Assembly (NCBI GenBank): GCA_943787175.1 | Contig: CALSLK010000015.1 | Location: 76,788-140,787 of the forward strand | Source: an uncultured Alphaproteobacteria bacterium | GTDB lineage: Bacteria; Pseudomonadota; Alphaproteobacteria; SP197 | Reading direction: 5' to 3' | DNA: 64,000 nt | Shown here: positions 1-64,000 of the stretch, in pieces | How the letters are laid out: every line of letters begins with the position of its first letter | How positions within the stretch are numbered: the stretch's first letter is position 1 | The notes under the pieces: model-generated | Databases searched by the model: none | The model's input: the letters and a program-made list of their open reading frames with translations, nothing else | Told to the model about the DNA's origin: nothing | Made by a program: the position numbers and the translations under genes

Positions 1-62
1 AGTAGTAACCGGTGTCCGCCGTGCTCTCGAGCTTGACGAGAATAGTGGTCGGTTTTGCCATG
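1..62 (-). CDS. rpmG: 50S ribosomal protein L33, N-terminal 20 codons only; gene runs off the window start
   Basis: Reverse-complement of 1-62 translates MAKPTTILVKLESTADTGYY, matching the conserved L33 N-terminus (MAK.TTIKIKL.STADTG.FY). Not in the ORF track because it is truncated. Confidence 0.55.
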
Positions 63-121
63 GCGTTTTAGTCCTGAAAGAGGGAGGCGGAAGATAGCGG
101 TGATCAGGCCAGTGTCAAGTC

Positions 122-1354
122 TCACGCGCCCTGACCGCGCGCAAGGCGTTTGCCGCGCGTTGCCTGACGCCATGCTGCGAAGAGACCGTACATGAGAACC
201 ACAATAACCAACGAAGACGGGAAACCGCTTGGCCCGGCCTCTTTCATGGCAGTTCCGACGATCAGTGGCCCGACCATTCCGCCAACACCAAACAGGAGTG
301 AGAACACCGCATTGGCACCGATCAGTTCAATGCCCCGGAAGCGCTGACCCAGCAGGGTGATACCCACCGTAAAGATCGCACCCATGGAGCCACCCCACAG
401 GGAGATCATTGCCCACAGTGCAAGAGCATCGAGATGGTACCAGGGTTGAGTTCCCGCATGGACCAGGAAGGGGAACGTGAAGATCGACAGCGCCAACACG
501 AAGACACAGGCGACCAGGAGCCAGCCCCGGTCAAGTTTGTCGGCCAGCCAACCCACTGGATACTGGAAGAAGATCGCGCCAATGGAGCCGACCCAGATGA
601 CGGCATAACCGACCTCGCGGAACTCGTCGCCCAGAACGTCCATGGTGTAGAGATGGGCAAAGTTCTGCATGCCACCCTCGACGACGCCGAACATGGCTGA
701 AGCAAGCAACACGGTTGGCGCCACAAGAAAGATGACCCATAACCGCCCGCCCATGGCATCAAAACCTTCTTCCTGGGAAAGGTTGATGTCGATCTTGCGG
801 GTCGGAATCAACACGGTTGCTGCAATCGCGACAGCCACGAGCCCACAGATAAACGGCCAGATGGACGCGGGATCGAGTTGGGAACCGATAATGGGGCCTA
901 CGGCCCAACCGGCCATACCCACGGTGCTGTAAACACCCAGCCAGCGGCCGCGTACACGATCATCCAGGATCTGGTTGATCCAGGTGTCACCGGCGGTAAA
1001 GAGCATGGAAGCGCCCAGTCCCAGGACAAACCGCAGGACAAGCCAGACCCAATAGTCCCGAAAAAATGGCAGCAGGATCAGCATGGTGGCAACAAGCCCC
1101 AGCCCCAGGACAATGGTTCTGAAGAACCCAAGGCGTGGCATGATGCGGGTCGCCAGAAGCGCAACCACGACAATGCCGGCGAACTGTGCTGCTGCATTGA
1201 TGCTGATCGCGGTCTCGTCAAAACCCTGGTTGCGCAGGTATTCCGAGAGGATTGGCCAGGTGAGTGAACTGGTCGTGGAAACCACAGCCAGTGCGCCGAT
1301 CAGGGCGATCAGGCAGCGAATACGATCCCGGTGGCTCATGGTGACCTCAGACAT
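122..1354 (-). CDS. MFS transporter
   Basis: 410-aa ORF, about 12 predicted hydrophobic helices, typical MFS loop motif (GRWLGVYS, DRGW) in the translated ORF. Confidence 0.8.
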   Translation of the reverse strand: MSEVTMSHRDRIRCLIALIGALAVVSTTSSLTWPILSEYLRNQGFDETAISINAAAQFAGIVVVALLATRIMPRLGFFRTIVLGLGLVATMLILLPFFRDYWVWLVLRFVLGLGASMLFTAGDTWINQILDDRVRGRWLGVYSTVGMAGWAVGPIIGSQLDPASIWPFICGLVAVAIAATVLIPTRKIDINLSQEEGFDAMGGRLWVIFLVAPTVLLASAMFGVVEGGMQNFAHLYTMDVLGDEFREVGYAVIWVGSIGAIFFQYPVGWLADKLDRGWLLVACVFVLALSIFTFPFLVHAGTQPWYHLDALALWAMISLWGGSMGAIFTVGITLLGQRFRGIELIGANAVFSLLFGVGGMVGPLIVGTAMKEAGPSGFPSSLVIVVLMYGLFAAWRQATRGKRLARGQGA

Positions 1355-2039
1355 GGTCTATCCGCTGCCGGTTACGGACATAGCGCAGGAAAGGGACCGA
1401 TTTCTGAAGCTTGCCGGTGAGACGGTCTTGCCAGCGCTCTCGCGCACGGTTCAGAACGAACTCCGTGACATCGACGATGGGTAGGCGGTGGGCGGCATCA
1501 AGCGGGACCCAATGGAGGTCTTCGAGCTCGCCATCCTGGATCAGTTCGCCGCGGGCATCGTTGGCGTCGATCAAGAAAAAGCGGGTGTTGAACCGCTTGT
1601 GCGACATGGTCGGTGTCAGTGCACGTGCGATGTAATCCATGCGCGCCAGGTCGGGCAGGGAGGTCTCTGCGCGTAAAGCGTCCCAGTAAGGCGTGGCAGG
1701 CGCGTGTTCCAGGGCCGCTGCATCGGCGTTTTTCGAGATCAGGAAGCCGGTCTCTTCATGCGTCTCGCGCAGGCCCGCCAGTGCCAGTGCAAGCGTCGGC
1801 GTTGCAGGCGTGTGACGGCGCAGCAGGCGCTCGGTTTCCGGGTGAAGGGCCAGGCCTTCGACAGCCCGGTAATCGGCAGCATCGACCCTGCCGCCCGGAA
1901 AGACATAGATGTTGGGCAGGAAGCTTGCGCGCTTGCGTCGGCGCCCCATCAGGACTTCTGCACCAGAACCTTCACCACGGATCAGCACGACGCTTGCAGC
2001 ATCGCGCGGGCGAACGGGCTTGGACATTTCTTCGGCCAT
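1347..2039 (-). CDS. NUDIX hydrolase
   Basis: 230 aa; Nudix-box-like stretch GGRVDAADYRAVEGLALHPETERLLRRHTPAT and GRRRKRASFLPNIYVFPGG, resembling CoA pyrophosphatase-type NUDIX proteins. 8-nt overlap with the MFS gene. Confidence 0.7.
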   Translation of the reverse strand: MAEEMSKPVRPRDAASVVLIRGEGSGAEVLMGRRRKRASFLPNIYVFPGGRVDAADYRAVEGLALHPETERLLRRHTPATPTLALALAGLRETHEETGFLISKNADAAALEHAPATPYWDALRAETSLPDLARMDYIARALTPTMSHKRFNTRFFLIDANDARGELIQDGELEDLHWVPLDAAHRLPIVDVTEFVLNRARERWQDRLTGKLQKSVPFLRYVRNRQRIDHV

Positions 2040-2119
2040 GGGAACCGCCAGGAAATCAGGAGAGCGCGATGCTGTCTGTTGACCCCGGCAAAGTCAAAGG
2101 CAGCTGCTGGAAACAGGCG

Positions 2120-2383
2120 TCAGCTCAGAATGGTGCGTCCCACCTGGGTCAGACGACAGACCAGCCAGTCAGGTTTGATCGGGTTGGCGACCCACGGTTC
2201 TGCCCAGCCCTGACGGATACAGCTCTTGATCGTGCGTGGGTCAATCTCGCGACCTTCCTCGTCGAACAGCGGGAGCTTGCCACCAGCCTGATCGAGGCCG
2301 CGTTCCAGCCAGCGCTTTTGCACTGGCGAAGGCCGAACCTGTTCGTTGCGTGGCTCGGCACGAGCCGCAGAATTTACCGCCAT
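2120..2383 (-). CDS. small conserved hypothetical protein (87 aa)
   Basis: ORF between the NUDIX gene and rnr; basic/Trp-rich sequence KRWLERGLDQAGGKLPLFDEEGREIDPRTIKSCIRQGWAEPW; no family recognised from sequence alone. Confidence 0.35.
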   Translation of the reverse strand: MAVNSAARAEPRNEQVRPSPVQKRWLERGLDQAGGKLPLFDEEGREIDPRTIKSCIRQGWAEPWVANPIKPDWLVCRLTQVGRTILS

Positions 2384-2466
2384 GATGTACCCCCTGAATG
2401 TGATCGCTTGTCGATCACACCAAATCTCATTGTACGCCGAAACACTTCAATCGCCAATCGGGCTGA

Positions 2467-4704
2467 TCAGCGGCGCTTTGGCTTGCCGCGTCCCTTGTGG
2501 CGGCGCGGACCGTCGTGGCGTGCGCCACCACGCGCGCCGCGTTGTGCAACACCACCTTCAACCAGATCGAATCCGACCGTGGCGCTGACCGGGTCTGCTT
2601 CCACCAGGGAGACGACAACGGGATCACCAAGGCGATAGACAACACCGTGCCCTTCCAGTTCATGGCGGTCTTCATGATGTCGGAAAGGTCCGCCGGGCAG
2701 GCGGCGTGCTGGCAGCAAACCATCGGCCTGAACGCTGTCCAGGCGCACGAAGACGCCAAAGCGGCCGACTCCCACAATCTTGCCAGCTTCCTCTGTGCCA
2801 AGTCGTTCGGCGAGATACTCGGAAAGGTAGCGATCCATGGCGTCACGTTCGGCCTTCATGGCACGGCGTTCTGTTGCCGATAGATGCACGCCCATCTTGT
2901 CGAACCCGGCATCGGCATCTTCGGGCAGGCCGCCGGGGCCAAGCCGCAGGCTGCGAATCAGGGCGCGATGCACAAGCACATCGGCATAACGCCGGATGGG
3001 AGATGTGAAGTGGCAATAGTTCACGAGGCCCAGACCAAAATGGCCGATATTGCCGGGTGCATACTGGGCTTGCGACTGACTGCGCAAAACAGCTTCGTTC
3101 ACCGCATCCTTGTTGTCGGTGTCGACCACGCTTTTGAGGATCTGGGCAAAATCAGCCGGCCGCAATTGCGGTGACTTGCGCAGGGAAAGCCCGATACCCT
3201 GCAGGTATTCCCGCAGGTTGTGGGCTTTCTCCGGCGTGGGCTGATCGTGAATCCGGTACATCACAGGCATGTTGCGTTCGGCGAGTTGATTGGCTGATGC
3301 GACATTGGCCGCGATCATCAACTCCTCGATCATCTTGTGACTGTCATGACGCTGGCGCAGCGTGATCTCGGCAATCTTGCCATCCTCACCAATGCGAACC
3401 TTGCGTTCCGGCTTGTCGATGTCGAGCGCGCCGCGCTCCAGGCGGGCCTGACGCAAAGCATGATAAACGCCATAGAGATTTTCGATGACATCGGGGGCCA
3501 GTGCGGAGGTCTTGTCACAGGGATTACCGTCCTGGTGGGCCTGGACTTCATCGTAGGTCAGGCGCGCTGCCGAACGCATGAGCCCGCGTACAAACTGCCA
3601 TTTCTGTAGCTTGCCTGTTTTGCCGATCCAGAGATGCGCGGCCATGCAGGCGCGATCTTCGCCGGGGCGCAGGGAGCAGAGATCGTTGGAGAGGCGCTCG
3701 GGAAGCATCGGCACGACCCGGTCGGGGAAGTAGCATGAATTACCGCGCTGGAAACCGTTGCGGTCAAGTTCGCTGCCGGGGCGGACATAGTGGGCAACAT
3801 CAGCAATCGCAACGATGGCATGCCACGCCGCGCCATGCTCATCGGTGGGTTCGGCAAACACCCCATCGTCGAAATCACGGGCGTCAATATCATCGACCGT
3901 TATCAGCGGAATGGCGCGCAGGTCTTTGCGTTTACCCAGCTCTGTGACCGGGACAGCCTGTTCTGCTTCTGCGATAACGGCATCGGGAAACTTTGTTGGA
4001 ATTCCATGCGTGGCGATGGCCACAAGGCTGATGGCGTCGGTGTCACCCCATTTGCCGATGCGGCGTACAATCCGTGCGGGAATGGGACCAAACCGTTTGG
4101 CGGAGAGAGGCTCGGCAAGAACGAGATCGCCGTCTTCCACCGTGATGCCGGGCTCGATTTGGGCATGATATTCTTTGGCAAGGCGCCTGTCGGTCGGCTG
4201 GATGCGGTCGCCTTGCGGGGTCTTGCGAAACACACCGACAATCTGTTCGGCGTCCTTGTCCATAATCCGTCGTACACGCCCATCATAGCTGCCATCGGGG
4301 AGCTTGCGCAGGTTGACGATGGCGCGCTGGCCGATCCCCGGAGCGGGATAGGTGTGTCGGCCGTGCATGGGCTTGAGTGTGATCTTGGGAGCAGCGCCAT
4401 CAGCGTGCCACATGACGGGTTCGGCAATGGCCTGGCCCTCGTCATCAAGCTGAGTCACTTCGACAAGAAGCTCAGCGGGCAGATCACCTGCCACCTGGAG
4501 GCGTTTGCCCGCGGCGCGCCCGATGACACCTTCATCCTTCAACTCACGAATGAGATTGTTGAGGGCGGCGCGTTCCGGGCCACCCTTGACGCCGAAGGCG
4601 CGGGCGATTTCACGTTTGCCCACACGGCCTGGATTCTCGGCAATATAGGCGAGCAGTTGGTCGCGCGAGGGCAAGCCCCCGCTGTCAGGTCTCTTCTTAG
4701 CCAT
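2467..4704 (-). CDS. rnr: ribonuclease R (VacB)
   Basis: RNB catalytic core plus a C-terminal basic tail in the translated ORF. The true start is most likely the internal MAKKRPDSGGLPSRDQLLAYIAENPG Met (codon at 4702-4704), two nt after the topA stop. The upstream 62 codons of the track ORF are the topA tail read in another frame. Confidence 0.9.
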   Translation of the reverse strand: MAKKRPDSGGLPSRDQLLAYIAENPGRVGKREIARAFGVKGGPERAALNNLIRELKDEGVIGRAAGKRLQVAGDLPAELLVEVTQLDDEGQAIAEPVMWHADGAAPKITLKPMHGRHTYPAPGIGQRAIVNLRKLPDGSYDGRVRRIMDKDAEQIVGVFRKTPQGDRIQPTDRRLAKEYHAQIEPGITVEDGDLVLAEPLSAKRFGPIPARIVRRIGKWGDTDAISLVAIATHGIPTKFPDAVIAEAEQAVPVTELGKRKDLRAIPLITVDDIDARDFDDGVFAEPTDEHGAAWHAIVAIADVAHYVRPGSELDRNGFQRGNSCYFPDRVVPMLPERLSNDLCSLRPGEDRACMAAHLWIGKTGKLQKWQFVRGLMRSAARLTYDEVQAHQDGNPCDKTSALAPDVIENLYGVYHALRQARLERGALDIDKPERKVRIGEDGKIAEITLRQRHDSHKMIEELMIAANVASANQLAERNMPVMYRIHDQPTPEKAHNLREYLQGIGLSLRKSPQLRPADFAQILKSVVDTDNKDAVNEAVLRSQSQAQYAPGNIGHFGLGLVNYCHFTSPIRRYADVLVHRALIRSLRLGPGGLPEDADAGFDKMGVHLSATERRAMKAERDAMDRYLSEYLAERLGTEEAGKIVGVGRFGVFVRLDSVQADGLLPARRLPGGPFRHHEDRHELEGHGVVYRLGDPVVVSLVEADPVSATVGFDLVEGGVAQRGARGGARHDGPRRHKGRGKPKRR

Positions 4705-7402
4705 CGCTCGCCACGGCCTTTTTTGCTGCCTTCTTTGCCGGGCTCTTCTTCTTTGCAGCTTTCTTCTTTGCTGCCTTCTTCTTTGCTGCCTTCTTCTTGG
4801 CAGGTGCTTTCTTGGCAGCCTTTTTGGCCGGGGCTTTCTTGGCACCCTTGGCTTCGAGTTTCTTGGCCAACAGCTCCAGCGCCATTTCAAGGGTCATGTC
4901 TTCGGGCTCAACACCCTTGGGCAGGGACGCAAAGACCCGCTTGTGGGCGACGTAGGGACCGTAGCGTCCCTTTTTCACCTCGATGACGACCTTGTCATCG
5001 GGATGTTCGCCCAGAACCTTGAGCGGCGGTGCAGCGCGTCCACGACCACCACCTTTGGCGACGTTTTCTGCAATGACCGTCACGGCACGGTTGAGTCCAA
5101 TAGTCAGAACATCGTCGTCCTTGGGCAGGGAGACGTATTTGGGACCGTGTTTGAGATAAGGCCCAAAGCGACCAATGCCGGCAAGGACCGTTTCGTTGTC
5201 CTCGGGATGTTTCCCGATATCGCGAGGCAGGGCCAGCAGACGCAGCGCGATCTCCAGATCGACCTGATCGGGTGGCAGGTCCTTGGGCACGGCAATACGC
5301 GGTGGTTTGGTTTTACCTTCGGGCTCACCCTTCTGGATGTAGAGGCCATAGGGGCCACGACGCAGCGTGACGGCCAGACCGGTTTCTGGATCATCGCCCA
5401 GATGTTTGGGGCCATCGGCAGCGGTCGTATCGGCGCCATCATCACCTGCGACAAGCTGACGGGTGTAGCGGCAATCGGGATAGTTCGAACAGCCAAGGAA
5501 GGCACCGAACTTGCCCAGTTTGAGGCCGACATTGCCACCTTCGCACAGCGGGCATCCGCGTGGACTGGGGCTTCCATCGGGGCCCTTAGGGAAGATGTGA
5601 TCTTCCAGAACCTTCTCGATTTTGGCCAGAACGGTCGGACGTTCCAGCTCGCCGGCTTCTTCTATCGCGATGTGGAAGGCGCTCCAGAAGTCACGCAGTA
5701 CCTGCTTCCAGTTTTCATCGCCATTCGAAACGCGGTCGAGTTCCTGCTCCAGGCTCGCCGTGAAACCATATTCCACATAGTTGGGAAAGAAGGATTCAAG
5801 GAAGGCTGTTACCAGACGTCCACGGTCCTGTGGTATGAAACGCTTCTTGTCGAGCACGACATAATCACGGTCCTGCAGCACACCGATGATCGAGGCATAG
5901 GTCGAAGGTCGCCCGATGCCGAGTTCTTCCATGCGTTTGACGAGGCTGGCTTCGGTGTAACGCGGCGGTGGCTCGGTGAAATGCTGATCGTGGCGTACGT
6001 CTCCGGTGCCAAGCTGCTCACCTTCCTTGACGTCGGGCAGGCGGCGCTCGTTGTCATCATCTTCGTCATCGCTGGGATCATCGCGATCCTCTCGATAGAG
6101 ACGCATGAAACCATCGAATGCAACGACCGAGCCGGTAGCGCGCAGGACGACGTCGTTCTTGGGCGTGGCGATATCGACACCAACCTGGTCGAGCAGCGCA
6201 TGCTCCATCTGGCTTGCCAGAGCGCGTTTCCAGATCAGCTCATAAAGACGCCGTCCATCGTCATCGAGATGGGAGGCCATTTCCTTGGGCGTACGCTCAA
6301 AACCGGTTGGCCTGATTGCCTCATGGGCCTCCTGGGCGTTGCGGGTCGAGGACTTAAACAGGCGCGGCTTCTCGGGCAGGTAGCGATCGCCGAACTCGCT
6401 TTTGATCAGGTCACGCGCGCCGTCAATGGCGGTCTGGGACAGGACAACACTGTCGGTACGCATATAGGTGATGAGGCCTACGGTCTCACCACCCAGATCG
6501 ATGCCTTCATAAAGCTTCTGCGCAACCTGCATGGTGCGGCGTGCGCCAAACCCCAGCTTGCGCGAGGCTTCCTGCTGCAGTGTCGAGGTGATGAACGGTG
6601 GTTGCGGATTGCGTTTGACCTGCTTGCGGTCGACTTTTGCGACGCTGAAGCTGCCTTCACGCACGCGCCGGGCGGCGGCTTCCGCACTGGTGCGGTTGCC
6701 CAGGGCGAACTTGTCGAGCTTGGTGCCATCGAGCTGCGTCAGGCGGCCAACGACCTTTCCGCCGACATCTTTTAAAAAGTCTGCTTCGACGGTCCAGTAT
6801 TCCTGGGGAATAAAGGCCTCGATCTCAGCTTCACGGACACAGATCAAACGCAGCGCAACCGATTGCACGCGGCCGGCTGACCGGCTGCCGGGAAGCTTGC
6901 GCCAGAGTACCGGTGAGAGGTTGAAGCCGACGAGGTAATCGAGCGCACGGCGTGCCTGTTGCGCGTTGACCATGTCCATATCGATCTGACGTGGATTGGC
7001 GACGGCATCACGCACTGCGTTTTTGGTGATTTCGTGGAACACCACACGAGAAATCGCCTTGCCTTTGACGGCACCTTTTTCTGTAAGCCAGTTGAGCACG
7101 TGCCAGGAGATCGCTTCACCTTCGCGATCCGGATCAGTCGCCAGAACAAGACTGTCGGCACCGCGCAGGGCATCGGAAATCGCTTTGAGCGGTTTCCGGG
7201 CGCGATCACCGGTCTCATAGATCATTTCGAAGTCTCTGTCGGGAAGGACCGAGCCATCCTTGGGCGGCAGATCGCTTACATGACCATAGCTGGCCAGGAC
7301 TGTGTAGTCGCTACCCAGGTACTTTTCGATCGTCTTGGCTTTGGCTGGCGACTCAACGACAACGACGTGCATAGGGCGCCTCTGGAACAACGTGAAGGAC
7401 AA
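4697..7402 (-). CDS. topA: DNA topoisomerase I with a lysine/alanine-rich C-terminal tail
   Basis: 901 aa; Toprim N-terminus MHVVVVESPAKAKTIEKYLG; topo IA core; C4 zinc-ribbon-like CPLCEGG...CSNYPDC; C-terminal (AKK/AAKKK)n repeats. Confidence 0.95.
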   Translation of the reverse strand: MSFTLFQRRPMHVVVVESPAKAKTIEKYLGSDYTVLASYGHVSDLPPKDGSVLPDRDFEMIYETGDRARKPLKAISDALRGADSLVLATDPDREGEAISWHVLNWLTEKGAVKGKAISRVVFHEITKNAVRDAVANPRQIDMDMVNAQQARRALDYLVGFNLSPVLWRKLPGSRSAGRVQSVALRLICVREAEIEAFIPQEYWTVEADFLKDVGGKVVGRLTQLDGTKLDKFALGNRTSAEAAARRVREGSFSVAKVDRKQVKRNPQPPFITSTLQQEASRKLGFGARRTMQVAQKLYEGIDLGGETVGLITYMRTDSVVLSQTAIDGARDLIKSEFGDRYLPEKPRLFKSSTRNAQEAHEAIRPTGFERTPKEMASHLDDDGRRLYELIWKRALASQMEHALLDQVGVDIATPKNDVVLRATGSVVAFDGFMRLYREDRDDPSDDEDDDNERRLPDVKEGEQLGTGDVRHDQHFTEPPPRYTEASLVKRMEELGIGRPSTYASIIGVLQDRDYVVLDKKRFIPQDRGRLVTAFLESFFPNYVEYGFTASLEQELDRVSNGDENWKQVLRDFWSAFHIAIEEAGELERPTVLAKIEKVLEDHIFPKGPDGSPSPRGCPLCEGGNVGLKLGKFGAFLGCSNYPDCRYTRQLVAGDDGADTTAADGPKHLGDDPETGLAVTLRRGPYGLYIQKGEPEGKTKPPRIAVPKDLPPDQVDLEIALRLLALPRDIGKHPEDNETVLAGIGRFGPYLKHGPKYVSLPKDDDVLTIGLNRAVTVIAENVAKGGGRGRAAPPLKVLGEHPDDKVVIEVKKGRYGPYVAHKRVFASLPKGVEPEDMTLEMALELLAKKLEAKGAKKAPAKKAAKKAPAKKKAAKKKAAKKKAAKKKSPAKKAAKKAVASDG

Positions 7403-7418
7403 AGAATAGGGGCCGCGA

Positions 7419-8543
7419 TCATCGCGAAATCAAGGAAATCCTGTTTCCCGGATGCCGTTCGACACGGCCCGCAAGCTCGAGTTCCAGCAACAAAATCTGG
7501 GCCTCAGACGCAGTTACTTGGCACCGGCGTACCAGTTCGTCAACCTCGACTGGCGTCGCTCCCAGGGCGGAAAGCACTCTTTGCTGCGCATCCTGGCTTG
7601 GTGGAGGATCGTCTGGAATCGGGCCGAAATCGAAACCTTCGGGCTCGGGCTCATGGGGTTGAATCGGAATTGAACGGCCAGGTTCACGAAGCAGGGAAAG
7701 AACGTCTTCGGTACTCTCCACCAGTGCCGCTCCATCCTTGATCAGACGGTTCGGCCCCCTGGCCCTGGGATCACCCGGACTGCCTGGAATGGCAAAGACA
7801 TCGCGGCCGTTTTCTGCGGCCAGGCGCGCGGTGATCAACGCACCGGACCGTTCGGTCGCCTCAACAACCACAACGCCCAATGCCAGGCCGGCAACGATAC
7901 GGTTGCGGCGGGGGAAGTGCCCTGATCGTGGGGTAAGCCCCAGGGGCTGATCGCATAGCAGCAATCCTTGCTCGGCAATGGATTGGTAGAGTGATGCGTT
8001 TTCAGGCGGATAAATGTTGTCGATGCCGCCGGCCAGAACCGCGATGGTGCCAGTTGCCAGCGAACCGTGGTGCGAGGCTGTGTCGATGCCGCGTGCAAGG
8101 CCTGAAACCACGACGTAACCGGCTTCACCAAGTTCACGTGCCATGGATTCTGCAAAACGTCGCCCGGCAGCTGATGCATTGCGTGCGCCGACCATGCCGA
8201 CCATGGGGCGCGACAGCAGAGTCGGGTCTCCTAACGCGGTAAGGACAGGAGGAGGGTCGTAGATCTGGTTAAGCAGCTCGGGATAGGTGGAGTCATCGCT
8301 GGCAATGAGCACCCCTCCCAGTTTTGAAAGCGCGGCTACTTCGGCGGCAACGCTCTCCGGGTCGGGTGCCTTGATGGCCCTGCTTCGTCCTCCTCGCCTT
8401 GTCATCTCAGGCAAGGCTTCAAGCGCTGCTTCCGGTGAACCAAAGCGACGTACCAGCGCTTGATAAGTGCGGGAACCTACATTCTCCGCGCGGGCAAGCC
8501 GAAGGCGTGCAATCAGACCATCACGGTCTGCACGTGGCGTCAT
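7419..8543 (-). CDS. dprA: DNA processing protein DprA (Smf)
   Basis: 374 aa; Rossmann-like DprA core (GMVGARNASAAG...VVVSGLARGIDTASH) and C-terminal winged-helix region. Confidence 0.9.
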   Translation of the reverse strand: MTPRADRDGLIARLRLARAENVGSRTYQALVRRFGSPEAALEALPEMTRRGGRSRAIKAPDPESVAAEVAALSKLGGVLIASDDSTYPELLNQIYDPPPVLTALGDPTLLSRPMVGMVGARNASAAGRRFAESMARELGEAGYVVVSGLARGIDTASHHGSLATGTIAVLAGGIDNIYPPENASLYQSIAEQGLLLCDQPLGLTPRSGHFPRRNRIVAGLALGVVVVEATERSGALITARLAAENGRDVFAIPGSPGDPRARGPNRLIKDGAALVESTEDVLSLLREPGRSIPIQPHEPEPEGFDFGPIPDDPPPSQDAQQRVLSALGATPVEVDELVRRCQVTASEAQILLLELELAGRVERHPGNRISLISR

Positions 8544-9214
8544 GTTTTCTTGCCGATGCGCGGCTCTTCACCTCTGAACAGGCGCAGGATGTTGCTGTGG
8601 TGTTTGATGATGATGAGCAGAGCGATCAGAGCAGCAGTCTGTGCGTACTGCACGTCATGGGTGACGAACCAGATGGCTATGGGGGCCGAGGCAGCGGCTG
8701 CGATGCTCGCCAATGACGAAATGCGGATCACTGCCGCAAGGACCACCCAGACCACCAGAGCAATCAGCCCCGCGGGCCAGGCAAGAGCCAGCATGACGCC
8801 CAACCCCGCTGCGATTCCCTTGCCGCCACGAAAGCGCAACCAGACCGAAAATAGGTGGCCGACGATCACCATGAACGCTGCGATCACGGCAAAATCGGGA
8901 CCGCCATAATACTGGCCGATCAGGACGGCTGCTGCTCCCTTTCCGGTATCAAGCAGGAGCGTTGCGGCTGCCAGGGTCTTGTTGCCCGTACGCAAGACAT
9001 TTGTTGCTCCGATACTGCCCGAACCAATCTTGCGAATGTCGCCTTGCCCGGCCAGCCGCGTAAGGATCAGGCCAAAGGGGATCGAACCCATCAGATAGGC
9101 AACGAGAGCACACAGAGCATAGGGCCAGAGGAATGGCAGGGCCTCGATAGACAGGATGCGGTCATCGAACACGTCAGAGCGTCTCCAGCACGGAACCAAC
9201 GGCCACGATGCCAT
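8540..9214 (-). CDS. plsY: glycerol-3-phosphate acyltransferase PlsY
   Basis: 224 aa membrane protein with GSIPFGLILTRLAGQGDIRKIGSGSIGATNVLRTGNK; ATGA overlap with dprA start. Confidence 0.85.
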   Translation of the reverse strand: MASWPLVPCWRRSDVFDDRILSIEALPFLWPYALCALVAYLMGSIPFGLILTRLAGQGDIRKIGSGSIGATNVLRTGNKTLAAATLLLDTGKGAAAVLIGQYYGGPDFAVIAAFMVIVGHLFSVWLRFRGGKGIAAGLGVMLALAWPAGLIALVVWVVLAAVIRISSLASIAAAASAPIAIWFVTHDVQYAQTAALIALLIIIKHHSNILRLFRGEEPRIGKKT

Positions 9215-9253
9215 GCCATACGACAGGTCACCACCCTGAAGTCGGGTTCGTGG

Positions 9254-10531
9254 TTATCCCTCTGACGAAAGGTCGAAAACCGTGCGGCCGCTGATGACGG
9301 TTCGGACTGCGCGCCCCTGTACCGGGCGGCCATCGAAGGGAGAGTTCTTCGACTTGCTCTGGAAGGCCTTGGAATCGATCCGCCACGGTGCTTCAAGGTC
9401 AATCAGAACCAGGTCGGCAGGCCCATCCTTGGCCAGTCTTCCGGCCCTGAGTTTAAGCAGGTCTGCCGGTGCGCTGGTCACCGTTTCCAGCGCGCGGGCA
9501 AGCGTCAGGTGTTCGTTGTGCACCAACTCCAGAACGAGCGGCAGCATGGTCTCAAGGCCAACGATGCCAAAGGCCGCCTGGACGAATGGCTGGCGTTTGC
9601 TGTCCTGATCGTGGGGCGCATGGTCGCTGGCGATGGCATCGATGGCGCCGTCCCTTAGCCCCGCGACCACGGCCTGGCGATCATCTTCCGAACGCAAAGG
9701 TGGCGCGCACCTTGGCAAAGGTGAGGTAGTCGCCCACCGCGTTTTCGTTGAGCGCGACATAGTGCGGAGCGGTATCGGCCGTCACGCGGACACCACGTGC
9801 CTTGGCCCTGCGCACGATGTCGATGGTTTCTGCTGTCGTGACGTGCGCCAGATGCAGGCGTCCGCCGGTCATCTCTGCCAGGCGTACATCGCGCGCAGCC
9901 ATGATGGCTTCGCTTTCGGGTGCCATGCCGGGCAAGCCCAGGCGCGTCGAAATCTCGCCGCTGTTCATGGCGCCGGAACCCGACAGGTTCATGTCTTCGG
10001 GTGGTGAATGAACATGGCATCGAAGATCGTGCCGTAGGAAAGGGCGCGGCGCAGGACGTTGGCGTTCATAATGGTGTTGAGGCCATCGGAGAAGGCAACG
10101 GCACCGGCTTCCTGCAGCAAACCGATTTCGGTCAGCTGTTCGCCTTTGCGCGCCCTGGTGATGGCGGCGATGGGGTGCACCTTGACCAGCGAGGTCTCGC
10201 GCGCGCGGCGTTCGATGAAGTGGACCAGCGCAACATCGTCGATCGGCGGATTGGTGCTGGGCATGCAGGCGATCGTGGTGATGCCGCCAACCGCTGCCGA
10301 CCGGCTGCCGCTATGGATGGTTTCCTGATGTTCGAATACCGGGCTCGCGCAGATGCGCGCGCATGTCGACCAGACCCGGAGCCAGAACCAGGCCTCTTGC
10401 GTCGATCTGCTCGATGTCTTCGGCCAAGCGCTCTGCCGTGATATGGCGCCCAGATCCGCGATGTTGTCGCCGTCTGAGATCAAGCCGCCGATCTTCGTCG
10501 AGGCCGCTGGCAGGGATCGACAAGCGTGCAT
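9254..10531 (-). pseudogene. pyrC: dihydroorotase (pyrC), reading frame interrupted at least four times
   Basis: Dihydroorotase segments appear in three minus-strand frames: N-terminal [13 protein letters not shown] / [14 protein letters not shown] / [23 protein letters not shown], central CMPSTNPPIDD, C-terminal AIDAIASDHAPHDQDSKRQPF...GLETMLPLVL. TGAATG junction with the pyrB stop. Confidence 0.7.
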
Positions 10532-11560
10532 TCAGATAGGCGACGCGCCCGCCTTCTGCTTTTTGATCGAAAGGTCGGCAATCCGGGCCATCACTGATTG
10601 TGCTCCGGGTTGTCGAGATTGCGGGCCAGAGACCTCCAGGCAGGCCTGGCGCACGGCCACGCCCATCTCGACCTGATCGAGAATGACGCTGCGGTTGATG
10701 TCGTCGGCGACTTCGCTGTCGATCTCGATGCCGCGGTTCATGGGGCCGGGATGCATGATGAGCGCATCGGGCTTGGCGACGGCCAGCTTGTCGTAGATCG
10801 AGGCCGTAGAACTGGAAGTACTCGCGTTCGGACGGCACGAAGCTGCCCTGCATGCGTTCGGTCTGCAGGCGCAGCATCATCACGATATCGCACGTCTTTC
10901 AGGCCTTCGCGCATGTCGTGGATGCACCTCGACCCCATAACGGTCCGCTTTGGTCGGCAGCAGAGTCGGCGGCGCCACCAGCCGCACGCGCACGCCCATG
11001 GTGTTGAAGAGCAGGATGTTGGAGCGCGCCACGCGGCTGTGGGCGATATCACCGCAGATCGCGACGGTCAGGCCCGAAAGTGTTCCCAGGCGCCGACGGA
11101 TGGTCAGCGCATCCAGTAGGGCCTGTGTCGGATGTTCATGGCTGCCGTCGCCCGCGTTGATCACCGCAGCATTGACCGCGTTGGCGAGCAGCTTGACCGC
11201 GCCGCTGTCGGGGTGGCGCACGATCAGGACATCCGGGTGCATCGCGTTCAGCGTCGCTGCCGTATCGATCAGGGTTTCGCCCTTCTTGATGGCGCTGGTC
11301 GTGGGCGACATGTTGATGACGTCGGCGCCCAGTCGTTTGCCCGCAAGCTCGAACGACGTGCGCGTGCGCGTCGAGCTTTCGAAGAACATGTTGATCTGGG
11401 TGCGACCGTGCAGCGTGTTCTGCTTCTTCTCGGCGCGCCGATTAAGCGCGACGTACGAATCGGCGAGATCGAGCAGATGCACGATGTCCTGGGGCGACAA
11501 ATCCTCGATCCCGAGGAGATGGCGGTGGGTGAAACGGTATGGGGATGGATCAGCTGTCAT
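10532..11560 (-). pseudogene. pyrB: aspartate carbamoyltransferase catalytic subunit (pyrB), about three frame shifts
   Basis: N-terminal 226 aa intact ([20 protein letters not shown]). The C-terminal part continues in other frames ([29 protein letters not shown]; [19 protein letters not shown]...VRQACLEV). Confidence 0.75.
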
Positions 11561-11597
11561 GCTGAAACCGGGTTCTTAAAGAAAGACCTGCCCGCCG

Positions 11598-12510
11598 TCA
11601 TCCGAAAAGCGCCAACATGATCGGAATGCTGAGGATAGCTCCGGCAGTGCCTGTGCTGATGATCCCTGCCATCAGTTCTGCATTGCCGCCCATTTGGCGG
11701 GCAAGGACATAGGCTGCGGGTGAACAGGGCAGGGCTGCAAACAGCACCACAATGGATTTGGCATAACCGTCCACGCCCAGCATGGAACAGAAAACCCAGG
11801 CGACAAATGGGAGGACAAAGAGTTTCAGCAGGCTGGCCAGAGCAAGGGTTCGCTTGTCCGACCGCATGCTCTGGAGATGCAGGGCCGCACCAACCGAGAT
11901 CAGGCCAAACCCAAGAGCGGCGGCACCCAGGATGGCCAGCGTTCTGTCGAGGACCAGAGGAAGCCGTATCTCCAGCAGATTCATGGAGAGCCCGATAATG
12001 CAGGCCAACACGACCGGGTTTGTCGCAATCGCACGCAGGACACTCGGAATGGAGGTCCCGGTCGGCGAAGCATACCGTGCCAGCGCTGCCGTGCTGATGA
12101 CATTCACGGTGGGAATGTAGGCCGCCAGTAGAAGTGCGAAGAGTGCCAGGCCGTCGTCACCGTAAAGCGCATAGGCCGCAGCCAACCCGGCGTAACTGTT
12201 GAACCGGATTGCGCCCATCAGGAATGAAGGGAAATCCTTGCCGTTCAGGCCCAGGGGTTTGCGCAGGGTCAGAACGAGCAGCGTGACAACGACGGCCGGC
12301 AGCAACAGAGAGAGCAGGGATGTCAGCACCTCGCCATCGGGAAGGCTGGTCGTCATCAGGGTGTGACCAGCAGAGAGGGAAACAGCACGAAGTAGGTGAT
12401 CCGCTCGACCGTTCGCCAGAACGTCACATCGGGTGCCAGCCATCGACGCAGGCCGATGCCCAGGGCAATGACCAGAAAGATCGGCATGAGAGCCGTGAAG
12501 ATGGCGATCA
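11598..12510 (-). pseudogene. AEC (auxin efflux carrier) family transporter, one frameshift near 12360
   Basis: N-terminal MIAIFTALMPIFLVIALGIGLRRWLAPDVTFWRTVERITYFVLFPSLLV is in one frame and the C-terminal 281 aa (…GIISTGTAGAILSIPIMLALFG) in another. Confidence 0.6.
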
Positions 12511-12520
12511 TGGCCTGATC

Positions 12521-13072
12521 TCAGCCAAGTCTGACAAACTGGTCCAACGCACCTTGCAGGATCACGGCTGCCGCGACCCGGTCGATACGCTCGGCCTGAT
12601 CGTCGGCGCTGATGCCGGCCTCTGTCATGATTTCCTCCGCCTCGAACGACGACAGGCGCTCATCCCACATTAGAACCGGCAGGCCCAGGCCGCGAATGAG
12701 GTTGTTACCCATCTGGCGTGCGGACTGTGCGCGGGGTCCCTCGCTGTCATCCATGTTGAGCGGATAGCCCAACACGATGCCTACAACGTTACGCTCATGG
12801 ACAAGCGCTCCGAGGCGTTCCAGATCCTGTGTCCATTTCTTGCGGCGAATGGTCTCGACAGGTGTCGCAATCCTGCGCGTTGCGTCGCTTGCCGCAATAC
12901 CGATCGTGCGTGTGCCGGGGTCGAGCCCGAGCAGGACACCCGAGGCACAAATCTCCAGAAACAGGGTTGCGTCCCGCACAGGCTTGTCGCGTTTTGGGGT
13001 GGGTGTTAGGTTCGCGCGCTCCGGGTCGTTCTCGGTCACGTTTTTCCAAGCCATTTCAAGGGTTTGAGGCAA
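12521..13072 (-). CDS. ruvX: Holliday-junction resolvase-like nuclease RuvX (YqgF)
   Basis: [17 protein letters not shown]...[20 protein letters not shown] core. The ORF carries about 40 extra N-terminal codons, so the real start is probably an internal GTG near 12985. Confidence 0.8.
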
Positions 13073-13085
13073 GGGACATTGTCAT

Positions 13086-13373
13086 ATGTCGCTCGATAAA
13101 GCCACTGTCGCCAGGATATCGCGTCTGGCGCGCATCGCTACCACCGAAGAAGAGCAAGAGCGCCTGGCAGGCGAGCTTGGCGGCATCCTGGCATGGGTGG
13201 AGCAACTGGGTGAGGTCGACACCGATGGGGTGGAGCCGATGACCAGCGTTGTGGAGATGCTTTTGAAGTCCCGCGAAGACGTGGTGAGCGATGGCGGCAT
13301 TGCTGATGACGTCGTCAGAAACGCGCCGAAATCAGCGCATGGATTCTTTGTTGTGCCCAAGGTGGTGGAATGA
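13086..13373 (+). CDS. gatC: Asp-tRNA(Asn)/Glu-tRNA(Gln) amidotransferase subunit C
   Basis: 95 aa; typical GatC sequence ([31 protein letters not shown]). Confidence 0.9.
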
Positions 13374-14839
13374 CCGACCTGACCGATCTCTCAATTGCAC
13401 AAGCACGCGACCTGCTGGCCAAGGGCGACCTGTCGTCGAAAGAGCTGACGCAGGCCCAGGTCACATCGATGGAAGGCAAGCGTGAGCTGAACGCCTTTAT
13501 CACCGAGACGCCTGATAAGGCCCTGGAGATGGCTGAGGCTTCCGACACAAGGCGCGCCAAGGGCGAAACTGGCAAGCTGGAAGGCATACCCGTCGCCATC
13601 AAGGACCTGTTTTGCACCAAGGACGTGCTGACCACGGCGGGCTCCCACATTCTGGACGGATTCCGCCCGTTTTATGAATCGAGCGTTACCACCAACATGT
13701 TCCGCGAAGGCGCGGTCATGCTGGGCAAGACCAACCTTGATGAATTCGCCATGGGCTCGGGCAACCTCACGAGCTACTACGGCGGCGCTATCAACCCCTG
13801 GCGCGCCAAGGGCGACAATCGCAACCTGGTTCCCGGTGGCTCTTCTGGTGGCTCGGCTTCAGCAGTGGCCGGCCGTATGGCGCTGGGCGCTACGGGCACC
13901 GATACCGGCGGCTCGATCCGTCAGCCTGCAGCGTTTACCGGGATCGTTGGCTTGAAACCGACCTATGGGCGTTGTTCGCGCTGGGGCATCGTGGCGTTTG
14001 CCTCGTCGCTCGATCAGGCTGGTCCCATGACCCGCTCTGTGCGCGATTCAGCGATCATGCTGGGTGCCATGGCAGGCCATGACCCCAAGGACTCGACCTC
14101 CGCGGATATTGCGGTTCCCGATTTCGAGGAAGGCCTCAACGGCGGCGTGAAAGGCCTCACGATCGGCATTCCCAAAGAGTATCGCGTTGACGGCATGCCC
14201 GAAGAAATCGAGACACTCTGGCAGCAGGGCATCAAATGGCTCGAGGAGCAGGGCGCCAGAACGGTCGAGATCAGCCTGCCGCACACCAAGTACGCATTGC
14301 CTGCCTATTACATCGTGGCGCCTGCTGAGGCCTCGTCGAACCTTGCCCGTTACGATGGCGTGAAGTTCGGCCTGCGCGTTGAATCCGATGACCTCACAGA
14401 GATGTACGAAAAGACCCGGGCGGAAGGGTTTGGGGCCGAGGTGAAACGCCGGGTGCTGATCGGGACCTATGTGCTCTCGGCTGGTTACTACGATGCCTAT
14501 TATCTCCAGGCTCAGAAGGTGCGCACGCGTATTGCTGATGACTTCAAACAGGCCTGGCAGCAGGTCGATGCAATTCTGACACCTGCTACACCTTCGGCTG
14601 CGTTCAGCGCCGATGATCCACCCAGTGATCCGCTTGCCATGTATCTCAACGATGTCTTTACCGTGCCGGTTAACCTGGCAGGACTGCCAGGTATCTCGGT
14701 GCCTGCAGGCCTCACCGGCGATGGATTGCCGATGGGATTGCAGGTGATCGGCAAGGCGTTTGATGAAGCAACCGTGCTGCGCATCGGCCAGTCGCTGGAA
14801 GATGCAGCAGGGTTTGATGCCCGCCCGGAAGGATACTGA
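13370..14839 (+). CDS. gatA: Glu-tRNA(Gln) amidotransferase subunit A
   Basis: 489 aa amidase-signature protein ([12 protein letters not shown]); overlaps gatC stop. Confidence 0.95.
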
Positions 14840-14841
14840 TC

Positions 14842-16296
14842 ATGGGAATCACCCTTGAAGGCGCCACCGGCACCTGGGAATACGTGATCGGGCTGGAAGT
14901 CCATGCCCAGATCATCTCCAATTCAAAGCTGTTTTCCGGCGCTTCGACGGAATTTGGATCCGAGCCTAACAGTCAGGTTTCGCCCGTGGATGCGGGCATG
15001 CCTGGTATGTTGCCGGTGATCAATCTGGCGTGCATCGAACAGGCGGTGAAGACCGGTCTGGCGATCAACGGTGAGATCAACCTGACCTCGGTATTCGATC
15101 GCAAGAACTACTTCTATCCAGATCTGCCGCAGGGCTATCAGATCTCGCAGTTCAAGCAGCCTGTGGTGACCGGTGGCCATATCGATATTGAACTTGAAGA
15201 CGGCACGCAGAAACGTATCGGTGTCGAGCGCCTGCATGTCGAGCAGGATGCCGGCAAGAGCCTGCATGATCAGGACCCCAACGCTTCGTATGTCGATCTC
15301 AATCGCTCCGGTGTGGGCCTGATGGAGATCGTGTCGGATCCGGATATGCGCTCGCCCGAAGAGGCGGCGGCTTATGTGCGCAAGCTGCGCACGATCGTGC
15401 GTTATGCCGAAACCTGTGACGGCAACATGCAGGAAGGCTCCATGCGCGTGGACGCCAACGTATCGGTGCGCAAGGCCGGCGAAGAATTCGGAACGCGCTG
15501 CGAAATCAAGAACCTCAACTCCGTGCGTTACATGCAGCGTGCCATCGAGTTCGAGGCAATGCGCCAGATCGACGTTCTCGAGGCTGGCGGAAAGATCGAC
15601 CAGCAGACCCGCCTGTTCGATGTCGCCAAGAACGAGACACGCAGCATGAGGAGCAAGGAAGAGGCGCATGATTACCGCTACTTCCCCGATCCCGACCTGT
15701 TGCCCCTGCGCTTCGAGCAGGCCTGGGTGGATGAGATCGCTGCCGGTATGCCTGAACTTCCTGATGCCAAGATGGCCCGTTTCATGAAGGAGTTCGGGCT
15801 TTCTGCCTACGACGCCGACGTGTTGGTTGCTGAGCAGGAAAACGCGCATTTCTATGAGCATGTTGCCGAGGGTCGCGACAAGAAACTTGCTGCCAACTGG
15901 GTGATTTCCGAATTGTTCGGTCAGCTCAACAAGGCTGGCAAGACGGTTGAAGACAGCCCGGTGAGTGCCGAAGCTCTGGGTGAGCTGATCGACCTCATCA
16001 CCGATGACACCATTTCGGGACGTATCGCCAAGGACGTCTTTGCCGACATGTTCGAATCCGGCAAGGCTGCTGGTGTGATTGTTGAAGAGAAGGGCCTCAA
16101 ACAGGTTACTGACACCGGTGCCATTGAAGCCGTGATCGATGAGGTGATGGCGCGCGAGCCGGAGAAACTGGCTGAGTATCGCGGCGGCAAGGACAAGCTG
16201 TTCGGCTTCTTTATCGGCCAGGTCATGAAGGCGTCCGGCGGCAAGGCCAATCCGAAAGCGGTCAACGAACTTCTCAAGACCAAGCTGCAGGGTTGA
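14842..16296 (+). CDS. gatB: Asp-tRNA(Asn)/Glu-tRNA(Gln) amidotransferase subunit B
   Basis: 484 aa; GatB N-terminus [13 protein letters not shown]...[15 protein letters not shown]. Confidence 0.95.
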
Positions 16297-18578
16297 ACGC
16301 CTTGAAGGGCGCCCACACCGACACACTTCTGGCCCAGGCCCTGGGTTGGCTGGAAGAGACAACCGGCGGTGTTGCTCCCTCGATCCAGGTCGCCACGACT
16401 TACGTGCGTGACCCCGCCATGCCATCGTCCGAAGGGCTGTGGTACAGCCGCCCGGATAACCCCTGCTATTGGCAGGTCGAAGCACTGCTTGCCGAACTGG
16501 AACATGGCGAAGCGGCCATGGTGACAGGCTCTGGCTCGGCCTCCATGGCGATGGTGTTTGAGGCACTCTCGACCGGTGACCACGTGCTCATGCCGCATTA
16601 TGCCTATGGCGGCGTGCATTACCTCATCAACGACATGGCCAATGCCTGGGGCATCGAGATCGACGTCTATCAGACCGGTGATCTCGATGACATGGCACGG
16701 CTCGTTCGCCCTGGACAGACGAAGGTGGTCTGGGTTGAAACGCCGTCAAATCCTGAGATGGTCATTGTTGATCTGGAAGCCGCGGCCCGGATTGCCCACG
16801 GTGTTGATGCCAAGCTGGTGGTGGATGCCACCTTCGCACCGCCGCCGATCTGCAGACCTCTGGATCATGGCGCTGATGTAGTCTTGCACTCGGGCACCAA
16901 GTTCCTGAACGGCCACAGCGATGTGGTGTGCGGCACCATCGCCACGCGTGTGAAGGATGACTTCTGGCAGCGCCTGGACCGCATGCGCATGCGCTCGGGC
17001 GCCATGCTGGGTCCCTTCGAGACCTGGCTGCTGCTGCGCGGCCTGCGCACGCTGCATCTGCGCATGGAGCAGGCGCAGGCAAGTGCACAGAAGATCGCGG
17101 AATTCCTTGAGGGACATGTAGACGTTGGTCGGGTGTTTTATCCAGGGCTTGCCTCCCATCCCACGCACGACCTGGCCAAACGCCAGATGTCGGGCTTTGG
17201 TGCGATGGTGTCGTTTGATGTTACGGGATCCATGGAGGACGCGCTGAAAGTCTGGGGCGGTACCAGAATTTTCAAAAACGCAACGTCGTTGGGTGGTCCC
17301 GAAAGTCTTGTTGAACATCGCAAGAGTTCCGATGGCTACGAATCGCCCGTGCCACCCAACCAGCTTCGCCTTTCGGTTGGCCTTGAAGATGCTGATGACC
17401 TGATCGCCGATCTTGATGCCGCGCTGACCGGTAAGCCGACAAACCGGCCCCAGGCGCGCGCTACGAAGATTGCGCAGGGGCTTGGCTGGACGAGCAGGGA
17501 CCATAAGGCGGTCGTCCTGCCGGTTCACATGGCATCGACCTATGCCACCGATCCGGCGACTTACGGCAAACCCTATGCCTATGCGCGCGATCAGAATCCG
17601 ACCTATGAGCAGCCAGAGGCCCTGATCGCTGATCTGGAGGGGGGGTTTGAAGCGCGTCTGTTTGCTTCCGGCATGGCGGCGGTTTCGGCCGTGTTCCAGT
17701 GCCTTAAAGCCGGCGATCACGTGGTCATTCAGGACACGCTCTATTGGGCTATCCGCGGCTTGATGAAGCAGGTTGTGGAGGGCTGGGGCATCGAAGTGAC
17801 CTGGGCTCCGACAGGCGACCTCGAGGCGTTGCGCAGGGCAGTCCGAAAGGGTGAAACTCGCATTGTCTGGTTGGAAACGCCCGCCAATCCCACCATGGCC
17901 GTGACCGATATAGCCGCCGCCACGGCCATTGTGCGGGAAGCCGGTGCTTTGAGCGTGGTCGACAATACATTTGCCACTCCCTTGCTGACACGACCGTTGG
18001 AACTTAGTGCTGATTTCGTCATGCACTCGGCCACGAAATATCTGAATGGTCACAGCGATGTGGTGGCCGGTGTGCTGGTTGCCCGTGTGGAAACACCGTT
18101 CTGGGACCAGATTCGCCACATTCGGCACATGACGGGTGCGATCCTTGGGCCGTTTGAGGCATGGTTGCTGATGCGCGGTATGCGCACGCTCGAGATCAGG
18201 GTCGCGCGGGCCTGCCGGAACGCCATGGCAATTGCGCAACATCTGGATGGCCACGAAGCGGTCGATCTGGTGCTTTATCCCGGTCTCACGGCATCAAACG
18301 ATCATGATGTTTCCGCCCGACAGATGAGCGGCGGCTTCGGCGGCATGCTCTCCATCCGCATTCGGGGCGGGGAGGCCGCGGCCCAAAGGGTCTGGGCCCG
18401 CTTTAAACTCTTCAAGATTGCGACCTCGCTGGGCGGCGTAGAAAGCCTGGTCGAACATCGCGCTACGGTAGAGGGGCCAGAGAGTCCCGTGCCGGACGAT
18501 CTGCTGCGCCTGTCAGTCGGGGTCGAACACATCGATGATTTGATCGGCGATCTTGACCAGGCGTTGCAGGCTGCCTGA
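16293..18578 (+). CDS. tandem in-frame fusion of two Cys/Met-metabolism PLP-dependent (transsulfuration, CGS/CGL/OAH-sulfhydrylase family) domains
   Basis: 761 aa. Domain 1 (about 1-380) contains [13 protein letters not shown]. Domain 2 (about 400-761) contains [13 protein letters not shown]. The two halves align with each other over their full length, and the linker [21 protein letters not shown] has no stop. TTG start overlaps gatB stop (TTGA). Confidence 0.8.
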
Positions 18579-18597
18579 TTCCGGGGCCTGATGGCGT

Positions 18598-19308
18598 ATG
18601 CCGTTCATCCCCATCAGCGATGACAATCCGCTACGCCTGATCCGCTTTCAGGTCGTGACGATCAGCCTGATCGCGATCAACGCCATTGTATTCCTCATCC
18701 AGCAGTTGATGGACGACCAGCAGCTTTGGGAGTTCTGGCTGAGCTACGGCATGATTCCGGCCGTATTGTCGGGGGAGGCACAGCTGACCTCGGACCTGGA
18801 GAGGATACCGGCCTGGCTGACTCTGTTTACCTCGACCTTCCTGCATGATGGTTACTGGCACCTGGGTGGAAACATGCTGTTTCTCTGGGTGTTCGGTGAC
18901 AACGTCGAGGACGCCACGGGCCATTGGCGATTTTTGGTTTTCTATTTTGCATGTGCGGCAGCAGCCGGGTTGGCTCAGACGGCCATCGACCCGGCTTCAC
19001 AGGTACCCATGGTGGGGGCCAGCGGGGCCGTTGCCGGCGTGCTGGGCGCCTATATGATGTTGCATCCACGGCGTCGGATGCTGATCCTGTTGATGCGGAC
19101 CATACCGCTTAGACTTCACGTGGGACTGGTCCTTGTGATCTGGATTGTCTTCCAGGTCGGTGCGGGAATCTGGTTCACCAGCACGGGTGAAAGTGAGACC
19201 GCCTGGTGGGCGCATGTCGGTGGCTTTGCAGCAGGTATGATTTTGATCCTGATGTTGCGAAATCGCGGTGTTACCCTTTTTGATCGCGTGTCTGAAACTG
19301 AAACCTAA
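18598..19308 (+). CDS. rhomboid family intramembrane serine protease
   Basis: 236 aa, about 6 TM; catalytic GASGAVAGVLGAY serine motif and downstream AHVGGFAAG histidine. Confidence 0.8.
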   Translation: MPFIPISDDNPLRLIRFQVVTISLIAINAIVFLIQQLMDDQQLWEFWLSYGMIPAVLSGEAQLTSDLERIPAWLTLFTSTFLHDGYWHLGGNMLFLWVFGDNVEDATGHWRFLVFYFACAAAAGLAQTAIDPASQVPMVGASGAVAGVLGAYMMLHPRRRMLILLMRTIPLRLHVGLVLVIWIVFQVGAGIWFTSTGESETAWWAHVGGFAAGMILILMLRNRGVTLFDRVSETET

Positions 19309-19332
19309 ACATCAGAAGTTTGGAATAAGCCC

Positions 19333-19950
19333 TTGATTAAGCTCTATACTGCGCCAACACCGAACGGTCGCAAGGTCTCCATCATGCTCGAGGAAGTCGG
19401 GCTTGCCTATGAAGTCCACCGCATTGATATGGGGGCTGGCGATCAGTTCGAACCAGCGTTTCTCGAGATCAGTCCCAACAACAAGATCCCGGCCATCGTG
19501 GATCCCGATGGTCCCGGCGGCGCGCCAATCAACGTGTTCGAATCTGGCGCCATACTGATCTACCTCGCGGAGAAAACCGGCCAGTTGCTGCCCACTGATA
19601 CGCGGGAGCGCCTGAGCGTTTTGCAATGGTTGATGTTCCAAATGGGCGGCGTTGGCCCGATGTTCGGGCAGGCCAATCACTTCATCAAATTTGCCGCTGA
19701 AGATGTGCCCTATGGCAAGAAACGTTATCGCGAAGAGGCGATGCGGCTGCTGGGCGTGATGGACCGGCGTCTGGCAGAGGTTGAGTTTCTCGCAGGCGAT
19801 TACTCCATTGCCGATATCGCGACCTGGCCATGGGTCATGCGTGCGGAATGGTACGACACCGACTGGAGCCAGTTCCCCAACACGAAACGCTGGTATGACC
19901 AGATCGGTGAGCGGCCGGCGGTACAGCGCGGAACGGCAGTGCCGGATTAG
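19333..19950 (+). CDS. glutathione S-transferase, Nu class (YfcG/YghU-like disulfide reductase type)
   Basis: 205 aa; N-terminus MIKLYTAPTPNGRKVSIMLEEVGL...ISPNNKIPAIVDPDG...FESGAILIYLAEKTG closely matches YfcG-type GSTs. Confidence 0.8.
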   Translation: MIKLYTAPTPNGRKVSIMLEEVGLAYEVHRIDMGAGDQFEPAFLEISPNNKIPAIVDPDGPGGAPINVFESGAILIYLAEKTGQLLPTDTRERLSVLQWLMFQMGGVGPMFGQANHFIKFAAEDVPYGKKRYREEAMRLLGVMDRRLAEVEFLAGDYSIADIATWPWVMRAEWYDTDWSQFPNTKRWYDQIGERPAVQRGTAVPD

Positions 19951-20812
19951 GCTTCCCGTTCCAGCGGGCGGGTGAGGCAGGTGGGGCCGCCTTCACCCTT
20001 GCGGCTGATCTCGACACCCGAATAGGTCACGACTTCGCACCGGCGGCTTCCAGGCGGCGGCGGGTTTCGGGGTTACCCTCGACCATGACGCAACGGCGCG
20101 GCGCGGTGGCAAGCACGTTGCAACCCATGCTCTCGAACTCCTCATCGGGGACTTCCACGAAGATGAGGCCGCGTTCCAGCAGCCAGTTGCGGAACGGCAC
20201 CGGCATCAGGGGCGAATAGACCAGTGCCAGATCCTTATCGAGCGGCGAGAGGATCGACATGAGGTGGAAGACATCCGACGGGCCCTTGTAATGCGGCAGA
20301 GGGCAGACCTCGACATGGATGCCTTGACCCAGCAGAGCCTTCAACTGGCGGATACCTTCGGGATTGGTGCGATAACCGTTGGCAACGGCGCAGGTTTTAT
20401 CGTCCAGCCACACGAAGTCACCACCTTCAATCCTGCCTTCGCCGGTGATCGCGCCTGCAATTCCAACCCCGTGATCTGCATAACCGGACCCATTGACGCC
20501 GGGTTCGGCCTGGCGCGCGGGTTTGCCCATGTTGCAGTGGATGACACCGTTGGGTGAGGGGATCGAGGCGTCGCGGACATAGATGGAATCGATGGAGAGG
20601 CCTTCGCCGTCGGGCAGGTAATGCACCTTTGCATCGGCAAGACCCAGGGCTTCGACAAAACCTTCGTAGTCCGCCATGGCGGCACCGAAATCAGGCTCGC
20701 TGTGGTAGTTCAGCGGTTGCCATTGTGCACCGACGGTTTCGGGGTCGCGGAAGGCGTCGCGTGCGTGTCGCAGGCCGATGCTGGTGATCTTGCCGTATTC
20801 GTTGAAGGCCAT
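19947..20812 (-). CDS. DDAH/amidinotransferase-superfamily protein (dimethylarginine dimethylaminohydrolase-like), C-terminal frameshift near 20035
   Basis: Likely start is Met-28 of the track ORF (MAFNEYGKITSIGLRHARDAF). The canonical C-terminus EVVTYSGVEISRKGEGGPTCLTRPLEREA* with the conserved Cys is in a different frame from the preceding 260 codons. Confidence 0.65.
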
Positions 20813-20934
20813 GGTTTCATCCCTGATGAAGGCGCGCGATCCTAGCCATGCATTGTTCTGATGCAAGCTGGGAAAACATTGCGTTGACTGCAAGGGGTTG
20901 CCACATGGAGAGCAGGCAAACAGGAGAATGCGTC

Positions 20935-21348
20935 ATGGCGGAGAAACCTGATCTTCAGCAACCCGAACAGGCCTATCTGGTCTATGACGATGATTGTCCG
21001 GTTTGCCGCACCTGGTGCAGTGACGCCTTTCCCGATGACAGCGCCGGTGTTGTGCTGGTCGATGCGCGCAAGGACAGCGCTTTGATGGATGAAATCACTG
21101 CAGCCGGTCTCGATATCGATCAGGGCATGGTGCTGAAGGTCGGCGGCGAACTCCATTACGCATCTGATGCGGTGCGTGAGGCGACCCGGATGTCGCGACG
21201 TGGCGGATTGATGGGCAATCTCAATCGCGCTTTCTTTGGTTCACAGGCCCTCGCCAGGATCAGTTATCCCGTGGGGCGTGCGTTCCGGAATGGACTGTTG
21301 CGGATTTTGGGTATTCCCTTCATTCGCAATCTGGAGAACCGACCATGA
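20935..21348 (+). CDS. DCC1-like thiol-disulfide oxidoreductase family protein (DUF393)
   Basis: YLVYDDDCPVCRTW motif typical of DCC/DUF393 proteins; start taken as MAEKPDLQQ inside the longer track ORF. Confidence 0.55.
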   Translation: MAEKPDLQQPEQAYLVYDDDCPVCRTWCSDAFPDDSAGVVLVDARKDSALMDEITAAGLDIDQGMVLKVGGELHYASDAVREATRMSRRGGLMGNLNRAFFGSQALARISYPVGRAFRNGLLRILGIPFIRNLENRP

Positions 21349-21935
21349 CGACAACCTCAATTGCGCCGGGAACGGCCCGAGCGATCGAACTGGCCAAAGG
21401 CGATGTCGTGCGTGTGGTCAACAGTGAAGGCCATCAAGTGGTTGATACCTGGGCGTTTGCGGCAGACATGCCAAGCGATCAGCTTTCGATGGAACACAGC
21501 CGTTCAGCGACCTATCGCATTCTCTATCAGCCCGGCGACACGCTGGTGAGTACGTCGTTCCGGCCCATGCTGACGATCCTTGCTGATACCTCACCGGGAA
21601 TTCACGACACGCTGCATGCAGCCTGCAGTGCTGAAAGCAATGTTTTCTACGGTGCACCTGCCAGCCATCCCAATTGCCAGGACAATTTGAAGGGCGTTAT
21701 GGCGGCGCGGGGTGTCGAGCTGGTGAACATCCCCTGTCCCTGGAACCTCTTCGAGCATGCGCCGGTTCAGGCCGATGGCTCCCTGATTGATGAACCTTCT
21801 GCCGCCAAGGCCGGTGACTACGTGGAAATGCGTGCCGAGATGGACCTGGTTCTTGTCTGCTCGGCCTGCCCCTCCACAGTGGGTGATATCAGCCAGGGCG
21901 AGCCGCGCGGGGCGACAATCCAGGTAATCGGCTAG
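21345..21935 (+). CDS. DUF1989 (urea-carboxylase-associated family) protein
   Basis: 196 aa; pattern LAKGDVVRVVNSEGHQVVDTWAF...LVSTSFRPMLTIL...DTLHAACSAESN consistent with DUF1989; ATGA overlap with upstream gene. Confidence 0.6.
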   Translation: MTTTSIAPGTARAIELAKGDVVRVVNSEGHQVVDTWAFAADMPSDQLSMEHSRSATYRILYQPGDTLVSTSFRPMLTILADTSPGIHDTLHAACSAESNVFYGAPASHPNCQDNLKGVMAARGVELVNIPCPWNLFEHAPVQADGSLIDEPSAAKAGDYVEMRAEMDLVLVCSACPSTVGDISQGEPRGATIQVIG

Positions 21936-22825
21936 GCAGTTTTGTCAGCGGGCCGGTTGATCAGAACCTCGGTCATGGCTGCACTGACGACAAGGACTGA
22001 GCCAATACCCTCGGTCCATCCGAATGGCTCTGCTGTCAGGATTGCTGCGCTGGTGATGCCAAAGATCGCTTCGGTCTGGAACAGGATTCCGACACGCCCG
22101 GGGTCGACCAGCTTGGTGCCATAGAGCTGCATACACATGGCCGGTATCAGGAACCCAATGGCTATCAGCAGGAGCCAGGGCGCGAGGTCGATAATTTGAT
22201 CCATCGAGGGCGGTTTGCCCATCGCTTCGATTGGAAGCAGTGCCAGGGCAAGTGAGGTGATCGCGCCGAAGGCAAAAAACGAAAACACGTTCTCGAACAG
22301 GCTGGCCTCTCCGGCCATGCGCACCCAGGTTGATCCGTAGGCCCAAAACATGCCTGAAGCGAGCGCCATCCAGTCACCGGCATTGCGCGGGATGGGCAGC
22401 GAACCGTCGCCGCCCAGGATGACATAGAGCCCCGCAAACCCCAGCGTGATCGCGATGATGCGCGCGGCTGTCACCTTGCGTTTCATCAACCAGACTTCCA
22501 GCATCGTACTCCAGGCCGGCGTGACGTAGAACAAGATGAGCGCACGCGCGACCTCGGTCAGAAGCAGGCTGTCGACATAGAGAGCGAAGGCGCCGCCGGT
22601 AAAGAAGGCCGTCTTCCAGCGCCCCATTCCGGTGGCCTTGCCCCGGACCATGAAGATCAGAGCGAGCGGCAACAAAACCAGTGCCGGTGTCACAAACTGG
22701 CTGAAGCCGGCCCAACCTGCCGAGAGGCCCGCGCCTTCTAGCTCGCGCAGGGGAATCCAGAAGAGCCCCCAGCCGGCTGCCGCGGTCACCAGCATGATGG
22801 ATGGCCAAAGCTGCCTGTCGTTCAT
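21932..22825 (-). CDS. DMT superfamily (EamA-like) transporter
   Basis: 297 aa, 10 TM, two EamA halves. Confidence 0.8.
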   Translation of the reverse strand: MNDRQLWPSIMLVTAAAGWGLFWIPLRELEGAGLSAGWAGFSQFVTPALVLLPLALIFMVRGKATGMGRWKTAFFTGGAFALYVDSLLLTEVARALILFYVTPAWSTMLEVWLMKRKVTAARIIAITLGFAGLYVILGGDGSLPIPRNAGDWMALASGMFWAYGSTWVRMAGEASLFENVFSFFAFGAITSLALALLPIEAMGKPPSMDQIIDLAPWLLLIAIGFLIPAMCMQLYGTKLVDPGRVGILFQTEAIFGITSAAILTAEPFGWTEGIGSVLVVSAAMTEVLINRPADKTA

Positions 22826-23724
22826 GTCGGAACCGTTTGTTTGGGGGGCCGCGAAGCCAGAATTTCGGTCAGGCCGCCACAGACGATCAGCGCACAGCCT
22901 GTGATTTCACGCCAGCCAAAGGGTTCACCTGCCCACAGTGCCGCGCTGATCGAGCCGAACACGATCTCGGCAAGGATGAGAATGCCAAAGACACCTGCGC
23001 CGATTCGCGTTGGTGACCAGATAAGGAAGGCATTCGTGGGCATCAGGAACAGGACCACCAGCAAGAGCAGAAATGGAAGCATGCTGACCAGGTCGGCGGT
23101 GGCCGGTACAGGGCCCAGTTGCTCCTGTAGAAACCAGGAAAGCAGGACGGCCGTGATGCTGCCATAGAGGTAGAACGCAAAAAGGATCGGGAAAATGCTT
23201 TTGGGTTGCGTCACATTGATGCGCGCTGCGCCAGCAGCGATCATCGCGCCGCCGGCCAATGCGAGCCAGTCACCGGCATTCCGGGGCAGGGGGAAGCCGC
23301 CCCCCTGGCCGAACACGATCCAGACACCGGCAAGAGCCAACCCCAGGGAAAGGTAACGCTGCCGAGGTACGGGCCGTTTCAGGATCAGCCAGTCGATCAG
23401 GGTCGCCCAGACCGGCGTCAGATAGAACAACAACAAAGCGCGCACGACTTCGGTCAGCAGGAAGCTGTTGGCGTAACAGACGATGCCACCGCCTGTCAGG
23501 ACACCCAAAACGCACCACGATGCGCCGGTCTCCTGATCACGGGTTTTCCGCCAGAACGCGATGGGGATCATCAGGACGATGGGAATGATGTACTGCGCCA
23601 GGGTGCCCCATCCGCCCGTCAGGCCGGCGCTTTCTAGCTCGCGTTGGGGTAGCCAGTAGATACCCCAGATGCCCGAAGCTGCTGCAACGCCTATGCAGAT
23701 CGTGATGTGAGAGGGGGCAACCAT
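22822..23724 (-). CDS. DMT superfamily (EamA-like) transporter, paralog of the adjacent gene
   Basis: Aligns with the neighbour from MVAPSHITICIGVAAASGIWGIYWLPQRELE (neighbour: LVTAAAGWGLFWIPLRELE). The upstream 91 codons of the track ORF are judged non-coding. Confidence 0.75.
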   Translation of the reverse strand: MVAPSHITICIGVAAASGIWGIYWLPQRELESAGLTGGWGTLAQYIIPIVLMIPIAFWRKTRDQETGASWCVLGVLTGGGIVCYANSFLLTEVVRALLLFYLTPVWATLIDWLILKRPVPRQRYLSLGLALAGVWIVFGQGGGFPLPRNAGDWLALAGGAMIAAGAARINVTQPKSIFPILFAFYLYGSITAVLLSWFLQEQLGPVPATADLVSMLPFLLLLVVLFLMPTNAFLIWSPTRIGAGVFGILILAEIVFGSISAALWAGEPFGWREITGCALIVCGGLTEILASRPPKQTVPT

Positions 23725-23858
23725 GGGTGTCTTCCAGAAATGGGCCAAAGAGCCGTACCGGAAAACCGGAACCATGATGCCTTTAGCGGGGTGACAGCAA
23801 CCTGCCCTGACTTTAGGCTCCGCCGCAACATATCTGCTGCATTCAGGGAGCACTACCG

Positions 23859-25577
23859 ATGACCCGTTGGGACAAATCCAAGCTGCCAAGCCGCCACACC
23901 ACCGTGGGGCCAACGAGCGCACCGCATCGGGCGTTCTATTACGCCATGGGCATGAGCGATGAGGAGGTTGAGCAGCCGTTTGTCGGTGTTGCGACAACCT
24001 GGAACGAGGCTGCGCCCTGCAACATTACCCTGATGCGCCAGGCCCAGGCCGCCAAGAAGGGTGTCAAGGCAGCAGGCGGAACGCCGCGTGAGTTCACGAC
24101 CATTACCGTAACCGATGGCATCGCCATGGGTCATGCCGGTATGAAGTCATCGCTGGTGAGCCGTGAGGTCATTGCAGACTCGGTCGAGCTCACGATGCGC
24201 GGGCATTGCTATGACGGTCTGGTCGGACTGGCTGGCTGCGACAAGTCGTTGCCGGGTATGATGATGGCCATGGTGCGTCTCAACGTGCCTTCCGTATTCA
24301 TGTATGGCGGCTCGATCATGCCGGGCCGCTACAAGAACCGCGACGTCACCATCGTCGACGTGTTCGAGGGAGTGGGTGCCAATTCCGCAGGAGCCATGTC
24401 CGATGATGAATTGAGCATTCTGGAACATGCAGCCTGTCCGTCGGGTGGGTCCTGTGGTGGCCAGTTCACGGCCAACACCATGGCGACGGTTTCCGAGGCG
24501 ATGGGCCTTGCGCTGCCCAATTCGGCCATGACACCCGCGCCGTTCGAGAGCCGCGATACCTTTGCCGAGGCGTCAGGCCAGGCGGTCATGCGGCTGATCA
24601 AGGACAACCTGCGCCCGCGCGACATCGTCACGCACAAGGCCCTGGAAAATGCCGCAACCGTGGTGGCCGCGAGCGGTGGCTCGACCAATGCAGGCCTTCA
24701 TCTGCCGGCGATTGCCAATGAGATGGGCATCGACTTCACGCTGGAAGATGTCTGTGAAATCTTCCGCAGGACGCCCTATATCGCTGACCTCAAGCCCGGC
24801 GGAAAGTATGTCGCCAAGGATCTCTACGGCGTTGGTGGCGTGCCCGTGCTGATCAAGGCACTGCTCGATGGCGGTTACCTCCACGGTGACTGCATAACCG
24901 TGACGGGCAAGACCCTGGCGGAGAATCACGCTGATGTTGTCTTCCCGGAAGATCAGGATGTCATCTACCGGACCGACAAGCCGCTTTCGACGACAGGTGG
25001 CGTGGTCGGACTGAAAGGCAATCTGGCGCCTGATGGCGGCATCGTGAAGATTGCCGGCATGGAGACCCTTCAGTTCCGTGGCCCCGCCCGTTGCTTTGAT
25101 ACCGAAGAAGAATGCCTGGAAGCCGTTCTGGCCCAGAAGTTCGAAGAGGGCGATGTGCTCATCATTCGCTACGAAGGGCCCATAGGCGGTCCGGGCATGC
25201 GTGAGATGCTGTCGACGACCAGCGCACTGTATGGCCAGGGCATGGGCGAGAAGGTGGCCTTGATCACCGATGGCCGCTTCTCGGGCGGCACGCGTGGCTT
25301 CTGCATTGGCCATGTCGGCCCGGAAGCCGCAGCCGGTGGCCCGATCGGGCTTCTCAAGGATGGCGATATGATCATGATCGATGCCGAAAAGGGCACACTT
25401 GATGTCGAGCTTTCCGACGAGGAGCTCGCTGAACGCAAGGCCGCATGGAAGCCGCGCAAGACCGACTACAATTCAGGAACGATCTGGAAATACGCGCAGA
25501 CCGTTGGTTCTGCGCGGTTTGGCGCTGTGACCCACCCTGGTGGTCATGGAGAAACGCACGTCTTTGCTGATCTCTAA
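23859..25577 (+). CDS. ilvD: dihydroxy-acid dehydratase (IlvD/EDD family)
   Basis: 572 aa; Fe-S cluster cysteines ([20 protein letters not shown]) and C-terminal GAVT motif of the IlvD family. Confidence 0.8.
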
Positions 25578-25598
25578 GGCGCAGGCAGCATAGGATTG

Positions 25599-25629
25599 CG
25601 GGGTAGGGGGCGTGTTACCCCCGACCCCG
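25599..25629 (+). terminator. imperfect GC-rich hairpin downstream of ilvD
   Basis: cggggtaggggg-cgtgtt-acccccgaccccg (one mismatch) followed by a T-rich stretch. Confidence 0.3.
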
Positions 25630-25726
25630 TGACGGTTGTCATAGTGTTGCCGCTTGTTTGCGTTAACCTGTTTTCCCGTCGAGATTGAGGTCGCCCTTAG
25701 GCTCGCTGTCCACAAGGAGAAGCAGA

Positions 25727-27763
25727 ATGAGAGATAGACTTGGCCTTTCCGCCGTTGCGGTTGCGGGCCTCCTCGCAGCATCGGTTCCCGCCCACGCACA
25801 GACCAGCGGTACTGCGTTTGATGTCGATGGCGATCCGGCTTTGCGCTGTGCCGTGTCACGCGCGGTCGAGCTCTCGAATGTGGAATTGTTGGGCCAGGTC
25901 GTCGAAAGCGTGGGGGTTTCTTCCTCGTTTGATGCCTTGTCGCGCGGCGATGCGGCCTCAGCGAGCCCCGAACATGTCGGCCTGCTGAAATCGCTCGGCC
26001 TGGTTGGTCAGGATGGCTCCAGCCTGACATCGGCGGGCCAGATGCTGGCCGATATCCGTTCAGCAGGTACGCGCGCTGTTTCGACCTCAGCACTGACCCT
26101 GAACGCGCCGCTTCAACATGACATCACCCTTCCTGGGACTCCTGCCAGGTTCTCCCTGTCGACTGGTGCTGGCGGTACCCTGCGCATCGTCGTGTCTCCG
26201 GCAGGCAACGGCAGTGCAGGATGTTCCGGTGACTTCGACCCTGTCGTGCGGGCAACACAGCCCGGTATCGCAGGCATCGAACATGTCGCGCGCGGCGCGG
26301 GCGAGGACCGTCAGGCAACGCTTTACCTCTACGACACCCCCGCTGGCGCCAGCATTGATATCGCCGTCAACGATATCGTTGGCGCGCCCGGCTCGTTCAG
26401 CATTGTTGCTGAGGCCGCCCTCGACGAAGTTCCCCTCCAGGATGGTACCGAACCCTATGTGGTTCTGGGTGACGGTTCGCCGGCCTATCTGCCGGTCGAG
26501 GTGGCGCAAGGCGAAAGTGCCGCTGTTGCGCTCTCGATTTCCTATGATGCGTGGGAACCCTGGTTTGCCGTTACCGGCCTGAGTGGTGCCCAACCCGGCG
26601 TGCGCCTTTACGAGGCCGATGGCTTCGGCGACTACCTGAGTGAACCTGTTTTCCGTTCGTCCTATCTCCCCAATGGAGAGGCGCGCGTCGATATGGCTGA
26701 GCCGCTTTATGGCGGTGAATACCTGATGGTGATCGAGGATCTGCAGCGCAACGCGGGAACGTTCCTGATTGAGTACAGCTCGGATGGATTTGCCTCGCAG
26801 CCGAGAATCTACGGCGACCTCTACCTGAATGAGGAAACGCTGGAGTATCTGGGCACGGATCTGGCCTTCACGGTCGAGGAACTGGGTTGGTACTACTTCT
26901 CCACGACGACCTACGACGATGTCGATCCGATCCTTAGCCTGCTCGATGCCGATGGCTGGTTTCTCTATGAATCGGACGATGATGCATTTTCGCTCAACCC
27001 GCTGATCGTCGCGGAGTTGGCACCTGGCGATTACACCCTGGCGCTGGATGGTTTCGATGGTGCTGTAGGCGAGGTTTATCTCTCGGCCTATCGCATTGAG
27101 CCCATGCATGTGTCGCTCAATACCCTGGGCATGAGCCAGCAGATCTCGGACGATTTCACCCAGGCGCCCGCCAATGTCTACATCATTGACGGAGCCGAAG
27201 GTAAGCTCGTCGACTTCGATGTCGACACATCAGCCAGCGGGTTCGACTCGACCCTCGCGTTTTATGACTCTTGGGACATGACGGTCTGGGTGAGCGATGA
27301 TGACGGCGGCATCGACTATGGCAGCCGGGTCGTAGACACCTTTGAAGGTGAAGGTCTGATCGCTGTTGTTGCCGGCTTTAACGGTGAGCGTGGAGGCCAG
27401 TATGATCTCACCGTGGTCGATCACGCTATCGTAGAAGGTCTGCCGGCCTCCGCCGCGGTTGTTGAGCCCGGAGGACCGCCGGTAACCGGTGATCTGCCTC
27501 TTGACGGCGATATTGCCTGGGTTCGTATGCCCGCTCAGGCCGATGGTTGGTTCGACATCGAGGTGACGTCCAACCTCTATTACTTCCGCGTCGATCTCTA
27601 TCTTTACGAAGAAGGGTTCGGTTACACCTGGTACGACGGCTACGACGGTTACGAGGGAGAAGTTTACCTCTCGACCGATGGCGACGGCGTCAGCGACACC
27701 TTGATCCTTGTGCGCAACACCAGCGGTGAGGGTGGCGGCAACTTCGAGGTAAGTGTCCGTTAG
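25727..27763 (+). CDS. secreted protein composed of tandem PPC (pre-peptidase C-terminal)-like repeats, no catalytic domain evident
   Basis: RBS aaggagaag then MRDRLGLSAVAVAGLLAASVPAHAQ signal peptide. At least four repeats of the PPC-like pattern Y.F....G..........D..L.L.D..G..L.ESDDDG....P.I.....G.Y.L...G (for example DPILSLLDADGWFLYESDDDAFSLNPLIVAELAPGDYTLALDG; FDSTLAFYDSWDMTVWVSDDDGGIDYGSRV); very Asp/Gly/Tyr-rich. Confidence 0.6.
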   Translation: MRDRLGLSAVAVAGLLAASVPAHAQTSGTAFDVDGDPALRCAVSRAVELSNVELLGQVVESVGVSSSFDALSRGDAASASPEHVGLLKSLGLVGQDGSSLTSAGQMLADIRSAGTRAVSTSALTLNAPLQHDITLPGTPARFSLSTGAGGTLRIVVSPAGNGSAGCSGDFDPVVRATQPGIAGIEHVARGAGEDRQATLYLYDTPAGASIDIAVNDIVGAPGSFSIVAEAALDEVPLQDGTEPYVVLGDGSPAYLPVEVAQGESAAVALSISYDAWEPWFAVTGLSGAQPGVRLYEADGFGDYLSEPVFRSSYLPNGEARVDMAEPLYGGEYLMVIEDLQRNAGTFLIEYSSDGFASQPRIYGDLYLNEETLEYLGTDLAFTVEELGWYYFSTTTYDDVDPILSLLDADGWFLYESDDDAFSLNPLIVAELAPGDYTLALDGFDGAVGEVYLSAYRIEPMHVSLNTLGMSQQISDDFTQAPANVYIIDGAEGKLVDFDVDTSASGFDSTLAFYDSWDMTVWVSDDDGGIDYGSRVVDTFEGEGLIAVVAGFNGERGGQYDLTVVDHAIVEGLPASAAVVEPGGPPVTGDLPLDGDIAWVRMPAQADGWFDIEVTSNLYYFRVDLYLYEEGFGYTWYDGYDGYEGEVYLSTDGDGVSDTLILVRNTSGEGGGNFEVSVR

Positions 27764-27847
27764 AGCGACGGCCTCACATTGCACTGGAATGCATCGCCCC
27801 TTGTCCTGATCGAACTTGATCGGGGCAGGGGGCGAACCTTGCGTGGC

Positions 27848-28255
27848 TCAGGTTTTGCTACCGAAACCGGATCGTTGCAGCAGATCATCGTCCGTGACGA
27901 ACCAGGTGACGTTGTCCGTCATCATGGAGTGCACGCTGGGTGGCAGCACTGTGGGATCGTCCAATGTCGCTGTGTAGATGTGAATTTCGCCGGGCCATGG
28001 GTCGCCCGCGTAGGTGAGGGATGTGCCGCATTGGCGACAGAATCCGCGCCGGACACCGGGCGATGATTCATAAATCGCCTGTTCACCTGCCAGCAAAGCA
28101 AAGTTCTCTAAGGCAACACCGACAAAGCCTGAAACCGGTGATCCCGTCGCCCGCTGACAGTCCCTGCAATGACAGATGCTGGAGAACCTGGCCGGCTCAC
28201 CGATCTGATAACGCACGGCCCCGCACAGGCAGCCACCTTCATGGTGACTGGTCAT
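27848..28255 (-). CDS. GFA family protein (glutathione-dependent formaldehyde-activating enzyme/CENP-V-like Zn carbon-sulfur lyase), paralog 1
   Basis: MTSHHEGGCLCGAVRY...ICHCRDCQRATGSP...GFCRQCGTSL: the full GFA cysteine set. Start taken at Met-46 of the track ORF. Confidence 0.8.
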   Translation of the reverse strand: MTSHHEGGCLCGAVRYQIGEPARFSSICHCRDCQRATGSPVSGFVGVALENFALLAGEQAIYESSPGVRRGFCRQCGTSLTYAGDPWPGEIHIYTATLDDPTVLPPSVHSMMTDNVTWFVTDDDLLQRSGFGSKT

Positions 28256-28682
28256 CGCCTTGCCCATGATGGTGTTTGGCGCCGGGGCAGAGATTTTCCG
28301 GATCAATCCATGACGGCAATTCATCGCCGTGGAACACTTCGTTGGGCGGAAAGGCCTCGATGTCATCAAGACTTGATGATGCCACAGCAACCAGTGTGTC
28401 GGTCTGAAAACGCTGATCTGGATAATCCGTGTTCCGGTAGTTGAGCGCTGTGCCGCAACGTCCGCAGAACTGACGGATGACCGTGTCAGAAGATTGGAAG
28501 GTTACAGGTTCGCCTTTGGTAATGGCGTAACCGGAATTGGGTACGGCGATCCAGGGTATAGCCGCTGCGCCGCTTGCGCCGCGACAGGTTGCACAGCAGC
28601 AATAACACTGGATCACGGGCTGGGCCGAAACGCGGTAGCGGACATCGCCGCAAAGGCATCCACCGTCATGGTGTTCTGTCAT
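28239..28682 (-). CDS. GFA family protein, paralog 2
   Basis: MTEHHDGGCLCGDVRY...CYCCCATCRGASG...FCGRCGTAL. Confidence 0.8.
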   Translation of the reverse strand: MTEHHDGGCLCGDVRYRVSAQPVIQCYCCCATCRGASGAAAIPWIAVPNSGYAITKGEPVTFQSSDTVIRQFCGRCGTALNYRNTDYPDQRFQTDTLVAVASSSLDDIEAFPPNEVFHGDELPSWIDPENLCPGAKHHHGQGDDQSP

Positions 28683-29062
28683 GTCGTCGCTCCTGATAGG
28701 CGAAGATGGAGCCAGGCAAGGCGCTCTTCTTCATGGAAGAACCCTGACGGGGCAAAGGGAGTGGAGTCGTCCAGAGTTGGTGACATGACATGCACTTCAT
28801 CGGGCGTGTCATCAGCCTCATAGGTGAGTGCTGTGCCGCAAGTCGCACAAAAACCCCGCCGCACACCTGGAGACGATGCGTAATGGGTCGCGGGATCCCT
28901 GGTCCAGGCGAACGCTCCTGGCTTGAGGTCAACAAAGGCTGCGACCGGCCCGCCGGTCGCCATGCGGCAACTGCGGCAATGACAGTAGTTGGCAACTGCG
29001 CCGACATCATCAATCGCATAGCGGACTGCGCCGCACATGCACCCACCCTCGTGTCGTGCCAT
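28679..29062 (-). CDS. GFA family protein, paralog 3
   Basis: MARHEGGCMCGAVRY...CHCRSCRMATGGP...FCATCGTAL; ATGA-type overlap with paralog 2. Confidence 0.8.
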   Translation of the reverse strand: MARHEGGCMCGAVRYAIDDVGAVANYCHCRSCRMATGGPVAAFVDLKPGAFAWTRDPATHYASSPGVRRGFCATCGTALTYEADDTPDEVHVMSPTLDDSTPFAPSGFFHEEERLAWLHLRLSGATT

Positions 29063-29074
29063 AGCAAACTCCCG

Positions 29075-29872
29075 TTAGTGCTCGCGCAGCAGGCGCCCGT
29101 AGCCTTCTATGCGATCGTCAATGCCGGCAAGGCGCATAACATCCCAGATCATGGCCTGGTTGCTGCACACGGCGGGTTTCCCCGCGCGTTGTTCGATCTC
29201 CTCGATCACATCCAGAGTTCGCAGCGCGCTGCAGGAGATGAAGATGGCGTCAGCGTCGGCACGGTCGAGTTCCAGCGCAAAGTCACGCAGATACTCAGGC
29301 TCAATTCGCGACATGTCCTCGTCCATCTCGACATTGAGGCCCTGGATATCGAGCACCTCGAACCCCTGTTCCACTAGATAATCGGCTTCAATCCGATTGA
29401 TCTCATCGAGATAGGGTGTGCCAACGACAATCTTTCTGGCGCCCAATGCCTTGAGGCCGCGCACGACCCCGGTCACCAACGTGGTTGTGCGGGCCTGGGG
29501 TTGCTGCATCGCCAGTGCTGCGCAGACGTTTTCTTCTCCGATGACAATGCTGCCCGATGTGCAGGAGAGCGTGACAGCATCCAGCGTTCCGTTCGGCACG
29601 ATAAGTGACGCGCTTGTCGAAAGGTGCGGCAGCATGGCGGCAAGTGTTTCGACAGTGACGCTGTTGGCCATCGTGACCCGGCTGAAGTGGACGCCGATGT
29701 CGTCAGGAACAACGCCGCGCACATCGTCTTCGCTGGTCTGGTCCATGGCTAGCAGGACAAACCCGAGTTTGGCACGGTCGTGGCGGCCGCCATCAAAGCG
29801 CACAGCTCGTGGTTTCGATGCAGGCCAGTCACCTTTAGATACCGATGCAGTCGGCATGTGGTCAGAACTCAC
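29075..29872 (-). CDS. Asp/Glu/hydantoin-racemase superfamily protein (maleate cis-trans isomerase / arylmalonate decarboxylase-like), paralog 1
   Basis: 265 aa; two conserved Cys motifs (LSCTSGSIVIG and AIFISCSALRT) at positions expected for the two-base Cys pair of maleate isomerase/racemases. Confidence 0.7.
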   Translation of the reverse strand: MSSDHMPTASVSKGDWPASKPRAVRFDGGRHDRAKLGFVLLAMDQTSEDDVRGVVPDDIGVHFSRVTMANSVTVETLAAMLPHLSTSASLIVPNGTLDAVTLSCTSGSIVIGEENVCAALAMQQPQARTTTLVTGVVRGLKALGARKIVVGTPYLDEINRIEADYLVEQGFEVLDIQGLNVEMDEDMSRIEPEYLRDFALELDRADADAIFISCSALRTLDVIEEIEQRAGKPAVCSNQAMIWDVMRLAGIDDRIEGYGRLLREH

Positions 29873-30647
29873 GGAACAGGCGGCCCAGTCCGCTCAGACG
29901 ATCATCAATTCCCGCCCGGCGCAGGCAATCCCATAACATCGCCTGGTTCGACGTAACGACCGGTTTGCCCGTGCGTTGCTCCAGCGCATCAATGATCTCG
30001 ACGGACCGCAGTGCACCACAGGAGATGAAGATGGCGTCGGCTTCCGGCAGGTCAACTTCGGCGCCGTAGTTCAGGAGATAGTCGGGCGTGACGCGGACCA
30101 TGTCGGCATCATCGGCGATGTTGAGCCCCTGAATGTCGAGGATATCGAAACCCTTGGCAGCCATATAGTCAGCTTCGATAACGTTGACCTCATCCAGATA
30201 GGGTGTGGCCACCACAATACGATTGGCGCCCAACGCTTCGAGAGCTCGCATGACACCGGTGATGAGGGAGGTTGGTTTGGCACCGGGCGCGCCGCGGTTC
30301 AGCTCGGCAAAAACGTTGTCTTCGCCGATCACGACGCTGCCGGAGGTGCAGGCATAACAGGCCACATCGAGAGTCTTGTCTGGCAGGATGCGCCCGGCGG
30401 CGTCACCAATACCCGATTTCATGGCGGTCAAGGTCTCGACGCTGACCCGGTTAGCCATCGGCGCGCGGGCAAAGTGGACACCCACGCCATCGGGCGCATG
30501 GCGCATCATGTCAGCCTCGACGGTCTGCTCCATGGCGAGCAGGACGAAACCGATGGACGCTCTGTGATTGCGCCCTTCGTCAAACTCTGGGGAGCGCTGT
30601 TTTGAGGCAGGCCAGAGCTTGCCTGACCCGGCGTCGTCAGGCGCCAC
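29862..30647 (-). CDS. Asp/Glu/hydantoin-racemase superfamily protein, paralog 2
   Basis: 261 aa; ACYACTSGSVVIG and AIFISCGALRS; aligns full-length with paralogs 1 and 3. Confidence 0.7.
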   Translation of the reverse strand: MAPDDAGSGKLWPASKQRSPEFDEGRNHRASIGFVLLAMEQTVEADMMRHAPDGVGVHFARAPMANRVSVETLTAMKSGIGDAAGRILPDKTLDVACYACTSGSVVIGEDNVFAELNRGAPGAKPTSLITGVMRALEALGANRIVVATPYLDEVNVIEADYMAAKGFDILDIQGLNIADDADMVRVTPDYLLNYGAEVDLPEADAIFISCGALRSVEIIDALEQRTGKPVVTSNQAMLWDCLRRAGIDDRLSGLGRLFREF

Positions 30648-30650
30648 GGC

Positions 30651-31430
30651 TCAGTGCTCCCGGTAAAGGCGACCAAGGCCTTCCATACGATCTTCGATCC
30701 CGGCCAGCCGCATCATGCGCCAGATCAGCGCATGATTGCTGCCGACAACGGGCTTGCCGGTGCGCTGTTCGATCTCTTCGACAACTTCGATCGTGCGAAG
30801 CGCACTGCAGGAAATGAAAATGCCGTCCGCGTCGGGGCGATCGATTTCCAGTGCAAGCTTGATGATGTCTTCAGGTTCAACCATCACCATGTCCTGACCG
30901 CACAGGAGGCAGAGGCCCTGTATGTCGAGCACATCGAAGCCGCGCTCGACCAGGAAATCTGCTTCAAAATGGTTGATCTCATCGATGTAGGGGGTGCCGA
31001 CGACAATCTTCTGCATGCCAAGGACTCGCATGGCTTCCACCACGCAGGTGACCAGAGACGTGGTCTTGGCCTGCGGCTGGGGTTTGGCAAGCGCCTTGGC
31101 AACATTGTCTTCACCAACAACCACACTGCCCGATGTGCAGACATAGGCGATGGCATCCATATCAGGAGGCAGGACACCGGCTGACCGGCTCAGGTCATCT
31201 CCGACAGCCGCCAGGGTCTCTACCGTCACCGAATCATCGAACGGGGTTCGCGTGTAGAAGACGCCAACGTCGTCAGGAACGACACGGCGGATATCGTCAT
31301 CGGCAGTTTCTTCGGTTTCAAGAAGAACGAACCCCAGGCGTCCCCGCGTATGGCGACCTTTGCCAAGATCAATGGAACGTGGCGTGGAATTGGCCCATCG
31401 CTGAGTGGTCTCGGGTACTGCTGCCATCAC
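30651..31430 (-). CDS. Asp/Glu/hydantoin-racemase superfamily protein, paralog 3
   Basis: 259 aa; IAYVCTSGSVVVG and GIFISCSALRT. Confidence 0.7.
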   Translation of the reverse strand: MMAAVPETTQRWANSTPRSIDLGKGRHTRGRLGFVLLETEETADDDIRRVVPDDVGVFYTRTPFDDSVTVETLAAVGDDLSRSAGVLPPDMDAIAYVCTSGSVVVGEDNVAKALAKPQPQAKTTSLVTCVVEAMRVLGMQKIVVGTPYIDEINHFEADFLVERGFDVLDIQGLCLLCGQDMVMVEPEDIIKLALEIDRPDADGIFISCSALRTIEVVEEIEQRTGKPVVGSNHALIWRMMRLAGIEDRMEGLGRLYREH

Positions 31431-31473
31431 AATTTCTCCCCGGTTTGGCGCTGTGCTTAAGGCGCCAGTGTGA

Positions 31474-32247
31474 TCAATCTTCCAGTTCGCACCAGATCGG
31501 TGTGTGGTCGGATGCTTTTTCCTGTGCGCGCGGCCCTCTGTCGATCTCGCAGGCCGTCAGGCGGTCTGCGGCCAGCGGCGAGAGCAAAAGGTGATCGATG
31601 CGTACGCCCAGGTCACGCTGCCAGGCGCCACCCTGATAGTCCCAGAAGGACCAGGCGCGCTGTTCGTGCGGGTGGAGCGTGCGAAACGCCTCGGTGTAAC
31701 CAAGCCACAGCAGCTCACGGAAATGCGCGCGCGATTGCGGCAGGCACAGGGCGTCATCGGCCCAGCCTATGGGGTCATGAACGTCGGCATCGGTCGGGCA
31801 TACGTTGTAATCGCCGCCTAGAACAACGACCTCGTCGTGCTCGAGCAGCTCACGTGCGTGGTCAACCAGCCTGCGCATCCAGGCAAGCTTGTAGTCGTAT
31901 TTGGGGCCTGGCGTTGGATTGCCGTTGGGCAGATAGATCGAGGCGACGCGCACACCGTTGGTAAAGGCCTCCAGGTAGCGGGCCTGTTCATCCTCGTCAT
32001 CGCCAGGCAGCACCTTGGTCTCGATTTCCATGGGAAACTTCGAGAGCACGGCCACACCGTTATAGGATTTCTGGCCGGCTACTGCGCAGTTGTAGCCCAG
32101 CTCCTCGATCTCCATGAACGGGAAGCCGTCTTCGACGGTCTTGAGCTCCTGCAGCAGGGCAACATCAGGCGCAGCTTCTTTCAGCCAGGCCACCACATTG
32201 GGCAGGCGCGCCTTGATCGAGTTCACATTCCAGGAAGCGATTTTCAT
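31474..32247 (-). CDS. xthA: exodeoxyribonuclease III
   Basis: 257 aa; MKIASWNVNSIKARL...WDYQGGAWQRDLGVRIDHLLLS...ASDHTPIWCELE. Confidence 0.9.
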   Translation of the reverse strand: MKIASWNVNSIKARLPNVVAWLKEAAPDVALLQELKTVEDGFPFMEIEELGYNCAVAGQKSYNGVAVLSKFPMEIETKVLPGDDEDEQARYLEAFTNGVRVASIYLPNGNPTPGPKYDYKLAWMRRLVDHARELLEHDEVVVLGGDYNVCPTDADVHDPIGWADDALCLPQSRAHFRELLWLGYTEAFRTLHPHEQRAWSFWDYQGGAWQRDLGVRIDHLLLSPLAADRLTACEIDRGPRAQEKASDHTPIWCELED

Positions 32248-32286
32248 GCCCGTGACGTTACAGAACGCGCGCAGACTAGGCCAGTG

Positions 32287-33009
32287 TCACCTTTGAACTT
32301 CGGTTTCGACATTCACTTCAACCTCACGCGGGATGACGATCGGCGACACTGCCCAGACCAGCACGGTTTCCCGGTCGGTCCTGTTGCGCCCTCGGTGGCG
32401 TCGGCGCGCATCAAAGCTGTAGCTGTCGCCTTCATAGAGCGTGATGACCTCTTCGCCCAAGGTCATTTCAAGCTCGCCCTTAATAACGACGCCATGCTCC
32501 TCTCCGTCATGGCGGTGCATGGGCGTGACAGGACGCTCGGCGCCCGGCGCATAAACCGCCATGCCCATGTAGAAACGCCCGCCGATGGTCGACGAAAGCA
32601 GGCTGTCGGAATAGCCCAGCTCCTGTGCCGAACTGCCATAAAGCGTGTTGAGGTTGCGTCGTGATCCCGCGCGCACGATGCATGCGCGCTCCTCGGGTCC
32701 TGCGCCGCGACGCGGAGCAAAGAACCAGCCCATGTCGACATCCAGGGCGTTGGCGATCGCCTGAAACATCTCGTGGGAGGGGTTACCGGCGTCGCGTTCG
32801 ATGACGCTGAGGTAACTTACGGAAATACCCGTCAACTCACTTAGTCGCTTGAGTGAAAGGCCGCGCGCCTTGCGCAGTTCGCGGATTTCCGACCCGGCTG
32901 AAGGAACTCTGACGGGATAGGGCGCTCGATCATCGTTCGAGGGAGTCGTGTTCAGCTTTGTAACGGACGAGTCGGGCATCTGGGTTCCATGGACAGTTAC
33001 GCGATCCAT
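32287..33009 (-). CDS. XRE-family HTH transcriptional regulator with C-terminal cupin domain
   Basis: HTH: IRELRKARGLSLKRLSELTGISVSYLSVIERDAGNPS. Cupin: MGMAVYAPGAERPVTPMHRHDGEEHGVVIKGELEM. The start may be an internal Met (MPDSSV). Confidence 0.8.
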   Translation of the reverse strand: MDRVTVHGTQMPDSSVTKLNTTPSNDDRAPYPVRVPSAGSEIRELRKARGLSLKRLSELTGISVSYLSVIERDAGNPSHEMFQAIANALDVDMGWFFAPRRGAGPEERACIVRAGSRRNLNTLYGSSAQELGYSDSLLSSTIGGRFYMGMAVYAPGAERPVTPMHRHDGEEHGVVIKGELEMTLGEEVITLYEGDSYSFDARRRHRGRNRTDRETVLVWAVSPIVIPREVEVNVETEVQR

Positions 33010-33183
33010 TCTGCCAGAGCTGTGGATGAGTGTCAGATTCTTCTTTCATAAATAGAAAAAATGACAATAATTCCTTTGGTGAATTTGGCTTGCAATGTGA
33101 TGCAGGCAAACTCAATATGAAAATATGAACTGAGAATTTCAGTTTTGGTTTCGGCTTCGGACATAACTTTTCCAACAATCGAC

Positions 33184-33199
33184 GTCCGCAGAGGCGGAC
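33184..33199. promoter_or_regulatory. perfect palindrome GTCCGC-agag-GCGGAC in AT-rich divergent promoter region
   Basis: 6-bp arms, 4-nt spacer, 25 nt upstream of the SBP start, within the ~215-nt AT-rich gap shared with the divergent XRE-cupin regulator. Confidence 0.3.
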
Positions 33200-33224
33200 G
33201 GTTTCTCAATTCCGGGAGGAAAAC

Positions 33225-34820
33225 GTGGACGTCAACAAGGACTTGGAACGACTCTGGTCTCTGGTGGAATCGCGCAACATGGATCGGCGTGATTTTGTCA
33301 GCGGTGCCATGGCGGCGGGCATCTCGGTTACAGCAGCAACGTCTTTCTGGGCGTCGCATGCAAAAGCGGATGGCCATCACGGCGGCCATGTCCGTATCGG
33401 TGCGGATGGCGGAGCTGCCATCGACACCTTCAATCCGCTACAGTCGATCGGCACCGACCACATCACGATGGCGATCCTGTCGCGCTTCGATACCCTTACC
33501 GAAACTGCGGCGGATGGTTCACCTGTCGGTAGCCTGGCGGAAAGCTGGGACACTTCGGCCGACGGCAAGACCTGGACATTCAAGCTGCGCGAAGCCGAGT
33601 TCCACAACGGCAAGACCGTGACGGCCGATGATGTGGTCTGGTCGCTCAAGCTCCAACAGAGCGATGACAACACCTATGCGGACGGCAAAACTCTGGCAAC
33701 CGGCCTGGAAGAGATTCGCGCCGACGGTCCCGACACCGTTGTTCTTGTGCAAAAAGAGGTCAACTTCGACCTGCCGTTCCACCTTTCCGGAGTCGGCCTT
33801 ATCATCGGCCCTGATGGAACAACCGATTGGGAGGCCGCGCCGGGGTCGGGTCCTTATGTGCTGGAGGAGTTCACGCCGGGCATCAACTTCATCGGCCGCA
33901 AGTATGAAAACTATTACCGCGAGGATGACGGCTTCTTCGATTCCGTCGAAATCCTGAACATCGAAGATCCGGCTTCCCGTGCAAGCGCACTTCTGGGCGG
34001 CTCGGCCGACGTGATCGCCCAGCCGGATGCACGTTCTGCAGGAATGCTGAATCAGACTGCGGGTTACAGCCTGCTCGAGGTGCCGGGCACGACGCATTAC
34101 ACGACCGCCATGCGAACTGACCTTGATCCCTTCACGGACAACAATCTACGCTTGGCAGTGAAGTACGGCATCAAACGTCAGGAGATCGTGGACAAGATTT
34201 TCGGTGGTTACGGTTATGTCGGCAACGACCACCCCATCGGGCGCAACCAGCAGTTCTTCAATACCGAACTGCCCCAGCGTGAATACGATACTGACAAGGC
34301 GACCTACTACCTTAAGCAGGCAGGGTTCGACAGCATCGACCTGACGCTGGATGCCAGCGACGGCGCTTTTGCCGGCTCTGTCGACATGGGCGTACTGATG
34401 GCCGAATCCATGCGCCCGACCGGCATCAACATGGACGTCAACCGTGTTCCCGGTGACGGTTACTGGTCAGATATCTGGCTCGTCGCGCCGTGGTGCTGCG
34501 TCTACTGGAACGGTCGTCCCACGGTCGACTGGATGCTTTCGGGCAGCTACGTCTCGACGTCCTCGTGGAACGACACCTATTTCAAGAACGAGCACTTCGA
34601 CGCCACGCTTGCTGCAGCACGCGGTGAACCCAATCAGGAACTCCGCAAGGAGATGTACTTCGAACTCCAGGAGATCCTGAACATGGAGGGTGGCACCACG
34701 GTCATAGCCTTTGCCAGCTCGCTGATCGGCGCTTCGGATGCCCTGGGCCACGGACCGGTCGGGGGTTCACGTCGCATGGATGACAGCCGCCTGTCGCGCC
34801 GCTGGTGGTTCAACGCCTGA
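33225..34820 (+). CDS. ABC transporter substrate-binding protein, family 5 (peptide/opine/nickel type), Tat signal
   Basis: 531 aa; twin-arginine motif DRRDFVSGAMAAG...ASHAKA; family-5 SBP body (W.F.LR.....NG..VTADDVV). No permease or ATPase genes adjacent. Confidence 0.85.
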   Translation: MDVNKDLERLWSLVESRNMDRRDFVSGAMAAGISVTAATSFWASHAKADGHHGGHVRIGADGGAAIDTFNPLQSIGTDHITMAILSRFDTLTETAADGSPVGSLAESWDTSADGKTWTFKLREAEFHNGKTVTADDVVWSLKLQQSDDNTYADGKTLATGLEEIRADGPDTVVLVQKEVNFDLPFHLSGVGLIIGPDGTTDWEAAPGSGPYVLEEFTPGINFIGRKYENYYREDDGFFDSVEILNIEDPASRASALLGGSADVIAQPDARSAGMLNQTAGYSLLEVPGTTHYTTAMRTDLDPFTDNNLRLAVKYGIKRQEIVDKIFGGYGYVGNDHPIGRNQQFFNTELPQREYDTDKATYYLKQAGFDSIDLTLDASDGAFAGSVDMGVLMAESMRPTGINMDVNRVPGDGYWSDIWLVAPWCCVYWNGRPTVDWMLSGSYVSTSSWNDTYFKNEHFDATLAAARGEPNQELRKEMYFELQEILNMEGGTTVIAFASSLIGASDALGHGPVGGSRRMDDSRLSRRWWFNA

Positions 34821-34920
34821 TTGATTGTTCTGTCGGTAATCTCGCCGACGGAGCAATATTGTTGAAGCCGGTGACCGCATTGTTCGGTCGCCGGCTTCCT
34901 TATGTCGGAGTGTCTCAGCG

Positions 34921-36906
34921 ATGGCGCAACCACAGCCCAAGTCTGTCCGAGGGATCGAGCATGTCTGGATTCCCATGTCTGACGGCACGCGATTGTCTGC
35001 GCGCATCTGGTTGCCTGCAGGGCCGGAGTCGGCTCCGGTTCCAGCCATTCTTGAATACATCCCCTACCGCAAGCGCGACATGGTGCGTGCGCGCGATGAG
35101 CGGAACCATCCGGTCTTTGCTGCTGCCGGATACGCCTGCCTGCGTGTTGACATGCGTGGTTCCGGCGATTCCGAGGGTCTGATGACCGACATGTATGGCC
35201 GTCACGAACTGGACGACGTCCTTGCCGTCATCGACTGGATTGCCGCACAGCCCTGGTGCGATGGCTCGGTCGGGATGATGGGTACGTCCTGGGGTGGCAC
35301 GGCCAGCATGCAGGCAGCTGCGCGTCGCCCCGAAGCCCTAAAGGCGATCCTCGCTGTCTGCGCCACCGACAACCGGTTTGATGACGATATCCATCACATG
35401 GGAGGCTGCCTGCTGACCGATACGGTGGAATGGGGGGCGACCCTGCCTGCGATCCTGGCTTCGCCGCCCGACCCTGAAACCGTCGGCGCAGCCTGGCGCG
35501 CTATGTGGATGGAGCGTCTGGACAACATAGCGTTCCCGCTGGAACAATGGATTGCTCACGAGACCCGAGATTCCTACTGGCGCAACGGTGCTGTCAACGA
35601 GGAACCCGGCGCGATTGCCTGCCCCATCCTTCTGGTAGGGGGCTGGTTCGATCGCTATAGCAACACGGTGATGAACCTGATGGCGCGCAGTCATGAACGT
35701 TGCTGGGGCATTATCGGTCCCTGGAGCCATCATTATCCCGATGTCGCCAGTCCGGGGCCGGGCATCGACTTCCAGGGCGAAGCAATCCGCTGGTGGGACC
35801 GCTGGCTCAAGGGCAGGGACACTGGGATTGACCGGGAGCCACGGTTGCGTGTCTGGATGCAGTCCTGGGACGCTCCCCGTGACCACATCGATCTGCGTTC
35901 CGGACAATGGGCAGGCTTCCAGAGCTGGGCTGATAGCCATCGGGAATTCTGGCTCACCGAAAGCGGACTTGTTGAAGAAAAGAGCGGTGAGGAGACCGTG
36001 GCCAGGGTTCCCTGGTCCCTGGCGGCTGGTGCTTCAGCAGGCGACACCGGCTATTTCGGGCGCACGGGCGGGCAACCCGGGCCCCAAGAAGATGACGGCA
36101 GTTCTCTGATCTTCGAATCCGAGCCGCTCATCGAATCTCTGGACCTGCTTGGCAGTCCGGCCATCACCCTGAAGGTTGAAAGCGATCAGCCTGTCGCGAC
36201 TCTGGTCGTGCGTCTGATTGATGTGCCGTCAAAAGGGGCGCCGGCGCGTGTGAGTTATGGTGTGGCAAATCTCGCCCAGACGGATCGCGGCACGACGGTC
36301 CGGTCCATGAAACCCGGAGAACCCCGCGCACTGGATCTGGTGCTTCACAACACTGCCTACCGGTTCGAACCCGGGCATCGTCTGCGGATTGCTGTTTCCA
36401 GCTCGTACTGGCCCATGATCTGGCCTTCGCCCCGGCCTGTGACTCTCGCCCTGCACCTGGGCGAGACGTGCCTGCGCCTCCCTCTGGCACCGGAACAGGA
36501 CTCTTCGGGGCGGCCGGTACTCTTTGACGGGCCCGTCCTGCGCGATCAATCGGACAGCTTCATCGCCCAAGCCCTGCCTGCCCTCGAGCGCGGAACCGAT
36601 GAGGGTGTGATCTGGTGGAACCAGCCTGCCATATGGACCGGGCTTGAGAAGATTGCGCTCGACTTCGGCTTTGAGACCAACGCCCGGCATAGCGTCCGGG
36701 GTGATGATCCTCTGAGCGCAGCAACACGGTTCGAACATCGGATGTATTTCCGCAGGGAAGGCCTGGAGATCGAGATTCGATGCTTCGCAAAGCTTGCCGC
36801 GACGTCCGCGCATTATCGGGTCGAAGGCCACTTGGCGGCATTCGAGAACGGCACCCGTGTTTTCGAGCGTTCATGGAACCCGGAGGTCCCGCGCACCTGC
36901 TCCTGA
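34921..36906 (+). CDS. CocE/NonD family alpha/beta hydrolase (X-Pro dipeptidyl-peptidase S15-like)
   Basis: 661 aa; IPMSDGTRLSARIWLP...ILEYIPYRKRD...GYACLRVDMRGSGDSEG...GTSWGG nucleophile-elbow and C-terminal beta-sandwich. Confidence 0.8.
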   Translation: MAQPQPKSVRGIEHVWIPMSDGTRLSARIWLPAGPESAPVPAILEYIPYRKRDMVRARDERNHPVFAAAGYACLRVDMRGSGDSEGLMTDMYGRHELDDVLAVIDWIAAQPWCDGSVGMMGTSWGGTASMQAAARRPEALKAILAVCATDNRFDDDIHHMGGCLLTDTVEWGATLPAILASPPDPETVGAAWRAMWMERLDNIAFPLEQWIAHETRDSYWRNGAVNEEPGAIACPILLVGGWFDRYSNTVMNLMARSHERCWGIIGPWSHHYPDVASPGPGIDFQGEAIRWWDRWLKGRDTGIDREPRLRVWMQSWDAPRDHIDLRSGQWAGFQSWADSHREFWLTESGLVEEKSGEETVARVPWSLAAGASAGDTGYFGRTGGQPGPQEDDGSSLIFESEPLIESLDLLGSPAITLKVESDQPVATLVVRLIDVPSKGAPARVSYGVANLAQTDRGTTVRSMKPGEPRALDLVLHNTAYRFEPGHRLRIAVSSSYWPMIWPSPRPVTLALHLGETCLRLPLAPEQDSSGRPVLFDGPVLRDQSDSFIAQALPALERGTDEGVIWWNQPAIWTGLEKIALDFGFETNARHSVRGDDPLSAATRFEHRMYFRREGLEIEIRCFAKLAATSAHYRVEGHLAAFENGTRVFERSWNPEVPRTCS

Positions 36907-36913
36907 AACCGGT

Positions 36914-37267
36914 TCAGATCGCGAACGACGTTCCGCAGCCGCAGGACGATGTGGCGTTCGGATTCTCCAGCGTGAAGTAGCTGCCTTCCAGATTCTGGAT
37001 GAACTGGAGGGTTGAGCCGTTCAGATACTGGAGCGAGATATCGTCGATCACGACCTTGGCACCGTCGACGATGATTTCGATATCGTCTTCTTCCGGGCCC
37101 TCATCGACCTTGAAATGATACTGGAAGCCTGAGCATCCGCCACCGGTTACGACAATGCGCAAGCGTCCTGCCCCGGGATCGCCATGTTCTGCGGCCATGA
37201 TCTGGCCGATGCGCACGGCGGCATCCTGTGTGACAATGATTCCGTCCTGGCTCGTCATATCGGTCAT
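36914..37267 (-). CDS. erpA: iron-sulfur cluster insertion protein ErpA (HesB/IscA family)
   Basis: 117 aa; GGGCSGFQY...CGCGTSF. Confidence 0.85.
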
Positions 37268-37372
37268 GATTTCTGGTACTCCATGCTTGCTAATGTAGGG
37301 ACGGCGATTGCCAAGTCAATTCACCAGAACGACAGATTGCCCCGGAGCACCGGAATCAATAGGTTCCGCGCC

Positions 37373-38520
37373 ATGACAGATGGATGCCTTGCACCTTATG
37401 CCTGCGACCCCGGCCAGAGCCGTGGCCGGCGCTTTGCCGAGCCGGAAAGCCAGAGCCGGTCTGTGTTTCAGCGAGATCGCGACCGGATCGTACACTGCCG
37501 CGCTTTCCGACGTCTGATGCACAAGACGCAGGTTTTCATCGCCACCGAGGGCGATCATTACCGCACAAGGCTGACGCACAGCCTTGAGGTTGCACAGGTT
37601 GCGCGGTCGGTCTCGCGCTCCCTCATGCTGAACGAAGACCTCGCTGAGGCGTTGGCGCTCGCCCACGATCTGGGCCACACACCGTTCGGCCATGCTGGTG
37701 AGGATGTGCTCGATGAAGCCATGGCACCGTGGGGCGGGTTCGATCACAACGTCCAGACCATGCGTATTCTGACCGAGCTTGAGACCCGCTATGCCGACTT
37801 CGACGGGCTTAATCTGACCTGGGAGACGCTTGAGGGCGTGGTCAAACACAACGGCCCCATCAGCCCTCCCGTGCCTACGGCCATTGCCGACTACAACCTT
37901 GTCCATGATCTCGAAGTCGATCACCTACGCGGGAGCAGAGGCCCAGGTTGCAGCCCTGGCTGACGATATTGCCTATCACAGCCACGATATTGATGATGGT
38001 TTGCGCGCCGGTCTCTTCACCCTGGAAGGGCTTCTTGAGGCACCATTGGCAGGCGATGCGGCCCGCGATGTCATGGCGCGTTACCCCGATATCGAGCTCG
38101 ACAGGCAGGTACAGGAAACCGTGCGGCGCATCATCAACCGGCTGGTTGGCGACCTGACCGAGGAATCACGCTTGAGGATTGCCGAAAGCGGGGTATGTTC
38201 GCCCGACGATGTGCGTTGGCATGGTTCGCCCGTGATTGCCTTCAGCCCACCCTATGGCTGAGGCCAATATGGCGCTGAAATCGTGGTTGTTTGCCAACAT
38301 GTACCATCATGAGCGCGTGACACAGGGCAGACGGGGCGCAACACAGATCGTGCGTGACCTGTTCGAACGGTTTCGTGCGGATGTCCGGCTGTTGCCACAG
38401 GAATGGCAGATTAGGCTGGGAGGGCGAAGCGAGACGGCCCGCATGCGGGTTTTGGCGGATTACATCGCGGGCATGACGGATCGTTTTGCTCAGGAAGAAC
38501 ATGAACGTGTGATGGCTTGA
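37373..38520 (+). pseudogene. dgt: dGTP triphosphohydrolase-like protein (dgt), two frame shifts (about 37930 and 38258)
   Basis: HD domain N-terminus ([17 protein letters not shown]...[11 protein letters not shown]...[14 protein letters not shown]) in one frame; continuation in two further frames ([26 protein letters not shown]...; ...RVLADYIAGMTDRFAQEEHERV). Confidence 0.75.
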
Positions 38521-38524
38521 AAAG

Positions 38525-40312
38525 ATGAATGTTTACAGTGAGTTCACAGATAAAATTCAAGCTGTGATCGAAGATATGAAGGCCGCTGGCGAGATCGCAG
38601 CAGAGGTCGATGTTTCACGTGTGCTGGCCGAGCCGCCGCGTGACGCAAGCCATGGCGACGTGGCAACCAATGCGGCTCTTGTACTCTCCAAGGCCGTCGG
38701 CATGAAGCCGCGCGACCTCGCGGAGTTGATCGTTCCCCGTATCGCTGCTGATGCCAATGTCACCAGTGCTGAAGTCGCAGGGCCAGGCTTCGTCAACATC
38801 CGGCTGTCGGATGACTTCTGGCGGGATCGTCTGCGCGAGCTTTTGAAAGCTGGCCCGGCGGCACTGATTCCAGACATCGGCAAAGGGCGCACTGCGAATG
38901 TCGAGTATGTCTCGGCCAATCCGACAGGCCCCTTCACGTCGGACACGCACGTGGGGCCGTCTATGGTGATGCCCTGGCAGCACTTCTCGAAGCGGTCGGA
39001 TATGATGTAACCCGTGAGTATTACGTCAACGATGCCGGCGCACAGGTCGATACACTGGCCTGGTCGGCTTTTCAGCGTTACCCCGGCAGGCCCTGGGCGA
39101 AACCGTCGGGCGAAGAGGAGTTCGAAGGTCTTTATTCCCGGTGATTACCTGATTGAAGTGGGTGAGACGCTTGCCCGTGAACATGGTTCATCCCTGAAGG
39201 ATGCGGTCGGCGACGCAGTGCGCGGAAATGGCGAATTACCGCAAGCGCTCGTTCCCGTGCGAGATTTCTCAATCAATGCGATGATGGACCTGATCCCGCT
39301 TCTGATCTGGCGCAGGTGGGGATCAAAACAGAACGTTTTCAGCTCTGAAAAACCAGATGGTGCAGTCTGGCGGCATTGAAGCCTGTCTGTCGTAAGTTGG
39401 AAGACAAGGGGTTGATCTACACCGGTGTTCTGGAGCCGCCCAAGGGCATGAAACCCGATGACTGGGAGCCCTTGCCCCAGACATTGTTCCGCTACGACCG
39501 ACTTTGGTGATGATCTCGACCGTCCGCTCAAGAAATCTGATCGGAAGCTGGACTTACTTCGCCCCCGACATTGCCTATCACAACAGCAAGGGTCGAGCGC
39601 GGTTTCGATCTGATGATCAACGTCTTTGGGTGCCGATCACGCCGGATACGTCAAACGCCTCAAAGCGTCCGTCGCTGCGCTCTCTGATGGCAAGGCCGAT
39701 TTCGATATCCTGCTGACCCAGCTCGTCAACCTGTTCGAAAACGGCGAACCGTTCCGTATGTCCAAGCGGGCAGGGCGTTTCATCACCCCTGCGCGATGTG
39801 GTCGATGCCGTGGGCAAGGACGTGGTTCGCTTCATTATGCTGACCCGCAAGGTCGAGGCACCACTCGATTTCGACCTGGTGAAGGTCAAGGAACAGTCCA
39901 AGGACAACCCGGTTTTCTATGTGCACTACGCCCATGCGCGGATTTGTTCGGTTCATGCGCAACGCCGGAGAAGCCGGGTTTGATGTTTCCGGGCTCGATT
40001 GTGCGGAACCTTTCCTATCTGAAGGATGAATCCGAAATTGCACTGATCCGGGCACTTGCGAGCTGGTCGCGTGTTGTCGAGGGAGCAGCGGAGTCGCATG
40101 AAGCTCACCGGATATCGAATTACCTTTATGAGGTCGCTTCGGAGTTCCACGGATTGTGGAACAAGGGACGGGATGATCCATCCCTGAGATTTCTTGTGGA
40201 GGGTCAGGCCGACCTGACACGTGCAAGGCTTGCGTTGATTGATGGTGTCAGGCAGGTGATAGCTGAAGGGTTACATCTGTTTGGCGTCGAGCCTATGGAG
40301 GAGATGCGCTGA
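38525..40312 (+). pseudogene. argS: arginyl-tRNA synthetase, at least five frame shifts
   Basis: N-terminal 140 aa (…[11 protein letters not shown]) and C-terminal 228 aa (…[13 protein letters not shown]..., DALYS-like anticodon-binding region ending EEMR) intact; middle part scattered across frames. Confidence 0.8.
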
Positions 40313-40314
40313 CC

Positions 40315-41356
40315 ATGCGGCGCGAACCAAAACTGTTTTCGGGGGCACCTGCTGCCCCTGAGCCGGATGCACCTGCCGCGCAGCTTGATGTCGCGCCGCA
40401 GCGTCCACCTGCGCCACCGCCACGCGCGCCCCAGCCAGAAGAGGAATCCGGCCGGACGCGTCGCCGATTCCCGTTTGTCTGGTTGATTGTTCTGTTGGTG
40501 CTGGCAGGTATTGGTTACGGAGGCTGGAAGGGTTACCAACTTCTTTGAGGGGACGCCGGCTGCTTCCGTGGAAGTTCCCCTGTTCACGGCTGATTCGGTG
40601 GCCTTCAAGACCGAGCCTGATGACCCTGGCGGCATGGAAGTCGACAATCAGGGAACGCTGATCCTCGAGGAAACCCTGACGGGTGAAGAGGCAGGCGACT
40701 TCGAAGTGCTGCTGCCTGAGCCCGAAGAGCCGTTGTCGGTGGAAATCGATACCAGCGATGGTGTGATCGATGTCGAAGCCGTTCCGGTCACATCAGACCC
40801 GATCTTTACCGCTGAAGAAGTAACAACGCTGGTTGATGAGGTTCTTGCTGAGGCCAATGCCCCCCCCGTGATCCCGATTCCGGGGTTCAAGCCGGAGCCG
40901 CCAGCAGAAGGCCCGCCAGAAGTCACGGAGCTGGCCGCAGTGGAAAGTGCTGATGCGGTCGCACCAGAAGCAGGTTCGGGCATGTCGTTTGATGACGTCG
41001 CGAGCTCACTGGGCTCGAGCAATGCAGTGGCCGTCGATGTTCCCGAGGCGGAAGTGGCCGATGGTCCGGTCGAAGAAGTGACGTCCGTTGCCGCTCTGCC
41101 CGAGACCGGTGGCGTCGTGCGTGTGCAGATTGCTGCCTATTCGTCGCGCGAAGCAGCTGATACGGCCTGGGCTCGTCTTTATCGCAACCACACGGACCTG
41201 CTGGAGAATCAGGAAGCTCTGATTATGGAAGCGGTTATCTCTGGAGCCTCGTTCTTCCGGCTGCAGGTTGGCGCCTATGACACCAAGGTTGGAGCAGACG
41301 CCTTGTGCGCTTCGCTCAAGCAACGCGATATCGATTGTCTTGTTGTAGGGCCCTGA
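40315..41356 (+). CDS. SPOR-domain membrane protein (cell-division associated), one frameshift near 40545
   Basis: N-terminal Pro-rich segment plus TM helix FVWLIVLLVLAGIGYGGW; acidic linker; C-terminal SPOR domain VVRVQIAAYSSREAADTAW...FFRLQVGAYDTKVGADALCASLK. Confidence 0.65.
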
Positions 41357-41360
41357 TCCA

Positions 41361-42359
41361 TTGGCCCGCGCACTGATCACGGACCTTGCAGGAACGACCC
41401 TGTGCGACGCAGAACGTGCGTTTCTGAAGAGCCACGATCCACTGGGTATTATCCTCTTTGCGCGAAACATTGAAAATACAAATCAACTATCTGATTTAAC
41501 AGAAGAGTTTCGCAACGCTGTTGGTCGTGCTGATGCACCTGTAATGATCGATCAGGAAGGTGGACGCATTGCCCGTCTGCGGGAGCCGCACTGGTGGTCC
41601 GGCATTGCTCCTTTCCGTCTTGGCCTGGCCGGTGAAGAAGCTGCATGGTTGGCGGGCCGGCTGCTTGCGCTCGACATGGCTGCGATTGGTGTCGATGTCG
41701 ATTGTGCGCCGTGTCTCGACCTGCGTGTGGCGGGTATGCACGACGTGATCGGTGATCGTGCCTTTGGTGAAACGCCGGAACGTGTCGTGCCCTGTGCACG
41801 GGCCTATGCCAGGGGACTTGAGGCCGGCGGCGTGCAGCCCATGATCAAACATCTTCCCGGCCATGGGCGTGTCGGCGTCGACCCTCACGATGTTCTCCCT
41901 GTCGCCGATGCCGATCTCGAGACGCTGAGAGAGGCCGATTTCAAGCCGTTCCAGGCGCTCAACGATCTTTCCTGGGGCATGACGGCCCATGTCGTCTATC
42001 GCGCCATCGATGGCGCACGCCCTGCAACACAGTCGCATGCCGTGATCCATGACGTTATCCGCGGCGAGATCGGCTTCGACGGCGTGCTGACCAGCGATGC
42101 CATCGACATGCAGGCCCTATCGGGCAGTCACCCGGAACGCGCGAAGCTCTCGCTTGATGCCGGTTGCGACATCGTGATGCACTGCAATCAGCCCTTGGAA
42201 ACGCGCATTGCCGTGGCAGATGTTGTCCCCGAGCTCTCCGGCGACGCGCTGCGTCGGGTCAATGCTGCCCTGGCGCGCAAGACGGCTCCTGAGGGCGGAT
42301 TTGACAAGGCAGAGGCACTGTCTCGCCTTGAGCACCTGCTTGAAAGCGCAGGCGTATGA
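41361..42359 (+). CDS. nagZ: beta-N-acetylhexosaminidase
   Basis: 332 aa GH3 N-domain; MIDQEGGRIARL, KHLPGHGRVGVDPHD. Confidence 0.85.
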   Translation: MARALITDLAGTTLCDAERAFLKSHDPLGIILFARNIENTNQLSDLTEEFRNAVGRADAPVMIDQEGGRIARLREPHWWSGIAPFRLGLAGEEAAWLAGRLLALDMAAIGVDVDCAPCLDLRVAGMHDVIGDRAFGETPERVVPCARAYARGLEAGGVQPMIKHLPGHGRVGVDPHDVLPVADADLETLREADFKPFQALNDLSWGMTAHVVYRAIDGARPATQSHAVIHDVIRGEIGFDGVLTSDAIDMQALSGSHPERAKLSLDAGCDIVMHCNQPLETRIAVADVVPELSGDALRRVNAALARKTAPEGGFDKAEALSRLEHLLESAGV

Positions 42360-43042
42360 ATCTGGATCTGGAAGGCCTGCTTTATCAGGTCTCGATCTGG
42401 CTGCTGCCGGCGATTACCCTCCATGAAGCTGCTCACGGCTGGGTTGCCTGGAAACTGGGCGATGACACCGCCAAAGCTCTGGGGCGCGTCACCTTCAATC
42501 CCATCCCCCATATCGACCGGTTTGGCACGATCATCCTGCCGGGAATCCTGCTGTTCATGGGATCGCCGTTCCTGTTTGGTTATGCCAAGCCGGTTCCGGT
42601 CAATTTTCGACGACTGAACAATCCCAAGCGCGACATGGTCTGGGTCGCTGCCGCCGGCCCGGGCATCAACATCGCGATGGCGATCGTGGCTGCCCTGGCG
42701 CTGCACATCGTGCCCCTGGTACCTGATGTCGCTTCGGAATGGCTCTGGGACAATCTGAACAATGCCATTCTCCTCAACGTCATTCTGGCCATTTTCAACA
42801 TGATCCCGCTGCCGCCGCTCGACGGGGGCCGGGTGGTTACCGGCCTGCTGCCCCATCGGCTGGCCGTGCAATACGCTCTGCTTGAGCGCTATGGCATGCT
42901 GATCATCATCGCGATCATTGCCCTGCCGCCCCTGATTGTCGCACAGATTGGTCGTGATCTCAGCGTGATAAGCTGGATTCTCGGGCCGCCGGTGCTGTAT
43001 GTCATCCAGACAATCGGGCTGTTGACGGGCCACGGAGGCTAA
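42356..43042 (+). CDS. site-2 protease family (peptidase M50) protein
   Basis: HEAAHGW (HExxH) zinc motif in first TM, about 6 TM; ATGA overlap with nagZ. Confidence 0.8.
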   Translation: MNLDLEGLLYQVSIWLLPAITLHEAAHGWVAWKLGDDTAKALGRVTFNPIPHIDRFGTIILPGILLFMGSPFLFGYAKPVPVNFRRLNNPKRDMVWVAAAGPGINIAMAIVAALALHIVPLVPDVASEWLWDNLNNAILLNVILAIFNMIPLPPLDGGRVVTGLLPHRLAVQYALLERYGMLIIIAIIALPPLIVAQIGRDLSVISWILGPPVLYVIQTIGLLTGHGG

Positions 43043-43053
43043 GGCGGGACCCC

Positions 43054-43848
43054 ATGGAAGTAACAAGCGACGCCTTTGAAGATCCCTGGCCCGGGGACCA
43101 TAAGACGACCAAATCGGCCTTTATCGTTGATGTCAGCGGCTATGAAGGGCCTCTGGACATCCTTCTGGCGCTGGCGCGCCAGCAGAAGGTTGACCTCACT
43201 CGCATTTCCATCCTGGAACTGGCCGATCAGTACCTGAAGTTTATCGCCGAAGTCCGCGATATCCGCCTGGACCTTGCAGCCGACTATCTGGTGATGGCCG
43301 CGTGGCTCGCCTATCTGAAGTCGCGTTTGCTGCTTCCTGTCGATGAGGAAGAAGACCCCAGTCCTGAATCCATGGCCGAGGCACTGCAGTTTCATCTGCT
43401 GCGCCTGGAAGCCGTTCGCGATGGCGCGCGCAAGATCTTGCAGCGCCCGCAACTGGGCATAGACCTCTTCCGTTGCGGCAATTCCGAAGGCCTGCCGGTC
43501 GAGATCGATGTTGTATGGGACGCCTCTTTCTTTGATCTGCTCAATGCCTATGCAGACCACACGCGCCGTACCGAAGGGCGTGACTGGCGGCCCAGACCGG
43601 TTGAGGTGTTCACCATGGAGCAGGCGCTTGAAAGGCTCAGCGCTCTTGTTGGTGATCTGCCGGACTGGCGGGATATGTTCGCGCTGCTGCCTGACGAGAT
43701 CAAAGGTGGCATCTTCTATCGTTCGGCGGTCAGCTCGACTCTGGCTGCCAGTCTGGAATTGACCCGTCAGGGCCGCATTGAACTGCGCCAATCGGGCGCC
43801 TTTGAACCCATCGAAATTCGTACCCGTCCGCCCAAGGAGGAGACATGA
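43054..43848 (+). CDS. scpA: segregation and condensation protein A
   Basis: 264 aa kleisin; FIVDVSGYEGPLDILLALARQQKVDLTRISILELADQY. Confidence 0.85.
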   Translation: MEVTSDAFEDPWPGDHKTTKSAFIVDVSGYEGPLDILLALARQQKVDLTRISILELADQYLKFIAEVRDIRLDLAADYLVMAAWLAYLKSRLLLPVDEEEDPSPESMAEALQFHLLRLEAVRDGARKILQRPQLGIDLFRCGNSEGLPVEIDVVWDASFFDLLNAYADHTRRTEGRDWRPRPVEVFTMEQALERLSALVGDLPDWRDMFALLPDEIKGGIFYRSAVSSTLAASLELTRQGRIELRQSGAFEPIEIRTRPPKEET

Positions 43849-44471
43849 GCGCGCCATCCGACGACCTGCGCGTCATTGAAGCGCTACTGTTTGCCTCGCC
43901 CCAGCCGGTGACCGAGGAAGACATCGCCAGCCGATTGCCCGATGGGCTTGATGTACCGGCCTTGCTGGCTGACTTGCAGAAAGATTACGTAGGCCGGGGT
44001 GTCGAGCCGGTTAAGGTCGCTGGCAAGTGGTCGTTCCGCACGGCAACCGACCTTGGCCCAAGGCTGAAAATCCGACTGAAGCAGACACGCCGCATGTCAC
44101 GTGCTGCGCTGGAGACCCTGGCGATCATTGCCTATCATCAGCCGGTAACCCGCTCAGAGATCGAAGAGATTCGCGGTGTGGGACTGTCACGGGGCACGCT
44201 GGACCTGTTGTTGGAAATCGGCTGGATCCGTCCTTCGGGTCGCAGACGCGTTCCCGGACGCCCGCTGCAATGGCGCACAAGCCAGGTGTTCCTGGAGCAT
44301 TTTGGTCTGGATTCTCTCGATGACCTGCCGGGTCGCGACGAGATGAAAGCTGCCGGCCTGCTTGATGCCAGGCCGGATCTGCCGCCGGTCGGGCGCCTGC
44401 GCGATCATCTTGATCCAGACGCCGATGCCGACAATGAGGATAATGAGGAAGGCGAGGAGGCCGAGGATTGA
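43845..44471 (+). CDS. scpB: segregation and condensation protein B
   Basis: 208 aa; winged-helix ScpB (VIEALLFAS...SRAALETLAIIAYHQPVTRSEIEEIRGV), acidic C-terminal tail. Confidence 0.85.
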   Translation: MSAPSDDLRVIEALLFASPQPVTEEDIASRLPDGLDVPALLADLQKDYVGRGVEPVKVAGKWSFRTATDLGPRLKIRLKQTRRMSRAALETLAIIAYHQPVTRSEIEEIRGVGLSRGTLDLLLEIGWIRPSGRRRVPGRPLQWRTSQVFLEHFGLDSLDDLPGRDEMKAAGLLDARPDLPPVGRLRDHLDPDADADNEDNEEGEEAED

Positions 44472-44563
44472 AGGCTGGCTCTTGCCTGACAATCGTAGCG
44501 TCACCACTTGAAGTTAAGAATAAGTTGCAGTTAGGGTGGCGTCGACATGAGATCAAACCGCCC

Positions 44564-45623
44564 ATGACCGGACTGTCGTTCCATAACGTCAGCCATGCCT
44601 ATGACGACGTTGAGGCCCTGCACGGCCTTGAACTGAGCGTTGGCGATGGCGAGATCGTTTGCCTGGTTGGCCCGTCAGGTTGCGGCAAGACGACTGCCCT
44701 GCGCCTGGCTGCCGGGCTGGAGCGCTTGGCCCAGGGTGAAATCCGCATCGCTGATGCAGTCGTTGCTGGTTCAGGAAAGGACCTTGCACCCGAAGAACGT
44801 GGTGTCGGGCTTGTGTTCCAGGACTTTGCCCTGTTCCCGCACATGACGGTTACCCAGAACGTGGCCTTTGGCCTTCATCGCAGCAGATCAACAGACCGCC
44901 GTGACAAGGTTGCGACCCTTTTGAAACAGGTCGGACTGGAAGGATACGGCGACAAACATCCCCACATGCTCTCAGGTGGCGAGCAGCAACGCGTGGCTCT
45001 GGCAAGGGCGCTGGCACCGCAGCCGCGTGTTCTCCTGTTGGATGAACCCTTTTCCGGCCTTGATGTCAGGCTGCGTGAGGAAGTCAGGGACGAAACCCTG
45101 CGCATTCTCAAAAGCGCAGGTGCCGCGGCGCTGATTGTGACCCATGATGCCGAAGAAGCGATGTACATGGGTGACCGTATCGCCGTGCTGCAACGCGGCC
45201 GTCTGGTGCAGGCTGGCACGCCTGAAGCGATTTATCGCCACCCCGGCCTCCGCCTTTGTCGCGAAGTTTCTGGGTGACGTGAACTGGCTTCACGGCGTCG
45301 TGCATGAGGGCAGGGCGCAATCGCCGATCGGTGATGTCGCGGCTTCAGGTATTGGCGAAGGTGAACGTGTTGATGTCCTGGTGCGACCTGAAGGGCTGCA
45401 TCTCTGCAGTGAAGCCGGCGCAGAAGGCAGCGGTGCACGTGTCATCTCGAACCATCTGCTTGGTCATTCCAGCCTGGTCATGCTGCAGCTTGAGGATGGC
45501 AACCAGTTGCGTGCCCGTATTACCGGGGGTGTGCCGCCCAAACCCGGTGCTGATGTACGAATTCGTATCGAAGATGATGCGGTTTTCGTCTTTCCTTGCG
45601 GCCAGACTCACACGCCCGGATGA
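44564..45623 (+). CDS. ABC transporter ATP-binding protein with C-terminal TOBE domain (iron(III)/polyamine importer type), one frameshift near 45240
   Basis: Walker A GPSGCGKTT, signature LSGGEQQRVALARAL, Walker B LLLDEP; C-terminal TOBE part (FVAKFLGDVNWLHGVV...VRIRIEDDAVF) in another frame. No cognate permease adjacent. Confidence 0.75.
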
Positions 45624-45808
45624 CATCTGTCAGTGCTCGAAAACGGGCCTGGCGCGATTTCGCCACAGTTTGGCAGAACACTTGCCGAGAAGTTTAGGGC
45701 GATTTGCGCTGGCAGGCGCCCTCTAAGACCATTATATGTTTCTCCTCAAACGGGCATGCCGTCCTGTGACGGTGCGCAAAAACCGAACGAAAAAACAGAG
45801 GTTCGCAA

Positions 45809-46051
45809 ATGGGTGCATTTAGTATTTGGCATTGGCTGATCGTCCTGGTCATTGTCCTCCTGCTGTTCGGTCGTGACCGGATTCCGAAACTTGCCGGCGA
45901 TCTCGCCAAGGGCATCAAGGAGTTCAAGAGCGGCATGAAGGACGAAGAAGCGTCCAAGACCGTCGAGGACACGCCGCCCACCATTGAGGGCAGCACCACA
46001 ACTACCACGGCGGACAATAGTGCCACCAAGGATCAGACCGTCTCCCGCTAG
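45809..46051 (+). CDS. tatA: twin-arginine translocase subunit TatA
   Basis: 80 aa; [21 protein letters not shown]... Confidence 0.85.
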
Positions 46052-46070
46052 GGGGTAAAGGCACTACGTC

Positions 46071-46547
46071 ATGTTGGACATCGGCTGGTTCGAGATGGCA
46101 GTGATTGGCGGCTTGCTGCTGATCGTTGTTGGACCCAAGGATCTTCCCAGGGTGCTGCGGACCGTCGGTATCTGGACGGGCAAGGCACGTAAACTGGCGC
46201 GCGATTTCCAGAGGACCTTGGACGATTATGCCAAGGACGCTGATCTGGAAGGCGTAAAGAATGCTGTCCAGACACCCATGAAGGCCAAGAAGGCGATGGC
46301 GAGTGCGCTTGATCCGACCGGTGCCTTGAAAAAGGAACTGACCGGCGTCGACAGCGACCTGCGCAAGAACCTGAAAGAGACCTCCGAAGCGGTGAAGGGT
46401 AAGCCAGAGGATGCAGGCAAGGCCGATGATGCATCCGTTGATCCCACCACGCCGGAGCCCCCGGCTGTAGCAACACCATCTGCGTCGGCGATGAAACAGC
46501 CGGCGCCTGCAGAGAAACCCAAGGTTGAGGCCCCCAGCACATCGTGA
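46071..46547 (+). CDS. tatB: twin-arginine translocase subunit TatB
   Basis: 158 aa; MLDIGWFEMAVIGGLLLIVVGPKDLPRVLRTVG. Confidence 0.8.
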   Translation: MLDIGWFEMAVIGGLLLIVVGPKDLPRVLRTVGIWTGKARKLARDFQRTLDDYAKDADLEGVKNAVQTPMKAKKAMASALDPTGALKKELTGVDSDLRKNLKETSEAVKGKPEDAGKADDASVDPTTPEPPAVATPSASAMKQPAPAEKPKVEAPSTS

Positions 46548-47569
46548 TTAACGATATCGACGATACCAAGCTGCCGTTGCTGGAGCACCTGGTTGAGTTG
46601 CGCCGCCGCCTTGTGCGCAGTGCAATCGTCATCCTGCTTGCATTTCTGCCGTGTTTCTATTTTTCCCAGGATGTTTTCAACTTCCTGGCCGTCCCTCTTT
46701 TTGACGCCTATCAGATCGACCAGGTCGTCGATTGCAGCCCTGATGCCGATGATGCATGGCTCGATAGAACCATCAGGGATATCAACGACTTCTTTTCCGA
46801 GAGTGCGCCAGCACAGAATGACGAAGACTGCCTTGAAGGTACAATCGTTGAAGGCGAAGAGCGTAATCTGGATGCTGACGACGGCACACGGCCCCGCTTC
46901 ATCTTCACCAGTCCTCAGGAAGCCTTTCTCACGTACGTGAAAGTCGCCTTCTTCCTGTCGCTCTGTATCTCGCTTCCGTTTCTGGCGTACCAGTTGTGGT
47001 CCTTTGTAGGCCCGGGGCTCTATCGCAAGGAAAAGAAGGTCGTTCTGCCCTTCATGCTGGTCTTTCCGCTGCTCTTCACGCTGGGCGCAGCGATGGTGTA
47101 CTACGCCTTCTTCCCGGTTGCCCTTGAGTTCTTCCTTGGATTTCAACAGGACGCGGGGCCTGACAACCTTCCGATCGATATGGAAGTGCGGGTCAGTGAG
47201 TACTTCTCTCTGCTGCTGAAGTTGCTGTTCGCATTCGGCATCAGTTTCCAGCTCCCGTTGGTCATTACCCTGTTGGCGCGCACAGGTGTGGTTACCGCGG
47301 CTGGTCTCAGAGAAAAACGCAAATACGCCATCGTCGGGGTGTTTGTACTGGCAGCTGTGATTACGCCGCCCGATCCCTTCAGCCAGCTTGGTCTCGCCTT
47401 GCCGATGATCCTGCTCTACGAGATTTCGATCTGGTGTGCGCAGATCACAGAGCGCAAGAAAGCTGCGCGGCGTGCCGAGGAAGAGGAAGAAGAGACCGCC
47501 GAGGCGTCGGCGGAATCCTCCGAAGATCTGTCTGATGTCGAAGAGACGGACTTCAATCCCACCCGTTGA
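46544..47569 (+). CDS. tatC: twin-arginine translocase subunit TatC (unusually long, 341 aa)
   Basis: TatC TM core (LEHLVELRRRLVRSAIVILLAF...). It carries a ~60-aa acidic insertion after TM1 (…DCSPDADDAWLDRTIRDINDFFSESAPAQNDEDC…) and an acidic C-terminal tail (EEEEEETAEASAESSEDLSDVEETD). Confidence 0.85.
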   Translation: MINDIDDTKLPLLEHLVELRRRLVRSAIVILLAFLPCFYFSQDVFNFLAVPLFDAYQIDQVVDCSPDADDAWLDRTIRDINDFFSESAPAQNDEDCLEGTIVEGEERNLDADDGTRPRFIFTSPQEAFLTYVKVAFFLSLCISLPFLAYQLWSFVGPGLYRKEKKVVLPFMLVFPLLFTLGAAMVYYAFFPVALEFFLGFQQDAGPDNLPIDMEVRVSEYFSLLLKLLFAFGISFQLPLVITLLARTGVVTAAGLREKRKYAIVGVFVLAAVITPPDPFSQLGLALPMILLYEISIWCAQITERKKAARRAEEEEEETAEASAESSEDLSDVEETDFNPTR

Positions 47570-47634
47570 TTGATGCTGCCTGTGGACCGCTCCCTTAGGG
47601 GGTCTTATACAGGCCGCCCGAAAGGAGAGGTCTC

Positions 47635-48913
47635 ATGCACGACATCGTCTGGATACGCGAAAATCCCGAAGCCTTCGATACGGCCTGCGCCAAGCGCGGG
47701 CTTGAGGCGCAGTCGTCTGAAATCCTCGCACTTGATCATTCAGTACGTCAGGCAAAAACCTCGATTCAGGAGCTCCAGCAGCGCCGCAATGAGCTTTCCA
47801 AGCAGATTGGCCAGGCAAAGGCCAAGGGCCAGGACGCTGATGCGGCCATGGCAGAGGTGGCTGGCCTGAAGGAGGAGATGACGGGTCTTGAGGAGCGCGA
47901 AACCTCAATTGCTCAGGTTCTGAACGATTTGTTGGCAGGTATTCCAAATTGCGTCGATGACGAAGCGCCCGAAGGCCTCGATGAAGCCGACAATGTCGAA
48001 ATCCGTCGTTGGGGCGAGCCGACGACCTTTGCCTTCCAGCCGAAAGATCACAGCGACCTGGGAACTGATCTTGGCCTGATGGACTTTGACCTGGGCGCCG
48101 AACTTTCCGGTGCACGTTTTGTCGTACTGACCGGAGCACTGGCCAGGCTCGAGAAGGCGCTCGCCCTGTTCATGCTCGATGTCCATACACAGGAGTTTGG
48201 TTACACTGAGGTCTCGACCCCGCTTCTGGTGCGCCCAGAGGTCGCTTACGGTACCGGCAATCTTCCGAAGTTCGCCGATGATCTGTTTCAGACCACCGAT
48301 GGGCGCTACCTGATTCCCACGTCCGAGATGACCCTGACCAACCTGGTGCGTGAGAAGATTGTCGAGGAAGAGCGTCTGCCCAAACGCATGACGGCCTTCA
48401 CGCCCTGCTTTCGTTCCGAGGCCGGATCGGCCGGGCGCGATACCAAGGGTATGATCCGCCAGCACCAGTTCTGGAAGGTCGAGCTGGTTTCGATCACCAC
48501 GCCTGAACAGTCCGAAGAAGAGCACCAGCGCATGACGTCGGCCGCAGAAACCATTCTGCAGCGTCTGAAGTTGCCTTACCGGGTCATGAACCTGGCGGCG
48601 GGCGATATCGGGTTCTCAGGTCGCCGGACCTATGATCTGGAAGTCTGGCTGCCCGGACAGGATGCCTATCGCGAGATTTCAAGTTGTTCGAATTGCGGTG
48701 ACTTCCAGGCCCGGCGTATGCGGGCGCGATGCCGCCCCAAGGGTGAGAAGAAAACCCGCTTCGTCCACACCCTGAATGGCTCTGGCATTGCCGTTGGCCG
48801 TGCTCTGGTCGCAATTCTGGAGAACTATCAGCAGGAAGATGGTTCGATCCTGATTCCTGATGTCCTGGCCCCCCTACATGCAGGGCCTCAACCGCATCGA
48901 AAAGGCAGCGTAA
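47635..48913 (+). CDS. serS: seryl-tRNA synthetase, frameshift about 10 codons from the C-terminus at a C6 homopolymer
   Basis: Class II core intact. At ggcccccctac (about 48870) the frame slips so the track ORF fuses into surE. The corrected frame gives the canonical end [13 protein letters not shown] with TAATG overlap to surE. Confidence 0.85.
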
Positions 48914-49680
48914 TGGCCAATCCCCGGATCCTCGTGACCAACGACGACGGCATCGAGGCATCGGGTCTTGCCTGCCTGGAAGCGATTGCTGCCGAGCTTT
49001 CTGATCAGGTCTGGGTCGTTGCGCCCGCAACCGAACAGAGCGGAAAGGGCCATTCGATTTCGCTGGGCAATCCCCTGCGTCTCCGCAGCTATGGTGAACG
49101 CAGGTTCAGTGTTGATGGTTCTCCTGCTGACTGCGTCATGATGGGCATTCGCCATGTCATGGCTGATGGCGGTGTTGATCTGGTCCTGTCTGGCGTCAAT
49201 CGCGGGGCCAATCTTGCCGATGACGTCACCTATTCAGGCACCGTGGCCGCGGCCATGGAAGGCACGTTGCTGGGCGTGCGTTCGATCGCGTTCAGTCAGG
49301 AGTATCGCAAGGGTGAAGCGATCCAGTGGGAAACCGCACGTGCACACGGTGCGGAGGTGGCGCGCAAGTTGCTTTCGACCGAATGGGAGCGCGGAGTCTT
49401 GATGAACGTCAACTTCCCGCCGGTCCTGCCCGATGATGTCGCCGGGGTGGAGGTCTGCCGTCAGGGTCAGCATAACTTTGCCGATCTGAAGCCGGAGAAA
49501 CGTACCGACCCCTTTGGTCGCGATTACTTCTGGACCAGCGGTTGGGGCATGGATGCTCGCGAAACGCAGGCCGGGACCGACCTTCATGCTGTGCTGGAGG
49601 GGCGTATCTCCGTGACGCCCATCGCGCTTGATATGACGCATGATCCCATGTTGGAGCGGCTTTCGACCGTGTTTGCGTGA
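48914..49680 (+). CDS. surE: 5'/3'-nucleotidase SurE
   Basis: [19 protein letters not shown]...; 255 aa. Confidence 0.85.
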
Positions 49681-50325
49681 TGACAGATTCCGGCGTGATC
49701 CGGCTTCTGATGGAACTGCGCGGTCAGGGTGTCACCGACATGCGCCTCCAGAAGGTGTTCGAGAGCACCCCCCGCAATCTTTTCGTGCCAGATGACCTGG
49801 TTGATCAGGCCTGGGAGAATGTCGCCCTGCCCATTGGGTGTGGCCAAACCATCAGTCAACCGATCGTTGTTGCCCTGATGACCCAGAAGCTGGCCCTGAG
49901 CGAGCGGATGCGGGTCTTGGAGGTCGGGACGGGGCTCAGGCTACCAGGCCGCGATCCTGTCGCGTCTGGTGCGGCGGGTGTACTCGATCGAACGACATGC
50001 TGAGTTACTGGTCTCGGCCCAAAGGCGTTTCGACACGCTCAAACTCCATAACATCACGACGCTGCGGGCTGATGGAGCCAGAGGCTGGCCCCAGCAGGCG
50101 CCTTTCGATCGCATCATCGTGACAGCTGCAGCCCCCAAGATGCCCGAACACCTGCTTGATCAGCTTGTGCCTGGCGGCATATGGTTGTGCCAGTAGGTGG
50201 GGGAACCTGGGATCAGAAGCTCTATTGTGTGCAGCGAACCCAGGACGGCTACGACAGTCAGGCCTTTCTTGATGTACGGTTTGTCCCACTGGTGGAAGGC
50301 CGTGATGGTCTGTCAACGGAGCGAT
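49677..50325 (+). pseudogene. pcm: protein-L-isoaspartate O-methyltransferase, two frame shifts
   Basis: N-terminus [38 protein letters not shown]...GCGQTISQPIVVALMTQ...LEVGTG; middle [12 protein letters not shown]...; C-terminus in a third frame ([35 protein letters not shown]). Confidence 0.75.
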
Positions 50326-50330
50326 AACTG

Positions 50331-51292
50331 GTGATTCTGGCAAGGCACATTCTCATCGCTGGCCTCCTTTCCCTAGCTGCCTGCGCACAGTCGCCGGCTC
50401 CGGTCACCTTTGGCAGCGGCGGCAACACGGTCAATTCGGGCGCTATCCCTCCGCTGCCCCCCGACCCGCCGGCCAGCCGGATTCTGGCCAAAGTGCCGCC
50501 CTTGCCGGGTCTGAAGCCACCCACGCCGGGTGAGAGGGCAACGGTCACTGCCGTCAGCTCTGACCATGCTGATGATCTGATCTCCCGCATCGAAGATATT
50601 CTTTTTGCTGATGCCAATGCGCCCGAGCCAGTGCCGGTGGTCGAGGAAGTCGTAACCACGGGGGCAGGTACGGTCTCGGTCATCACGGTCGAGCGTGGCG
50701 ATACGGTCTATGGGCTGTCGCGGCGGTTGGGCGTCACGCCCCGTGAAATTATCGAGGCCAATGGGATCGAAGCGCCTTACGAACTGCTGGTCGGACAGCG
50801 TCTGACGATCCCGGCACTGAATCCTCAACCGTCGCCTGGGTTGAAGAAAGCACTCTGCCAGAGGTTCCGGCCGGCGTGGTGACGGAGATTCCTGAACCGG
50901 CGCCGCGTGGTGACCTTCGATTCGTCTGGCCTGTGGACGGGCCGATCATCTCGACCTATGGCCCCAAGACGGACGGCTATCATAACGACGGCATCAACAT
51001 TGCAGCCCCTGCGGGATCGCCCGTTGTAGCGGCAGAAGATGGTGTGGTGGCCTATACCGGCGATGAACTGCGCGGATATGGCAACCTGGTCCTGGTCAAA
51101 CATGCCGACGGTTGGGTCAGCGCCTATGCCCACAATGCTCAGGTTCTGGTCGCCAGGGGCCAGACGGTGCTGCGCGGCGATATTATTGCCAGTGTCGGGG
51201 CAAGCGGTGGCGTCGATACGCCACAATCTCATTTCGAGTTGCGCAGGGGGACCGACGCTGTTGATCCTGTGCCCTATCTCAACAATCTCTGA
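50331..51292 (+). CDS. LysM-domain M23 family peptidase (NlpD-like lipoprotein), one frameshift near 50850
   Basis: Lipobox LLSLAAC; LysM (ITVERGDTVYGLSRRLGVTPREIIEANGI); M23 domain (HNDGINIAAPAGSPVVAAEDGVV...GNLVLVKHADGWVSAYAH). Confidence 0.75.
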
Positions 51293-52136
51293 CCCAGACG
51301 TCCGGCAAGGTCCTGGATGAATTGCCAGGCCACACGGCCTGACCTGGGCACCGCGCCCGGTTTGCCATGCGATTGCCTGAGCACGCAGATCGGCGGCATC
51401 AATCTTGAGGTCGAAGTGTTCGACATAAGCCTGGACGATGGCGAGGTAAGTCGGCTGATCGCAGCCGTGAAAACCCAGCCACAGGCCAAAGCGGTCCGAT
51501 AGAGAGACCTTTTCCTCGACCACTTCGGCCGGATTGATCGCGGTGGAACGTTCGTTCTCCATCATGTCGCGCGGCATCAGATGGCGACGATTGGACGTGG
51601 CGTAGAAAATCACGTTGTCAGGGCGACCTTCGATGCCGCCTTCCAGCACAGCCTTCAGCGACTTGAAGGTCGCATCATCGGTCTCGAACGAAAGATCGTC
51701 GCACAGCAGCAGGCATCGTCGGTCCGAGCCGCGCAGCCGACTGAGCAGGCCGGGGAGGGATCCGATGTCTTCACGATGAATCTCGATAAGTGCCAGCGAC
51801 CCGGGTTTTTCCCGGTTGATCGCGGAATGCACGGATTTCACCAGGCTGGACTTGCCCATGCCGCGTGCGCCCCCAGAGAAGGGCGTTGTTGGCAGGCAAG
51901 CCGTCGGCAAAACGCTGCGTATTGGAAAGCAGCAGCTTTTTGACCATGTCGACGCCCTTGAGCAGATCCAGCGGAACATGCTGGACGTCATGGACCGCTT
52001 TCAGCGTTCCGGACTCCGCGTTCCAGACGAACGCGTCGGCTTCATTGAACCCATCATCGCGGGGCTCTGGTGGGGCCAGACGCTCAAGTGCATCGGCAAT
52101 GCGGGCAAGCAGGGCATGGTGTTCTTGATCGGACAT
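51274..52136 (-). CDS. DUF815 AAA-type ATP-binding protein, two frame shifts
   Basis: N-terminus MSDQEHHALLARIADALERLAPP...ANNALLWG then, in other frames, GGARGMGKSSLVKSV (Walker A)...LLLCDDLSF...YATSNRRHLMP..., and C-terminus RSGRVAWQFIQDLAGRLGQRLLR. Convergent ~18-nt overlap with the M23 peptidase gene. Confidence 0.6.
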
Positions 52137-52193
52137 GGCGCGGACCCTAGTTCAAATTGAGCAGATGTGAAATCAGCACTGCATGCGGTTGCT

Positions 52194-52221
52194 TGCATTA
52201 GGTTCACCGGGGGCTATAGTC
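52194..52221 (+). promoter_or_regulatory. sigma-70-like promoter candidate for yajC-secDF
   Basis: TTGCAT - 16 nt - TATAGT located about 35 nt upstream of the yajC RBS (ggcaggagg). Confidence 0.3.
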
Positions 52222-52253
52222 CGCCACCTTTCTCAAAGCGGCAGGAGGCCGTC

Positions 52254-52619
52254 ATGCTGATTTCTCAGGCTTACGCACAGGATGCGGGCGGCGCTGCACC
52301 TGGGTTCGATCCGGTGTTCCTGGTCATGATGGTCGGGATGTTTGCCGTGTTCTGGTTCCTGGTGATCCGTCCCCAGCAGAAGCGCGCCAAAGAGCATCGC
52401 AACATGCTTGGCGCCATCAAGCGCGGTGATCAGGTCGTGACCAATGGCGGCATCATGGGCCGCGTTGCCAGGATTGAGGGCGATGGCGTCCTGCTGGTCG
52501 AAATTGCACCCAATGTGAAAGTGAAATGCCAGCAGTCGATGATTGCCGATCTGGTGAGCAAACCCGACCCGCGTCCCGCAGACAACGACGATGATGACGC
52601 TGTAAAGAAGGATGGTTAA
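52254..52619 (+). CDS. yajC: preprotein translocase subunit YajC
   Basis: MLISQAYAQD...FLVMMVGMFAVFWFLVIRPQQKRAKEH.. Confidence 0.85.
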   Translation: MLISQAYAQDAGGAAPGFDPVFLVMMVGMFAVFWFLVIRPQQKRAKEHRNMLGAIKRGDQVVTNGGIMGRVARIEGDGVLLVEIAPNVKVKCQQSMIADLVSKPDPRPADNDDDDAVKKDG

Positions 52620-52628
52620 CGCCGTCTG

Positions 52629-54196
52629 ATGCTCGACTTTCCCGCCTGGAAAATCTGGCTCGTTGCCGGAATCTGTGCCTTGGGCGCCCTGTTTGCGGCG
52701 CCCAACCTGTTGCCGCGTGATGTTGCCGATTCGCTGCCGGGCTGGATGCCCAATCAGCAAATCGCCCTTGGGCTTGATCTCTCTGGCGGTGCGCATCTCC
52801 TTCTGGAGATTGATGAAGAGGTTTATACCGCCGACCGTCTGATGACGATGGAAAGCGATATCCGCCGCATTCTGCGCACGGAACGGATCGGCGTGCGTGT
52901 CCTGGGTACACAAGACATGACCGTCAATTTCGCCCTGCGTGACGCAGCCGATGCTGAAGCGGTGCGCGAAGAACTTTCGGGCATTGGTGACGGTTTCCTG
53001 ATTGTCGTGAACGATGACGGCACAATGACGGTCACCATGACCGAAGAGGGCCTGACCCTTGGTCTGAGCGATGCGATTGAGCGCACGATCGAGGTTCTGG
53101 GCAAACGCATCGATCCAAACGGTGTTCTCGAACCCATCATCACGCGTCAGGGACGTGACCGTATTCTGGTTCAGGTCCCTGGGCTCGATAACACCGAAGA
53201 ACTCAAGGGTCGGCTCGGGCAAACTGCAAAGCTCACCTTCCATCTCGTGGATGATGAAGCGAGTGTTTCGGCAGCCCAGGAGGGCAACCTTCCCCTGGGA
53301 TCGGTCTTGATGCCGGGCTCAGAGGAGTCGGATGCCACATTTTTTGTGCTGCGCTCAGAAGTGTTGGTAAGCGGCGAAAATCTGGCGGACGCAGCGTCCA
53401 CCTTCGATCAGTCGGGCAATCCTGCGGTGTCGTTCAGTTTTGACAGCATTGGTGCTTCACGCTTCTGCGAAGTCACAACAGCCAGTGTTGGCAGACGCCT
53501 TGCCATTGTTCTCGATGGTGAGGTCATTTCCGCCCCGCGCATCAACAGTCCGATCTGTGGCGGCAACGGCATCATCACCGGCAGCTTCTCGACGGTTGGC
53601 GCTGAAAACCTTGCCATCCTGTTACGCGCTGGTGCCTTGCCGTGCCGCTCGATATTGTTGAAGAGCGCACTGTCGGCCCGACGCTGGGCGCAGATTCGAT
53701 CGAAGCGGGCAAGATTGCTTCGTCGATTGGTTTTGCAGCCGTCATCATCTTCATGACGATCTGCTACGGGCGCTTTGGCCTGTTCGCCAATGTTGCGCTG
53801 TTCATGAACCTGGTCATGATCATGGGCGCGCTCTCGTTCCTTCAGGCGACACTGACCTTGCCGGGTATTGCGGGCATCGTGTTGACCGTGGGTATGGCGG
53901 TCGACGCCAATGTTCTGATTTTCGAGCGTATACGCGAGGAAGTCCTGAACGGGCGAACACCCTATAACGCTGTCGAGGTCGGGTTTACCCGGGCCATGAC
54001 GACCATCTTTGACGCCAACTTCACCACTGCGGTCGCTGCATTGCTGCTGTTCTTCCTGGGCTCTGGCCCTGTGCGTGGATTTGGTGCAACGCTGGCGATC
54101 GGCATCATTACATCGATGTTCACGGCGATCATGCTCACGCGCATGCTGGCTGTGTTGTGGCTCAAGCGTTCGCGCCCAACCGCGCTGCCGATCTGA
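52629..54196 (+). CDS. secD: protein translocase subunit SecD, one frameshift near 53640
   Basis: N-terminal 340 aa intact; C-terminal TM bundle (…GFAAVIIFMTICYGRFGLFANVALFMNLVMIMG…) continues in another frame. Confidence 0.85.
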
Positions 54197-54207
54197 GGGA
54201 CGGGACC

Positions 54208-55141
54208 ATGAAACTCCTGCGCCTCGTTCCAAGCGGTCTGCGTGTGCCTTTCATGAAGTGGCACAGGCCTGCCATCGCATTGTCAGCCTCGCTCCTGCTG
54301 GGCTCGGTCGTTCTGCTGTTCACGATGGGCCTTAACTTCGGCATTGATTTCAAGGGCGGCACGCTCATCGAGATCCAGACGGCAGAAGCTGATCTTGGTG
54401 ATCTGCGCAGCGAGTTGAACGCTCTTGGCCTTGGTGATCTGTCACTCCAGGAGTTCGGCGCTTCCGATGACATTCTGATTCGGTTGCCGCTCCAGCCTGG
54501 TGAAGACAGCGAGCAGCAGGCAGCAGTCCTCCTGGTGCAGGGCAAGATTTCTGAGATGTATCCCGGCGTCGATTTCCGCCGGGTCGAGTTTGTCGGACCG
54601 CAAGTCTCGGGCGAGCTGATCGAGAAGGGCACACAGGCCGTTCTCGTCGCGATCCTTTTGATGATGGTCTACATCTGGTTCCGGTTCGAATGGCAGTTTG
54701 GTGTCGGTGCAGTCCTGGCCCTAATCCATGACGTTGGCCTGACCATCGGCCTGTTCTGCCTGTTCCAGTTCGATTTCGATCTGCCTGTTGTCGCGGCCTT
54801 GCTGACCATTGTCGGCTATTCGATGAACGATACAGTCGTGGTTTACGACCGGGTGCGCGAGAACCTGCGCAAGTACAAGCAGGAAGAACTTCCCGACCTG
54901 ATCGACCGCTCGCTGTCAGACACCCTGTCGCGCACGATCATGACCAGCGTGACGACGTTGCTGGCGCTCATTGCGCTCTATGTCTTCGGTGGCGAGGTCA
55001 TCCGTCCGTTCGTCATGGCGATGATCTGGGGCGTGCTGGTCGGCACCTATTCCTCACTCTTCATCGCCCGCGCCCTTCCTGCTCTACGTCAAACCGATCC
55101 GTCGCAGCGAGGAAGACGAGGACGCCGAAGAGGCGCCATGA
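54208..55141 (+). CDS. secF: protein translocase subunit SecF, frameshift about 25 codons from C-terminus
   Basis: Start MKLLRLVP.. . The track ORF runs on into the next gene; the alternative frame gives the expected end …LLYVKPIRRSEEDEDAEEAP* with ATGA overlap to the following gene. Confidence 0.85.
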
Positions 55142-55506
55142 GCGAGGATATTCCGCGCGGCCGCAAGGTTGTCTCGGGCTACGGCGATGGCGGTTTCCGC
55201 ATTGCCGGTGAACGTGTGGATGGCTCGGTCATCCTGTTCCCTGAACGGTTTCTTGCCTGGGATGTGTCGGCTCTATCAGAGCTGACGCCCGACCATTTCA
55301 GCGACATCATCGCTTGTGCGAACGAAGTCGATATCCTTCTGCTGGGCTGTGGCGATGTCCCTCCGATCATCGGCCACGAACTCCGCGATGCCTTGAAGGC
55401 CCATAACATCGTCCATCGATGCCATGGGGACTGGCGCAGCCTGCCGCACCTTCAACATTCTGCTTGGTGAAAGCCGGGCTGTTGCGGCTGCGCTGATCGC
55501 CGTCTG
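55138..55506 (+). CDS. Mth938-like (DUF498, NDUFAF3-homologous) protein, frameshift near C-terminus
   Basis: MSEDIPRGRKVVSGYGDGGFRIAGERVDGSVILFPERFLAWDV...DILLLGCG; canonical end IDAMGTGAACRTFNILLGESRAVAAALIAV* is in the adjacent frame. Confidence 0.65.
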
Positions 55507-55553
55507 AGGCAGACCGTTCGACGTTGATTCGGGCAGTCCTACGGGCGAATCGA

Positions 55554-55590
55554 ACACAAAAAAAGGGGCGGAGGTTTCCCTCCGCCCCGG
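55554..55590 (-). terminator. rho-independent terminator (serves minus-strand membrane-protein gene; A-tract gives some bidirectional character)
   Basis: Perfect 10-bp stem GGGGCGGAGG / CCTCCGCCCC with tttc loop, followed by a T7 run on the minus strand. Confidence 0.55.
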
Positions 55591-55613
55591 CATTCAAGCC
55601 GATCTTACTGCGT

Positions 55614-56115
55614 TCAGTACCAGGGGTTCTGAGCAGAAATCATGCAGAACAGCATGGGGATCGACAGCATCGTGTTGGTCCGCGAAAACAACATGGCGGT
55701 CCGGGCAGACTTCTTTTTGGAGTCTGCGTCGGCTTCAACCATGCCAAGGGCCCGCTTCTGGTTCGGCCAGATGATGAACCAGACGTTGAACCACATGATG
55801 GCGCCCATCCACATACCGATGCCGATGGCTGTGCTGCCGCCGTTGTCGGTGATGCCAAGCGCAATGGCTTCAACCAGGTAACCGTTCAGGCCGGCAAGAA
55901 TGACGCCGGTGACGATGGTTGCCATGGCGCCCCCAACGGAACCAGAAAAGTGCCGCAGGTGCGATGACCTTGCCGATCGCCGGCTTCTGCTCATCGGGAA
56001 TCTTGGGCATGTTCGGGATCTGCACAAAGTTGAAGTACCAGAGCAGGCCGATCCACATGACGCCGGACAGCACGTGCAGCCAGCGAAACAGGAATGATAT
56101 GAAAAATTCGTCCAT
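55614..56115 (-). CDS. conserved integral membrane protein (resembles the N-terminal membrane domain of urate-hydroxylase PuuD / CopD-like proteins), one frameshift near 55900
   Basis: Strong RBS taggagggtaaatcATG; MDEFFISFLFRWLHVLSGVMWIGLLWYFNFVQIP then, in another frame, …IVTGVILAGLNGYLVEAIALGI…MWMGAIMWFNVWFIIWPNQKRA…. Confidence 0.45.
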
Positions 56116-56137
56116 GATTTACCCTCCTATGGCCGCA

Positions 56138-56228
56138 TCAGATGTTAAGCAGAATGACAGCAACAATGACCGTCAGGACGCATCCTGCGATAACCGTGCC
56201 TTGAAGCGATTCGAGAATTTTGGCCATG
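56138..56228 (-). CDS. putative 29-aa hydrophobic micro-protein co-transcribed upstream of the membrane-protein gene
   Basis: MAKILESLQGTVIAGCVLTVIVAVILLNI*; stop lies 22 nt before the ATG of the downstream gene, whose RBS sits in that gap; one predicted TM helix. Confidence 0.3.
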
Positions 56229-56431
56229 AGCTCCCCACCACCAGTGAATCCGTGTGAAAGTCCAATGCCGCTTCAGGGATTACCACCCTTGTTCGACAAT
56301 GCGGGACGCCGCCGGAAACCTTCCGGTCAACGCTCCCTGTGCAAGTCATTCTTGTTCCAAGTTCGCAGAAATGTCCAGTTTCGACAGCGTTTCCTTTGCA
56401 GTTTGCCTCACGATTTAGTGGATGTCTGACC

Positions 56432-57281
56432 ATGGCTAAACCAAAAGCAGATCTATCGGCCTGTGGTCAGCTGGTGCGCGAGAACGACCCAGACCGGTTT
56501 TTCTGCACCCTGTTTGCTGCATCTGAAAAACGTGAGGCTCTGTTTGCCCTTTACGCCTTCAACCACGAGCTGGCCCGTGTTGCCGAATCTGTTTCTGAAC
56601 CCATGCTGGGCGAAATCCGTTTGCAATGGTGGCGCGAGGCCCCTGGATGGCATCGAGGCTGGAACGCCGCGCAGGCACGATGTCGTTGAGGGCTTGGCTG
56701 CTGCCTGGGATTCCGGAATGGAACGTGCCTTGCTCGACGCCATGATTGATGGCCGGGCGGCTGACCTTGCATCGGACCCGCCAGAGGACATTGAAACACT
56801 GGTTGCTTATGCCCACCAGACTGCGGCATGTCTGACACAACAGGCATGCATGATTCTGGGGGCCCACAAGGAAAACGTTGCTGGGGCAAGCAAGGATGCT
56901 GGCACGGCCATTGCGTTGGCCGGTCTGTTGCGCTCAACCCTCAGTCTCTGTGCGCAGGGCAGGGTCATGCTTCCAGCCGATCAGCTTTCACTCCACCGTC
57001 TGGATGCGCGCGATGTTCTCAAGGGCGAAAACAACAGCCGTCTGGTCAGCGTCGTGAAGACGGTCACGGGCCACGCCGATGGCGTCGGAAAATCCGCCAG
57101 GTCTGCATCGCGGCGTCTGCCCAAGGGGGTGGTGCCGGCTCTGTTGCCACTTTCCTTTGCCTTGCGTGACCTCGCCACGCTGAAGGCAAATGGCTACAAC
57201 GCCTTTGATCCCGGCCTTGCACGTCGCGGTGGTGATCGTCAGCTTGGTGTGTTGTGGCGCGCCTTTCTGGGCCGGGTCTGA
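56432..57281 (+). CDS. squalene/phytoene-synthase-fold protein lacking the first Asp-rich motif (NDUFAF6-like / inactive PSY paralog), one frameshift near 56650
   Basis: FFCTLFAASEKREALFALYAFNHELARVAESVSE...EIRLQWWREA: the position of the usual YAFCR.ADDIVD motif is NHELAR. The remaining 210 aa are in a second frame. Confidence 0.6.
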
Positions 57282-57292
57282 GGAGGCCCGGC

Positions 57293-58249
57293 ATGTCGTC
57301 ATCGGTTGATATCCAAGCGGCCCAGGCCTGGTGCGCGGACTTTGTGGCACAGCGCCCCAGCAACGTGACACGGCTTGCCGGATTGCTGCCTGCAGCCAAA
57401 CGCCCGCTCTTTTATCCCGCATATTGTGCCATGCGGGTCATCGATGATGAGGTCGATGACGTCTTTCTGGCACTTGCTGATTCGCGACGCGATGCAGAGC
57501 GGCCCGGTGTGGCCCGACGTGTTGAGCAATGGCGCAACGATGCGGTTGAATCACTGCAGGGGCGCTACGTTACGACGGATGATACCGATGATGCCCGCAT
57601 CTTCGTTGCCATGAATGCGACCCTGGGTCGCAGCAACATGGGAACCGATGCTTTCCATGGCCTTGCAAATGCCATGCAACGCGACGTCGCTGAACGGCCA
57701 TTGGCCATGTGGGATGAGTTCCTGGACTACACCGAAGGTGCCGCTGTTGCGCCTGCTGCAGTGTTTGTCTTCATCCTGGCTGCGAAGGTGAAGCGTGATG
57801 GTACCCTCACATGCCAGTTTGAGCAGACCTTGTGCGGACTATGCCCGCCATCTCGCGATCTTCAGTTACCTTGTGCATATTCTGCGCGATCTCAAGGCCG
57901 ATGCGGAACGCGCGCCCCAGCACCTGACCCTGCCGGATGACCTTCTGGCCCGGGCGGGGCTGACAAAGGCGCAATTGCAGCATGCTGCAGGCAAGGGGAT
58001 GATTCTGCCCTGGCGCCTCTGGTCGGCATCATCGCAGAACTCTGCGAGCGCCATTATGTCATCACCATGAACGATCTGGCATCCCTCAACGACGAAACCG
58101 ACGGGGCCGCGGCCATGCTGGTTGGGTTGGCTGAGGTCTACCGCCAACAGTTCGATGCCATCCGGGCTGATTATGGTTCTGTGCTTGGTGGAGAGGCGGT
58201 GGTCGACATGGCGACGGTTGATCGCCTGCTTGCGGCAGGAAGGTCCTGA
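57293..58249 (+). CDS. squalene/phytoene synthase family protein (HpnC/HpnD/CrtB-like) with intact DxxxD, two frame shifts
   Basis: YPAYCAMRVIDDEVDD Asp-rich motif; continuation in two further frames (…ARHLAIFSYLVHILRDLKADAERAPQHLTLP…; …MLVGLAEVYRQQFDAIRADYG…). Confidence 0.6.
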
Positions 58250-58253
58250 GCTA

Positions 58254-58313
58254 GAGCGGATCGTGTCCACACTAAAACACGTTGTGAAACTGTGTGGATA
58301 TGTGAATCCGCTC
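58254..58313. terminator. imperfect long inverted repeat between convergent genes
   Basis: GAGCGGATcgtgTCCACAC ...19 nt... GTGTGGAtatgtgaATCCGCTC. Confidence 0.3.
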
Positions 58314-58387
58314 GCCATCAAATAGTCAGAGCATCCTTACCATTCTTGATCGTATCGCGAAGCGATTCGAACCGGTCAGGATATGCT

Positions 58388-59736
58388 CTAAGCGGCAGCC
58401 TGGCGTTCGCCAAGCCAAACACTCAGATCGGCCCGGGCTCGCGAGACAAAGCTGGCGCGCCGCGCACTCTTGTGAAGCCGTTGGTCCGGTAGTGGGAAAA
58501 GCCCGAAATTGCAGTTCATCGGCTGAAACGTCTTGGCATCCGCGCCAACCGTGACGTGGTTGAGCAGGGCACCCAGTGCCGTCGTTGATGGCGGCGGGAT
58601 GATCGCGCGGCCCTGATGTTCCAGCACAGCAAAGCGACCTGCCAGAAGACCCATGGCGGTGCTCTCCACATAGCCTTCAACACCGGTGATTTGGCCCGCA
58701 AAGCGCAGGTGCGGGTGCCTGCGCAGTCTCAACGCAACCGTCCAACAGAGCAGGGCTGTTGATGAAGGTGTTGCGATGGATGCCGCCCAGGCGTGCAAAC
58801 TCTGCGTTTTGCAGGCCGGGAATCATGCGAAAGATCTTGGCCTGTTCGCCGTATTTCAGCTTGGTCTGAAAGCCCACCATGTTGAACAGCGTTCCCAGCG
58901 CATTGTCCTGGCGCAGCTGTGCAACGGCAAAAGCACGTTCGCCCGTGCGCGGATCGGTCAGGCCAACCGGTTTCATGGGGCCAAAGCGTAGCGTATTGCG
59001 ACCGCGTTCTGCCATGACCCTCGATGGGAAGGCAGCCCTCGAAATAGGGCGTGTCCTTTTCCCATTCCTTGAACTCGGTCTTTTCGGCAGCCATGACCGC
59101 ATCGATGAAGGCGTCGTACTCGACCATCGACATCGGGCAGTTGATATAGGCAGCTTCATCACCTGCAGGTCCCGGTTTGTCATAGCGGGACTGGAACCAG
59201 GCCGTGTCGAAATCGATACTTTCGCGATGGATGATCGGTGCAATGGCGTCGAAGAACGCCAGTTCGCTTGCTCCGGTAGCCGCATGGATCGACGTCGCAA
59301 GCTTGTCGGAGGTCAGCGGTCCTGTCGCGATGATCGCCAGGCCGTCGTCAGGTTCGGGCAGCCCATCGACTTCACCGCGCTCGATGGTGATCAGAGCATG
59401 AGAGGCAATCTGGGCCTCCACAGCCTCGGCAAATCCGTTGCGATCCACAGCCAGAGCGCCGCCGGCGGGCACCTGATGGGTGTCGGCGGCCGCCATGATG
59501 ACGGAATTGCCGCGTCGCAGCTCTTCATGCAGCAGGCCGACTGCGTTGTTTTCGGCGTCATCAGACCGGAATGAGTTGGAACAGACCAGTTCGGCCAGCG
59601 TATCGGTCTTGTGCGCCTCAGTGCCCCGTTCCCCACGCATTTCGTGGAGTACAACGGGAAGCCCGGCTTGTGCGATCTGCCAGGCGGCTTCGCAGCCGGC
59701 CAGCCCGCCGCCGATGACATGGATGGGTTTGCTCAT
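58388..59736 (-). CDS. trmFO: methylenetetrahydrofolate--tRNA-(uracil-5-)-methyltransferase TrmFO (Gid), two frame shifts
   Basis: N-terminus [34 protein letters not shown] (FAD Rossmann) …[16 protein letters not shown]; C-terminal 200 aa in two other frames (…[40 protein letters not shown]…; …[24 protein letters not shown]…). Confidence 0.8.
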
Positions 59737-59861
59737 GACCGATCAGGTAAGTGCGCGGATGATCCGCGTCAATGCCTTTCGCCTGTGCATAACCACAACA
59801 TGGCGCGCCTGTCCGACGCCATGCGACCTGCTATGTTCGCGCCCTCAGATCAGGATTTCCG

Positions 59862-61019
59862 ATGGCAGACTCGGCGGCGCAATTCATTCCCGGACTGGAG
59901 GCAGAAGAGGCCCAGGCAGGTGGTTTCACCACTGGTGTGCTGCCCTCACAGCAGATCCGCGACCTCATGGGGCGCGACATTCTGGTCGAAGGGCCTCTTG
60001 ATGATGACCAGATTCAGCCTTCCAGCATCGATCTGCGCCTGGGCGATGTCGCCTGGCGTGTGCGCTCCTCCTTCCTTCCGGGGCCAAAATCCACTGTTGA
60101 AGGCAAGCTGCGTGATCTGGGCATGCATCGCATCGATCTTACCGATGGTGCCGTTCTCGAGCGCGGCTGTGTCTACATTGTGCCCTTGCAGGAGGCCGTT
60201 CGCCTGACCGGTGACCTGGCCGGTGTCGCCAACCCGAAGAGTTCGACGGGCAGGCTCGACATCTTCACCCGCGTCATCACCGACTACGCCACGGAGTTCG
60301 ACCGGGTTCCCAAGGGGTACAAGGGCGGGCTTTATGCTGAAGTCTCGCCGCGCACGTTCAGTGTAGTGGTGCGGCGTGGATCGCGGCTTTGCCAGCTCCG
60401 GCTGCGACGTGGATCGCCGGTATTCGGTGAAGCGAAGCTCAAGGAGCTCCACGAGAAGTATCGGCTGGTTGATACCCCGGAAGGGGCAGGGACCATTCGC
60501 GATGATTCCATTGCCTTTTCCCTGGACCTGAAAGGCGACGGCAAGGGTTCCCTGGTCGGCTATCGGGCGAAACAGCACACCGATGTCATCGATGTGGACC
60601 GCAAAGGAGTCCTGGATCCTGCCGGCTTCTGGGAACCGATCCATGAGCAGGAGGGTGAGGGTCTGATCCTCAATCCCGATGATTTCTACATTCTGGCGAC
60701 CCGCGAAAGGGTCAAGGTGCCGCCGGACCATGCCGCCGAAATGGTTGCTTATGACACACTGATTGGCGAGTTCCGGGTGCATTATGCTGGTTTCTTTGAT
60801 CCCGGATTTGGCTGGAGTCCGGATGATAATGCCGGATCGCGGGGCGTTTTGGAGGTCAGAAGCCACGAAGTTCCGTTCCTTCTCGAGCACGGCCAGATCA
60901 TGGGCCGCCTGCGTTATGAACGTCTGACGGCTGTTCCTGACATGCTTTATGGCGTCGATCTGGGAAGCCACTACCAGGGCCAGTCGCTGGCGCTATCCAA
61001 GCATTTCAAGCGAAGCTGA
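59862..61019 (+). CDS. 2'-deoxycytidine 5'-triphosphate deaminase, long (about 370-aa) form
   Basis: 385 aa; dUTPase-like fold motifs (IDLRLGDVAWRV, GCVYIVPLQE, VANPKSSTGRLDIFTRVITDY) duplicated in N- and C-halves. Confidence 0.7.
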   Translation: MADSAAQFIPGLEAEEAQAGGFTTGVLPSQQIRDLMGRDILVEGPLDDDQIQPSSIDLRLGDVAWRVRSSFLPGPKSTVEGKLRDLGMHRIDLTDGAVLERGCVYIVPLQEAVRLTGDLAGVANPKSSTGRLDIFTRVITDYATEFDRVPKGYKGGLYAEVSPRTFSVVVRRGSRLCQLRLRRGSPVFGEAKLKELHEKYRLVDTPEGAGTIRDDSIAFSLDLKGDGKGSLVGYRAKQHTDVIDVDRKGVLDPAGFWEPIHEQEGEGLILNPDDFYILATRERVKVPPDHAAEMVAYDTLIGEFRVHYAGFFDPGFGWSPDDNAGSRGVLEVRSHEVPFLLEHGQIMGRLRYERLTAVPDMLYGVDLGSHYQGQSLALSKHFKRS

Positions 61020-61107
61020 ATCGCCGCGGGGTTTTGTGGTCTCCAGGCGTATCGGTTAGGCTCATCAGTCATAACGACGCCATTGACCACAAAACGGAGT
61101 GATCAGG

Positions 61108-61521
61108 ATGAGCATTTTACGTACGACGAAGCGTGTTCTTTGTGCCGGCGCGTTTGTTACTGCCTCGGCATTGTTTGCTCAGGCCTATGCCGGAGATGCG
61201 GCGCTGCAGGCTGAAACTGCCGCCCAACATGCCGGGTTTGCCGCTGGTTCTGATGGCATTGATTCCGTCAGGGCTCACATGCACCACGCGCTCAACTGCC
61301 TGGTCGGTCCCGATGGCGACGGATTTGATGGCAGCTTTGGTTACCCCTGCGATGGCATGGGCGGCGGCGCGATCACTGATGGCGGCTCCGAGATGCAGGC
61401 AGACTACATGCAGGCGGCAGAATATCTGCGCAATGGTCTGCTCGCTGACGCGGTCGATATTGATATGGCCAAGTCGAATGCTGTGGCCGCCCAGGACACG
61501 CTCATGAACACGAATATGTAA
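61108..61521 (+). CDS. small exported Gly/Asp-rich hypothetical protein
   Basis: Signal peptide MSILRTTKRVLCAGAFVTASALFAQAYAG; mature part HMHHALNCLVGPDGDGFDGSFGYPCDGMGGGAITDGG…; RBS ggagtgatcaggATG. Confidence 0.45.
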   Translation: MSILRTTKRVLCAGAFVTASALFAQAYAGDAALQAETAAQHAGFAAGSDGIDSVRAHMHHALNCLVGPDGDGFDGSFGYPCDGMGGGAITDGGSEMQADYMQAAEYLRNGLLADAVDIDMAKSNAVAAQDTLMNTNM

Positions 61522-61543
61522 CTGTCCCAGGCGCTGTTCGGGG

Positions 61544-64000
61544 TTACTCGGCAGCGTCTGCAGTTTTCCTGGTGATCTTGAGAAGATCAGCAAGGTAGTG
61601 GCCGGTATAGCTCTCAGGTGCGAGCGCAACCTCTTCAGGGGTGCCCTGAGCGACCACACGGCCGCCGCCATCGCCGCCTTCAGGACCCAGGTCGATCAGC
61701 CAGTCGGCGGTTTTGATGACTTCGAGGTTGTGCTCGATCACCAGCACCGTGTTACCGGTTTCGACCAGAGCATGCAGCACTTCGAGAAGCTTGCGCACGT
61801 CCTCGAAATGCAGGCCCGTGGTGGGCTCGTCCAGAATGTAGAGCGTTCGCCCGGTCGCGCGCCTTGCGAGTTCCTTGGCGAGCTTCACGCGCTGGGCTTC
61901 GCCGCCCGATAGCGTCGTCGCCGGTTGGCCGACCTTGATGTAGCCCAAGCCGACCTCTTGAGCATTTCCAGCTTGGTGCGGATCGCCGGCACGGCCTTGA
62001 AGAACTCCTGGCCCTTCTTCAACGGTCATATCAAGAACATCAGCTATCGATTTGTCTTTAAAGTAACTTCGAGGGTTTCCCTGTTGTAGCGTTTGCCCTT
62101 GCAGACGTCGCACTGGACGTAGACGTCGGGCAGGAAATGCATTTCGATCTTGATCAGCGCCGTCACCCTGGCAAGCCTCGCATCGGCCGCCCTTGACGTT
62201 GAAGCTGAAACGCCCGGGCTTGTAGCCCCGCGCCTTGGCTTCCGGCAGGCCGGCAAACCAATCGCGAATGGGTGTGAAGGCGCCGGTATAGGTCGCCGGG
62301 TTGGAGCGTGGTGTGCGCCCGATCGGCGACTGGTCGATGTCAACGACCTTGTCGAGAGCTGCACCCCGTCAGACGCTCGTGAGCGCCGGGATGCCCGTGC
62401 GCCGTTCAGCCGTTTGGCGAGCGCGCTGTAGAGCGTCTCGATGATCAGGGTCGATTTGCCGCTGCCGGAAACGCCCGTGACGCAGGTGAAGGTGCCCAGC
62501 GGGATCTCGGCGTTGACGTTCTTCAGGTTGTTGGCCGTGGCGCCCACGATCTTCAGACTTGTTTCTTGCGCCCCTTGCGGCGTTCTGGCCGGTCATCGGA
62601 TCTGGCGCATGCCGGTCAGGTACTGGCCGGTCAGGCTTGCGGGCTTCGCCATGACCTCCTCAGGCGTGCCCTCGGCCACAACATGGCCACCATGATCGCC
62701 GGCGCCGGGGCCCATGTCGACGACATAATCGGCCGTCGCGGATCGCTTCCTCGTCGTGTTCGACCACAATGACGGTGTTGCCCAGGTCGCGCAGGTTGCA
62801 GGGTGTCGAGCAGGCGCTGCGTTGTCGCGCTGATGCAGGCCGATGGAGGGCTCGTCCAGGACGTAAAGCACGCCGGTCAGGCCCGAGCCGATCTGCGATG
62901 CCAGGCGGATGCGCTGGCTCTCGCCGCCCGAAAGCGTCCGGAAGTGCGCGACAGGGTGAGGTATTCCAGCCCGACATTGTTGAGGAAGCCCAGCCGCTCG
63001 TTGATCTCCTTCAGAATCCGGACGGCGATCGCCTTCTGCTTTTCGCTTGAGCTCGCCTGTCAGCTCGTTGAACCAGCGGCCGCCCCGCCATCGACATCTC
63101 GGAAACTTCGGCGATATGCAGCGCTGCCGATTTTTACCGCCAGAGCCTCGGGCTTCAGGCGGTGGCCGTTGCAGGACTCGACAGGTGCCGTGTTCTGGTA
63201 CTTGGCCAGTTCCTCGCGCACCCAGGCACTTTCGGTCTCGCGCCAGCGCCTGTCCATATTGGGATGACGCCCTCAAGGGCTTGTTGGTCTCGATAGGTGC
63301 GCAGGCCGTCATCAAGGTCATGGTGACCGGCTTTCCCTGGCCGTACAGGATCTGGAGCGCACGTCTCGCGGAGATCGCTCCAGGGGGCGGTCTTTCTCTT
63401 GGAGTGTTCGGCGAGCTGATCCAGCGTCTGCACGTAGTACTGGCGAGGCGATTGCGCCCAGGGTGCGACGCGCCATTCCGCAGGCTGACTTCTCGTCAGG
63501 CACGACCAGTTCGGGGTCGAAGTAACAGTCGTATGCCCAGTCCATCGCAGGCGGGCAGGCGCCGAATGGGTTGTTGAAGGAGAACAGGCGCGGTTCGATC
63601 TCCTCGATCGTGAAGCCGGAGACCGGGCAGGCGAAACTTGGCGAGAATGATCGTCTGGTCGCCGTATCGGCATCTCTCGCGATCACCAGGCCGTCGGTCA
63701 GGCTGAGCGCCGTTTCGATGGAATCGGCCAGACGGTTGCTCAGGTCGCCTGCGACGACGACGCGGTCCACCACGACCTCGATGTCGTGCTTGTAGCTTCT
63801 TGTCGAGCGCCGGAGCGCTCTTCGATGTGTGAACTCGCCGTCGATCTTCGACACGCTGGAAGCCCGCGTCATGCAGATTCGGCCAGTTCCTTGCGATATT
63901 CGCCCTTGCGCCCGCGCACGATGGGCGCAAGCAGATAGAGTCGCGTGCCCTCGGGCATGGCCAAGACGCGGTCGACCATCTGGCTGATGGTCTGGCTTTC
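61544..64000 (-). pseudogene. uvrA: excinuclease ABC subunit A (3' two-thirds), many frame shifts; continues beyond window end
   Basis: C-terminal ABC module intact ([18 protein letters not shown]...[15 protein letters not shown]...[38 protein letters not shown]). Upstream UvrA segments (zinc finger, second signature [38 protein letters not shown]) are scattered over all three minus frames. Confidence 0.85.

What the first reader, a model, noticed from the sequence alone, without database searches (positions are those of the whole stretch)
16293..18578. 761-aa in-frame tandem duplication/fusion of two transsulfuration PLP-enzyme domains, translationally coupled to gatCAB
Cys/Met-metabolism PLP enzymes (cystathionine gamma-synthase/lyase, O-acetylhomoserine sulfhydrylase) are normally about 380-430 aa homotetramers. 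Here two complete domains are joined by a short linker in one reading frame.

Each domain has its own PLP-lysine motif ([13 protein letters not shown] and [13 protein letters not shown]). Their N-terminal regions align with each other ([12 protein letters not shown]… versus [10 protein letters not shown]…), which indicates an internal duplication rather than a read-through artefact. A frameshift error would break the frame, not preserve it.

The gene starts with TTG overlapping the gatB stop (TTGA). That implies co-expression with the tRNA-dependent amidotransferase operon, which is an unusual partner for sulfur amino-acid metabolism.
Basis: seen in the sequence. Interest (0 to 1): 0.55.

Follow-up and report, generated by a model that had tools for sequence, protein, structure and literature searches.

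The report
Conserved double-domain sulfur-amino-acid PLP enzyme
This is a real gene, conserved in one small group of marine and soil Alphaproteobacteria, in which two complete and apparently active copies of a cystathionine-synthase/lyase-type vitamin-B6 enzyme are joined in one chain; it is an undescribed variant of a well-known enzyme family, not an artefact and not a new kind of system.

Summary
ORF 16293/16302..18578 (+) encodes 761/758 aa with two complete PF01053 domains that are 48% identical. Each keeps the PLP lysine (K203, K582) and all other catalytic motifs.

It is not an assembly artefact. About 18 protein clusters (93% to 55% identity) share the architecture and a linker of invariant length. 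Both halves are under strong purifying selection (dN/dS about 0.06).

The gatCAB link is conserved, and it predates the fusion: single-domain relatives occupy the same gatB-X-GST slot in other Alphaproteobacteria. That favours an in-situ tandem duplication, although the phylogeny cannot resolve this.

Both halves belong to one uncharacterised subfamily (ESLxEHR motif and an 8-residue deletion). They fail every curated MetB/CGL/MGL/MetZ cut-off. The whole protein passes several only because two domain scores add up.

The two active sites differ next to the catalytic Tyr (YGG against YW[A/G]xR). One derived relative (P0018) has lost the second site. Independent tandem fusions exist elsewhere in the family.

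Substrate, quaternary topology and function remain inferred. Verdict: a new variant of a known kind, of moderate interest.

The parts
13086..13373 (+). gatC, first gene of the co-directional cluster
   Evidence: Pfam GatC, 78 bits. Same position in orthologous loci L001-L009.
13370..14839 (+). gatA (amidase subunit); overlaps gatC by 4 nt
   Evidence: Pfam Amidase, 491 bits.
14842..16296 (+). gatB; its stop TGA is at 16294-16296
   Evidence: Pfam GatB_N plus GatB_Yqey. Aligns to the L001 ortholog with no gaps.
16293..18578 (+). Two-domain Cys_Met_Meta_PP gene. It is 761 aa from TTG 16293, or 758 aa from the better-conserved TTG at 16302. The stop is at 18576-18578.
   Evidence: Full-length homologs P0001-P0018.
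16293..17429 (+). N-half PLP domain (residues 1-379). Key residues: Y51/R53 arm, Y105 (YGG), D178, S200-x-T-K203 (Lys codon 16899-16901), H342-R343, R359.
   Evidence: Motif table and codon coordinates. dN/dS 0.061 against L001.
17430..17462 (+). Linker, residues 380-390 ([11 protein letters not shown]). Its length is invariant across the family, N384-R385 are conserved, and the rest of the sequence varies.
   Evidence: Family alignment. dN/dS is higher than in the domains.
17463..18575 (+). C-half PLP domain (residues 391-761). Key residues: Y430/R432 arm, Y484 (YWAIR), D557, S579-x-T-K582 (Lys codon 18036-18038), H722-R723, R739.
   Evidence: dN/dS 0.067 against L001.
18598..19308 (+). Rhomboid-family intramembrane protease gene, 19 nt downstream; a conserved neighbour
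   Evidence: Pfam Rhomboid, 123 bits. Present after the fusion gene in L002, L003 and L006-L009.
19333..19950 (+). Nu-class GST, similar to YfcG/YghU GSH-dependent disulfide-bond oxidoreductase. It is a conserved neighbour of both the fused and the single-domain forms.
   Evidence: NCBIfam PRK13972, 224 bits, below the 332 cut-off. tblastn finds it next to single-domain homologs in L012, L016, L018 and L025.

Best explanation
The gene encodes a single-chain pseudo-dimer of a fold-type-I, gamma-family PLP enzyme (Cys_Met_Meta_PP).

Origin. A single-domain gene of a distinct, uncharacterised subfamily already sat directly behind gatB and next to a Nu-class GST in ancestral Rhodospirillales-like Alphaproteobacteria. 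This subfamily is marked by ESLxEHR...VP..LRLSxG and an 8-residue deletion, in place of the canonical ESLxxHPAxMTHA. The gene was most likely duplicated in tandem in situ and the two copies fused through a short linker of fixed length. This happened once, before the present clade radiated.

Activity. Both halves remain catalytically competent and under equal purifying selection. Their active sites have diverged next to the catalytic tyrosine: the N-half has Y-G-G-(V/L)-H, SG(S/T)AS and TFxPP, while the C-half has Y-W-(A/G)-x-R, SGMAA and DNTFATP, as the single-domain relatives do.

Assembly (inferred). Two chains probably assemble into the family's usual tetramer-like particle, carrying two N-type and two C-type active sites. 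The pattern in the derived relative P0018 favours homotypic N:N' and C:C' catalytic pairs: its C-half has lost the Lys, the stacking Tyr and the Tyr/Arg arm, while its N-half is intact.

Expression (inferred). The gene is probably co-transcribed with gatCAB, rhomboid and GST.

Chemistry (inferred only). The reaction is most likely a C-S or C-gamma lyase or replacement on a sulfur amino acid, for example cyst(e)ine, cystathionine or homocysteine. There may be a link to sulfide or persulfide handling, suggested by the GST neighbour and by Nfu-domain fusions in sister proteins.

Shown: architecture, conservation, residue retention, selection, synteny. Inferred: mode of origin, quaternary topology, co-transcription, chemistry.
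For: The ORF and its two PF01053 domains. The halves are 48% identical.

18 full-length homolog clusters of 755-770 aa, with invariant junction length and equal conservation of both halves. The gene is exactly as long as its L001 ortholog and gatB has no gaps, although nearby genes carry indels.

All catalytic motifs are retained in every N-half and in every C-half except P0018_C, with systematic N/C differences beside the catalytic Tyr.

dN/dS is 0.061 (N) and 0.067 (C) for the closest pair, and no more than about 0.27 in all pairs.

The EHR subfamily is monophyletic at 100% bootstrap and shares 17-18 derived characters. The N-half clade and the C-half clade are each supported at 100%, and P0018 nests inside both.

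The gatCAB-fusion-rhomboid-GST order is conserved in L001-L003 and L006-L009, with start codons within -8 to +14 nt of the gatB stop in 5 of 6 loci. Single-domain homologs occupy the same gatB-X-GST neighbourhood in Arenibaculum and others.

No promoter-like or terminator-like site separates the genes, and GC content is uniform.

The AF2 model has pLDDT 83.9 and pTM 0.87, and both domains superpose on CGL/MetB structures with TMt of about 0.9.

The GST is YfcG/YghU-like. Sister proteins carry C-terminal NifU/Nfu domains with a CxxC motif.
Against: Phylogeny does not place the N- and C-halves as sisters. The C-halves group weakly (65%) with single-domain genes, and the informative characters split 1:0:1. 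A fusion of two older paralogs is therefore not excluded.

No unfused tandem intermediate was found.

The N:N'/C:C' inference rests on one derived homolog that is assumed to be functional.

There are no expression data. One ortholog (L002) has a 155-nt gap after gatB.

No member of the subfamily has been characterised, no riboswitch gives a metabolic clue, and the contexts of the NifU-fused relatives are not conserved. The proposed chemistry is therefore weakly supported.
Confidence: 0.6

Rival explanations
1. Assembly or annotation artefact: two ordinary adjacent genes were merged into one frame by an indel or a missed stop.
For: The same window carries scattered 1-bp indels in pyrC, pyrB and the Mem_trans gene at about 9260-12365, so frame errors do occur here. 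Adjacent pairs of separate family genes exist in other genomes (L011, L039, L049).
Against: The fused frame recurs in about 18 independent clusters and at least 7 independently assembled contigs, always with the same junction length. The gene is colinear with, and the same length as, its L001 ortholog. Both halves and the junction are in frame in all of them.
Confidence: 0.02
2. A bifunctional pathway fusion of two different enzymes, for example MetB-type cystathionine gamma-synthase plus MetC/CGL-type lyase, channelling consecutive transsulfuration steps.
For: The active sites differ systematically beside the catalytic Tyr, a known specificity region. The N-half has the canonical-like YGG and the C-half has YW(A/G)xR. 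Another tandem protein, P0167, does join two diverged paralogs. Separate adjacent gene pairs of this family, as in L011, are common.
Against: Both halves fall inside one subfamily, separate from canonical enzymes at 100% bootstrap. Neither half reaches any equivalog cut-off. Single-domain members of the same subfamily evidently function alone in the same genomic slot.
Confidence: 0.15
3. One half is a non-catalytic pseudo-domain that serves only as a structural or regulatory partner, as in the fused glycine-decarboxylase P-protein.
For: This has happened in relatives. P0018 lost the Lys, the stacking Tyr and the Tyr/Arg arm in its C-half. P0257 lost the Lys in its first half. P0121 lost the stacking Tyr in its second half. 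In this clade the N-half has the longer stem branch and unusual SG(S/T)AS and TFxPP substitutions.
Against: In the window protein, and in 17 of 18 clusters, every PLP-binding and catalytic residue is kept in both halves. dN/dS is equally low in both halves.
Confidence: 0.1
4. Origin by fusion of two long-separated paralogs of the EHR subfamily, with one recruited to the locus, rather than by in-situ tandem duplication.
For: The NJ tree groups C-halves with single-domain genes (65%) and puts the N-halves outside. The N-half shares Y-G with canonical enzymes where C-halves and single-domain genes have Y-W.
Against: Bootstrap support is weak and the informative characters are balanced. No free-standing N-type gene was seen among 80 loci or among the top hits. 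The single-domain form occupies the identical slot. A faster-evolving copy after duplication explains the same tree.
Confidence: 0.3

Closest known systems
Bacterial cystathionine gamma-lyase / gamma-synthase of the MetB/MccB/XometC group (PDB 4ixs, 8sf4, 3qhx, 6k1n, 7ba4)
   Same: Same fold and same Pfam family. Each half is about 42-44% identical to these enzymes, with Foldseek TMt of about 0.9. All PLP-binding and catalytic residues are conserved.
   Different: Those enzymes are single-domain chains of about 380-400 aa that form homotetramers. Here two domains share one chain. Both carry ESLxEHR and an 8-residue deletion where canonical enzymes have ESLxxHPAxMTHA. Per-domain scores fall well below the curated cut-offs.
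Single-domain and NifU/Nfu-fused members of the same 'EHR' subfamily (for example Arenibaculum pallidiluteum L012; P0021, P0029, P0067; oomycete P0103)
   Same: They share the subfamily motifs and the deletion and are 50-60% identical to the C-half. Some sit in the same gatB-X-GST slot.
   Different: They have one catalytic domain, or a catalytic domain followed by Nfu-type domains. None carries the N-type YGG/SG(S/T)AS/TFxPP active-site variant. They are also uncharacterised and unnamed by curated models.
Glycine decarboxylase P-protein (GcvP), fused form. The comparison rests on established knowledge and was not tested here.
   Same: Two fold-type-I PLP domains, derived by duplication, lie in one chain and form a pseudo-dimer. 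This is the classic precedent for this kind of architecture.
   Different: In GcvP only one of the two halves binds PLP. Here both halves keep the Lys and the full catalytic set. Only the derived relative P0018 resembles the GcvP situation. It is also a different family within fold type I.
Independent tandem PF01053 x 2 proteins in metagenomes (P0121, P0167, P0257)
   Same: They have the same two-domain architecture in the same Pfam family.
   Different: They are unrelated fusions of canonical-type domains, 32-37% identical to the query. One half is visibly decayed in P0121 (Tyr lost) and P0257 (Lys lost). None lies in the EHR subfamily.

Membership tests
Pfam PF01053 Cys_Met_Meta_PP (gamma family of fold-type-I PLP enzymes) | Full-length match to the family HMM above the gathering score | tested here: met
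   755 bits against a cut-off of 27, in two stretches. Each half covers nearly the whole 381-position profile.
Pfam PF01053 Cys_Met_Meta_PP (gamma family of fold-type-I PLP enzymes) | Schiff-base lysine in an S-x-T-K motif, Asp contacting the pyridine N, a stacking Tyr, the carboxylate-binding Arg of RLSVG, and the Tyr/Arg arm supplied to a partner site | tested here: met
   N-half: K203, D178, Y105, R359, Y51/R53. C-half: K582, D557, Y484, R739, Y430/R432. These are conserved across the clade except in P0018_C.
Pfam PF01053 Cys_Met_Meta_PP (gamma family of fold-type-I PLP enzymes) | Homotetramer (dimer of catalytic dimers) of chains of about 400 aa | not testable with these tools
The chain is twice the usual length.
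Pfam PF01053 Cys_Met_Meta_PP (gamma family of fold-type-I PLP enzymes) | Canonical C-terminal ESLxxHPAxMTHA segment | tested here: not met
   Both halves have ESLVEHR plus an 8-residue deletion, shared with the whole subfamily.
Cystathionine gamma-synthase MetB (NCBIfam NF005871 / TIGR02080 equivalogs) | A single domain scores above the curated equivalog cut-off | tested here: not met
   NF005871: N-half 357 bits and C-half 385 bits against 513. TIGR02080: 292 and 306 against 504.6. The whole protein scores 736 only because two domains add up.
Cystathionine gamma-lyase (NF005758, NF005810) | A single domain scores above the curated equivalog cut-off | tested here: not met
   NF005758: 298 and 347 against 440. 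NF005810: 301 and 324 against 594.
Methionine gamma-lyase (TIGR01328) | A single domain scores above the curated equivalog cut-off | tested here: not met
   294 and 338 against 549.7.
O-succinylhomoserine sulfhydrylase MetZ (TIGR01325) | A single domain scores above the curated equivalog cut-off | tested here: not met
   278 and 272 against 510.
Any of the above enzymes | Demonstrated catalytic activity or genetic complementation (metB/metC/metZ) | not testable with these tools
   No experimental data were found for any member of the subfamily in the searched literature.
GcvP-like tandem fold-type-I pseudo-dimer (architectural analogue, not a homologous family) | Two fold-type-I domains in one chain, of which only one retains the PLP lysine | tested here: not met
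   The two-domain part is met, but both lysines are retained in the window protein. The feature is met only in the derived relative P0018.
gatCAB operon member (co-transcription) | Same strand, negligible intergenic distance, no intervening promoter or terminator, conserved arrangement | tested here: met
   Overlap of 4 nt, or a gap of 5 nt. No signals were found. The arrangement is conserved in 6 orthologous loci and for single-domain homologs. Transcription itself was not tested.

The most novel reading that the evidence does not exclude
The fused protein is an obligate two-active-site machine of a so-far uncharacterised sulfur-metabolising PLP subfamily. The diverged N-type and C-type sites would catalyse two different, coupled steps, for example generating and then processing a cyst(e)ine- or homocysteine-derived persulfide or thioether. 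The protein would work with the adjacent Nu-class GST disulfide reductase, in parallel with sister proteins that are fused to Nfu iron-sulfur scaffold domains. The subfamily would then define a new route of sulfur mobilisation, distinct from both transsulfuration and the NifS/IscS/SufS desulfurases.
Probability: 0.12. Interest if true: 0.7.

Novelty: new variant of a known kind. Interest (0 to 1): 0.4.

Why it matters
These enzymes are a textbook case of homotetramers whose active sites are built across subunit interfaces. A naturally fused tandem version that has been conserved for a long time, with both sites alive but diverged, is a ready-made system for studying several questions:
- how duplicated subunits of an oligomer subfunctionalise;
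- which interface tolerates covalent linkage;
- how one site decays, since P0018, P0121 and P0257 provide natural dead-half comparisons.

It also flags a sizeable subfamily (EHR motif; single-domain, tandem and Nfu-fused forms) with no assigned function and no curated model.

There is a practical annotation hazard too. Two-domain proteins exceed the curated cut-offs of several mutually exclusive equivalogs simply because the scores add up, so they can be auto-named CGS, CGL or MGL without justification.

It does not reveal a new kind of system, and the gatCAB linkage may be only inherited gene order.

Tried and rejected
- **AFDB structural search:** the library was unavailable.
- **Inter-domain geometry:** model coordinates are not exposed, so I could not decide which tetramer interface lies within one chain.
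- **Genome-contig scan with the family alignment:** It did, usefully, reveal syntenic single-domain homologs. The three loci with matches longer than 2 kb were separate adjacent canonical genes, not fusions.
- **Literature searches** for tandem or fused cystathionine-family enzymes, NifU fusions and 'two Cys_Met_Meta_PP' found nothing relevant. One search failed on syntax.
- **Neighbourhoods of three NifU-fused relatives** were not conserved and gave no functional clue.
- **Rfam scan** for SAM or other riboswitches in the cluster and in the 155-nt spacer of L002: no hits.
- **Character-based quartet test** of N/C/single-domain relationships: uninformative, 1:0:1.
- **First tree attempts:** the first attempt to extract single-domain ORFs picked wrong frames or used a wrong regex and was redone.
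- **Rejected readings:** assembly artefact, horizontal acquisition of the gene (GC content is uniform), and a MetB-MetC type fusion (both halves lie in one subfamily).
Full report
**1. Observation**

The + strand carries an uninterrupted ORF from 16293 to 18578 (761 codons plus stop). Pfam finds two complete Cys_Met_Meta_PP (PF01053) domains, 755 bits in total, each spanning almost the whole 381-position profile.

The two halves (1-386 and 387-761) align end to end at 48% identity, E = 4e-119.

Upstream lie gatC (13086-13373), gatA (13370-14839) and gatB (14842-16296). Downstream lie a rhomboid protease gene (18598-19308) and a GST gene (19333-19950). The sequence ggTTGA does place a TTG over the gatB stop.

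**2. Is it an artefact?**

No. A search of 5.8 billion proteins returned about 18 clusters of 755-770 aa that cover 99-100% of the query at 93% down to 55% identity. They come from Alphaproteobacteria/Rhodospirillales metagenome-assembled genomes and a 3.75-Mb contig.

In the family alignment the junction has the same length in all 19 sequences, with a conserved Asn-Arg in an otherwise variable 11-residue linker. The two halves are conserved to the same degree across orthologs (N 92% to 63%, C 94% to 63%).

At the DNA level, dN/dS against the closest ortholog is 0.061 for the N-half and 0.067 for the C-half. It stays at or below about 0.27 in every pair. dS is near saturation, so these values are approximate.

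This control matters because the window does contain frame problems nearby. The orthologs of pyrC, pyrB and a Mem_trans carrier at about 9260-12365 carry scattered 1-bp indels relative to locus L001. In contrast, gatB aligns without a single gap, and the fusion gene is exactly the same length (2277 nt from the second TTG) as its ortholog.

**3. Start codon and operon**

There are two in-frame TTG codons, at 16293 and 16302. The closest orthologous locus (L001) lacks the first and conserves the second, and P0001 begins MKG... at that codon. The likelier product is therefore 758 aa, starting 5 nt after the gatB stop.

In 5 of 6 orthologous loci the start lies within -8 to +14 nt of the gatB stop, with ATG overlaps in L008 and L009. 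One locus (L002) has a 155-nt spacer.

No promoter-like or credible terminator-like site separates gatB, the fusion gene and rhomboid. GC content is uniform. No Rfam element, including SAM riboswitches, is present. Co-transcription with gatCAB is therefore a reasonable inference, but it has not been shown.

**4. Synteny and origin**

The order (dprA-plsY-pyrC-pyrB-Mem_trans-ruvX, divergently oriented) gatC-gatA-gatB-fusion-rhomboid-(glyoxalase)-GST recurs in L001-L003 and L006-L009. That covers the clade down to about 63% identity.

tblastn of the window's GatA, GatB, rhomboid and GST proteins against 80 loci holding single-domain relatives shows that a single-domain homolog occupies the same neighbourhood in other Alphaproteobacteria:
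- Arenibaculum pallidiluteum: gatA-gatB-X(396 aa)-GST;
- L016: gatB...rhomboid-X-GST;
- L018 and a Rhodovibrionaceae MAG (L025): X-GST;
- L027 and a Nisaea MAG (L036): gatB...X.

So the association with gatCAB and the GST predates the two-domain form. The simplest origin is an in-situ tandem duplication followed by loss of the intervening stop.

The phylogeny neither confirms nor contradicts this. In a bootstrapped NJ tree the N-halves (100%) and C-halves (100%) each form a clade. C-halves group with the single-domain genes at only 65%, and the N-half clade has the longer stem. In a character-based quartet test, 17-18 derived characters unite N-halves, C-halves and single-domain genes against canonical enzymes, but the informative characters among the three groups split 1:0:1.

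I found no unfused tandem pair of this subfamily. The N and C trees are broadly similar but conflict for P0013-P0015. For L008 against L009, dN is 0.284 for the N-halves and 0.088 for the C-halves, which suggests recombination between the halves of different lineages.

**5. Which family?**

Both halves belong to one distinct subfamily, monophyletic at 100% against XometC and a canonical gene pair. It is marked by ESLxEHR...(S/T)PVPxxLLRLSxG with an 8-residue deletion, where canonical enzymes have ESLxxHPAxMTHA...RLSVG. 92 of the next 100 database hits carry the motif.

Those relatives are mostly proteins of about 580 aa with the catalytic domain followed by NifU/Nfu-type domains with a CxxC motif. 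There are also single-domain proteins, including an oomycete one.

No curated NCBIfam equivalog covers the subfamily. Each half, the Arenibaculum single-domain protein, a NifU fusion and the oomycete protein all score best on PRK07811 'cystathionine gamma-synthase', at 357-385 bits against a cut-off of 513. They are below cut-off for every CGL, MGL, CBL and MetZ model.

The full-length tandem protein passes several mutually exclusive equivalogs (CGS 736 > 513, CGL 636 > 440, MGL 627 > 550) only because two domains are summed. That is an annotation trap.

The nearest solved structures are XometC, Thermobifida CGL and mycobacterial MetB, at about 42-44% identity.

**6. Are both halves catalytic?**

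The motif table and coordinates show that both halves of the window protein keep every element that defines the active site in this family (roles from established knowledge):

| Element | N-half | C-half |
|---|---|---|
| Tyr/Arg arm that reaches a partner's PLP phosphate | Y51/R53 | Y430/R432 |
| SGxA phosphate loop | present | present |
| Stacking/catalytic Tyr | Y105 | Y484 |
| ExPxNP | present | present |
| Asp contacting the pyridine N | D178 | D557 |
| Lys of the S-x-T-K motif | K203 | K582 |
| SLGG | present | present |
| Carboxylate-binding Arg | R359 | R739 |

This holds for all N-halves and for all C-halves except P0018_C.

The halves differ systematically in the specificity region next to the catalytic Tyr. 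The N-half has Y-G-G-(V/L)-H, as canonical enzymes do. The C-half has Y-W-(A/G)-x-R, as the single-domain subfamily members do. The N-half also has SG(S/T)AS where the C-half has SGMAA, and TFxPP where the C-half has TFATP. This fits two live but diverged active sites.

**7. Natural dead-half relatives**

P0018 (763 aa, found on at least 6 contigs) sits in a different context, LysR/GMC-oxidoreductase next to an integrase. It nests inside both the N and C clades, so it is a derived member.

Its C-half has lost the Lys (HGVSMQLNGH), the SGMAA loop, the stacking Tyr and the Tyr/Arg arm, and sits on a very long branch (0.63 against 0.27 for its N-half). Its N-half is intact.

Suppose an N-type site needs a Tyr/Arg arm from its partner, as in canonical enzymes (established knowledge). 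Then the partner of an N-half must be another N-half. That argues for homotypic N:N' and C:C' catalytic pairs formed between two chains, with the intrachain N-C contact corresponding to the other tetramer interface.

The AF2 model is confident overall (pLDDT 83.9, pTM 0.87). It is poor exactly in both arms (residues 19-50 and 400-433), which is weakly consistent with arms that lack their partner in a monomer.

**8. How unusual is the architecture?**

An exhaustive HMMER scan of 1.84 billion representatives collapses the clade into one 50% cluster (P0014). It also reveals independent tandem PF01053 x 2 proteins:
- P0121 (800 aa): a recent duplication whose second half has lost the stacking Tyr.
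- P0167 (795 aa): a fusion of two diverged paralogs.
- P0257 (841 aa): its first half has lost the Lys.

Other fusions occur too, with Asp kinase/homoserine dehydrogenase, a class I/II aminotransferase, or a PALP domain.

No solved structure covers more than one domain of the model (TMq <= 0.47). I found no paper describing tandem members.

Tandem fusion therefore recurs in this family and often ends with one dead half. The window's clade is distinctive because both halves stay intact under long-term selection. The classic architectural precedent is the fused glycine-decarboxylase P-protein, where only one half binds PLP (established knowledge, not tested here).

**9. Function**

The substrate is unknown. 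There are two context clues:
- The conserved neighbour is a Nu-class GST resembling the YfcG/YghU GSH-dependent disulfide-bond oxidoreductases (224 bits, below the 332 cut-off). It accompanies both the tandem and the single-domain forms.
- Sister proteins are fused to Nfu-type Fe-S scaffold domains.

Both hint at sulfide, persulfide or disulfide chemistry rather than classical methionine biosynthesis. The absence of a SAM riboswitch is mildly consistent with that. The neighbourhoods of the NifU-fused relatives are not conserved, so this remains a low-confidence inference.

**10. Verdict**

However, the halves are not ordinary MetB/MetC/MetZ domains, the duplication mechanism is unresolved, and the TTGA overlap is not the conserved start.

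This is a new variant of a known kind: a conserved single-chain pseudo-dimer within an uncharacterised subfamily of a well-known enzyme family. Interest is moderate (0.4).

Noticed in passing
window 9260-12511 (- strand): The orthologs of pyrC (9260-10582), pyrB (10631-11560) and a Mem_trans/auxin-efflux-type carrier (11601-12511) are frame-disrupted by scattered 1-bp indels relative to locus L001. pyrB has four 1-bp insertions and an out-of-frame block containing '**'. pyrC has about nine 1-bp indels. The carrier switches frame at about 12365. The adjacent gatCAB and fusion genes have none. These are either local assembly errors or genuine pseudogenes of pyrimidine biosynthesis.
   Followed up: partly
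L004 8001-10292 and L005 2524-4815 (protein P0018): A derived paralog or xenolog of the fusion gene has moved to a LysR/GMC-oxidoreductase context next to a phage-type integrase. It has lost the PLP lysine, the stacking Tyr and the Tyr/Arg arm in its C-half only. It is a natural half-dead version of the enzyme.
   Followed up: partly
proteins P0021-P0119 (for example L010 5935-7725, L090, L091, L092): There is a large, apparently undescribed group of proteins of about 580 aa in which the same EHR-type Cys_Met_Meta_PP domain is followed by two NifU/Nfu-like domains, the last one with a GGCxGC motif. They occur mainly in Burkholderiales and other Proteobacteria. Their genomic contexts vary.
   Followed up: partly
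L008 vs L009 (P0014 vs P0015); trees: The N-half and C-half trees conflict for P0013-P0015. The C-halves of P0014 and P0015 are close (dN 0.088), while their N-halves are distant (dN 0.284) and fall in different subclades. This suggests homologous recombination between the halves of different lineages.
   Followed up: partly
proteins P0121, P0167, P0257, P0162, P0237, P0198, P0231: Other multi-domain architectures occur in the same enzyme family in metagenomes. There are three independent tandem PF01053 x 2 proteins, two of them with one decayed half. There are also fusions to Asp-kinase/homoserine dehydrogenase, to homoserine dehydrogenase alone, to a class I/II aminotransferase and to a PALP (CBS/CysK-type) domain.
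   Followed up: partly
window 19333-19950 (+); also L008 12110-12769 and L009 10772-11431: The conserved downstream GST is Nu-class (YfcG/YghU-like disulfide-bond oxidoreductase, below the curated cut-off). In two orthologous loci a PNPOx_N (pyridoxamine-5'-phosphate-oxidase-like) gene follows the GST, which places a possible PLP-salvage gene in the same cluster as a PLP enzyme.
   Followed up: no
window 20027-20893 (-) and 21345-21935 (+): A DDAH/amidinotransferase-like ORF and a DUF1989 / urea-amidolyase-associated-protein-like ORF lie just downstream, both far below the curated cut-offs. The first is absent from the otherwise syntenic locus L001.
   Followed up: no

Follow-up and report, generated by a model that had tools for sequence, protein, structure and literature searches.

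The gene at 25727-27763 of the 64,000-nucleotide window (the whole stretch of DNA analysed) is intact and conserved. Judging from the sequence, its 678-aa product is a Sec-exported, non-enzymatic and highly acidic protein, and two of its five predicted beta-sandwich modules, B3 and B4, appear homologous at the profile level to the PPC (pre-peptidase C-terminal, PF04151) or DVUA0089-type domain. By analogy, it most likely serves outside the cytoplasm as a scaffold for binding or adhesion, stabilised by calcium. The original prediction, which read the product as a secreted protein made of PPC-like repeats, holds in that the protein is exported, non-catalytic and composed mainly of PPC-type modules, but for B1, B2 and B5 no related sequences turned up beyond the family itself. 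The features of the locus are the following.

25598..25630, + strand, GC-rich hairpin 3' of the ilvD stop codon (25575-25577), from RNA folding
25629..25666, + strand, upstream DNA motif of about 38 bp, GTGACGG-N2-GTCATAGT-N3-GCCG-N7-GCGTTAA
25714..25719, + strand, ribosome-binding site AAGGAG, 7 nt 5' of the ATG, kept in orthologous loci
25727..27763, + strand, coding sequence, 678 aa plus stop codon, from the list of open reading frames
25727..25801, + strand, Sec signal peptide, residues 1-25, predicted cleavage between AHA and QT, from the sequence
25835..26065, + strand, N-terminal helical domain, residues 37-113, AlphaFold (AF2) model, pLDDT about 73-83
26084..26416, + strand, beta module B1, residues 120-230, nine strands, AF2 model
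26456..26782, + strand, beta module B2, residues 244-352, AF2 model
26858..27100, + strand, beta module B3, residues 378-458, PPC-like, DVUA0089 subtype
27104..27421, + strand, beta module B4, residues 460-565, PPC-like
27482..27757, + strand, beta module B5, residues 586-677, AF2 pLDDT 84-94, the best-modelled part
27794..27835, no strand assigned, long perfect hairpin between the convergent stops of the gene (27763) and of the first GFA gene (27848), from folding

The open reading frame listed by the program spans 25685-27763 and starts with TTG. The ATG at 25727, 7 nt 3' of the AAGGAG hexamer, is the start codon common to all orthologues and yields 678 aa; the gene has a ribosome-binding site of its own and an uninterrupted frame, as had been proposed. 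An identical protein (P0001) is encoded in an independent assembly. Full-length orthologues are 42-87% identical to the 678-aa protein, and dN/dS varies from 0.085 to 0.34 among orthologue comparisons (0.085 overall) and from 0.05 to 0.12 among the five regions tested (N-terminal region and B1 to B4; B5 is missing from the truncated locus L006). The order EamA-EamA-ilvD-gene-GFA-Amdase-xth is conserved in a small number of MAGs from uncultured, Rhodospirillaceae-like marine bacteria. These comparisons point to a single-copy gene, vertically inherited, under purifying selection and seemingly restricted to one small, uncultured marine clade of Rhodospirillaceae-like Alphaproteobacteria. A functional link to ilvD was rejected, as in locus L009 an unrelated 671-aa open reading frame separates ilvD from the orthologue, and the upstream motif stays with the latter.

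The gene was originally said to follow ilvD after a terminator-like hairpin. Both ilvD and the hairpin at 25598-25630 are found, but the hairpin lacks a T-run, and for this reason was missed by the terminator scan, which gave no call; it may be the ilvD terminator. Its pairing seems, by eye, to be kept by changes in both arms (GGGGG/CCCCC in the window, CTGGC/GCCAG in locus L011). The hairpin at 27794-27835, built on a 19-bp core stem, is a candidate bidirectional terminator. The 106-nt segment around it folds at -49.6 kcal/mol (z = -4.8; none of 200 shuffled sequences is as stable), and the Rfam search of this hairpin returned just one sub-threshold, spurious miRNA match.

The signal peptide predicted at the outset is borne out by an n-region (MRDR), an h-region (LGLSAVAVAGLLAASV) and a cleavage site (PAHA followed by Q), and it provides the sole hydrophobic 19-residue window of the protein. 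Neither a lipobox nor a twin-arginine motif was found in it by sequence inspection, and orthologues retain the pattern, including the A-x-A-type site. The mature protein had been described as extremely rich in Asp, Gly and Tyr. This is overstated: Tyr is raised (5.2%, about twice the level of neighbouring genes), but Asp (9.6%) and Gly (11.9%) fall inside the range of the neighbours. The truly unusual compositional feature is the scarcity of Lys, of which the whole protein has just two residues (0.3%; the other genes of the window that were examined have 0.8-8.5%), together with a pI of 4.05.

The architecture was derived from the second AF2 model, obtained with an input of eight sequences (pLDDT 73.1); an earlier model from five sequences (pLDDT 55.8) was set aside as too poor. 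In agreement with the expectation that structure prediction would reveal beta-sandwiches, the model shows one helical domain and, C-terminal to it, five beta-sandwich modules, each about 80-110 residues long. The helical domain, of about 80 residues, had been overlooked, and the protein is not built almost entirely of repeats, as had been claimed. Its predicted helices span residues 37-62, 65-72, 81-89 and 102-113, and are preceded by a DVDGD..LRCAV segment, carrying Cys41, which is invariant in alignments A1 and A2. The exhaustive profile search found sequence relatives outside the family neither for this domain nor for B1, in which Cys166 is invariant. B5 is Tyr-rich, featuring nine Tyr in residues 601-650.

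At least four PPC repeats had been counted. Five beta-sandwich modules are modelled, and B3 and B4 are PPC-like, but the modules are not repeats of each other in sequence. They share 14-29% pairwise identity, and hhalign comparisons between segments of the family alignment gave nothing significant, the best probability being 41% over 13 columns, or 17.6% from module to module with improved boundaries. Tandem repeats were dropped at the sequence level because no significant module-to-module hhalign match emerged, and the repeat detection that had been suggested does not sustain the claim. No catalytic domain was found by Pfam, NCBIfam, PDB sequence or fold searches, in line with the original prediction; the PDB sequence searches returned only noise, whether queried with the single protein or with the family profile. 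The RTX, cadherin-like and missed-enzyme alternatives that had been named as able to overturn the PPC reading all failed to appear in the motif and Pfam searches. An RTX protein was rejected (no GGxGxD motif, no Pfam match, an N-terminal Sec signal peptide present), as were cadherin-like, Big or other Ig-like adhesin repeats (no Pfam match at E<=10, modules dissimilar).

The relation to PPC is indirect. The search with the PF04151 model, put forward earlier as a check, gave no match to the whole protein even at E<=10 (gathering threshold 25.9 bits), no Pfam family at all matches the protein at that cut-off, and B3 alone has no Pfam match at E<=0.01. As a direct match is missing, the link was made transitively. 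The exhaustive profile search retrieved about 250 multi-domain proteins, most of them with PF04151, which match positions 375-460 and 495-565 only. With a profile from which the query had been left out, B3 scores 78 bits and B4 21 bits over residues 498-565 (independent E 1e-8); when aligned by hhalign to the external PPC-like profile, the two modules reach probabilities of 99.8% and 96.4%, respectively. The two segments quoted in the original prediction correspond exactly to these demonstrable PPC-like modules (residues 377-458 and 498-565). PPC homology is not established by sequence for B1 (67% over 92 columns), B2 (20%, the last strands, 327-351, matching marginally) or B5, in which a sequence relation to PPC is undetectable against the same profile (3.6%). 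An alignment of 53 members (A3), comprising the B3 segment of the query and 52 segments of relatives, includes 22 members matching PF04151 and 45 matching NF038127. A B3-based profile weakly matches the collagen-binding domains of collagenases in the PDB (E 0.004-0.02), and the predicted module fold is superposable on, and best matched by, solved PPC/collagen-binding domains.

NF038127 (FDP_fam), the model of the DVUA0089 family, is the sole curated model touching the protein (residues 381-445, E 6e-5); the full protein scores 23.4 bits and the isolated B3 module 26.4 bits, close to, but below, the curated cut-off of 29. The B3 motif reads VDPILSLLDADG...SDDD...PGDYTL...G, the B4 motif FDSTLAFYD...SDDDG...GQYDLTV. 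As in the DVUA0089 family, an 'nDD' follows the D-x-x-G turn (SDDD in both B3 and B4), but the DVUA0089 type accounts for just one or two of the five modules. Asp residues 400, 407, 417 and 418 are invariant or nearly so across the PPC-like alignment. DVUA0089 itself is the target of a sigma54 regulator whose regulon has been annotated with a role in making exopolysaccharide and biofilm (PMC4641369). The PF04151 domain type includes the collagen-binding domains of clostridial ColG/ColH (1NQD, 3JQW, 5IKU) and the PPC domain of a Bacillus anthracis collagenase (5SV5). Unlike collagenase PPC domains, the modules of the 678-aa protein follow no peptidase domain, and are five in number, accompanied by a helical domain; collagen binding, a trait of the collagenase domains, is not expected in this setting.

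A stand-alone multi-PPC architecture had been regarded as uncommon in an Alphaproteobacterium. For the architecture as such, with relatives counted regardless of taxonomy, rarity is not supported, as PPC is present in 68 of 84 full-length relatives and a peptidase domain in 1 of the 84, and multi-PPC proteins of this kind appear common, not exceptional. The (meta)genomic multi-PPC proteins retrieved by the exhaustive search (P0009-P0154) likewise have several PPC-like modules, usually without a catalytic domain, and 99 of 144 have a hydrophobic N-terminus by a crude check. They share with the 678-aa protein just the B3/B4-type module, at 27-40% identity; the N-terminal helical domain, B1, B2 and B5 are absent from all of them. 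The name 'pre-peptidase C-terminal' is misleading for this class, because the modules mostly occur without a protease.

The upstream motif occurs once in the window, and exactly once in each of 12 orthologous loci, always 5' of the orthologue, L009 included. It holds a palindrome, TGAC-N4-GTCA (25630-25641), and a pair of elements resembling an ECF-type promoter, TGTCATA (25637-25643)-N17-CGTT (25661-25664). Among metagenome contigs four matches were found, three located 5' of orthologues and one inside an unrelated open reading frame, the latter probably a chance match; the contig search revealed no co-regulated genes sharing the motif. A structured 5'-UTR RNA or riboswitch was rejected (no Rfam match, no covariation), as were, by eye, a sigma54 promoter in the style of DVUA0089 and a Pho box, for misfitting spacing and half-sites.

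ECF41 promoters carry the signature TGTCACA-N16+/-1-CGTC, a cognate ECF41 sigma gene usually lies next to the target, and the ECF41 targets known so far are neighbouring COE genes, encoding carboxymuconolactone decarboxylase, oxidoreductase or epimerase (Wecke et al. 2012, PMC3426412). The paired elements of the window are like ECF41 promoters in sequence and distance, the -10 element ending 62 nt 5' of the ATG. They differ from the consensus in the -35 element, with one mismatch in the window and two in distant orthologues (GGTCATA), and in the -10 element, which is CGAT in one orthologue; moreover, the invariant GTGACGG and GCCG are extra blocks outside the ECF41 motif. No gene for ECF41 or another sigma factor was found among the window open reading frames scanned. 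On base pattern and spacing, the motif resembles an ECF-sigma (ECF41-like) promoter.

These data can be accommodated, with slightly better than even confidence, by a string of exported, non-catalytic binding modules, stiffened by Ca2+ and expressed from an ECF-type promoter. Once the signal peptide is cleaved, the protein would act extracellularly or in the periplasm; its modules would hold on to a partner protein or to a polymer, be it protein, polysaccharide or matrix, and would catalyse nothing. Two papers (PMC6168687, PMC3327674) describe PPC and collagen-binding domains of proteases as binding substrate. Ca2+ would be coordinated by the Asp clusters (D400, D407, D417, D418 and the corresponding residues of B4) and make the modules stiffer, on the model of the collagenase collagen-binding domains (ColG s3, ColH s3), in which the N-terminal linker and Asp residues chelate the ion. 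The transcript probably begins from an ECF-type (alternative-sigma) promoter lying inside the upstream motif, in which case expression would depend on a signal from the envelope or the environment. The window offers no support for an extracellular role, as type II secretion, adhesion, protease and polysaccharide genes were not found in it. A periplasmic resident, which the Sec signal brings no further than the periplasm and in which the beta-sandwich modules serve as scaffold, chaperone or inhibitor for another protein or complex, is a doubtful alternative. Comparable single-domain examples exist in the HDH assembly factor Kustc1130 and in the PliG lysozyme inhibitors, but fold matches of this type are not as strong as the matches to PPC domains of collagenases, a five-module, 69-kDa protein of pI 4 exceeds in size the known periplasmic inhibitors and assembly factors, and no partner gene is linked.

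The Tyr-rich B5 invites the idea that the modules, B5 especially, resemble carbohydrate-binding modules (CBM) and anchor the cell to exopolysaccharide that it makes itself or to polysaccharides of marine origin. This is quite unlikely, as CBM matches score below PPC matches, no CBM Pfam family matches the protein, and glycoside hydrolase or polysaccharide-utilisation genes are not adjacent. The N-terminal half raises other possibilities. Among 1.84 billion representative proteins, none beyond the family is related to residues 26-352, yet this part is strongly constrained (dN/dS 0.055-0.12) and rich in invariant residues, and PPC domains classically come after a catalytic domain. That the helical domain and B1/B2 form a new catalytic domain, with the PPC-like modules as accessory tail, is hardly credible all the same. 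A broader version, in which the product is a clade-specific envelope or surface protein, its N-terminal half being a new ligand-binding or catalytic unit with a dedicated upstream element, is very unlikely; if true, the N-terminal unit and the upstream element would represent an undescribed signal-responsive surface module of uncultured marine Rhodospirillaceae-like bacteria.

With the string of binding modules as the preferred reading, the 678-aa protein represents an ordinary uncharacterised family, found in only one group of uncultured marine bacteria, and ordinary because multi-PPC-type architectures are common. Its direct importance is modest, and no long-standing open question is touched. 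The family joins a large class, unexplored as to function, of exported proteins made of PPC-type modules only. Being single-copy and syntenic, with a gene-specific upstream motif of unusually high conservation, it would lend itself to use as a marker or test case, should the host clade ever be cultured.

The target gene (25727-27763, + strand) lies in the open frame 25685-27763 of the six-frame ORF list. ATG 25727 is the start codon in every orthologue, lies 7 nt downstream of AAGGAG, and opens a product of 678 aa; the gene and its own ribosome binding site thus stand as proposed. The N-terminus, MRDR-LGLSAVAVAGLLAASV-PAHA/QT, is a standard Sec signal peptide featuring neither a lipobox Cys nor a twin-arginine motif, and is the sole hydrophobic 19-residue window in the protein, in agreement with the classical export signal originally predicted. 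The preceding ilvD gene (PF00920/PF24877) ends at 25577. The terminator-like structure placed after ilvD exists as a hairpin, but has no T-run, and for this reason was not called by a simple terminator scan:

25598-25630, GC-rich hairpin after ilvD, found by RNA folding

AlphaFold2 produced a poor model with five sequences (pLDDT 55.8). Upon addition of relatives 42-44% identical the pLDDT was 73.1, and the beta-sandwich architecture expected for the protein is seen in this second model as five all-beta modules downstream of a helical domain (Nt):

residues 37-113, helical region (Nt)
residues 120-230, module B1, all-beta
residues 244-352, module B2, all-beta
residues 378-457, module B3, all-beta
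residues 460-565, module B4, all-beta
residues 586-677, module B5, all-beta
residues 233-238 and 354-377, low-confidence linkers

In second rank the modules match small jelly-roll/GOLD-like sandwiches and subtilisin C-terminal sandwich domains. Sandwich arrays matched by Foldseek include neuropilin, Cry1Ac protoxin, 5IKU and PCPE-1. No catalytic fold emerged from Foldseek or the fold search; as Pfam, NCBIfam and PDB searches also gave none, the claim that the protein lacks a recognisable catalytic domain holds.

The relation to pre-peptidase C-terminal (PPC) domains is distant. Nothing in Pfam, PF04151 included, matches the protein even at E ≤10, and PDB sequence searches returned nothing relevant. 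The single NCBIfam match is to NF038127 (DVUA0089 family; residues 381-445), at 23.4 bits, short of the curated cut-off of 29 bits. The exhaustive profile search over 1.84 billion representatives yielded only four full-length relatives plus two fragments, and about 250 further multi-domain proteins which align with the query profile almost solely at residues 375-460 and 495-565; PF04151 is found in 9 of the 10 best scanned. When the query B3 is aligned with 52 relative segments, PF04151 matches 22 of the resulting 53 sequences and NF038127 matches 45. The query-free profile built on these segments reached 78 bits on residues 377-458 and 21 bits on residues 498-565. Compared to this external PPC-like profile, which in the PDB weakly matches Kustc1130 and the ColG and ColH collagen-binding domains (E 0.004-0.03), probabilities were 99.8% for B3, 96.4% for B4, 67% for B1, 20% for B2 and 3.6% for B5. 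The claim of at least four tandem PPC-like repeats therefore survives for B3 and B4 only as PPC-like modules: identity between modules is 14-29%, hhalign probabilities are at most 41% for every pair, and no repeats are detectable. Sequence relatives of Nt, B1, B2 and B5 are confined to the family. The protein is distantly related to, and works like, PPC/DVUA0089-type domains; as both the PF04151 and the NF038127 thresholds were missed, it is labelled PPC-like rather than a member.

The stand-alone multi-PPC architecture had been regarded as uncommon in an Alphaproteobacterium. As an architecture in general it is not unusual, judging by a survey of 84 relatives, each up to 900 residues long and taken without regard to taxonomy. 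PF04151 was found in 68 and the related PF23623 in 39 of them, a peptidase domain (Trypsin_2) in one. Of 144 relatives, 99 begin with Met and satisfy a rough test of N-terminal hydrophobicity. Proteins of this architecture class are thus common across (meta)genomes at large; rarity applies solely to this one full-length family.

The mature protein has a pI of 4.05 and contains 9.6% Asp, 11.9% Gly and 5.2% Tyr. Compared to 16 other genes of the window it stands out only in Tyr, about twice as frequent, and in Lys, near absent (two residues, 0.3% vs. 0.8-8.5%); the richness in Tyr is real, that in Asp and Gly was overstated. Cys41 and Cys166, the only cysteines, one in Nt and the other in B1, are invariant in both alignments of orthologues, which reach down to 59% identity. 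The pair suggests a predicted inter-domain disulfide.

An identical protein is encoded in an independent assembly, and full-length orthologues are 87, 85, 64, 59, 44 and 42-43% identical. Compared with the closest orthologue, dN/dS (Nei-Gojobori) is 0.085, and stays between 0.05 and 0.12 when Nt and B1-B4 are taken singly (five regions; B5 excluded, locus L006 being truncated). Relatives are encoded in just 4 of 185,579 GTDB species genomes, all of them MAGs of marine or Caspian origin that carry the label Rhodospirillaceae, Alphaproteobacteria or Proteobacteria. All contigs recovered are syntenic (EamA-EamA-ilvD-target gene, followed on the opposite strand by copies of GFA and of Amdase, then xth). 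Given the few related MAGs and the shared synteny, the gene belongs to the core of a restricted clade and is inherited vertically; on the same grounds, the reading as an island or cargo gene was rejected. In one Caspian MAG (L009, 5762-7777, + strand) an unrelated 671-aa ORF sits between ilvD and the orthologue.

Neighbouring genes are metabolic or housekeeping (ADI/DDAH-like, two EamA, ilvD, three GFA, three Amdase-like, xth); genes for secretion, proteases or polysaccharides neither adjoin the target gene nor occur among the other window ORFs scanned. Target and GFA genes are convergent, and a hairpin whose 19-bp core stem pairs perfectly and which has no T-run (27794-27835) separates the stop codons of the target and first GFA genes. 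The 106-nt segment around it folds at -49.6 kcal/mol (z = -4.8). The hairpin could serve as a terminator in both directions, or could be REP-like.

Other observations concern the rest of the window. Three tandem GFA (PF04828) paralogues, then three tandem Amdase-like (PF17645) genes, occupy 27848-31430 (- strand); their number varies among related contigs (1-3 and 1-2 copies, respectively). The 761-aa ORF at 16293-18578 (+) carries the Cys/Met-metabolism PLP-enzyme domain twice, complete each time (PF01053, 755 bits over two stretches), and looks like a real tandem-domain fusion, since a 758-aa call in a related MAG (L011, 589-2865) has the same fusion. The 681-aa ORF at 47635-49680 (+; Seryl_tRNA_N and tRNA-synt_2b, residues 1-398; SurE, 432-615) is either a serS-surE fusion or has lost a stop codon by sequence error; likewise, the 437-aa ORF at 54157-55470 (+; SecF, with SecD_SecF_C and Sec_GG, and DUF498, residues 339-420) is either a fusion or lacks a stop codon. 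At 37184-40312 (+) an HD-domain dGTPase-like gene and argS are broken into at least seven short ORFs, which suggests that the sequence here has frameshift errors or is of low quality; related contigs have both genes intact (382 and 590 aa in locus L001). The same cause may underlie the truncated carbamoyltransferase ORF at 10880-11560 (OTCace_N, partial OTCace).

A conserved block lies upstream of the target gene:

25629-25666, + strand, about 38 bp, GTGACGG-N2-GTCATAGT-N3-GCCG-N7-GCGTTAA

The block varies little or not at all among orthologous loci, even those whose proteins are only 42% identical, yet synonymous sites are saturated between orthologues (dS >1.5). The pattern is unique within the window and occurs exactly once per locus (12/12), always 5' of the orthologue, and is kept in the Caspian MAG though the 671-aa ORF, not ilvD, is the upstream neighbour. 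An exact scan across metagenomes located it nowhere but upstream of orthologues, apart from one match inside an ORF, probably due to chance. As neither an Rfam match nor RNA covariation was found, the block is more likely a DNA-level signal. It includes the palindrome TGAC-N4-GTCA, and TGTCATA-N17-CGTT, resembling the ECF41 promoter signature TGTCACA-N16±1-CGTC (PMC3426412). We infer that the block serves the gene as a promoter and operator of its own, which may require an alternative sigma factor.

The protein is an exported string of PPC-type sandwiches, devoid of recognisable enzyme domains and under purifying selection. PPC/collagen-binding domains of secreted proteases are described as substrate- or surface-binding and often Ca2+-stabilised (PMC6168687, PMC3327674), and ColG structures are among the fold-search matches. 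D400, D407, D417 and D418, conserved across the PPC-like alignment, are obvious candidate Ca2+ ligands. DVUA0089, on which the closest curated family was founded, is among the targets of a regulator whose annotation is exopolysaccharide/biofilm synthesis (PMC4641369). On these analogies we lean towards a non-catalytic scaffold for binding or adhesion: the modules would bind a substrate or surface, Ca2+ would stabilise them through the conserved Asp residues, and the site of action would be the periplasm, the cell surface or the space beyond it. Confidence in this statement as a whole is slightly better than even; it is high for the anatomy, and well short of even for the specific role.

A purely periplasmic scaffold or inhibitor is unlikely though not negligible. 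A carbohydrate-binding protein is rather improbable, and an enzyme hidden in the orphan N-terminal half very much so. The binding or adhesion scaffold is favoured. There is a slim chance that this orphan half, together with the regulatory motif specific to the gene, makes up a new signal-responsive surface module; an exported protein built only of PPC-type sandwiches is of an already common kind.

Follow-up and report, generated by a model that had tools for sequence, protein, structure and literature searches.

Positions 27848-31430 of the window (the whole 64-kb stretch of DNA that was analysed) hold six consecutive minus-strand ORFs, three encoding PF17645 proteins (Amdase / Asp-Glu-racemase superfamily; EutA-like, labelled A1-A3) and three encoding PF04828 GFA-domain proteins (labelled G1-G3). 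The locus contains the following features.

33225-34820, plus strand: family-5 solute-binding protein (SBP5; PF00496), divergent from the string
32287-32979, minus strand: XRE-HTH plus cupin regulator gene (Pfam HTH_3/HTH_31 and Cupin_2)
31474-32247, minus strand: xthA, exodeoxyribonuclease III (TIGR00195, TIGR00633)
30651-31430, minus strand: A1, EutA-like protein of the Asp/Glu-racemase superfamily, 258-259 aa (GTG start, ATG at 31427); resident xthA-linked lineage
29862-30647, minus strand: A2, EutA-like protein, 261 aa; widespread M24-hydrolase-associated subfamily
29075-29857, minus strand: A3, EutA-like protein, 260 aa (alternative GTG start at 29872); orphan copy
28679-29062, minus strand: G1, GFA-domain protein, 127 aa (ATG at 29062)
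28239-28682, minus strand: G2, GFA-domain protein, 147 aa; separate GFA subfamily with extra Cys residues (CYCCCATC)
27848-28255, minus strand: G3, GFA-domain protein, 135 aa from MTSHHEGGC (alternative start at 28267); core GFA copy
27794-27835, minus strand: GC-rich hairpin, candidate terminator of the string, after the G3 stop and between convergent genes

The operon-like packing of the six genes reported in a preliminary description was borne out, with junctions read from the sequence spanning +12 to -29 nt. A1 and A2 are separated by a 3-nt gap, and A3 and G1 by a 12-nt gap that carries a GGGAG Shine-Dalgarno before the G1 ATG. Two overlaps had been claimed: that at 28679-28682 is a true ATGA overlap of G1 and G2, whereas that at 29862/29872 exists (11 nt) only if A3 uses GTG 29872. 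With ATG 29857, the gene callers' choice on near-identical contigs, A2 and A3 are 4 nt apart. G2 and G3 overlap by 17 nt with the G3 start at 28255, or by 29 nt with ATG 28267; the former start agrees with orthologue N-termini, and TTG 28390, implied by the ORF given earlier, is not a real start. Sixteen contigs from several samples carry the array in identical form, orthologous arrays were found in 11 related species, and the GC content is unremarkable (0.59-0.60).

The co-directional string extends upstream beyond 31430, where it had been proposed to begin: xthA lies 43 nt upstream of A1 and the XRE-cupin gene a further 39 nt upstream of xthA. The xthA product is a true exonuclease III (TIGR00195, 227 bits, cut-off 183; TIGR00633, 223 bits, cut-off 99), and no significant hairpin or structure was found in the xthA-A1 spacer (z = -0.65). 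Synteny and A/G content were compared across 23 related genomes. An A1 orthologue directly follows xthA in 22 of these, the gap ranging from -28 to +116 nt and most pairs overlapping, and A-to-G junctions measure 2-29 nt whichever A and G genes abut. On the basis of the short spacing and the lack of an intervening terminator, the array is most likely co-transcribed with xthA, and the conserved part of the unit probably starts with that gene. The XRE-cupin gene is confined to the window, L015 and L017; its product, which resembles PuuR below threshold (58 bits), possibly regulates the string, and the gene may even be the first of it. The sole minus-strand sigma-70-like match in the region (33036-33008) lies just upstream of this gene, in a scan whose total did not exceed that of shuffled sequence. 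At the other end, the RNA fold of 27765-27850 reaches -34 kcal/mol (z = -2.55 against shuffles) without a U-tract, and the evidence for a terminator is therefore modest.

Profile searches placed the six proteins in the families originally assigned, all far above gathering scores (PF17645: A1 E 2e-28, A2 E 6e-32, A3 E 3e-31; PF04828: G1 E 6e-20, G2 E 1e-18, G3 E 3e-22). The closest named family for A1-A3, and their best curated match, is EutA of ectoine/5-hydroxyectoine utilisation (TIGR02990; Sinorhizobium meliloti, Ruegeria pomeroyi), aligned end to end with 192, 224 and 224 bits, respectively. EutA has the same Asp/Glu-racemase-superfamily fold and the same two cysteines. However, A1-A3 score far below the equivalog cut-off of 318, as do 10 other members of the subfamily, and they therefore form a sister family of EutA. 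The EutA reaction, an epimerase step on hydroxy-derivatives, is proposed and not biochemically shown (PMC5924519, PMC13188858). None of eutB, eutC, eutD, eutE, ehu or ueh was found near the array. The CTSG and ISC(S/G)AL motifs occur in A1, A2 and A3 and are invariant across 8 homologues, in line with the earlier view of three superfamily paralogs that keep both catalytic-position cysteines and are of racemase/isomerase rather than AMDase type.

The further label 'maleate-isomerase-like' proved to be generic only. AMDase (Bordetella bronchiseptica) and maleate cis-trans isomerase (Nocardia farcinica MaiA, Pseudomonas putida Iso), also PF17645 members, are the best solved-structure matches (E 1e-19 to 4e-16). 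The A proteins keep Cys188 of AMDase and its oxyanion-hole residues Thr75-Ser76 and Tyr126, A2 keeps Gly189 as well, and two cysteines are shared with MaiA. In contrast, alignment places a Cys at position 74, where Gly defines AMDases (PMC4996985), and the AMDase aryl and hydrophobic pocket residues are replaced. The A proteins reach 100-114 bits against NF052327 (cut-off 225), and the MaiA match (62-65 bits) is no closer than that to AMDase and far weaker than that to EutA. Neither maleate isomerase nor AMDase is the closest named family of A1-A3. No maleamate, nicotinate or gentisate pathway context was found around the array.

The seven zinc-ligand cysteines (CxC...CxCxxC...CxxC) are present in G1-G3 and invariant across 19 GFA sequences, confirming the GFA fold and zinc-ligand retention originally described. 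In Paracoccus denitrificans Gfa (S-hydroxymethylglutathione synthase), which shares PF04828 with the G proteins and the CENP-V GFA domain, these residues bind a structural and a second zinc. The relationship is nevertheless remote: 1X6M scores 26 bits against the G-protein profile, the closest structure is the uncharacterised 8AJQ (61 bits), and no NCBIfam model matches G1-G3 at all. Genes for glutathione-dependent formaldehyde dehydrogenase or S-formylglutathione hydrolase were not found within 10 kb either side. The C-S bond activity initially called well characterised is itself disputed, and Gfa may only bind glutathione (PMC4682968).

Both sets of paralogs are ancient rather than recent, with pairwise identities of 50-60% for A1-A3 and 34-47% for G1-G3 (G2 is 34-37% identical to G1 and G3). 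Neighbour-joining trees, which are not robust for such short proteins, give the three A genes three different origins. A1 forms its own clade. Of the 88 columns that are conserved across the general family it retains only 55, and Q41E, H58F and D178G are among the changes fixed in its clade. A2, patchily present in related genomes, is 67-72% identical to proteins of Rhizobium, Mesorhizobium, Labrys and Pseudarthrobacter and nests among them. A3 is a basal lone branch that keeps 78 of the 88 columns; it has no orthologue, is seen only in the window species, and its best match outside that species is just 63% identical. In the GFA tree G2 falls in a distinct clade, so that G1/G3 and G2 represent separate subfamilies. 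G1 orthologues occur in L013, L015, L017, L019, L020 and L092, and G3 is present in 12/12 genomes of the G-bearing subclade.

The gene order argS-dGTPase-erpA-xthA...ilvD-EamA is conserved core synteny, and the xthA-ilvD slot within it holds A+G complements of 1+0, 1+1, 1+2, 2+1, 1+3, 2+3, 3+3 or 0+3. The 3+3 arrangement is thus not a fixed unit, relatives holding 0-3 G genes and, apart from one 0+3 genome, 1-3 A genes. Eleven genomes carry A genes only, and one (L092) carries G genes only (0+3) despite lying inside the G-bearing clade. In 11/12 genomes of the G-bearing subclade A1 and G3 are both retained, and the junctions are very short. For five of the six genes (A1, A2, G1-G3), dN/dS was 0.05-0.25 (A2 ~0.06; G3 0.09-0.20), values that are approximate because dS is saturated (>1) in most comparisons and that indicate functional genes. 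The array is real and under purifying selection, but what it represents is a cluster particular to this lineage and variable in copy number rather than a demonstrated new pathway.

A substrate-inducible catabolic island had been suggested from the flanking genes. This fails for most neighbours, which are core genes (ErpA, ArgS, ExoIII and IlvD, the last a true dihydroxy-acid dehydratase). Only the XRE-cupin, SBP5 and CocE/NonD genes constitute a lineage-specific insertion, and of these only SBP5 recurs with the A family elsewhere. Its full-length homologues (37-40% identity) lie divergently beside an EutA-like gene in L036, L050 and L075; in L058 the homologue is part of the cluster. SBP5 may be functionally associated with the A genes. 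No ABC permease gene was called within 10 kb either side of the array, and no homologues of the Rhizobium-type permease were found in the window.

The test proposed for chance juxtaposition, a lack of co-occurrence outside this genome, has a halfway outcome: the two families do occur together in other genomes, but only at one syntenic slot in one clade. Outside the clade, no A gene lies beside GFA in 84 GFA loci, and no GFA gene is adjacent in 64 A-family loci. The regular partner of the A family there is an M24/creatinase-type hydrolase (46/59 genome loci and 5/5 looked-up loci), which none of the 22 clade loci has and which the window also lacks. In other bacteria the A2/A3 subfamily is accompanied by an M24 hydrolase resembling DoeA/EutD, a GntR-type regulator and a transporter, mirroring the eutA-eutD arrangement. 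Such uncharacterised clusters, which may add an AtzE-like amidase with its small subunit, a GntR/FCD regulator and an ABC transporter, occur in Rhizobium, Labrys, Paraburkholderia, Roseovarius, Desulfobacterales, Acidimicrobiia and Pseudarthrobacter. They encode the close relatives of A2, A3 keeps their signature residues, and some use an SBP5 homologous to that of the window. Unlike the window, none holds GFA genes or xthA; the window in turn has no M24 hydrolase, amidase or GntR regulator. A literature search found no paper coupling the two families, in agreement with the original statement that no described pathway joins them.

We favour, with slightly better than even confidence, a vertically inherited, lineage-specific accessory string at erpA-xthA-[slot]-ilvD in an uncultured marine Alphaproteobacteria clade, most likely transcribed with xthA. 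The slot would first have held one diverged EutA-like gene, A1, then gained the GFA gene G3 and later G1 and G2. A2 would have joined next, recruited from the widespread M24-hydrolase-associated catabolic subfamily, and A3 would have been gained as a third, orphan copy in the window species only. As with co-transcription, we infer chemistry and substrate class: A1-A3 may be cofactor-independent two-cysteine (two-base) racemases, epimerases or isomerases that deprotonate and reprotonate a carbon next to a carboxylate, with stabilisation by the conserved Thr-Ser/Tyr oxyanion hole. Likely substrates would be small nitrogen-containing, amino-acid- or peptide-derived carboxylates, and the A1 substrate is probably different from those of A2 and A3, as its pocket is remodelled. 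G1-G3 would be two-zinc, seven-cysteine GFA-fold proteins binding a thiol or electrophile. The two sets are presumably co-expressed. Since related genomes keep either set without the other, neither depends obligately on its partner.

Retention of A1+G3 and accumulation of independent-origin paralogues at one site speak against a mere accessory string, and a genuine shared pathway would leave the same pattern. The two families may be coupled biochemically, and we give a distinctly smaller chance to a single module in which A isomerases and GFA zinc-thiol proteins act on a thiol-conjugated or unsaturated/amino dicarboxylate. For example, a C-S adduct might be formed or cleaved by a GFA protein, and its carbon skeleton epimerised or isomerised by the two-Cys enzymes. 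The tight or overlapping junctions, purifying selection, and insertion of SBP5 (with its recurrence beside A-family genes), XRE-cupin and CocE/NonD beside the array in the closest relatives would all fit. However, every co-occurrence maps to one locus in one clade, and so to a single evolutionary event; A-only and G-only states persist, no adjacency was found in the 84 GFA and 64 A loci elsewhere, the usual M24 partner is missing, and GFA C-S catalysis is disputed.

Rather unlikely, in our view, is a stress operon centred on xthA, in which GFA and perhaps A proteins handle DNA-damaging aldehydes or electrophiles, which would explain co-expression with exonuclease III. No partner of the array is more conserved than xthA; in L092 it is followed by three GFA genes only, and two other metagenome contigs, L158 and L123, have one GFA gene from another subfamily immediately after xthA and no A gene. 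That arrangement was seen in just 2/83 other GFA loci, whose xthA is 61-65% identical to that of the window, so that these loci may come from distant relatives sharing the slot and need not be independent cases. The literature search gave no support, and the slot could simply tolerate insertions behind a gene that is expressed constitutively.

It is very improbable that decaying or non-functional paralogues came together here by chance: Alphaproteobacteria often carry several copies from each of these large families, but the low dN/dS, the intact catalytic and metal residues and conservation across contigs, samples and species already contradict it. Least credible is a fixed 3+3 hetero-oligomeric enzyme complex, for which the equal A and G numbers and the overlapping starts (suggesting translational coupling) might be cited, since variable copy number and different A origins argue against fixed stoichiometry, the complements of close relatives already contradict it and A3 is unique to the window species.

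On the minus strand, positions 27848 to 31430 are occupied by six consecutive ORFs. The first three encode EutA-like proteins (A1-A3) and the last three GFA proteins (G1-G3):

A1: 30651-31430, minus strand, PF17645 (Amdase), 99.8 bits (gathering cut-off 25.9)
A2: 29862-30647, minus strand, PF17645, 111.5 bits (cut-off 25.9)
A3: 29075-29857, minus strand, PF17645, 109.2 bits (cut-off 25.9)
G1: 28679-29062, minus strand, PF04828 (GFA), 71.8 bits (cut-off 24.3)
G2: 28239-28682, minus strand, PF04828, 67.8 bits (cut-off 24.3)
G3: 27848-28255, minus strand, PF04828, 79.5 bits (cut-off 24.3)

The HMM search placed all six above the gathering cut-offs, with E-values of 2e-28 to 6e-32 for A1-A3 and 1e-18 to 3e-22 for G1-G3. 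The six-gene array of the preliminary description is thus borne out by both ORFs and Pfam matches, apart from minor changes to the start positions of A3, G1 and G3. A1 and A2 are separated by 3 nt, as read off the sequence, while the A2/A3 junction measures +4 nt from the ATG that gene callers took on near-identical contigs (an upstream GTG would give -11 nt). A3 and G1 lie 12 nt apart with a GGGAG ribosome-binding site, G1 and G2 share an ATGA overlap, and the G2/G3 junction is -17 nt (alternatively -29 nt). The array recurs without change on 16 contigs, which come from different samples, and alignment with contig L001 (L-numbers denote contigs and loci compared with the window) reveals one substitution, at position 29750. 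In orthologue comparisons, dN/dS was 0.05-0.25 for A1, A2, G1, G2 and G3 and 0.04-0.2 for the flanking xthA and ilvD, dS being largely saturated. Antisense ORFs on the plus strand (e.g. 28790-29377 and 29976-30605) were taken as high-GC shadow ORFs because both the Pfam matches and the purifying selection are on the minus strand. The array is real and functional. Elsewhere in the window, approximately 20 single-base insertions relative to the 99.8% identical L001, L002 and L004 occur at 37921-40544 (dGTPase, argS and SPOR genes), so that argS and the dGTPase gene are read as several ORFs, with the six-gene array untouched; these look like assembly errors, not pseudogenes.

Upstream of A1 lies xthA, a bona fide exodeoxyribonuclease III gene (TIGR00195, 227 bits; cut-off 183), which ends 43 nt from A1 across a spacer without significant structure (z -0.65). 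The gene for an XRE-HTH/cupin regulator (32287-32979, minus strand) ends 39 nt ahead of xthA, and the gaps from xthA to G3 range from -29 to +43 nt. Directly 3' of G3 there is a hairpin of -34 kcal/mol (z -2.55). The sole minus-strand sigma-70-like match of the region is located just upstream of the XRE-cupin gene; matches in the promoter and terminator scan, internal terminator-like ones included, were no commoner than in shuffled sequence. No Rfam families or tRNAs were found in the window. The arrangement suggests that the array probably belongs to an xthA-led transcription unit. The six genes had been proposed to form one operon: the short or overlapping junctions and the G3-side hairpin agree with this, but the string begins upstream of 31430, with xthA and the XRE-cupin gene.

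A genome scan grouped the window with uncultured marine Alphaproteobacteria MAGs labelled 'Rhodospirillaceae bacterium' or 'Alphaproteobacteria bacterium'. The order argS-dGTPase-erpA-xthA-[slot]-ilvD-EamA-EamA, where the slot is the xthA-ilvD interval, is kept in 23 species-level genomes. As ilvD encodes a true dihydroxy-acid dehydratase (TIGR00110, 704 bits; cut-off 618) and the gene order is conserved, the neighbourhood is chromosomal core; together with the bona fide xthA, this contradicts its earlier reading as a catabolic island. Genes for the XRE-cupin regulator, a family-5 solute-binding protein (SBP5; 33225-34820, plus strand) and a CocE/NonD hydrolase have been inserted between erpA and xthA. 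The window and L017 have the full set; the L015 contig covers the XRE-cupin gene and breaks off partway through SBP5. Flat GC content and the conserved core synteny rule out horizontal acquisition of the array as a whole; A2 and the XRE/SBP5/S15 block are the only parts that look acquired.

In 22 of the 23 genomes, the gene immediately after xthA is an A1 orthologue (57-91% identical); the gap ranges from -28 to +116 nt and is mostly an overlap. The remaining slot content varies widely, and the 3+3 set, previously described as one arrangement, is confined to the window species.

Content of the xthA-ilvD slot (numbers of A and G genes) in the 23 genomes.
1A + 0G: L018, L021-L030 (11 genomes)
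1A + 1G: L031, L032
2A + 1G: L011, L016
1A + 2G: L014
1A + 3G: L019, L020
2A + 3G: L013, L015, L017
3A + 3G: window species only
0A + 3G: L092

In a tree built from flanking housekeeping genes, the clade divides into an A-only and a G-bearing subclade. Within the latter, G3 is present in 12/12 genomes and A1 in 11/12; L092 sits inside this subclade, having lost A1 and kept three GFA genes. The A-to-G junctions measure 2-29 nt irrespective of which A and G genes abut. A marine clade with A and GFA genes behind xthA (A only, G only or both) thus constitutes a natural experiment on the interaction of the two families.

Several features were observed in and around the slot. The G1 orthologue seems split in two in L013 (approximately 9470-9960) and L015 (3666-4094), which is a frameshift or assembly artefact; L013 has masked N bases. 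L031 (15441-16515) and L032 (15031-15988) contain two more tandem GFA genes, from a different subfamily again, approximately 7 kb from the slot and on the opposite strand. Convergent with G3, the window encodes a 692-aa protein (25685-27763, plus strand) with a signal-like N-terminal segment and no Pfam match; homologues 42-64% identical occur in L013, L014, L019 and L020, and are absent from L011, L016 and L017. In L011, a McrBC restriction system (11012-13859) has been inserted immediately past ilvD.

The paralogues are 50-60% identical among the A proteins and 34-47% among the G proteins. In a neighbour-joining tree of 92 A-family sequences, the A1 orthologues, every one of them linked to xthA, group as a separate clade. 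Those of A2 fall within the general family (members outside the marine clade), beside proteins of Rhizobium, Labrys and Pseudarthrobacter that share 67-72% identity with A2, and A3 is a lone basal branch. No A3 orthologue was found in a collection of 5.8 billion proteins, where identity is 99% within its own species and 63% for the next match. In the GFA tree, G1 and G3 orthologues are sister clades and G2 orthologues a distant subfamily. Recent tandem triplication is ruled out by paralogue identities of only 34-60% and the separate origins of the A copies. The phylogeny asked for in the preliminary description accordingly yields three A origins, with G2 apart from G1/G3, and array growth is by accretion, not in-situ triplication. 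With such accretion and the variable slot content, the idea of a fixed 3+3 complex cannot be upheld. Of the alignment columns with at least 90% conservation across the general family (n=88), the A2 clade keeps 78, A3 78 and the A1 clade 55; clade-fixed replacements in A1 include Q41E, H58F and D178G, and suggest that its substrate pocket may have changed.

The best curated match of A1-A3 is EutA (TIGR02990), with 192, 224 and 224 bits against an equivalog cut-off of 318. Identity as true EutA is ruled out by these scores; ten other subfamily members score 189-216 bits, and by profile comparison the A subfamily is assigned as a sister family of EutA. Neither eutBCDE, an ehu/ueh transporter nor enuR was found within 10 kb on either side, and no M24/EutD-like gene in the 64-kb window. 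The EutA epimerase step in hydroxyectoine catabolism has itself only been proposed (PMC5924519, PMC13188858). Among solved relatives, AMDase matches with an E-value of 1e-19 and maleate isomerases with 1e-16 to 1e-17. AMDase (EC 4.1.1.76) is defined by having Gly74 instead of a second catalytic Cys (criterion 10, PMC4996985); in A1-A3, the residue that aligns with position 74 of the Bordetella enzyme is a Cys (xCTSGS). They score 100-114 bits against the AMDase equivalog NF052327 (cut-off 225), and at the positions of the aryl/hydrophobic pocket residues P14, P15, L40, V43 and Y48, A2 has L, A, A, V and L. The Cys at 74, the NF052327 scores and the non-conserved aryl pocket together rule out AMDase identity. 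Cys188, Thr75-Ser76 and Tyr126 of AMDase are shared; at position 189, A2 has Gly, and A1 and A3 have Ser. C98, C208 (A1 numbering), T99, S100 and Y148 are invariant in eight sequences, in agreement with the earlier view that both catalytic-position cysteines are kept and that the chemistry is probably of racemase/isomerase rather than AMDase type. For maleate cis-trans isomerase (EC 5.2.1.1), the matches to 2XEC/2XED and 4FQ5/4FQ7 reach only 62-65 bits, approximately equal to the AMDase match, with both cysteines present, and no nicotinate, gentisate or maleamate genes were found nearby. The pattern of Cys74, Cys188, Thr75-Ser76 and Tyr126 points to cofactor-independent two-thiol chemistry at the carbon beside a carboxylate, and supports A1-A3 as predicted racemases, epimerases or isomerases.

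Outside the clade, the usual partner of the A family is an M24/creatinase-type hydrolase, found at 46/59 genome loci and 5/5 looked-up loci, mostly immediately adjacent. Frequent further partners of the pair are a GntR/FCD regulator, an AtzE-like amidase with a 68-77-residue small ORF, and an ABC transporter. The M24 proteins score 99-204 bits against the ectoine hydrolase DoeA, far under the threshold of 575, and no M24 partner was found in any clade locus or in the 64-kb window. The partners in other genomes (M24 hydrolase, amidase, D-amino-acid dehydrogenase, RidA and peptide-type binding proteins) suggest that A substrates are small and amino-acid- or peptide-derived. Full-length homologues of the window SBP5 (37-40% identity) stand divergently beside an A gene in the unrelated loci L036, L050 and L075 and inside the cluster in L058, which hints that SBP5 and the EutA-like gene may share a substrate. 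The EutA-like + M24 cluster was seen in L007, L010, L012, L089 and approximately 40 more among L033-L091, in Rhizobiales, Burkholderiales, Rhodobacterales, Desulfobacterales and Actinomycetota; a Pseudarthrobacter version (L008) instead adds D-amino-acid dehydrogenase, asparaginase and RidA. No description of an EutA-like + creatinase + amidase cluster was found in the literature searched, and the M24 partnership suggests that a widespread cluster, as yet unstudied, serves the catabolism of small nitrogen-containing compounds.

Seven zinc-ligand cysteines (CxC, CxCxxC and CxxC) are present in G1-G3, with C9, C11, C28, C30, C33, C73 and C76 invariant in 19 sequences. The nearest structure is the uncharacterised 8AJQ; a literature search for this entry and for new GFA functions returned nothing relevant. 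NCBIfam models gave no match at E <= 0.01. The true Gfa structure from P. denitrificans (1X6M) matches the G-protein profile with only a partial alignment (26 bits, E 7e-5), and no flhA/fghA-type genes were found within 10 kb on either side. S-(hydroxymethyl)glutathione synthase is ruled out, 1X6M being remote and formaldehyde-oxidation genes not linked. Gfa catalysis has itself been questioned, and Gfa may merely bind glutathione (PMC4682968).

In the neighbourhood comparison proposed earlier, the two families co-occur in related genomes at the xthA-ilvD slot but are not adjacent in the loci sampled outside the clade. No GFA gene adjoins an A gene at any of 59 out-of-clade genome loci or five looked-up loci; L058 and L088 contain weak GFA matches, but not in an adjacent, co-oriented, operon-like arrangement. 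Conversely, among the matches listed (418 kb), the 84 GFA loci that do not belong to the A+G set contain no A-family gene. A metagenome scan with the GFA alignment gave, among the matches listed, only distant GFAs (34-50% identity), which served as a random sample, and no further clade members. The nearest out-of-clade G3 homologues, approximately 50% identical and from Rhodobacterales, adjoin LysR regulators. The best fit, held with moderate confidence, is a lineage-specific accessory string in which the two families would be co-expressed and not obligately interdependent. That A and G proteins share a true pathway is doubtful: against their common slot stands the absence of adjacency at all 64 A loci and, among the matches listed, all 84 GFA loci. 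More specific, and something of a long shot, is an undescribed pathway run from the xthA operon of marine oligotrophic Alphaproteobacteria, in which GFA zinc-thiolate and EutA-like two-Cys proteins would act on a thiol-reactive or -conjugated small carboxylate or aldehyde-derived adduct. If true, this would be the first physiological role outside formaldehyde metabolism for the large, functionally orphan GFA family, which has thousands of bacterial members and one disputed activity; the role of EutA-like proteins is no more than a proposal. Most of each large family is uncharacterised, and a conserved operonic link could in principle help reveal function. The statement that no coupling of the two families had been described holds for the searched library, in which we found no publication linking GFA to maleate isomerase/AMDase or xthA to GFA.

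GFA genes also occur behind xthA without A genes. In L158 (3806-5490) and L123 (683-1919), two metagenome contigs of the GFA sample, erpA-xthA or xthA is directly followed by a single GFA gene, belonging to another subfamily again, and in L092 (4271-6417) xthA is followed by three. An xthA-GFA linkage is possibly recurrent, and these loci would fit an xthA-centred stress role for the array. The xthA genes of L158 and L123 are, however, 61-65% identical to that of the window, so these loci may be distant relatives with the same slot, possibly not independent. We regard such a role as unlikely. On present evidence, this is an ordinary accessory array specific to its lineage rather than a new system. 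Beside the GFA trio of L092, a trimethylamine-methyltransferase-family (MttB-like) gene (6421-7998) and a homocysteine S-methyltransferase gene (9902-10825) flank ilvD, which suggests methylated-amine metabolism for this variable region.
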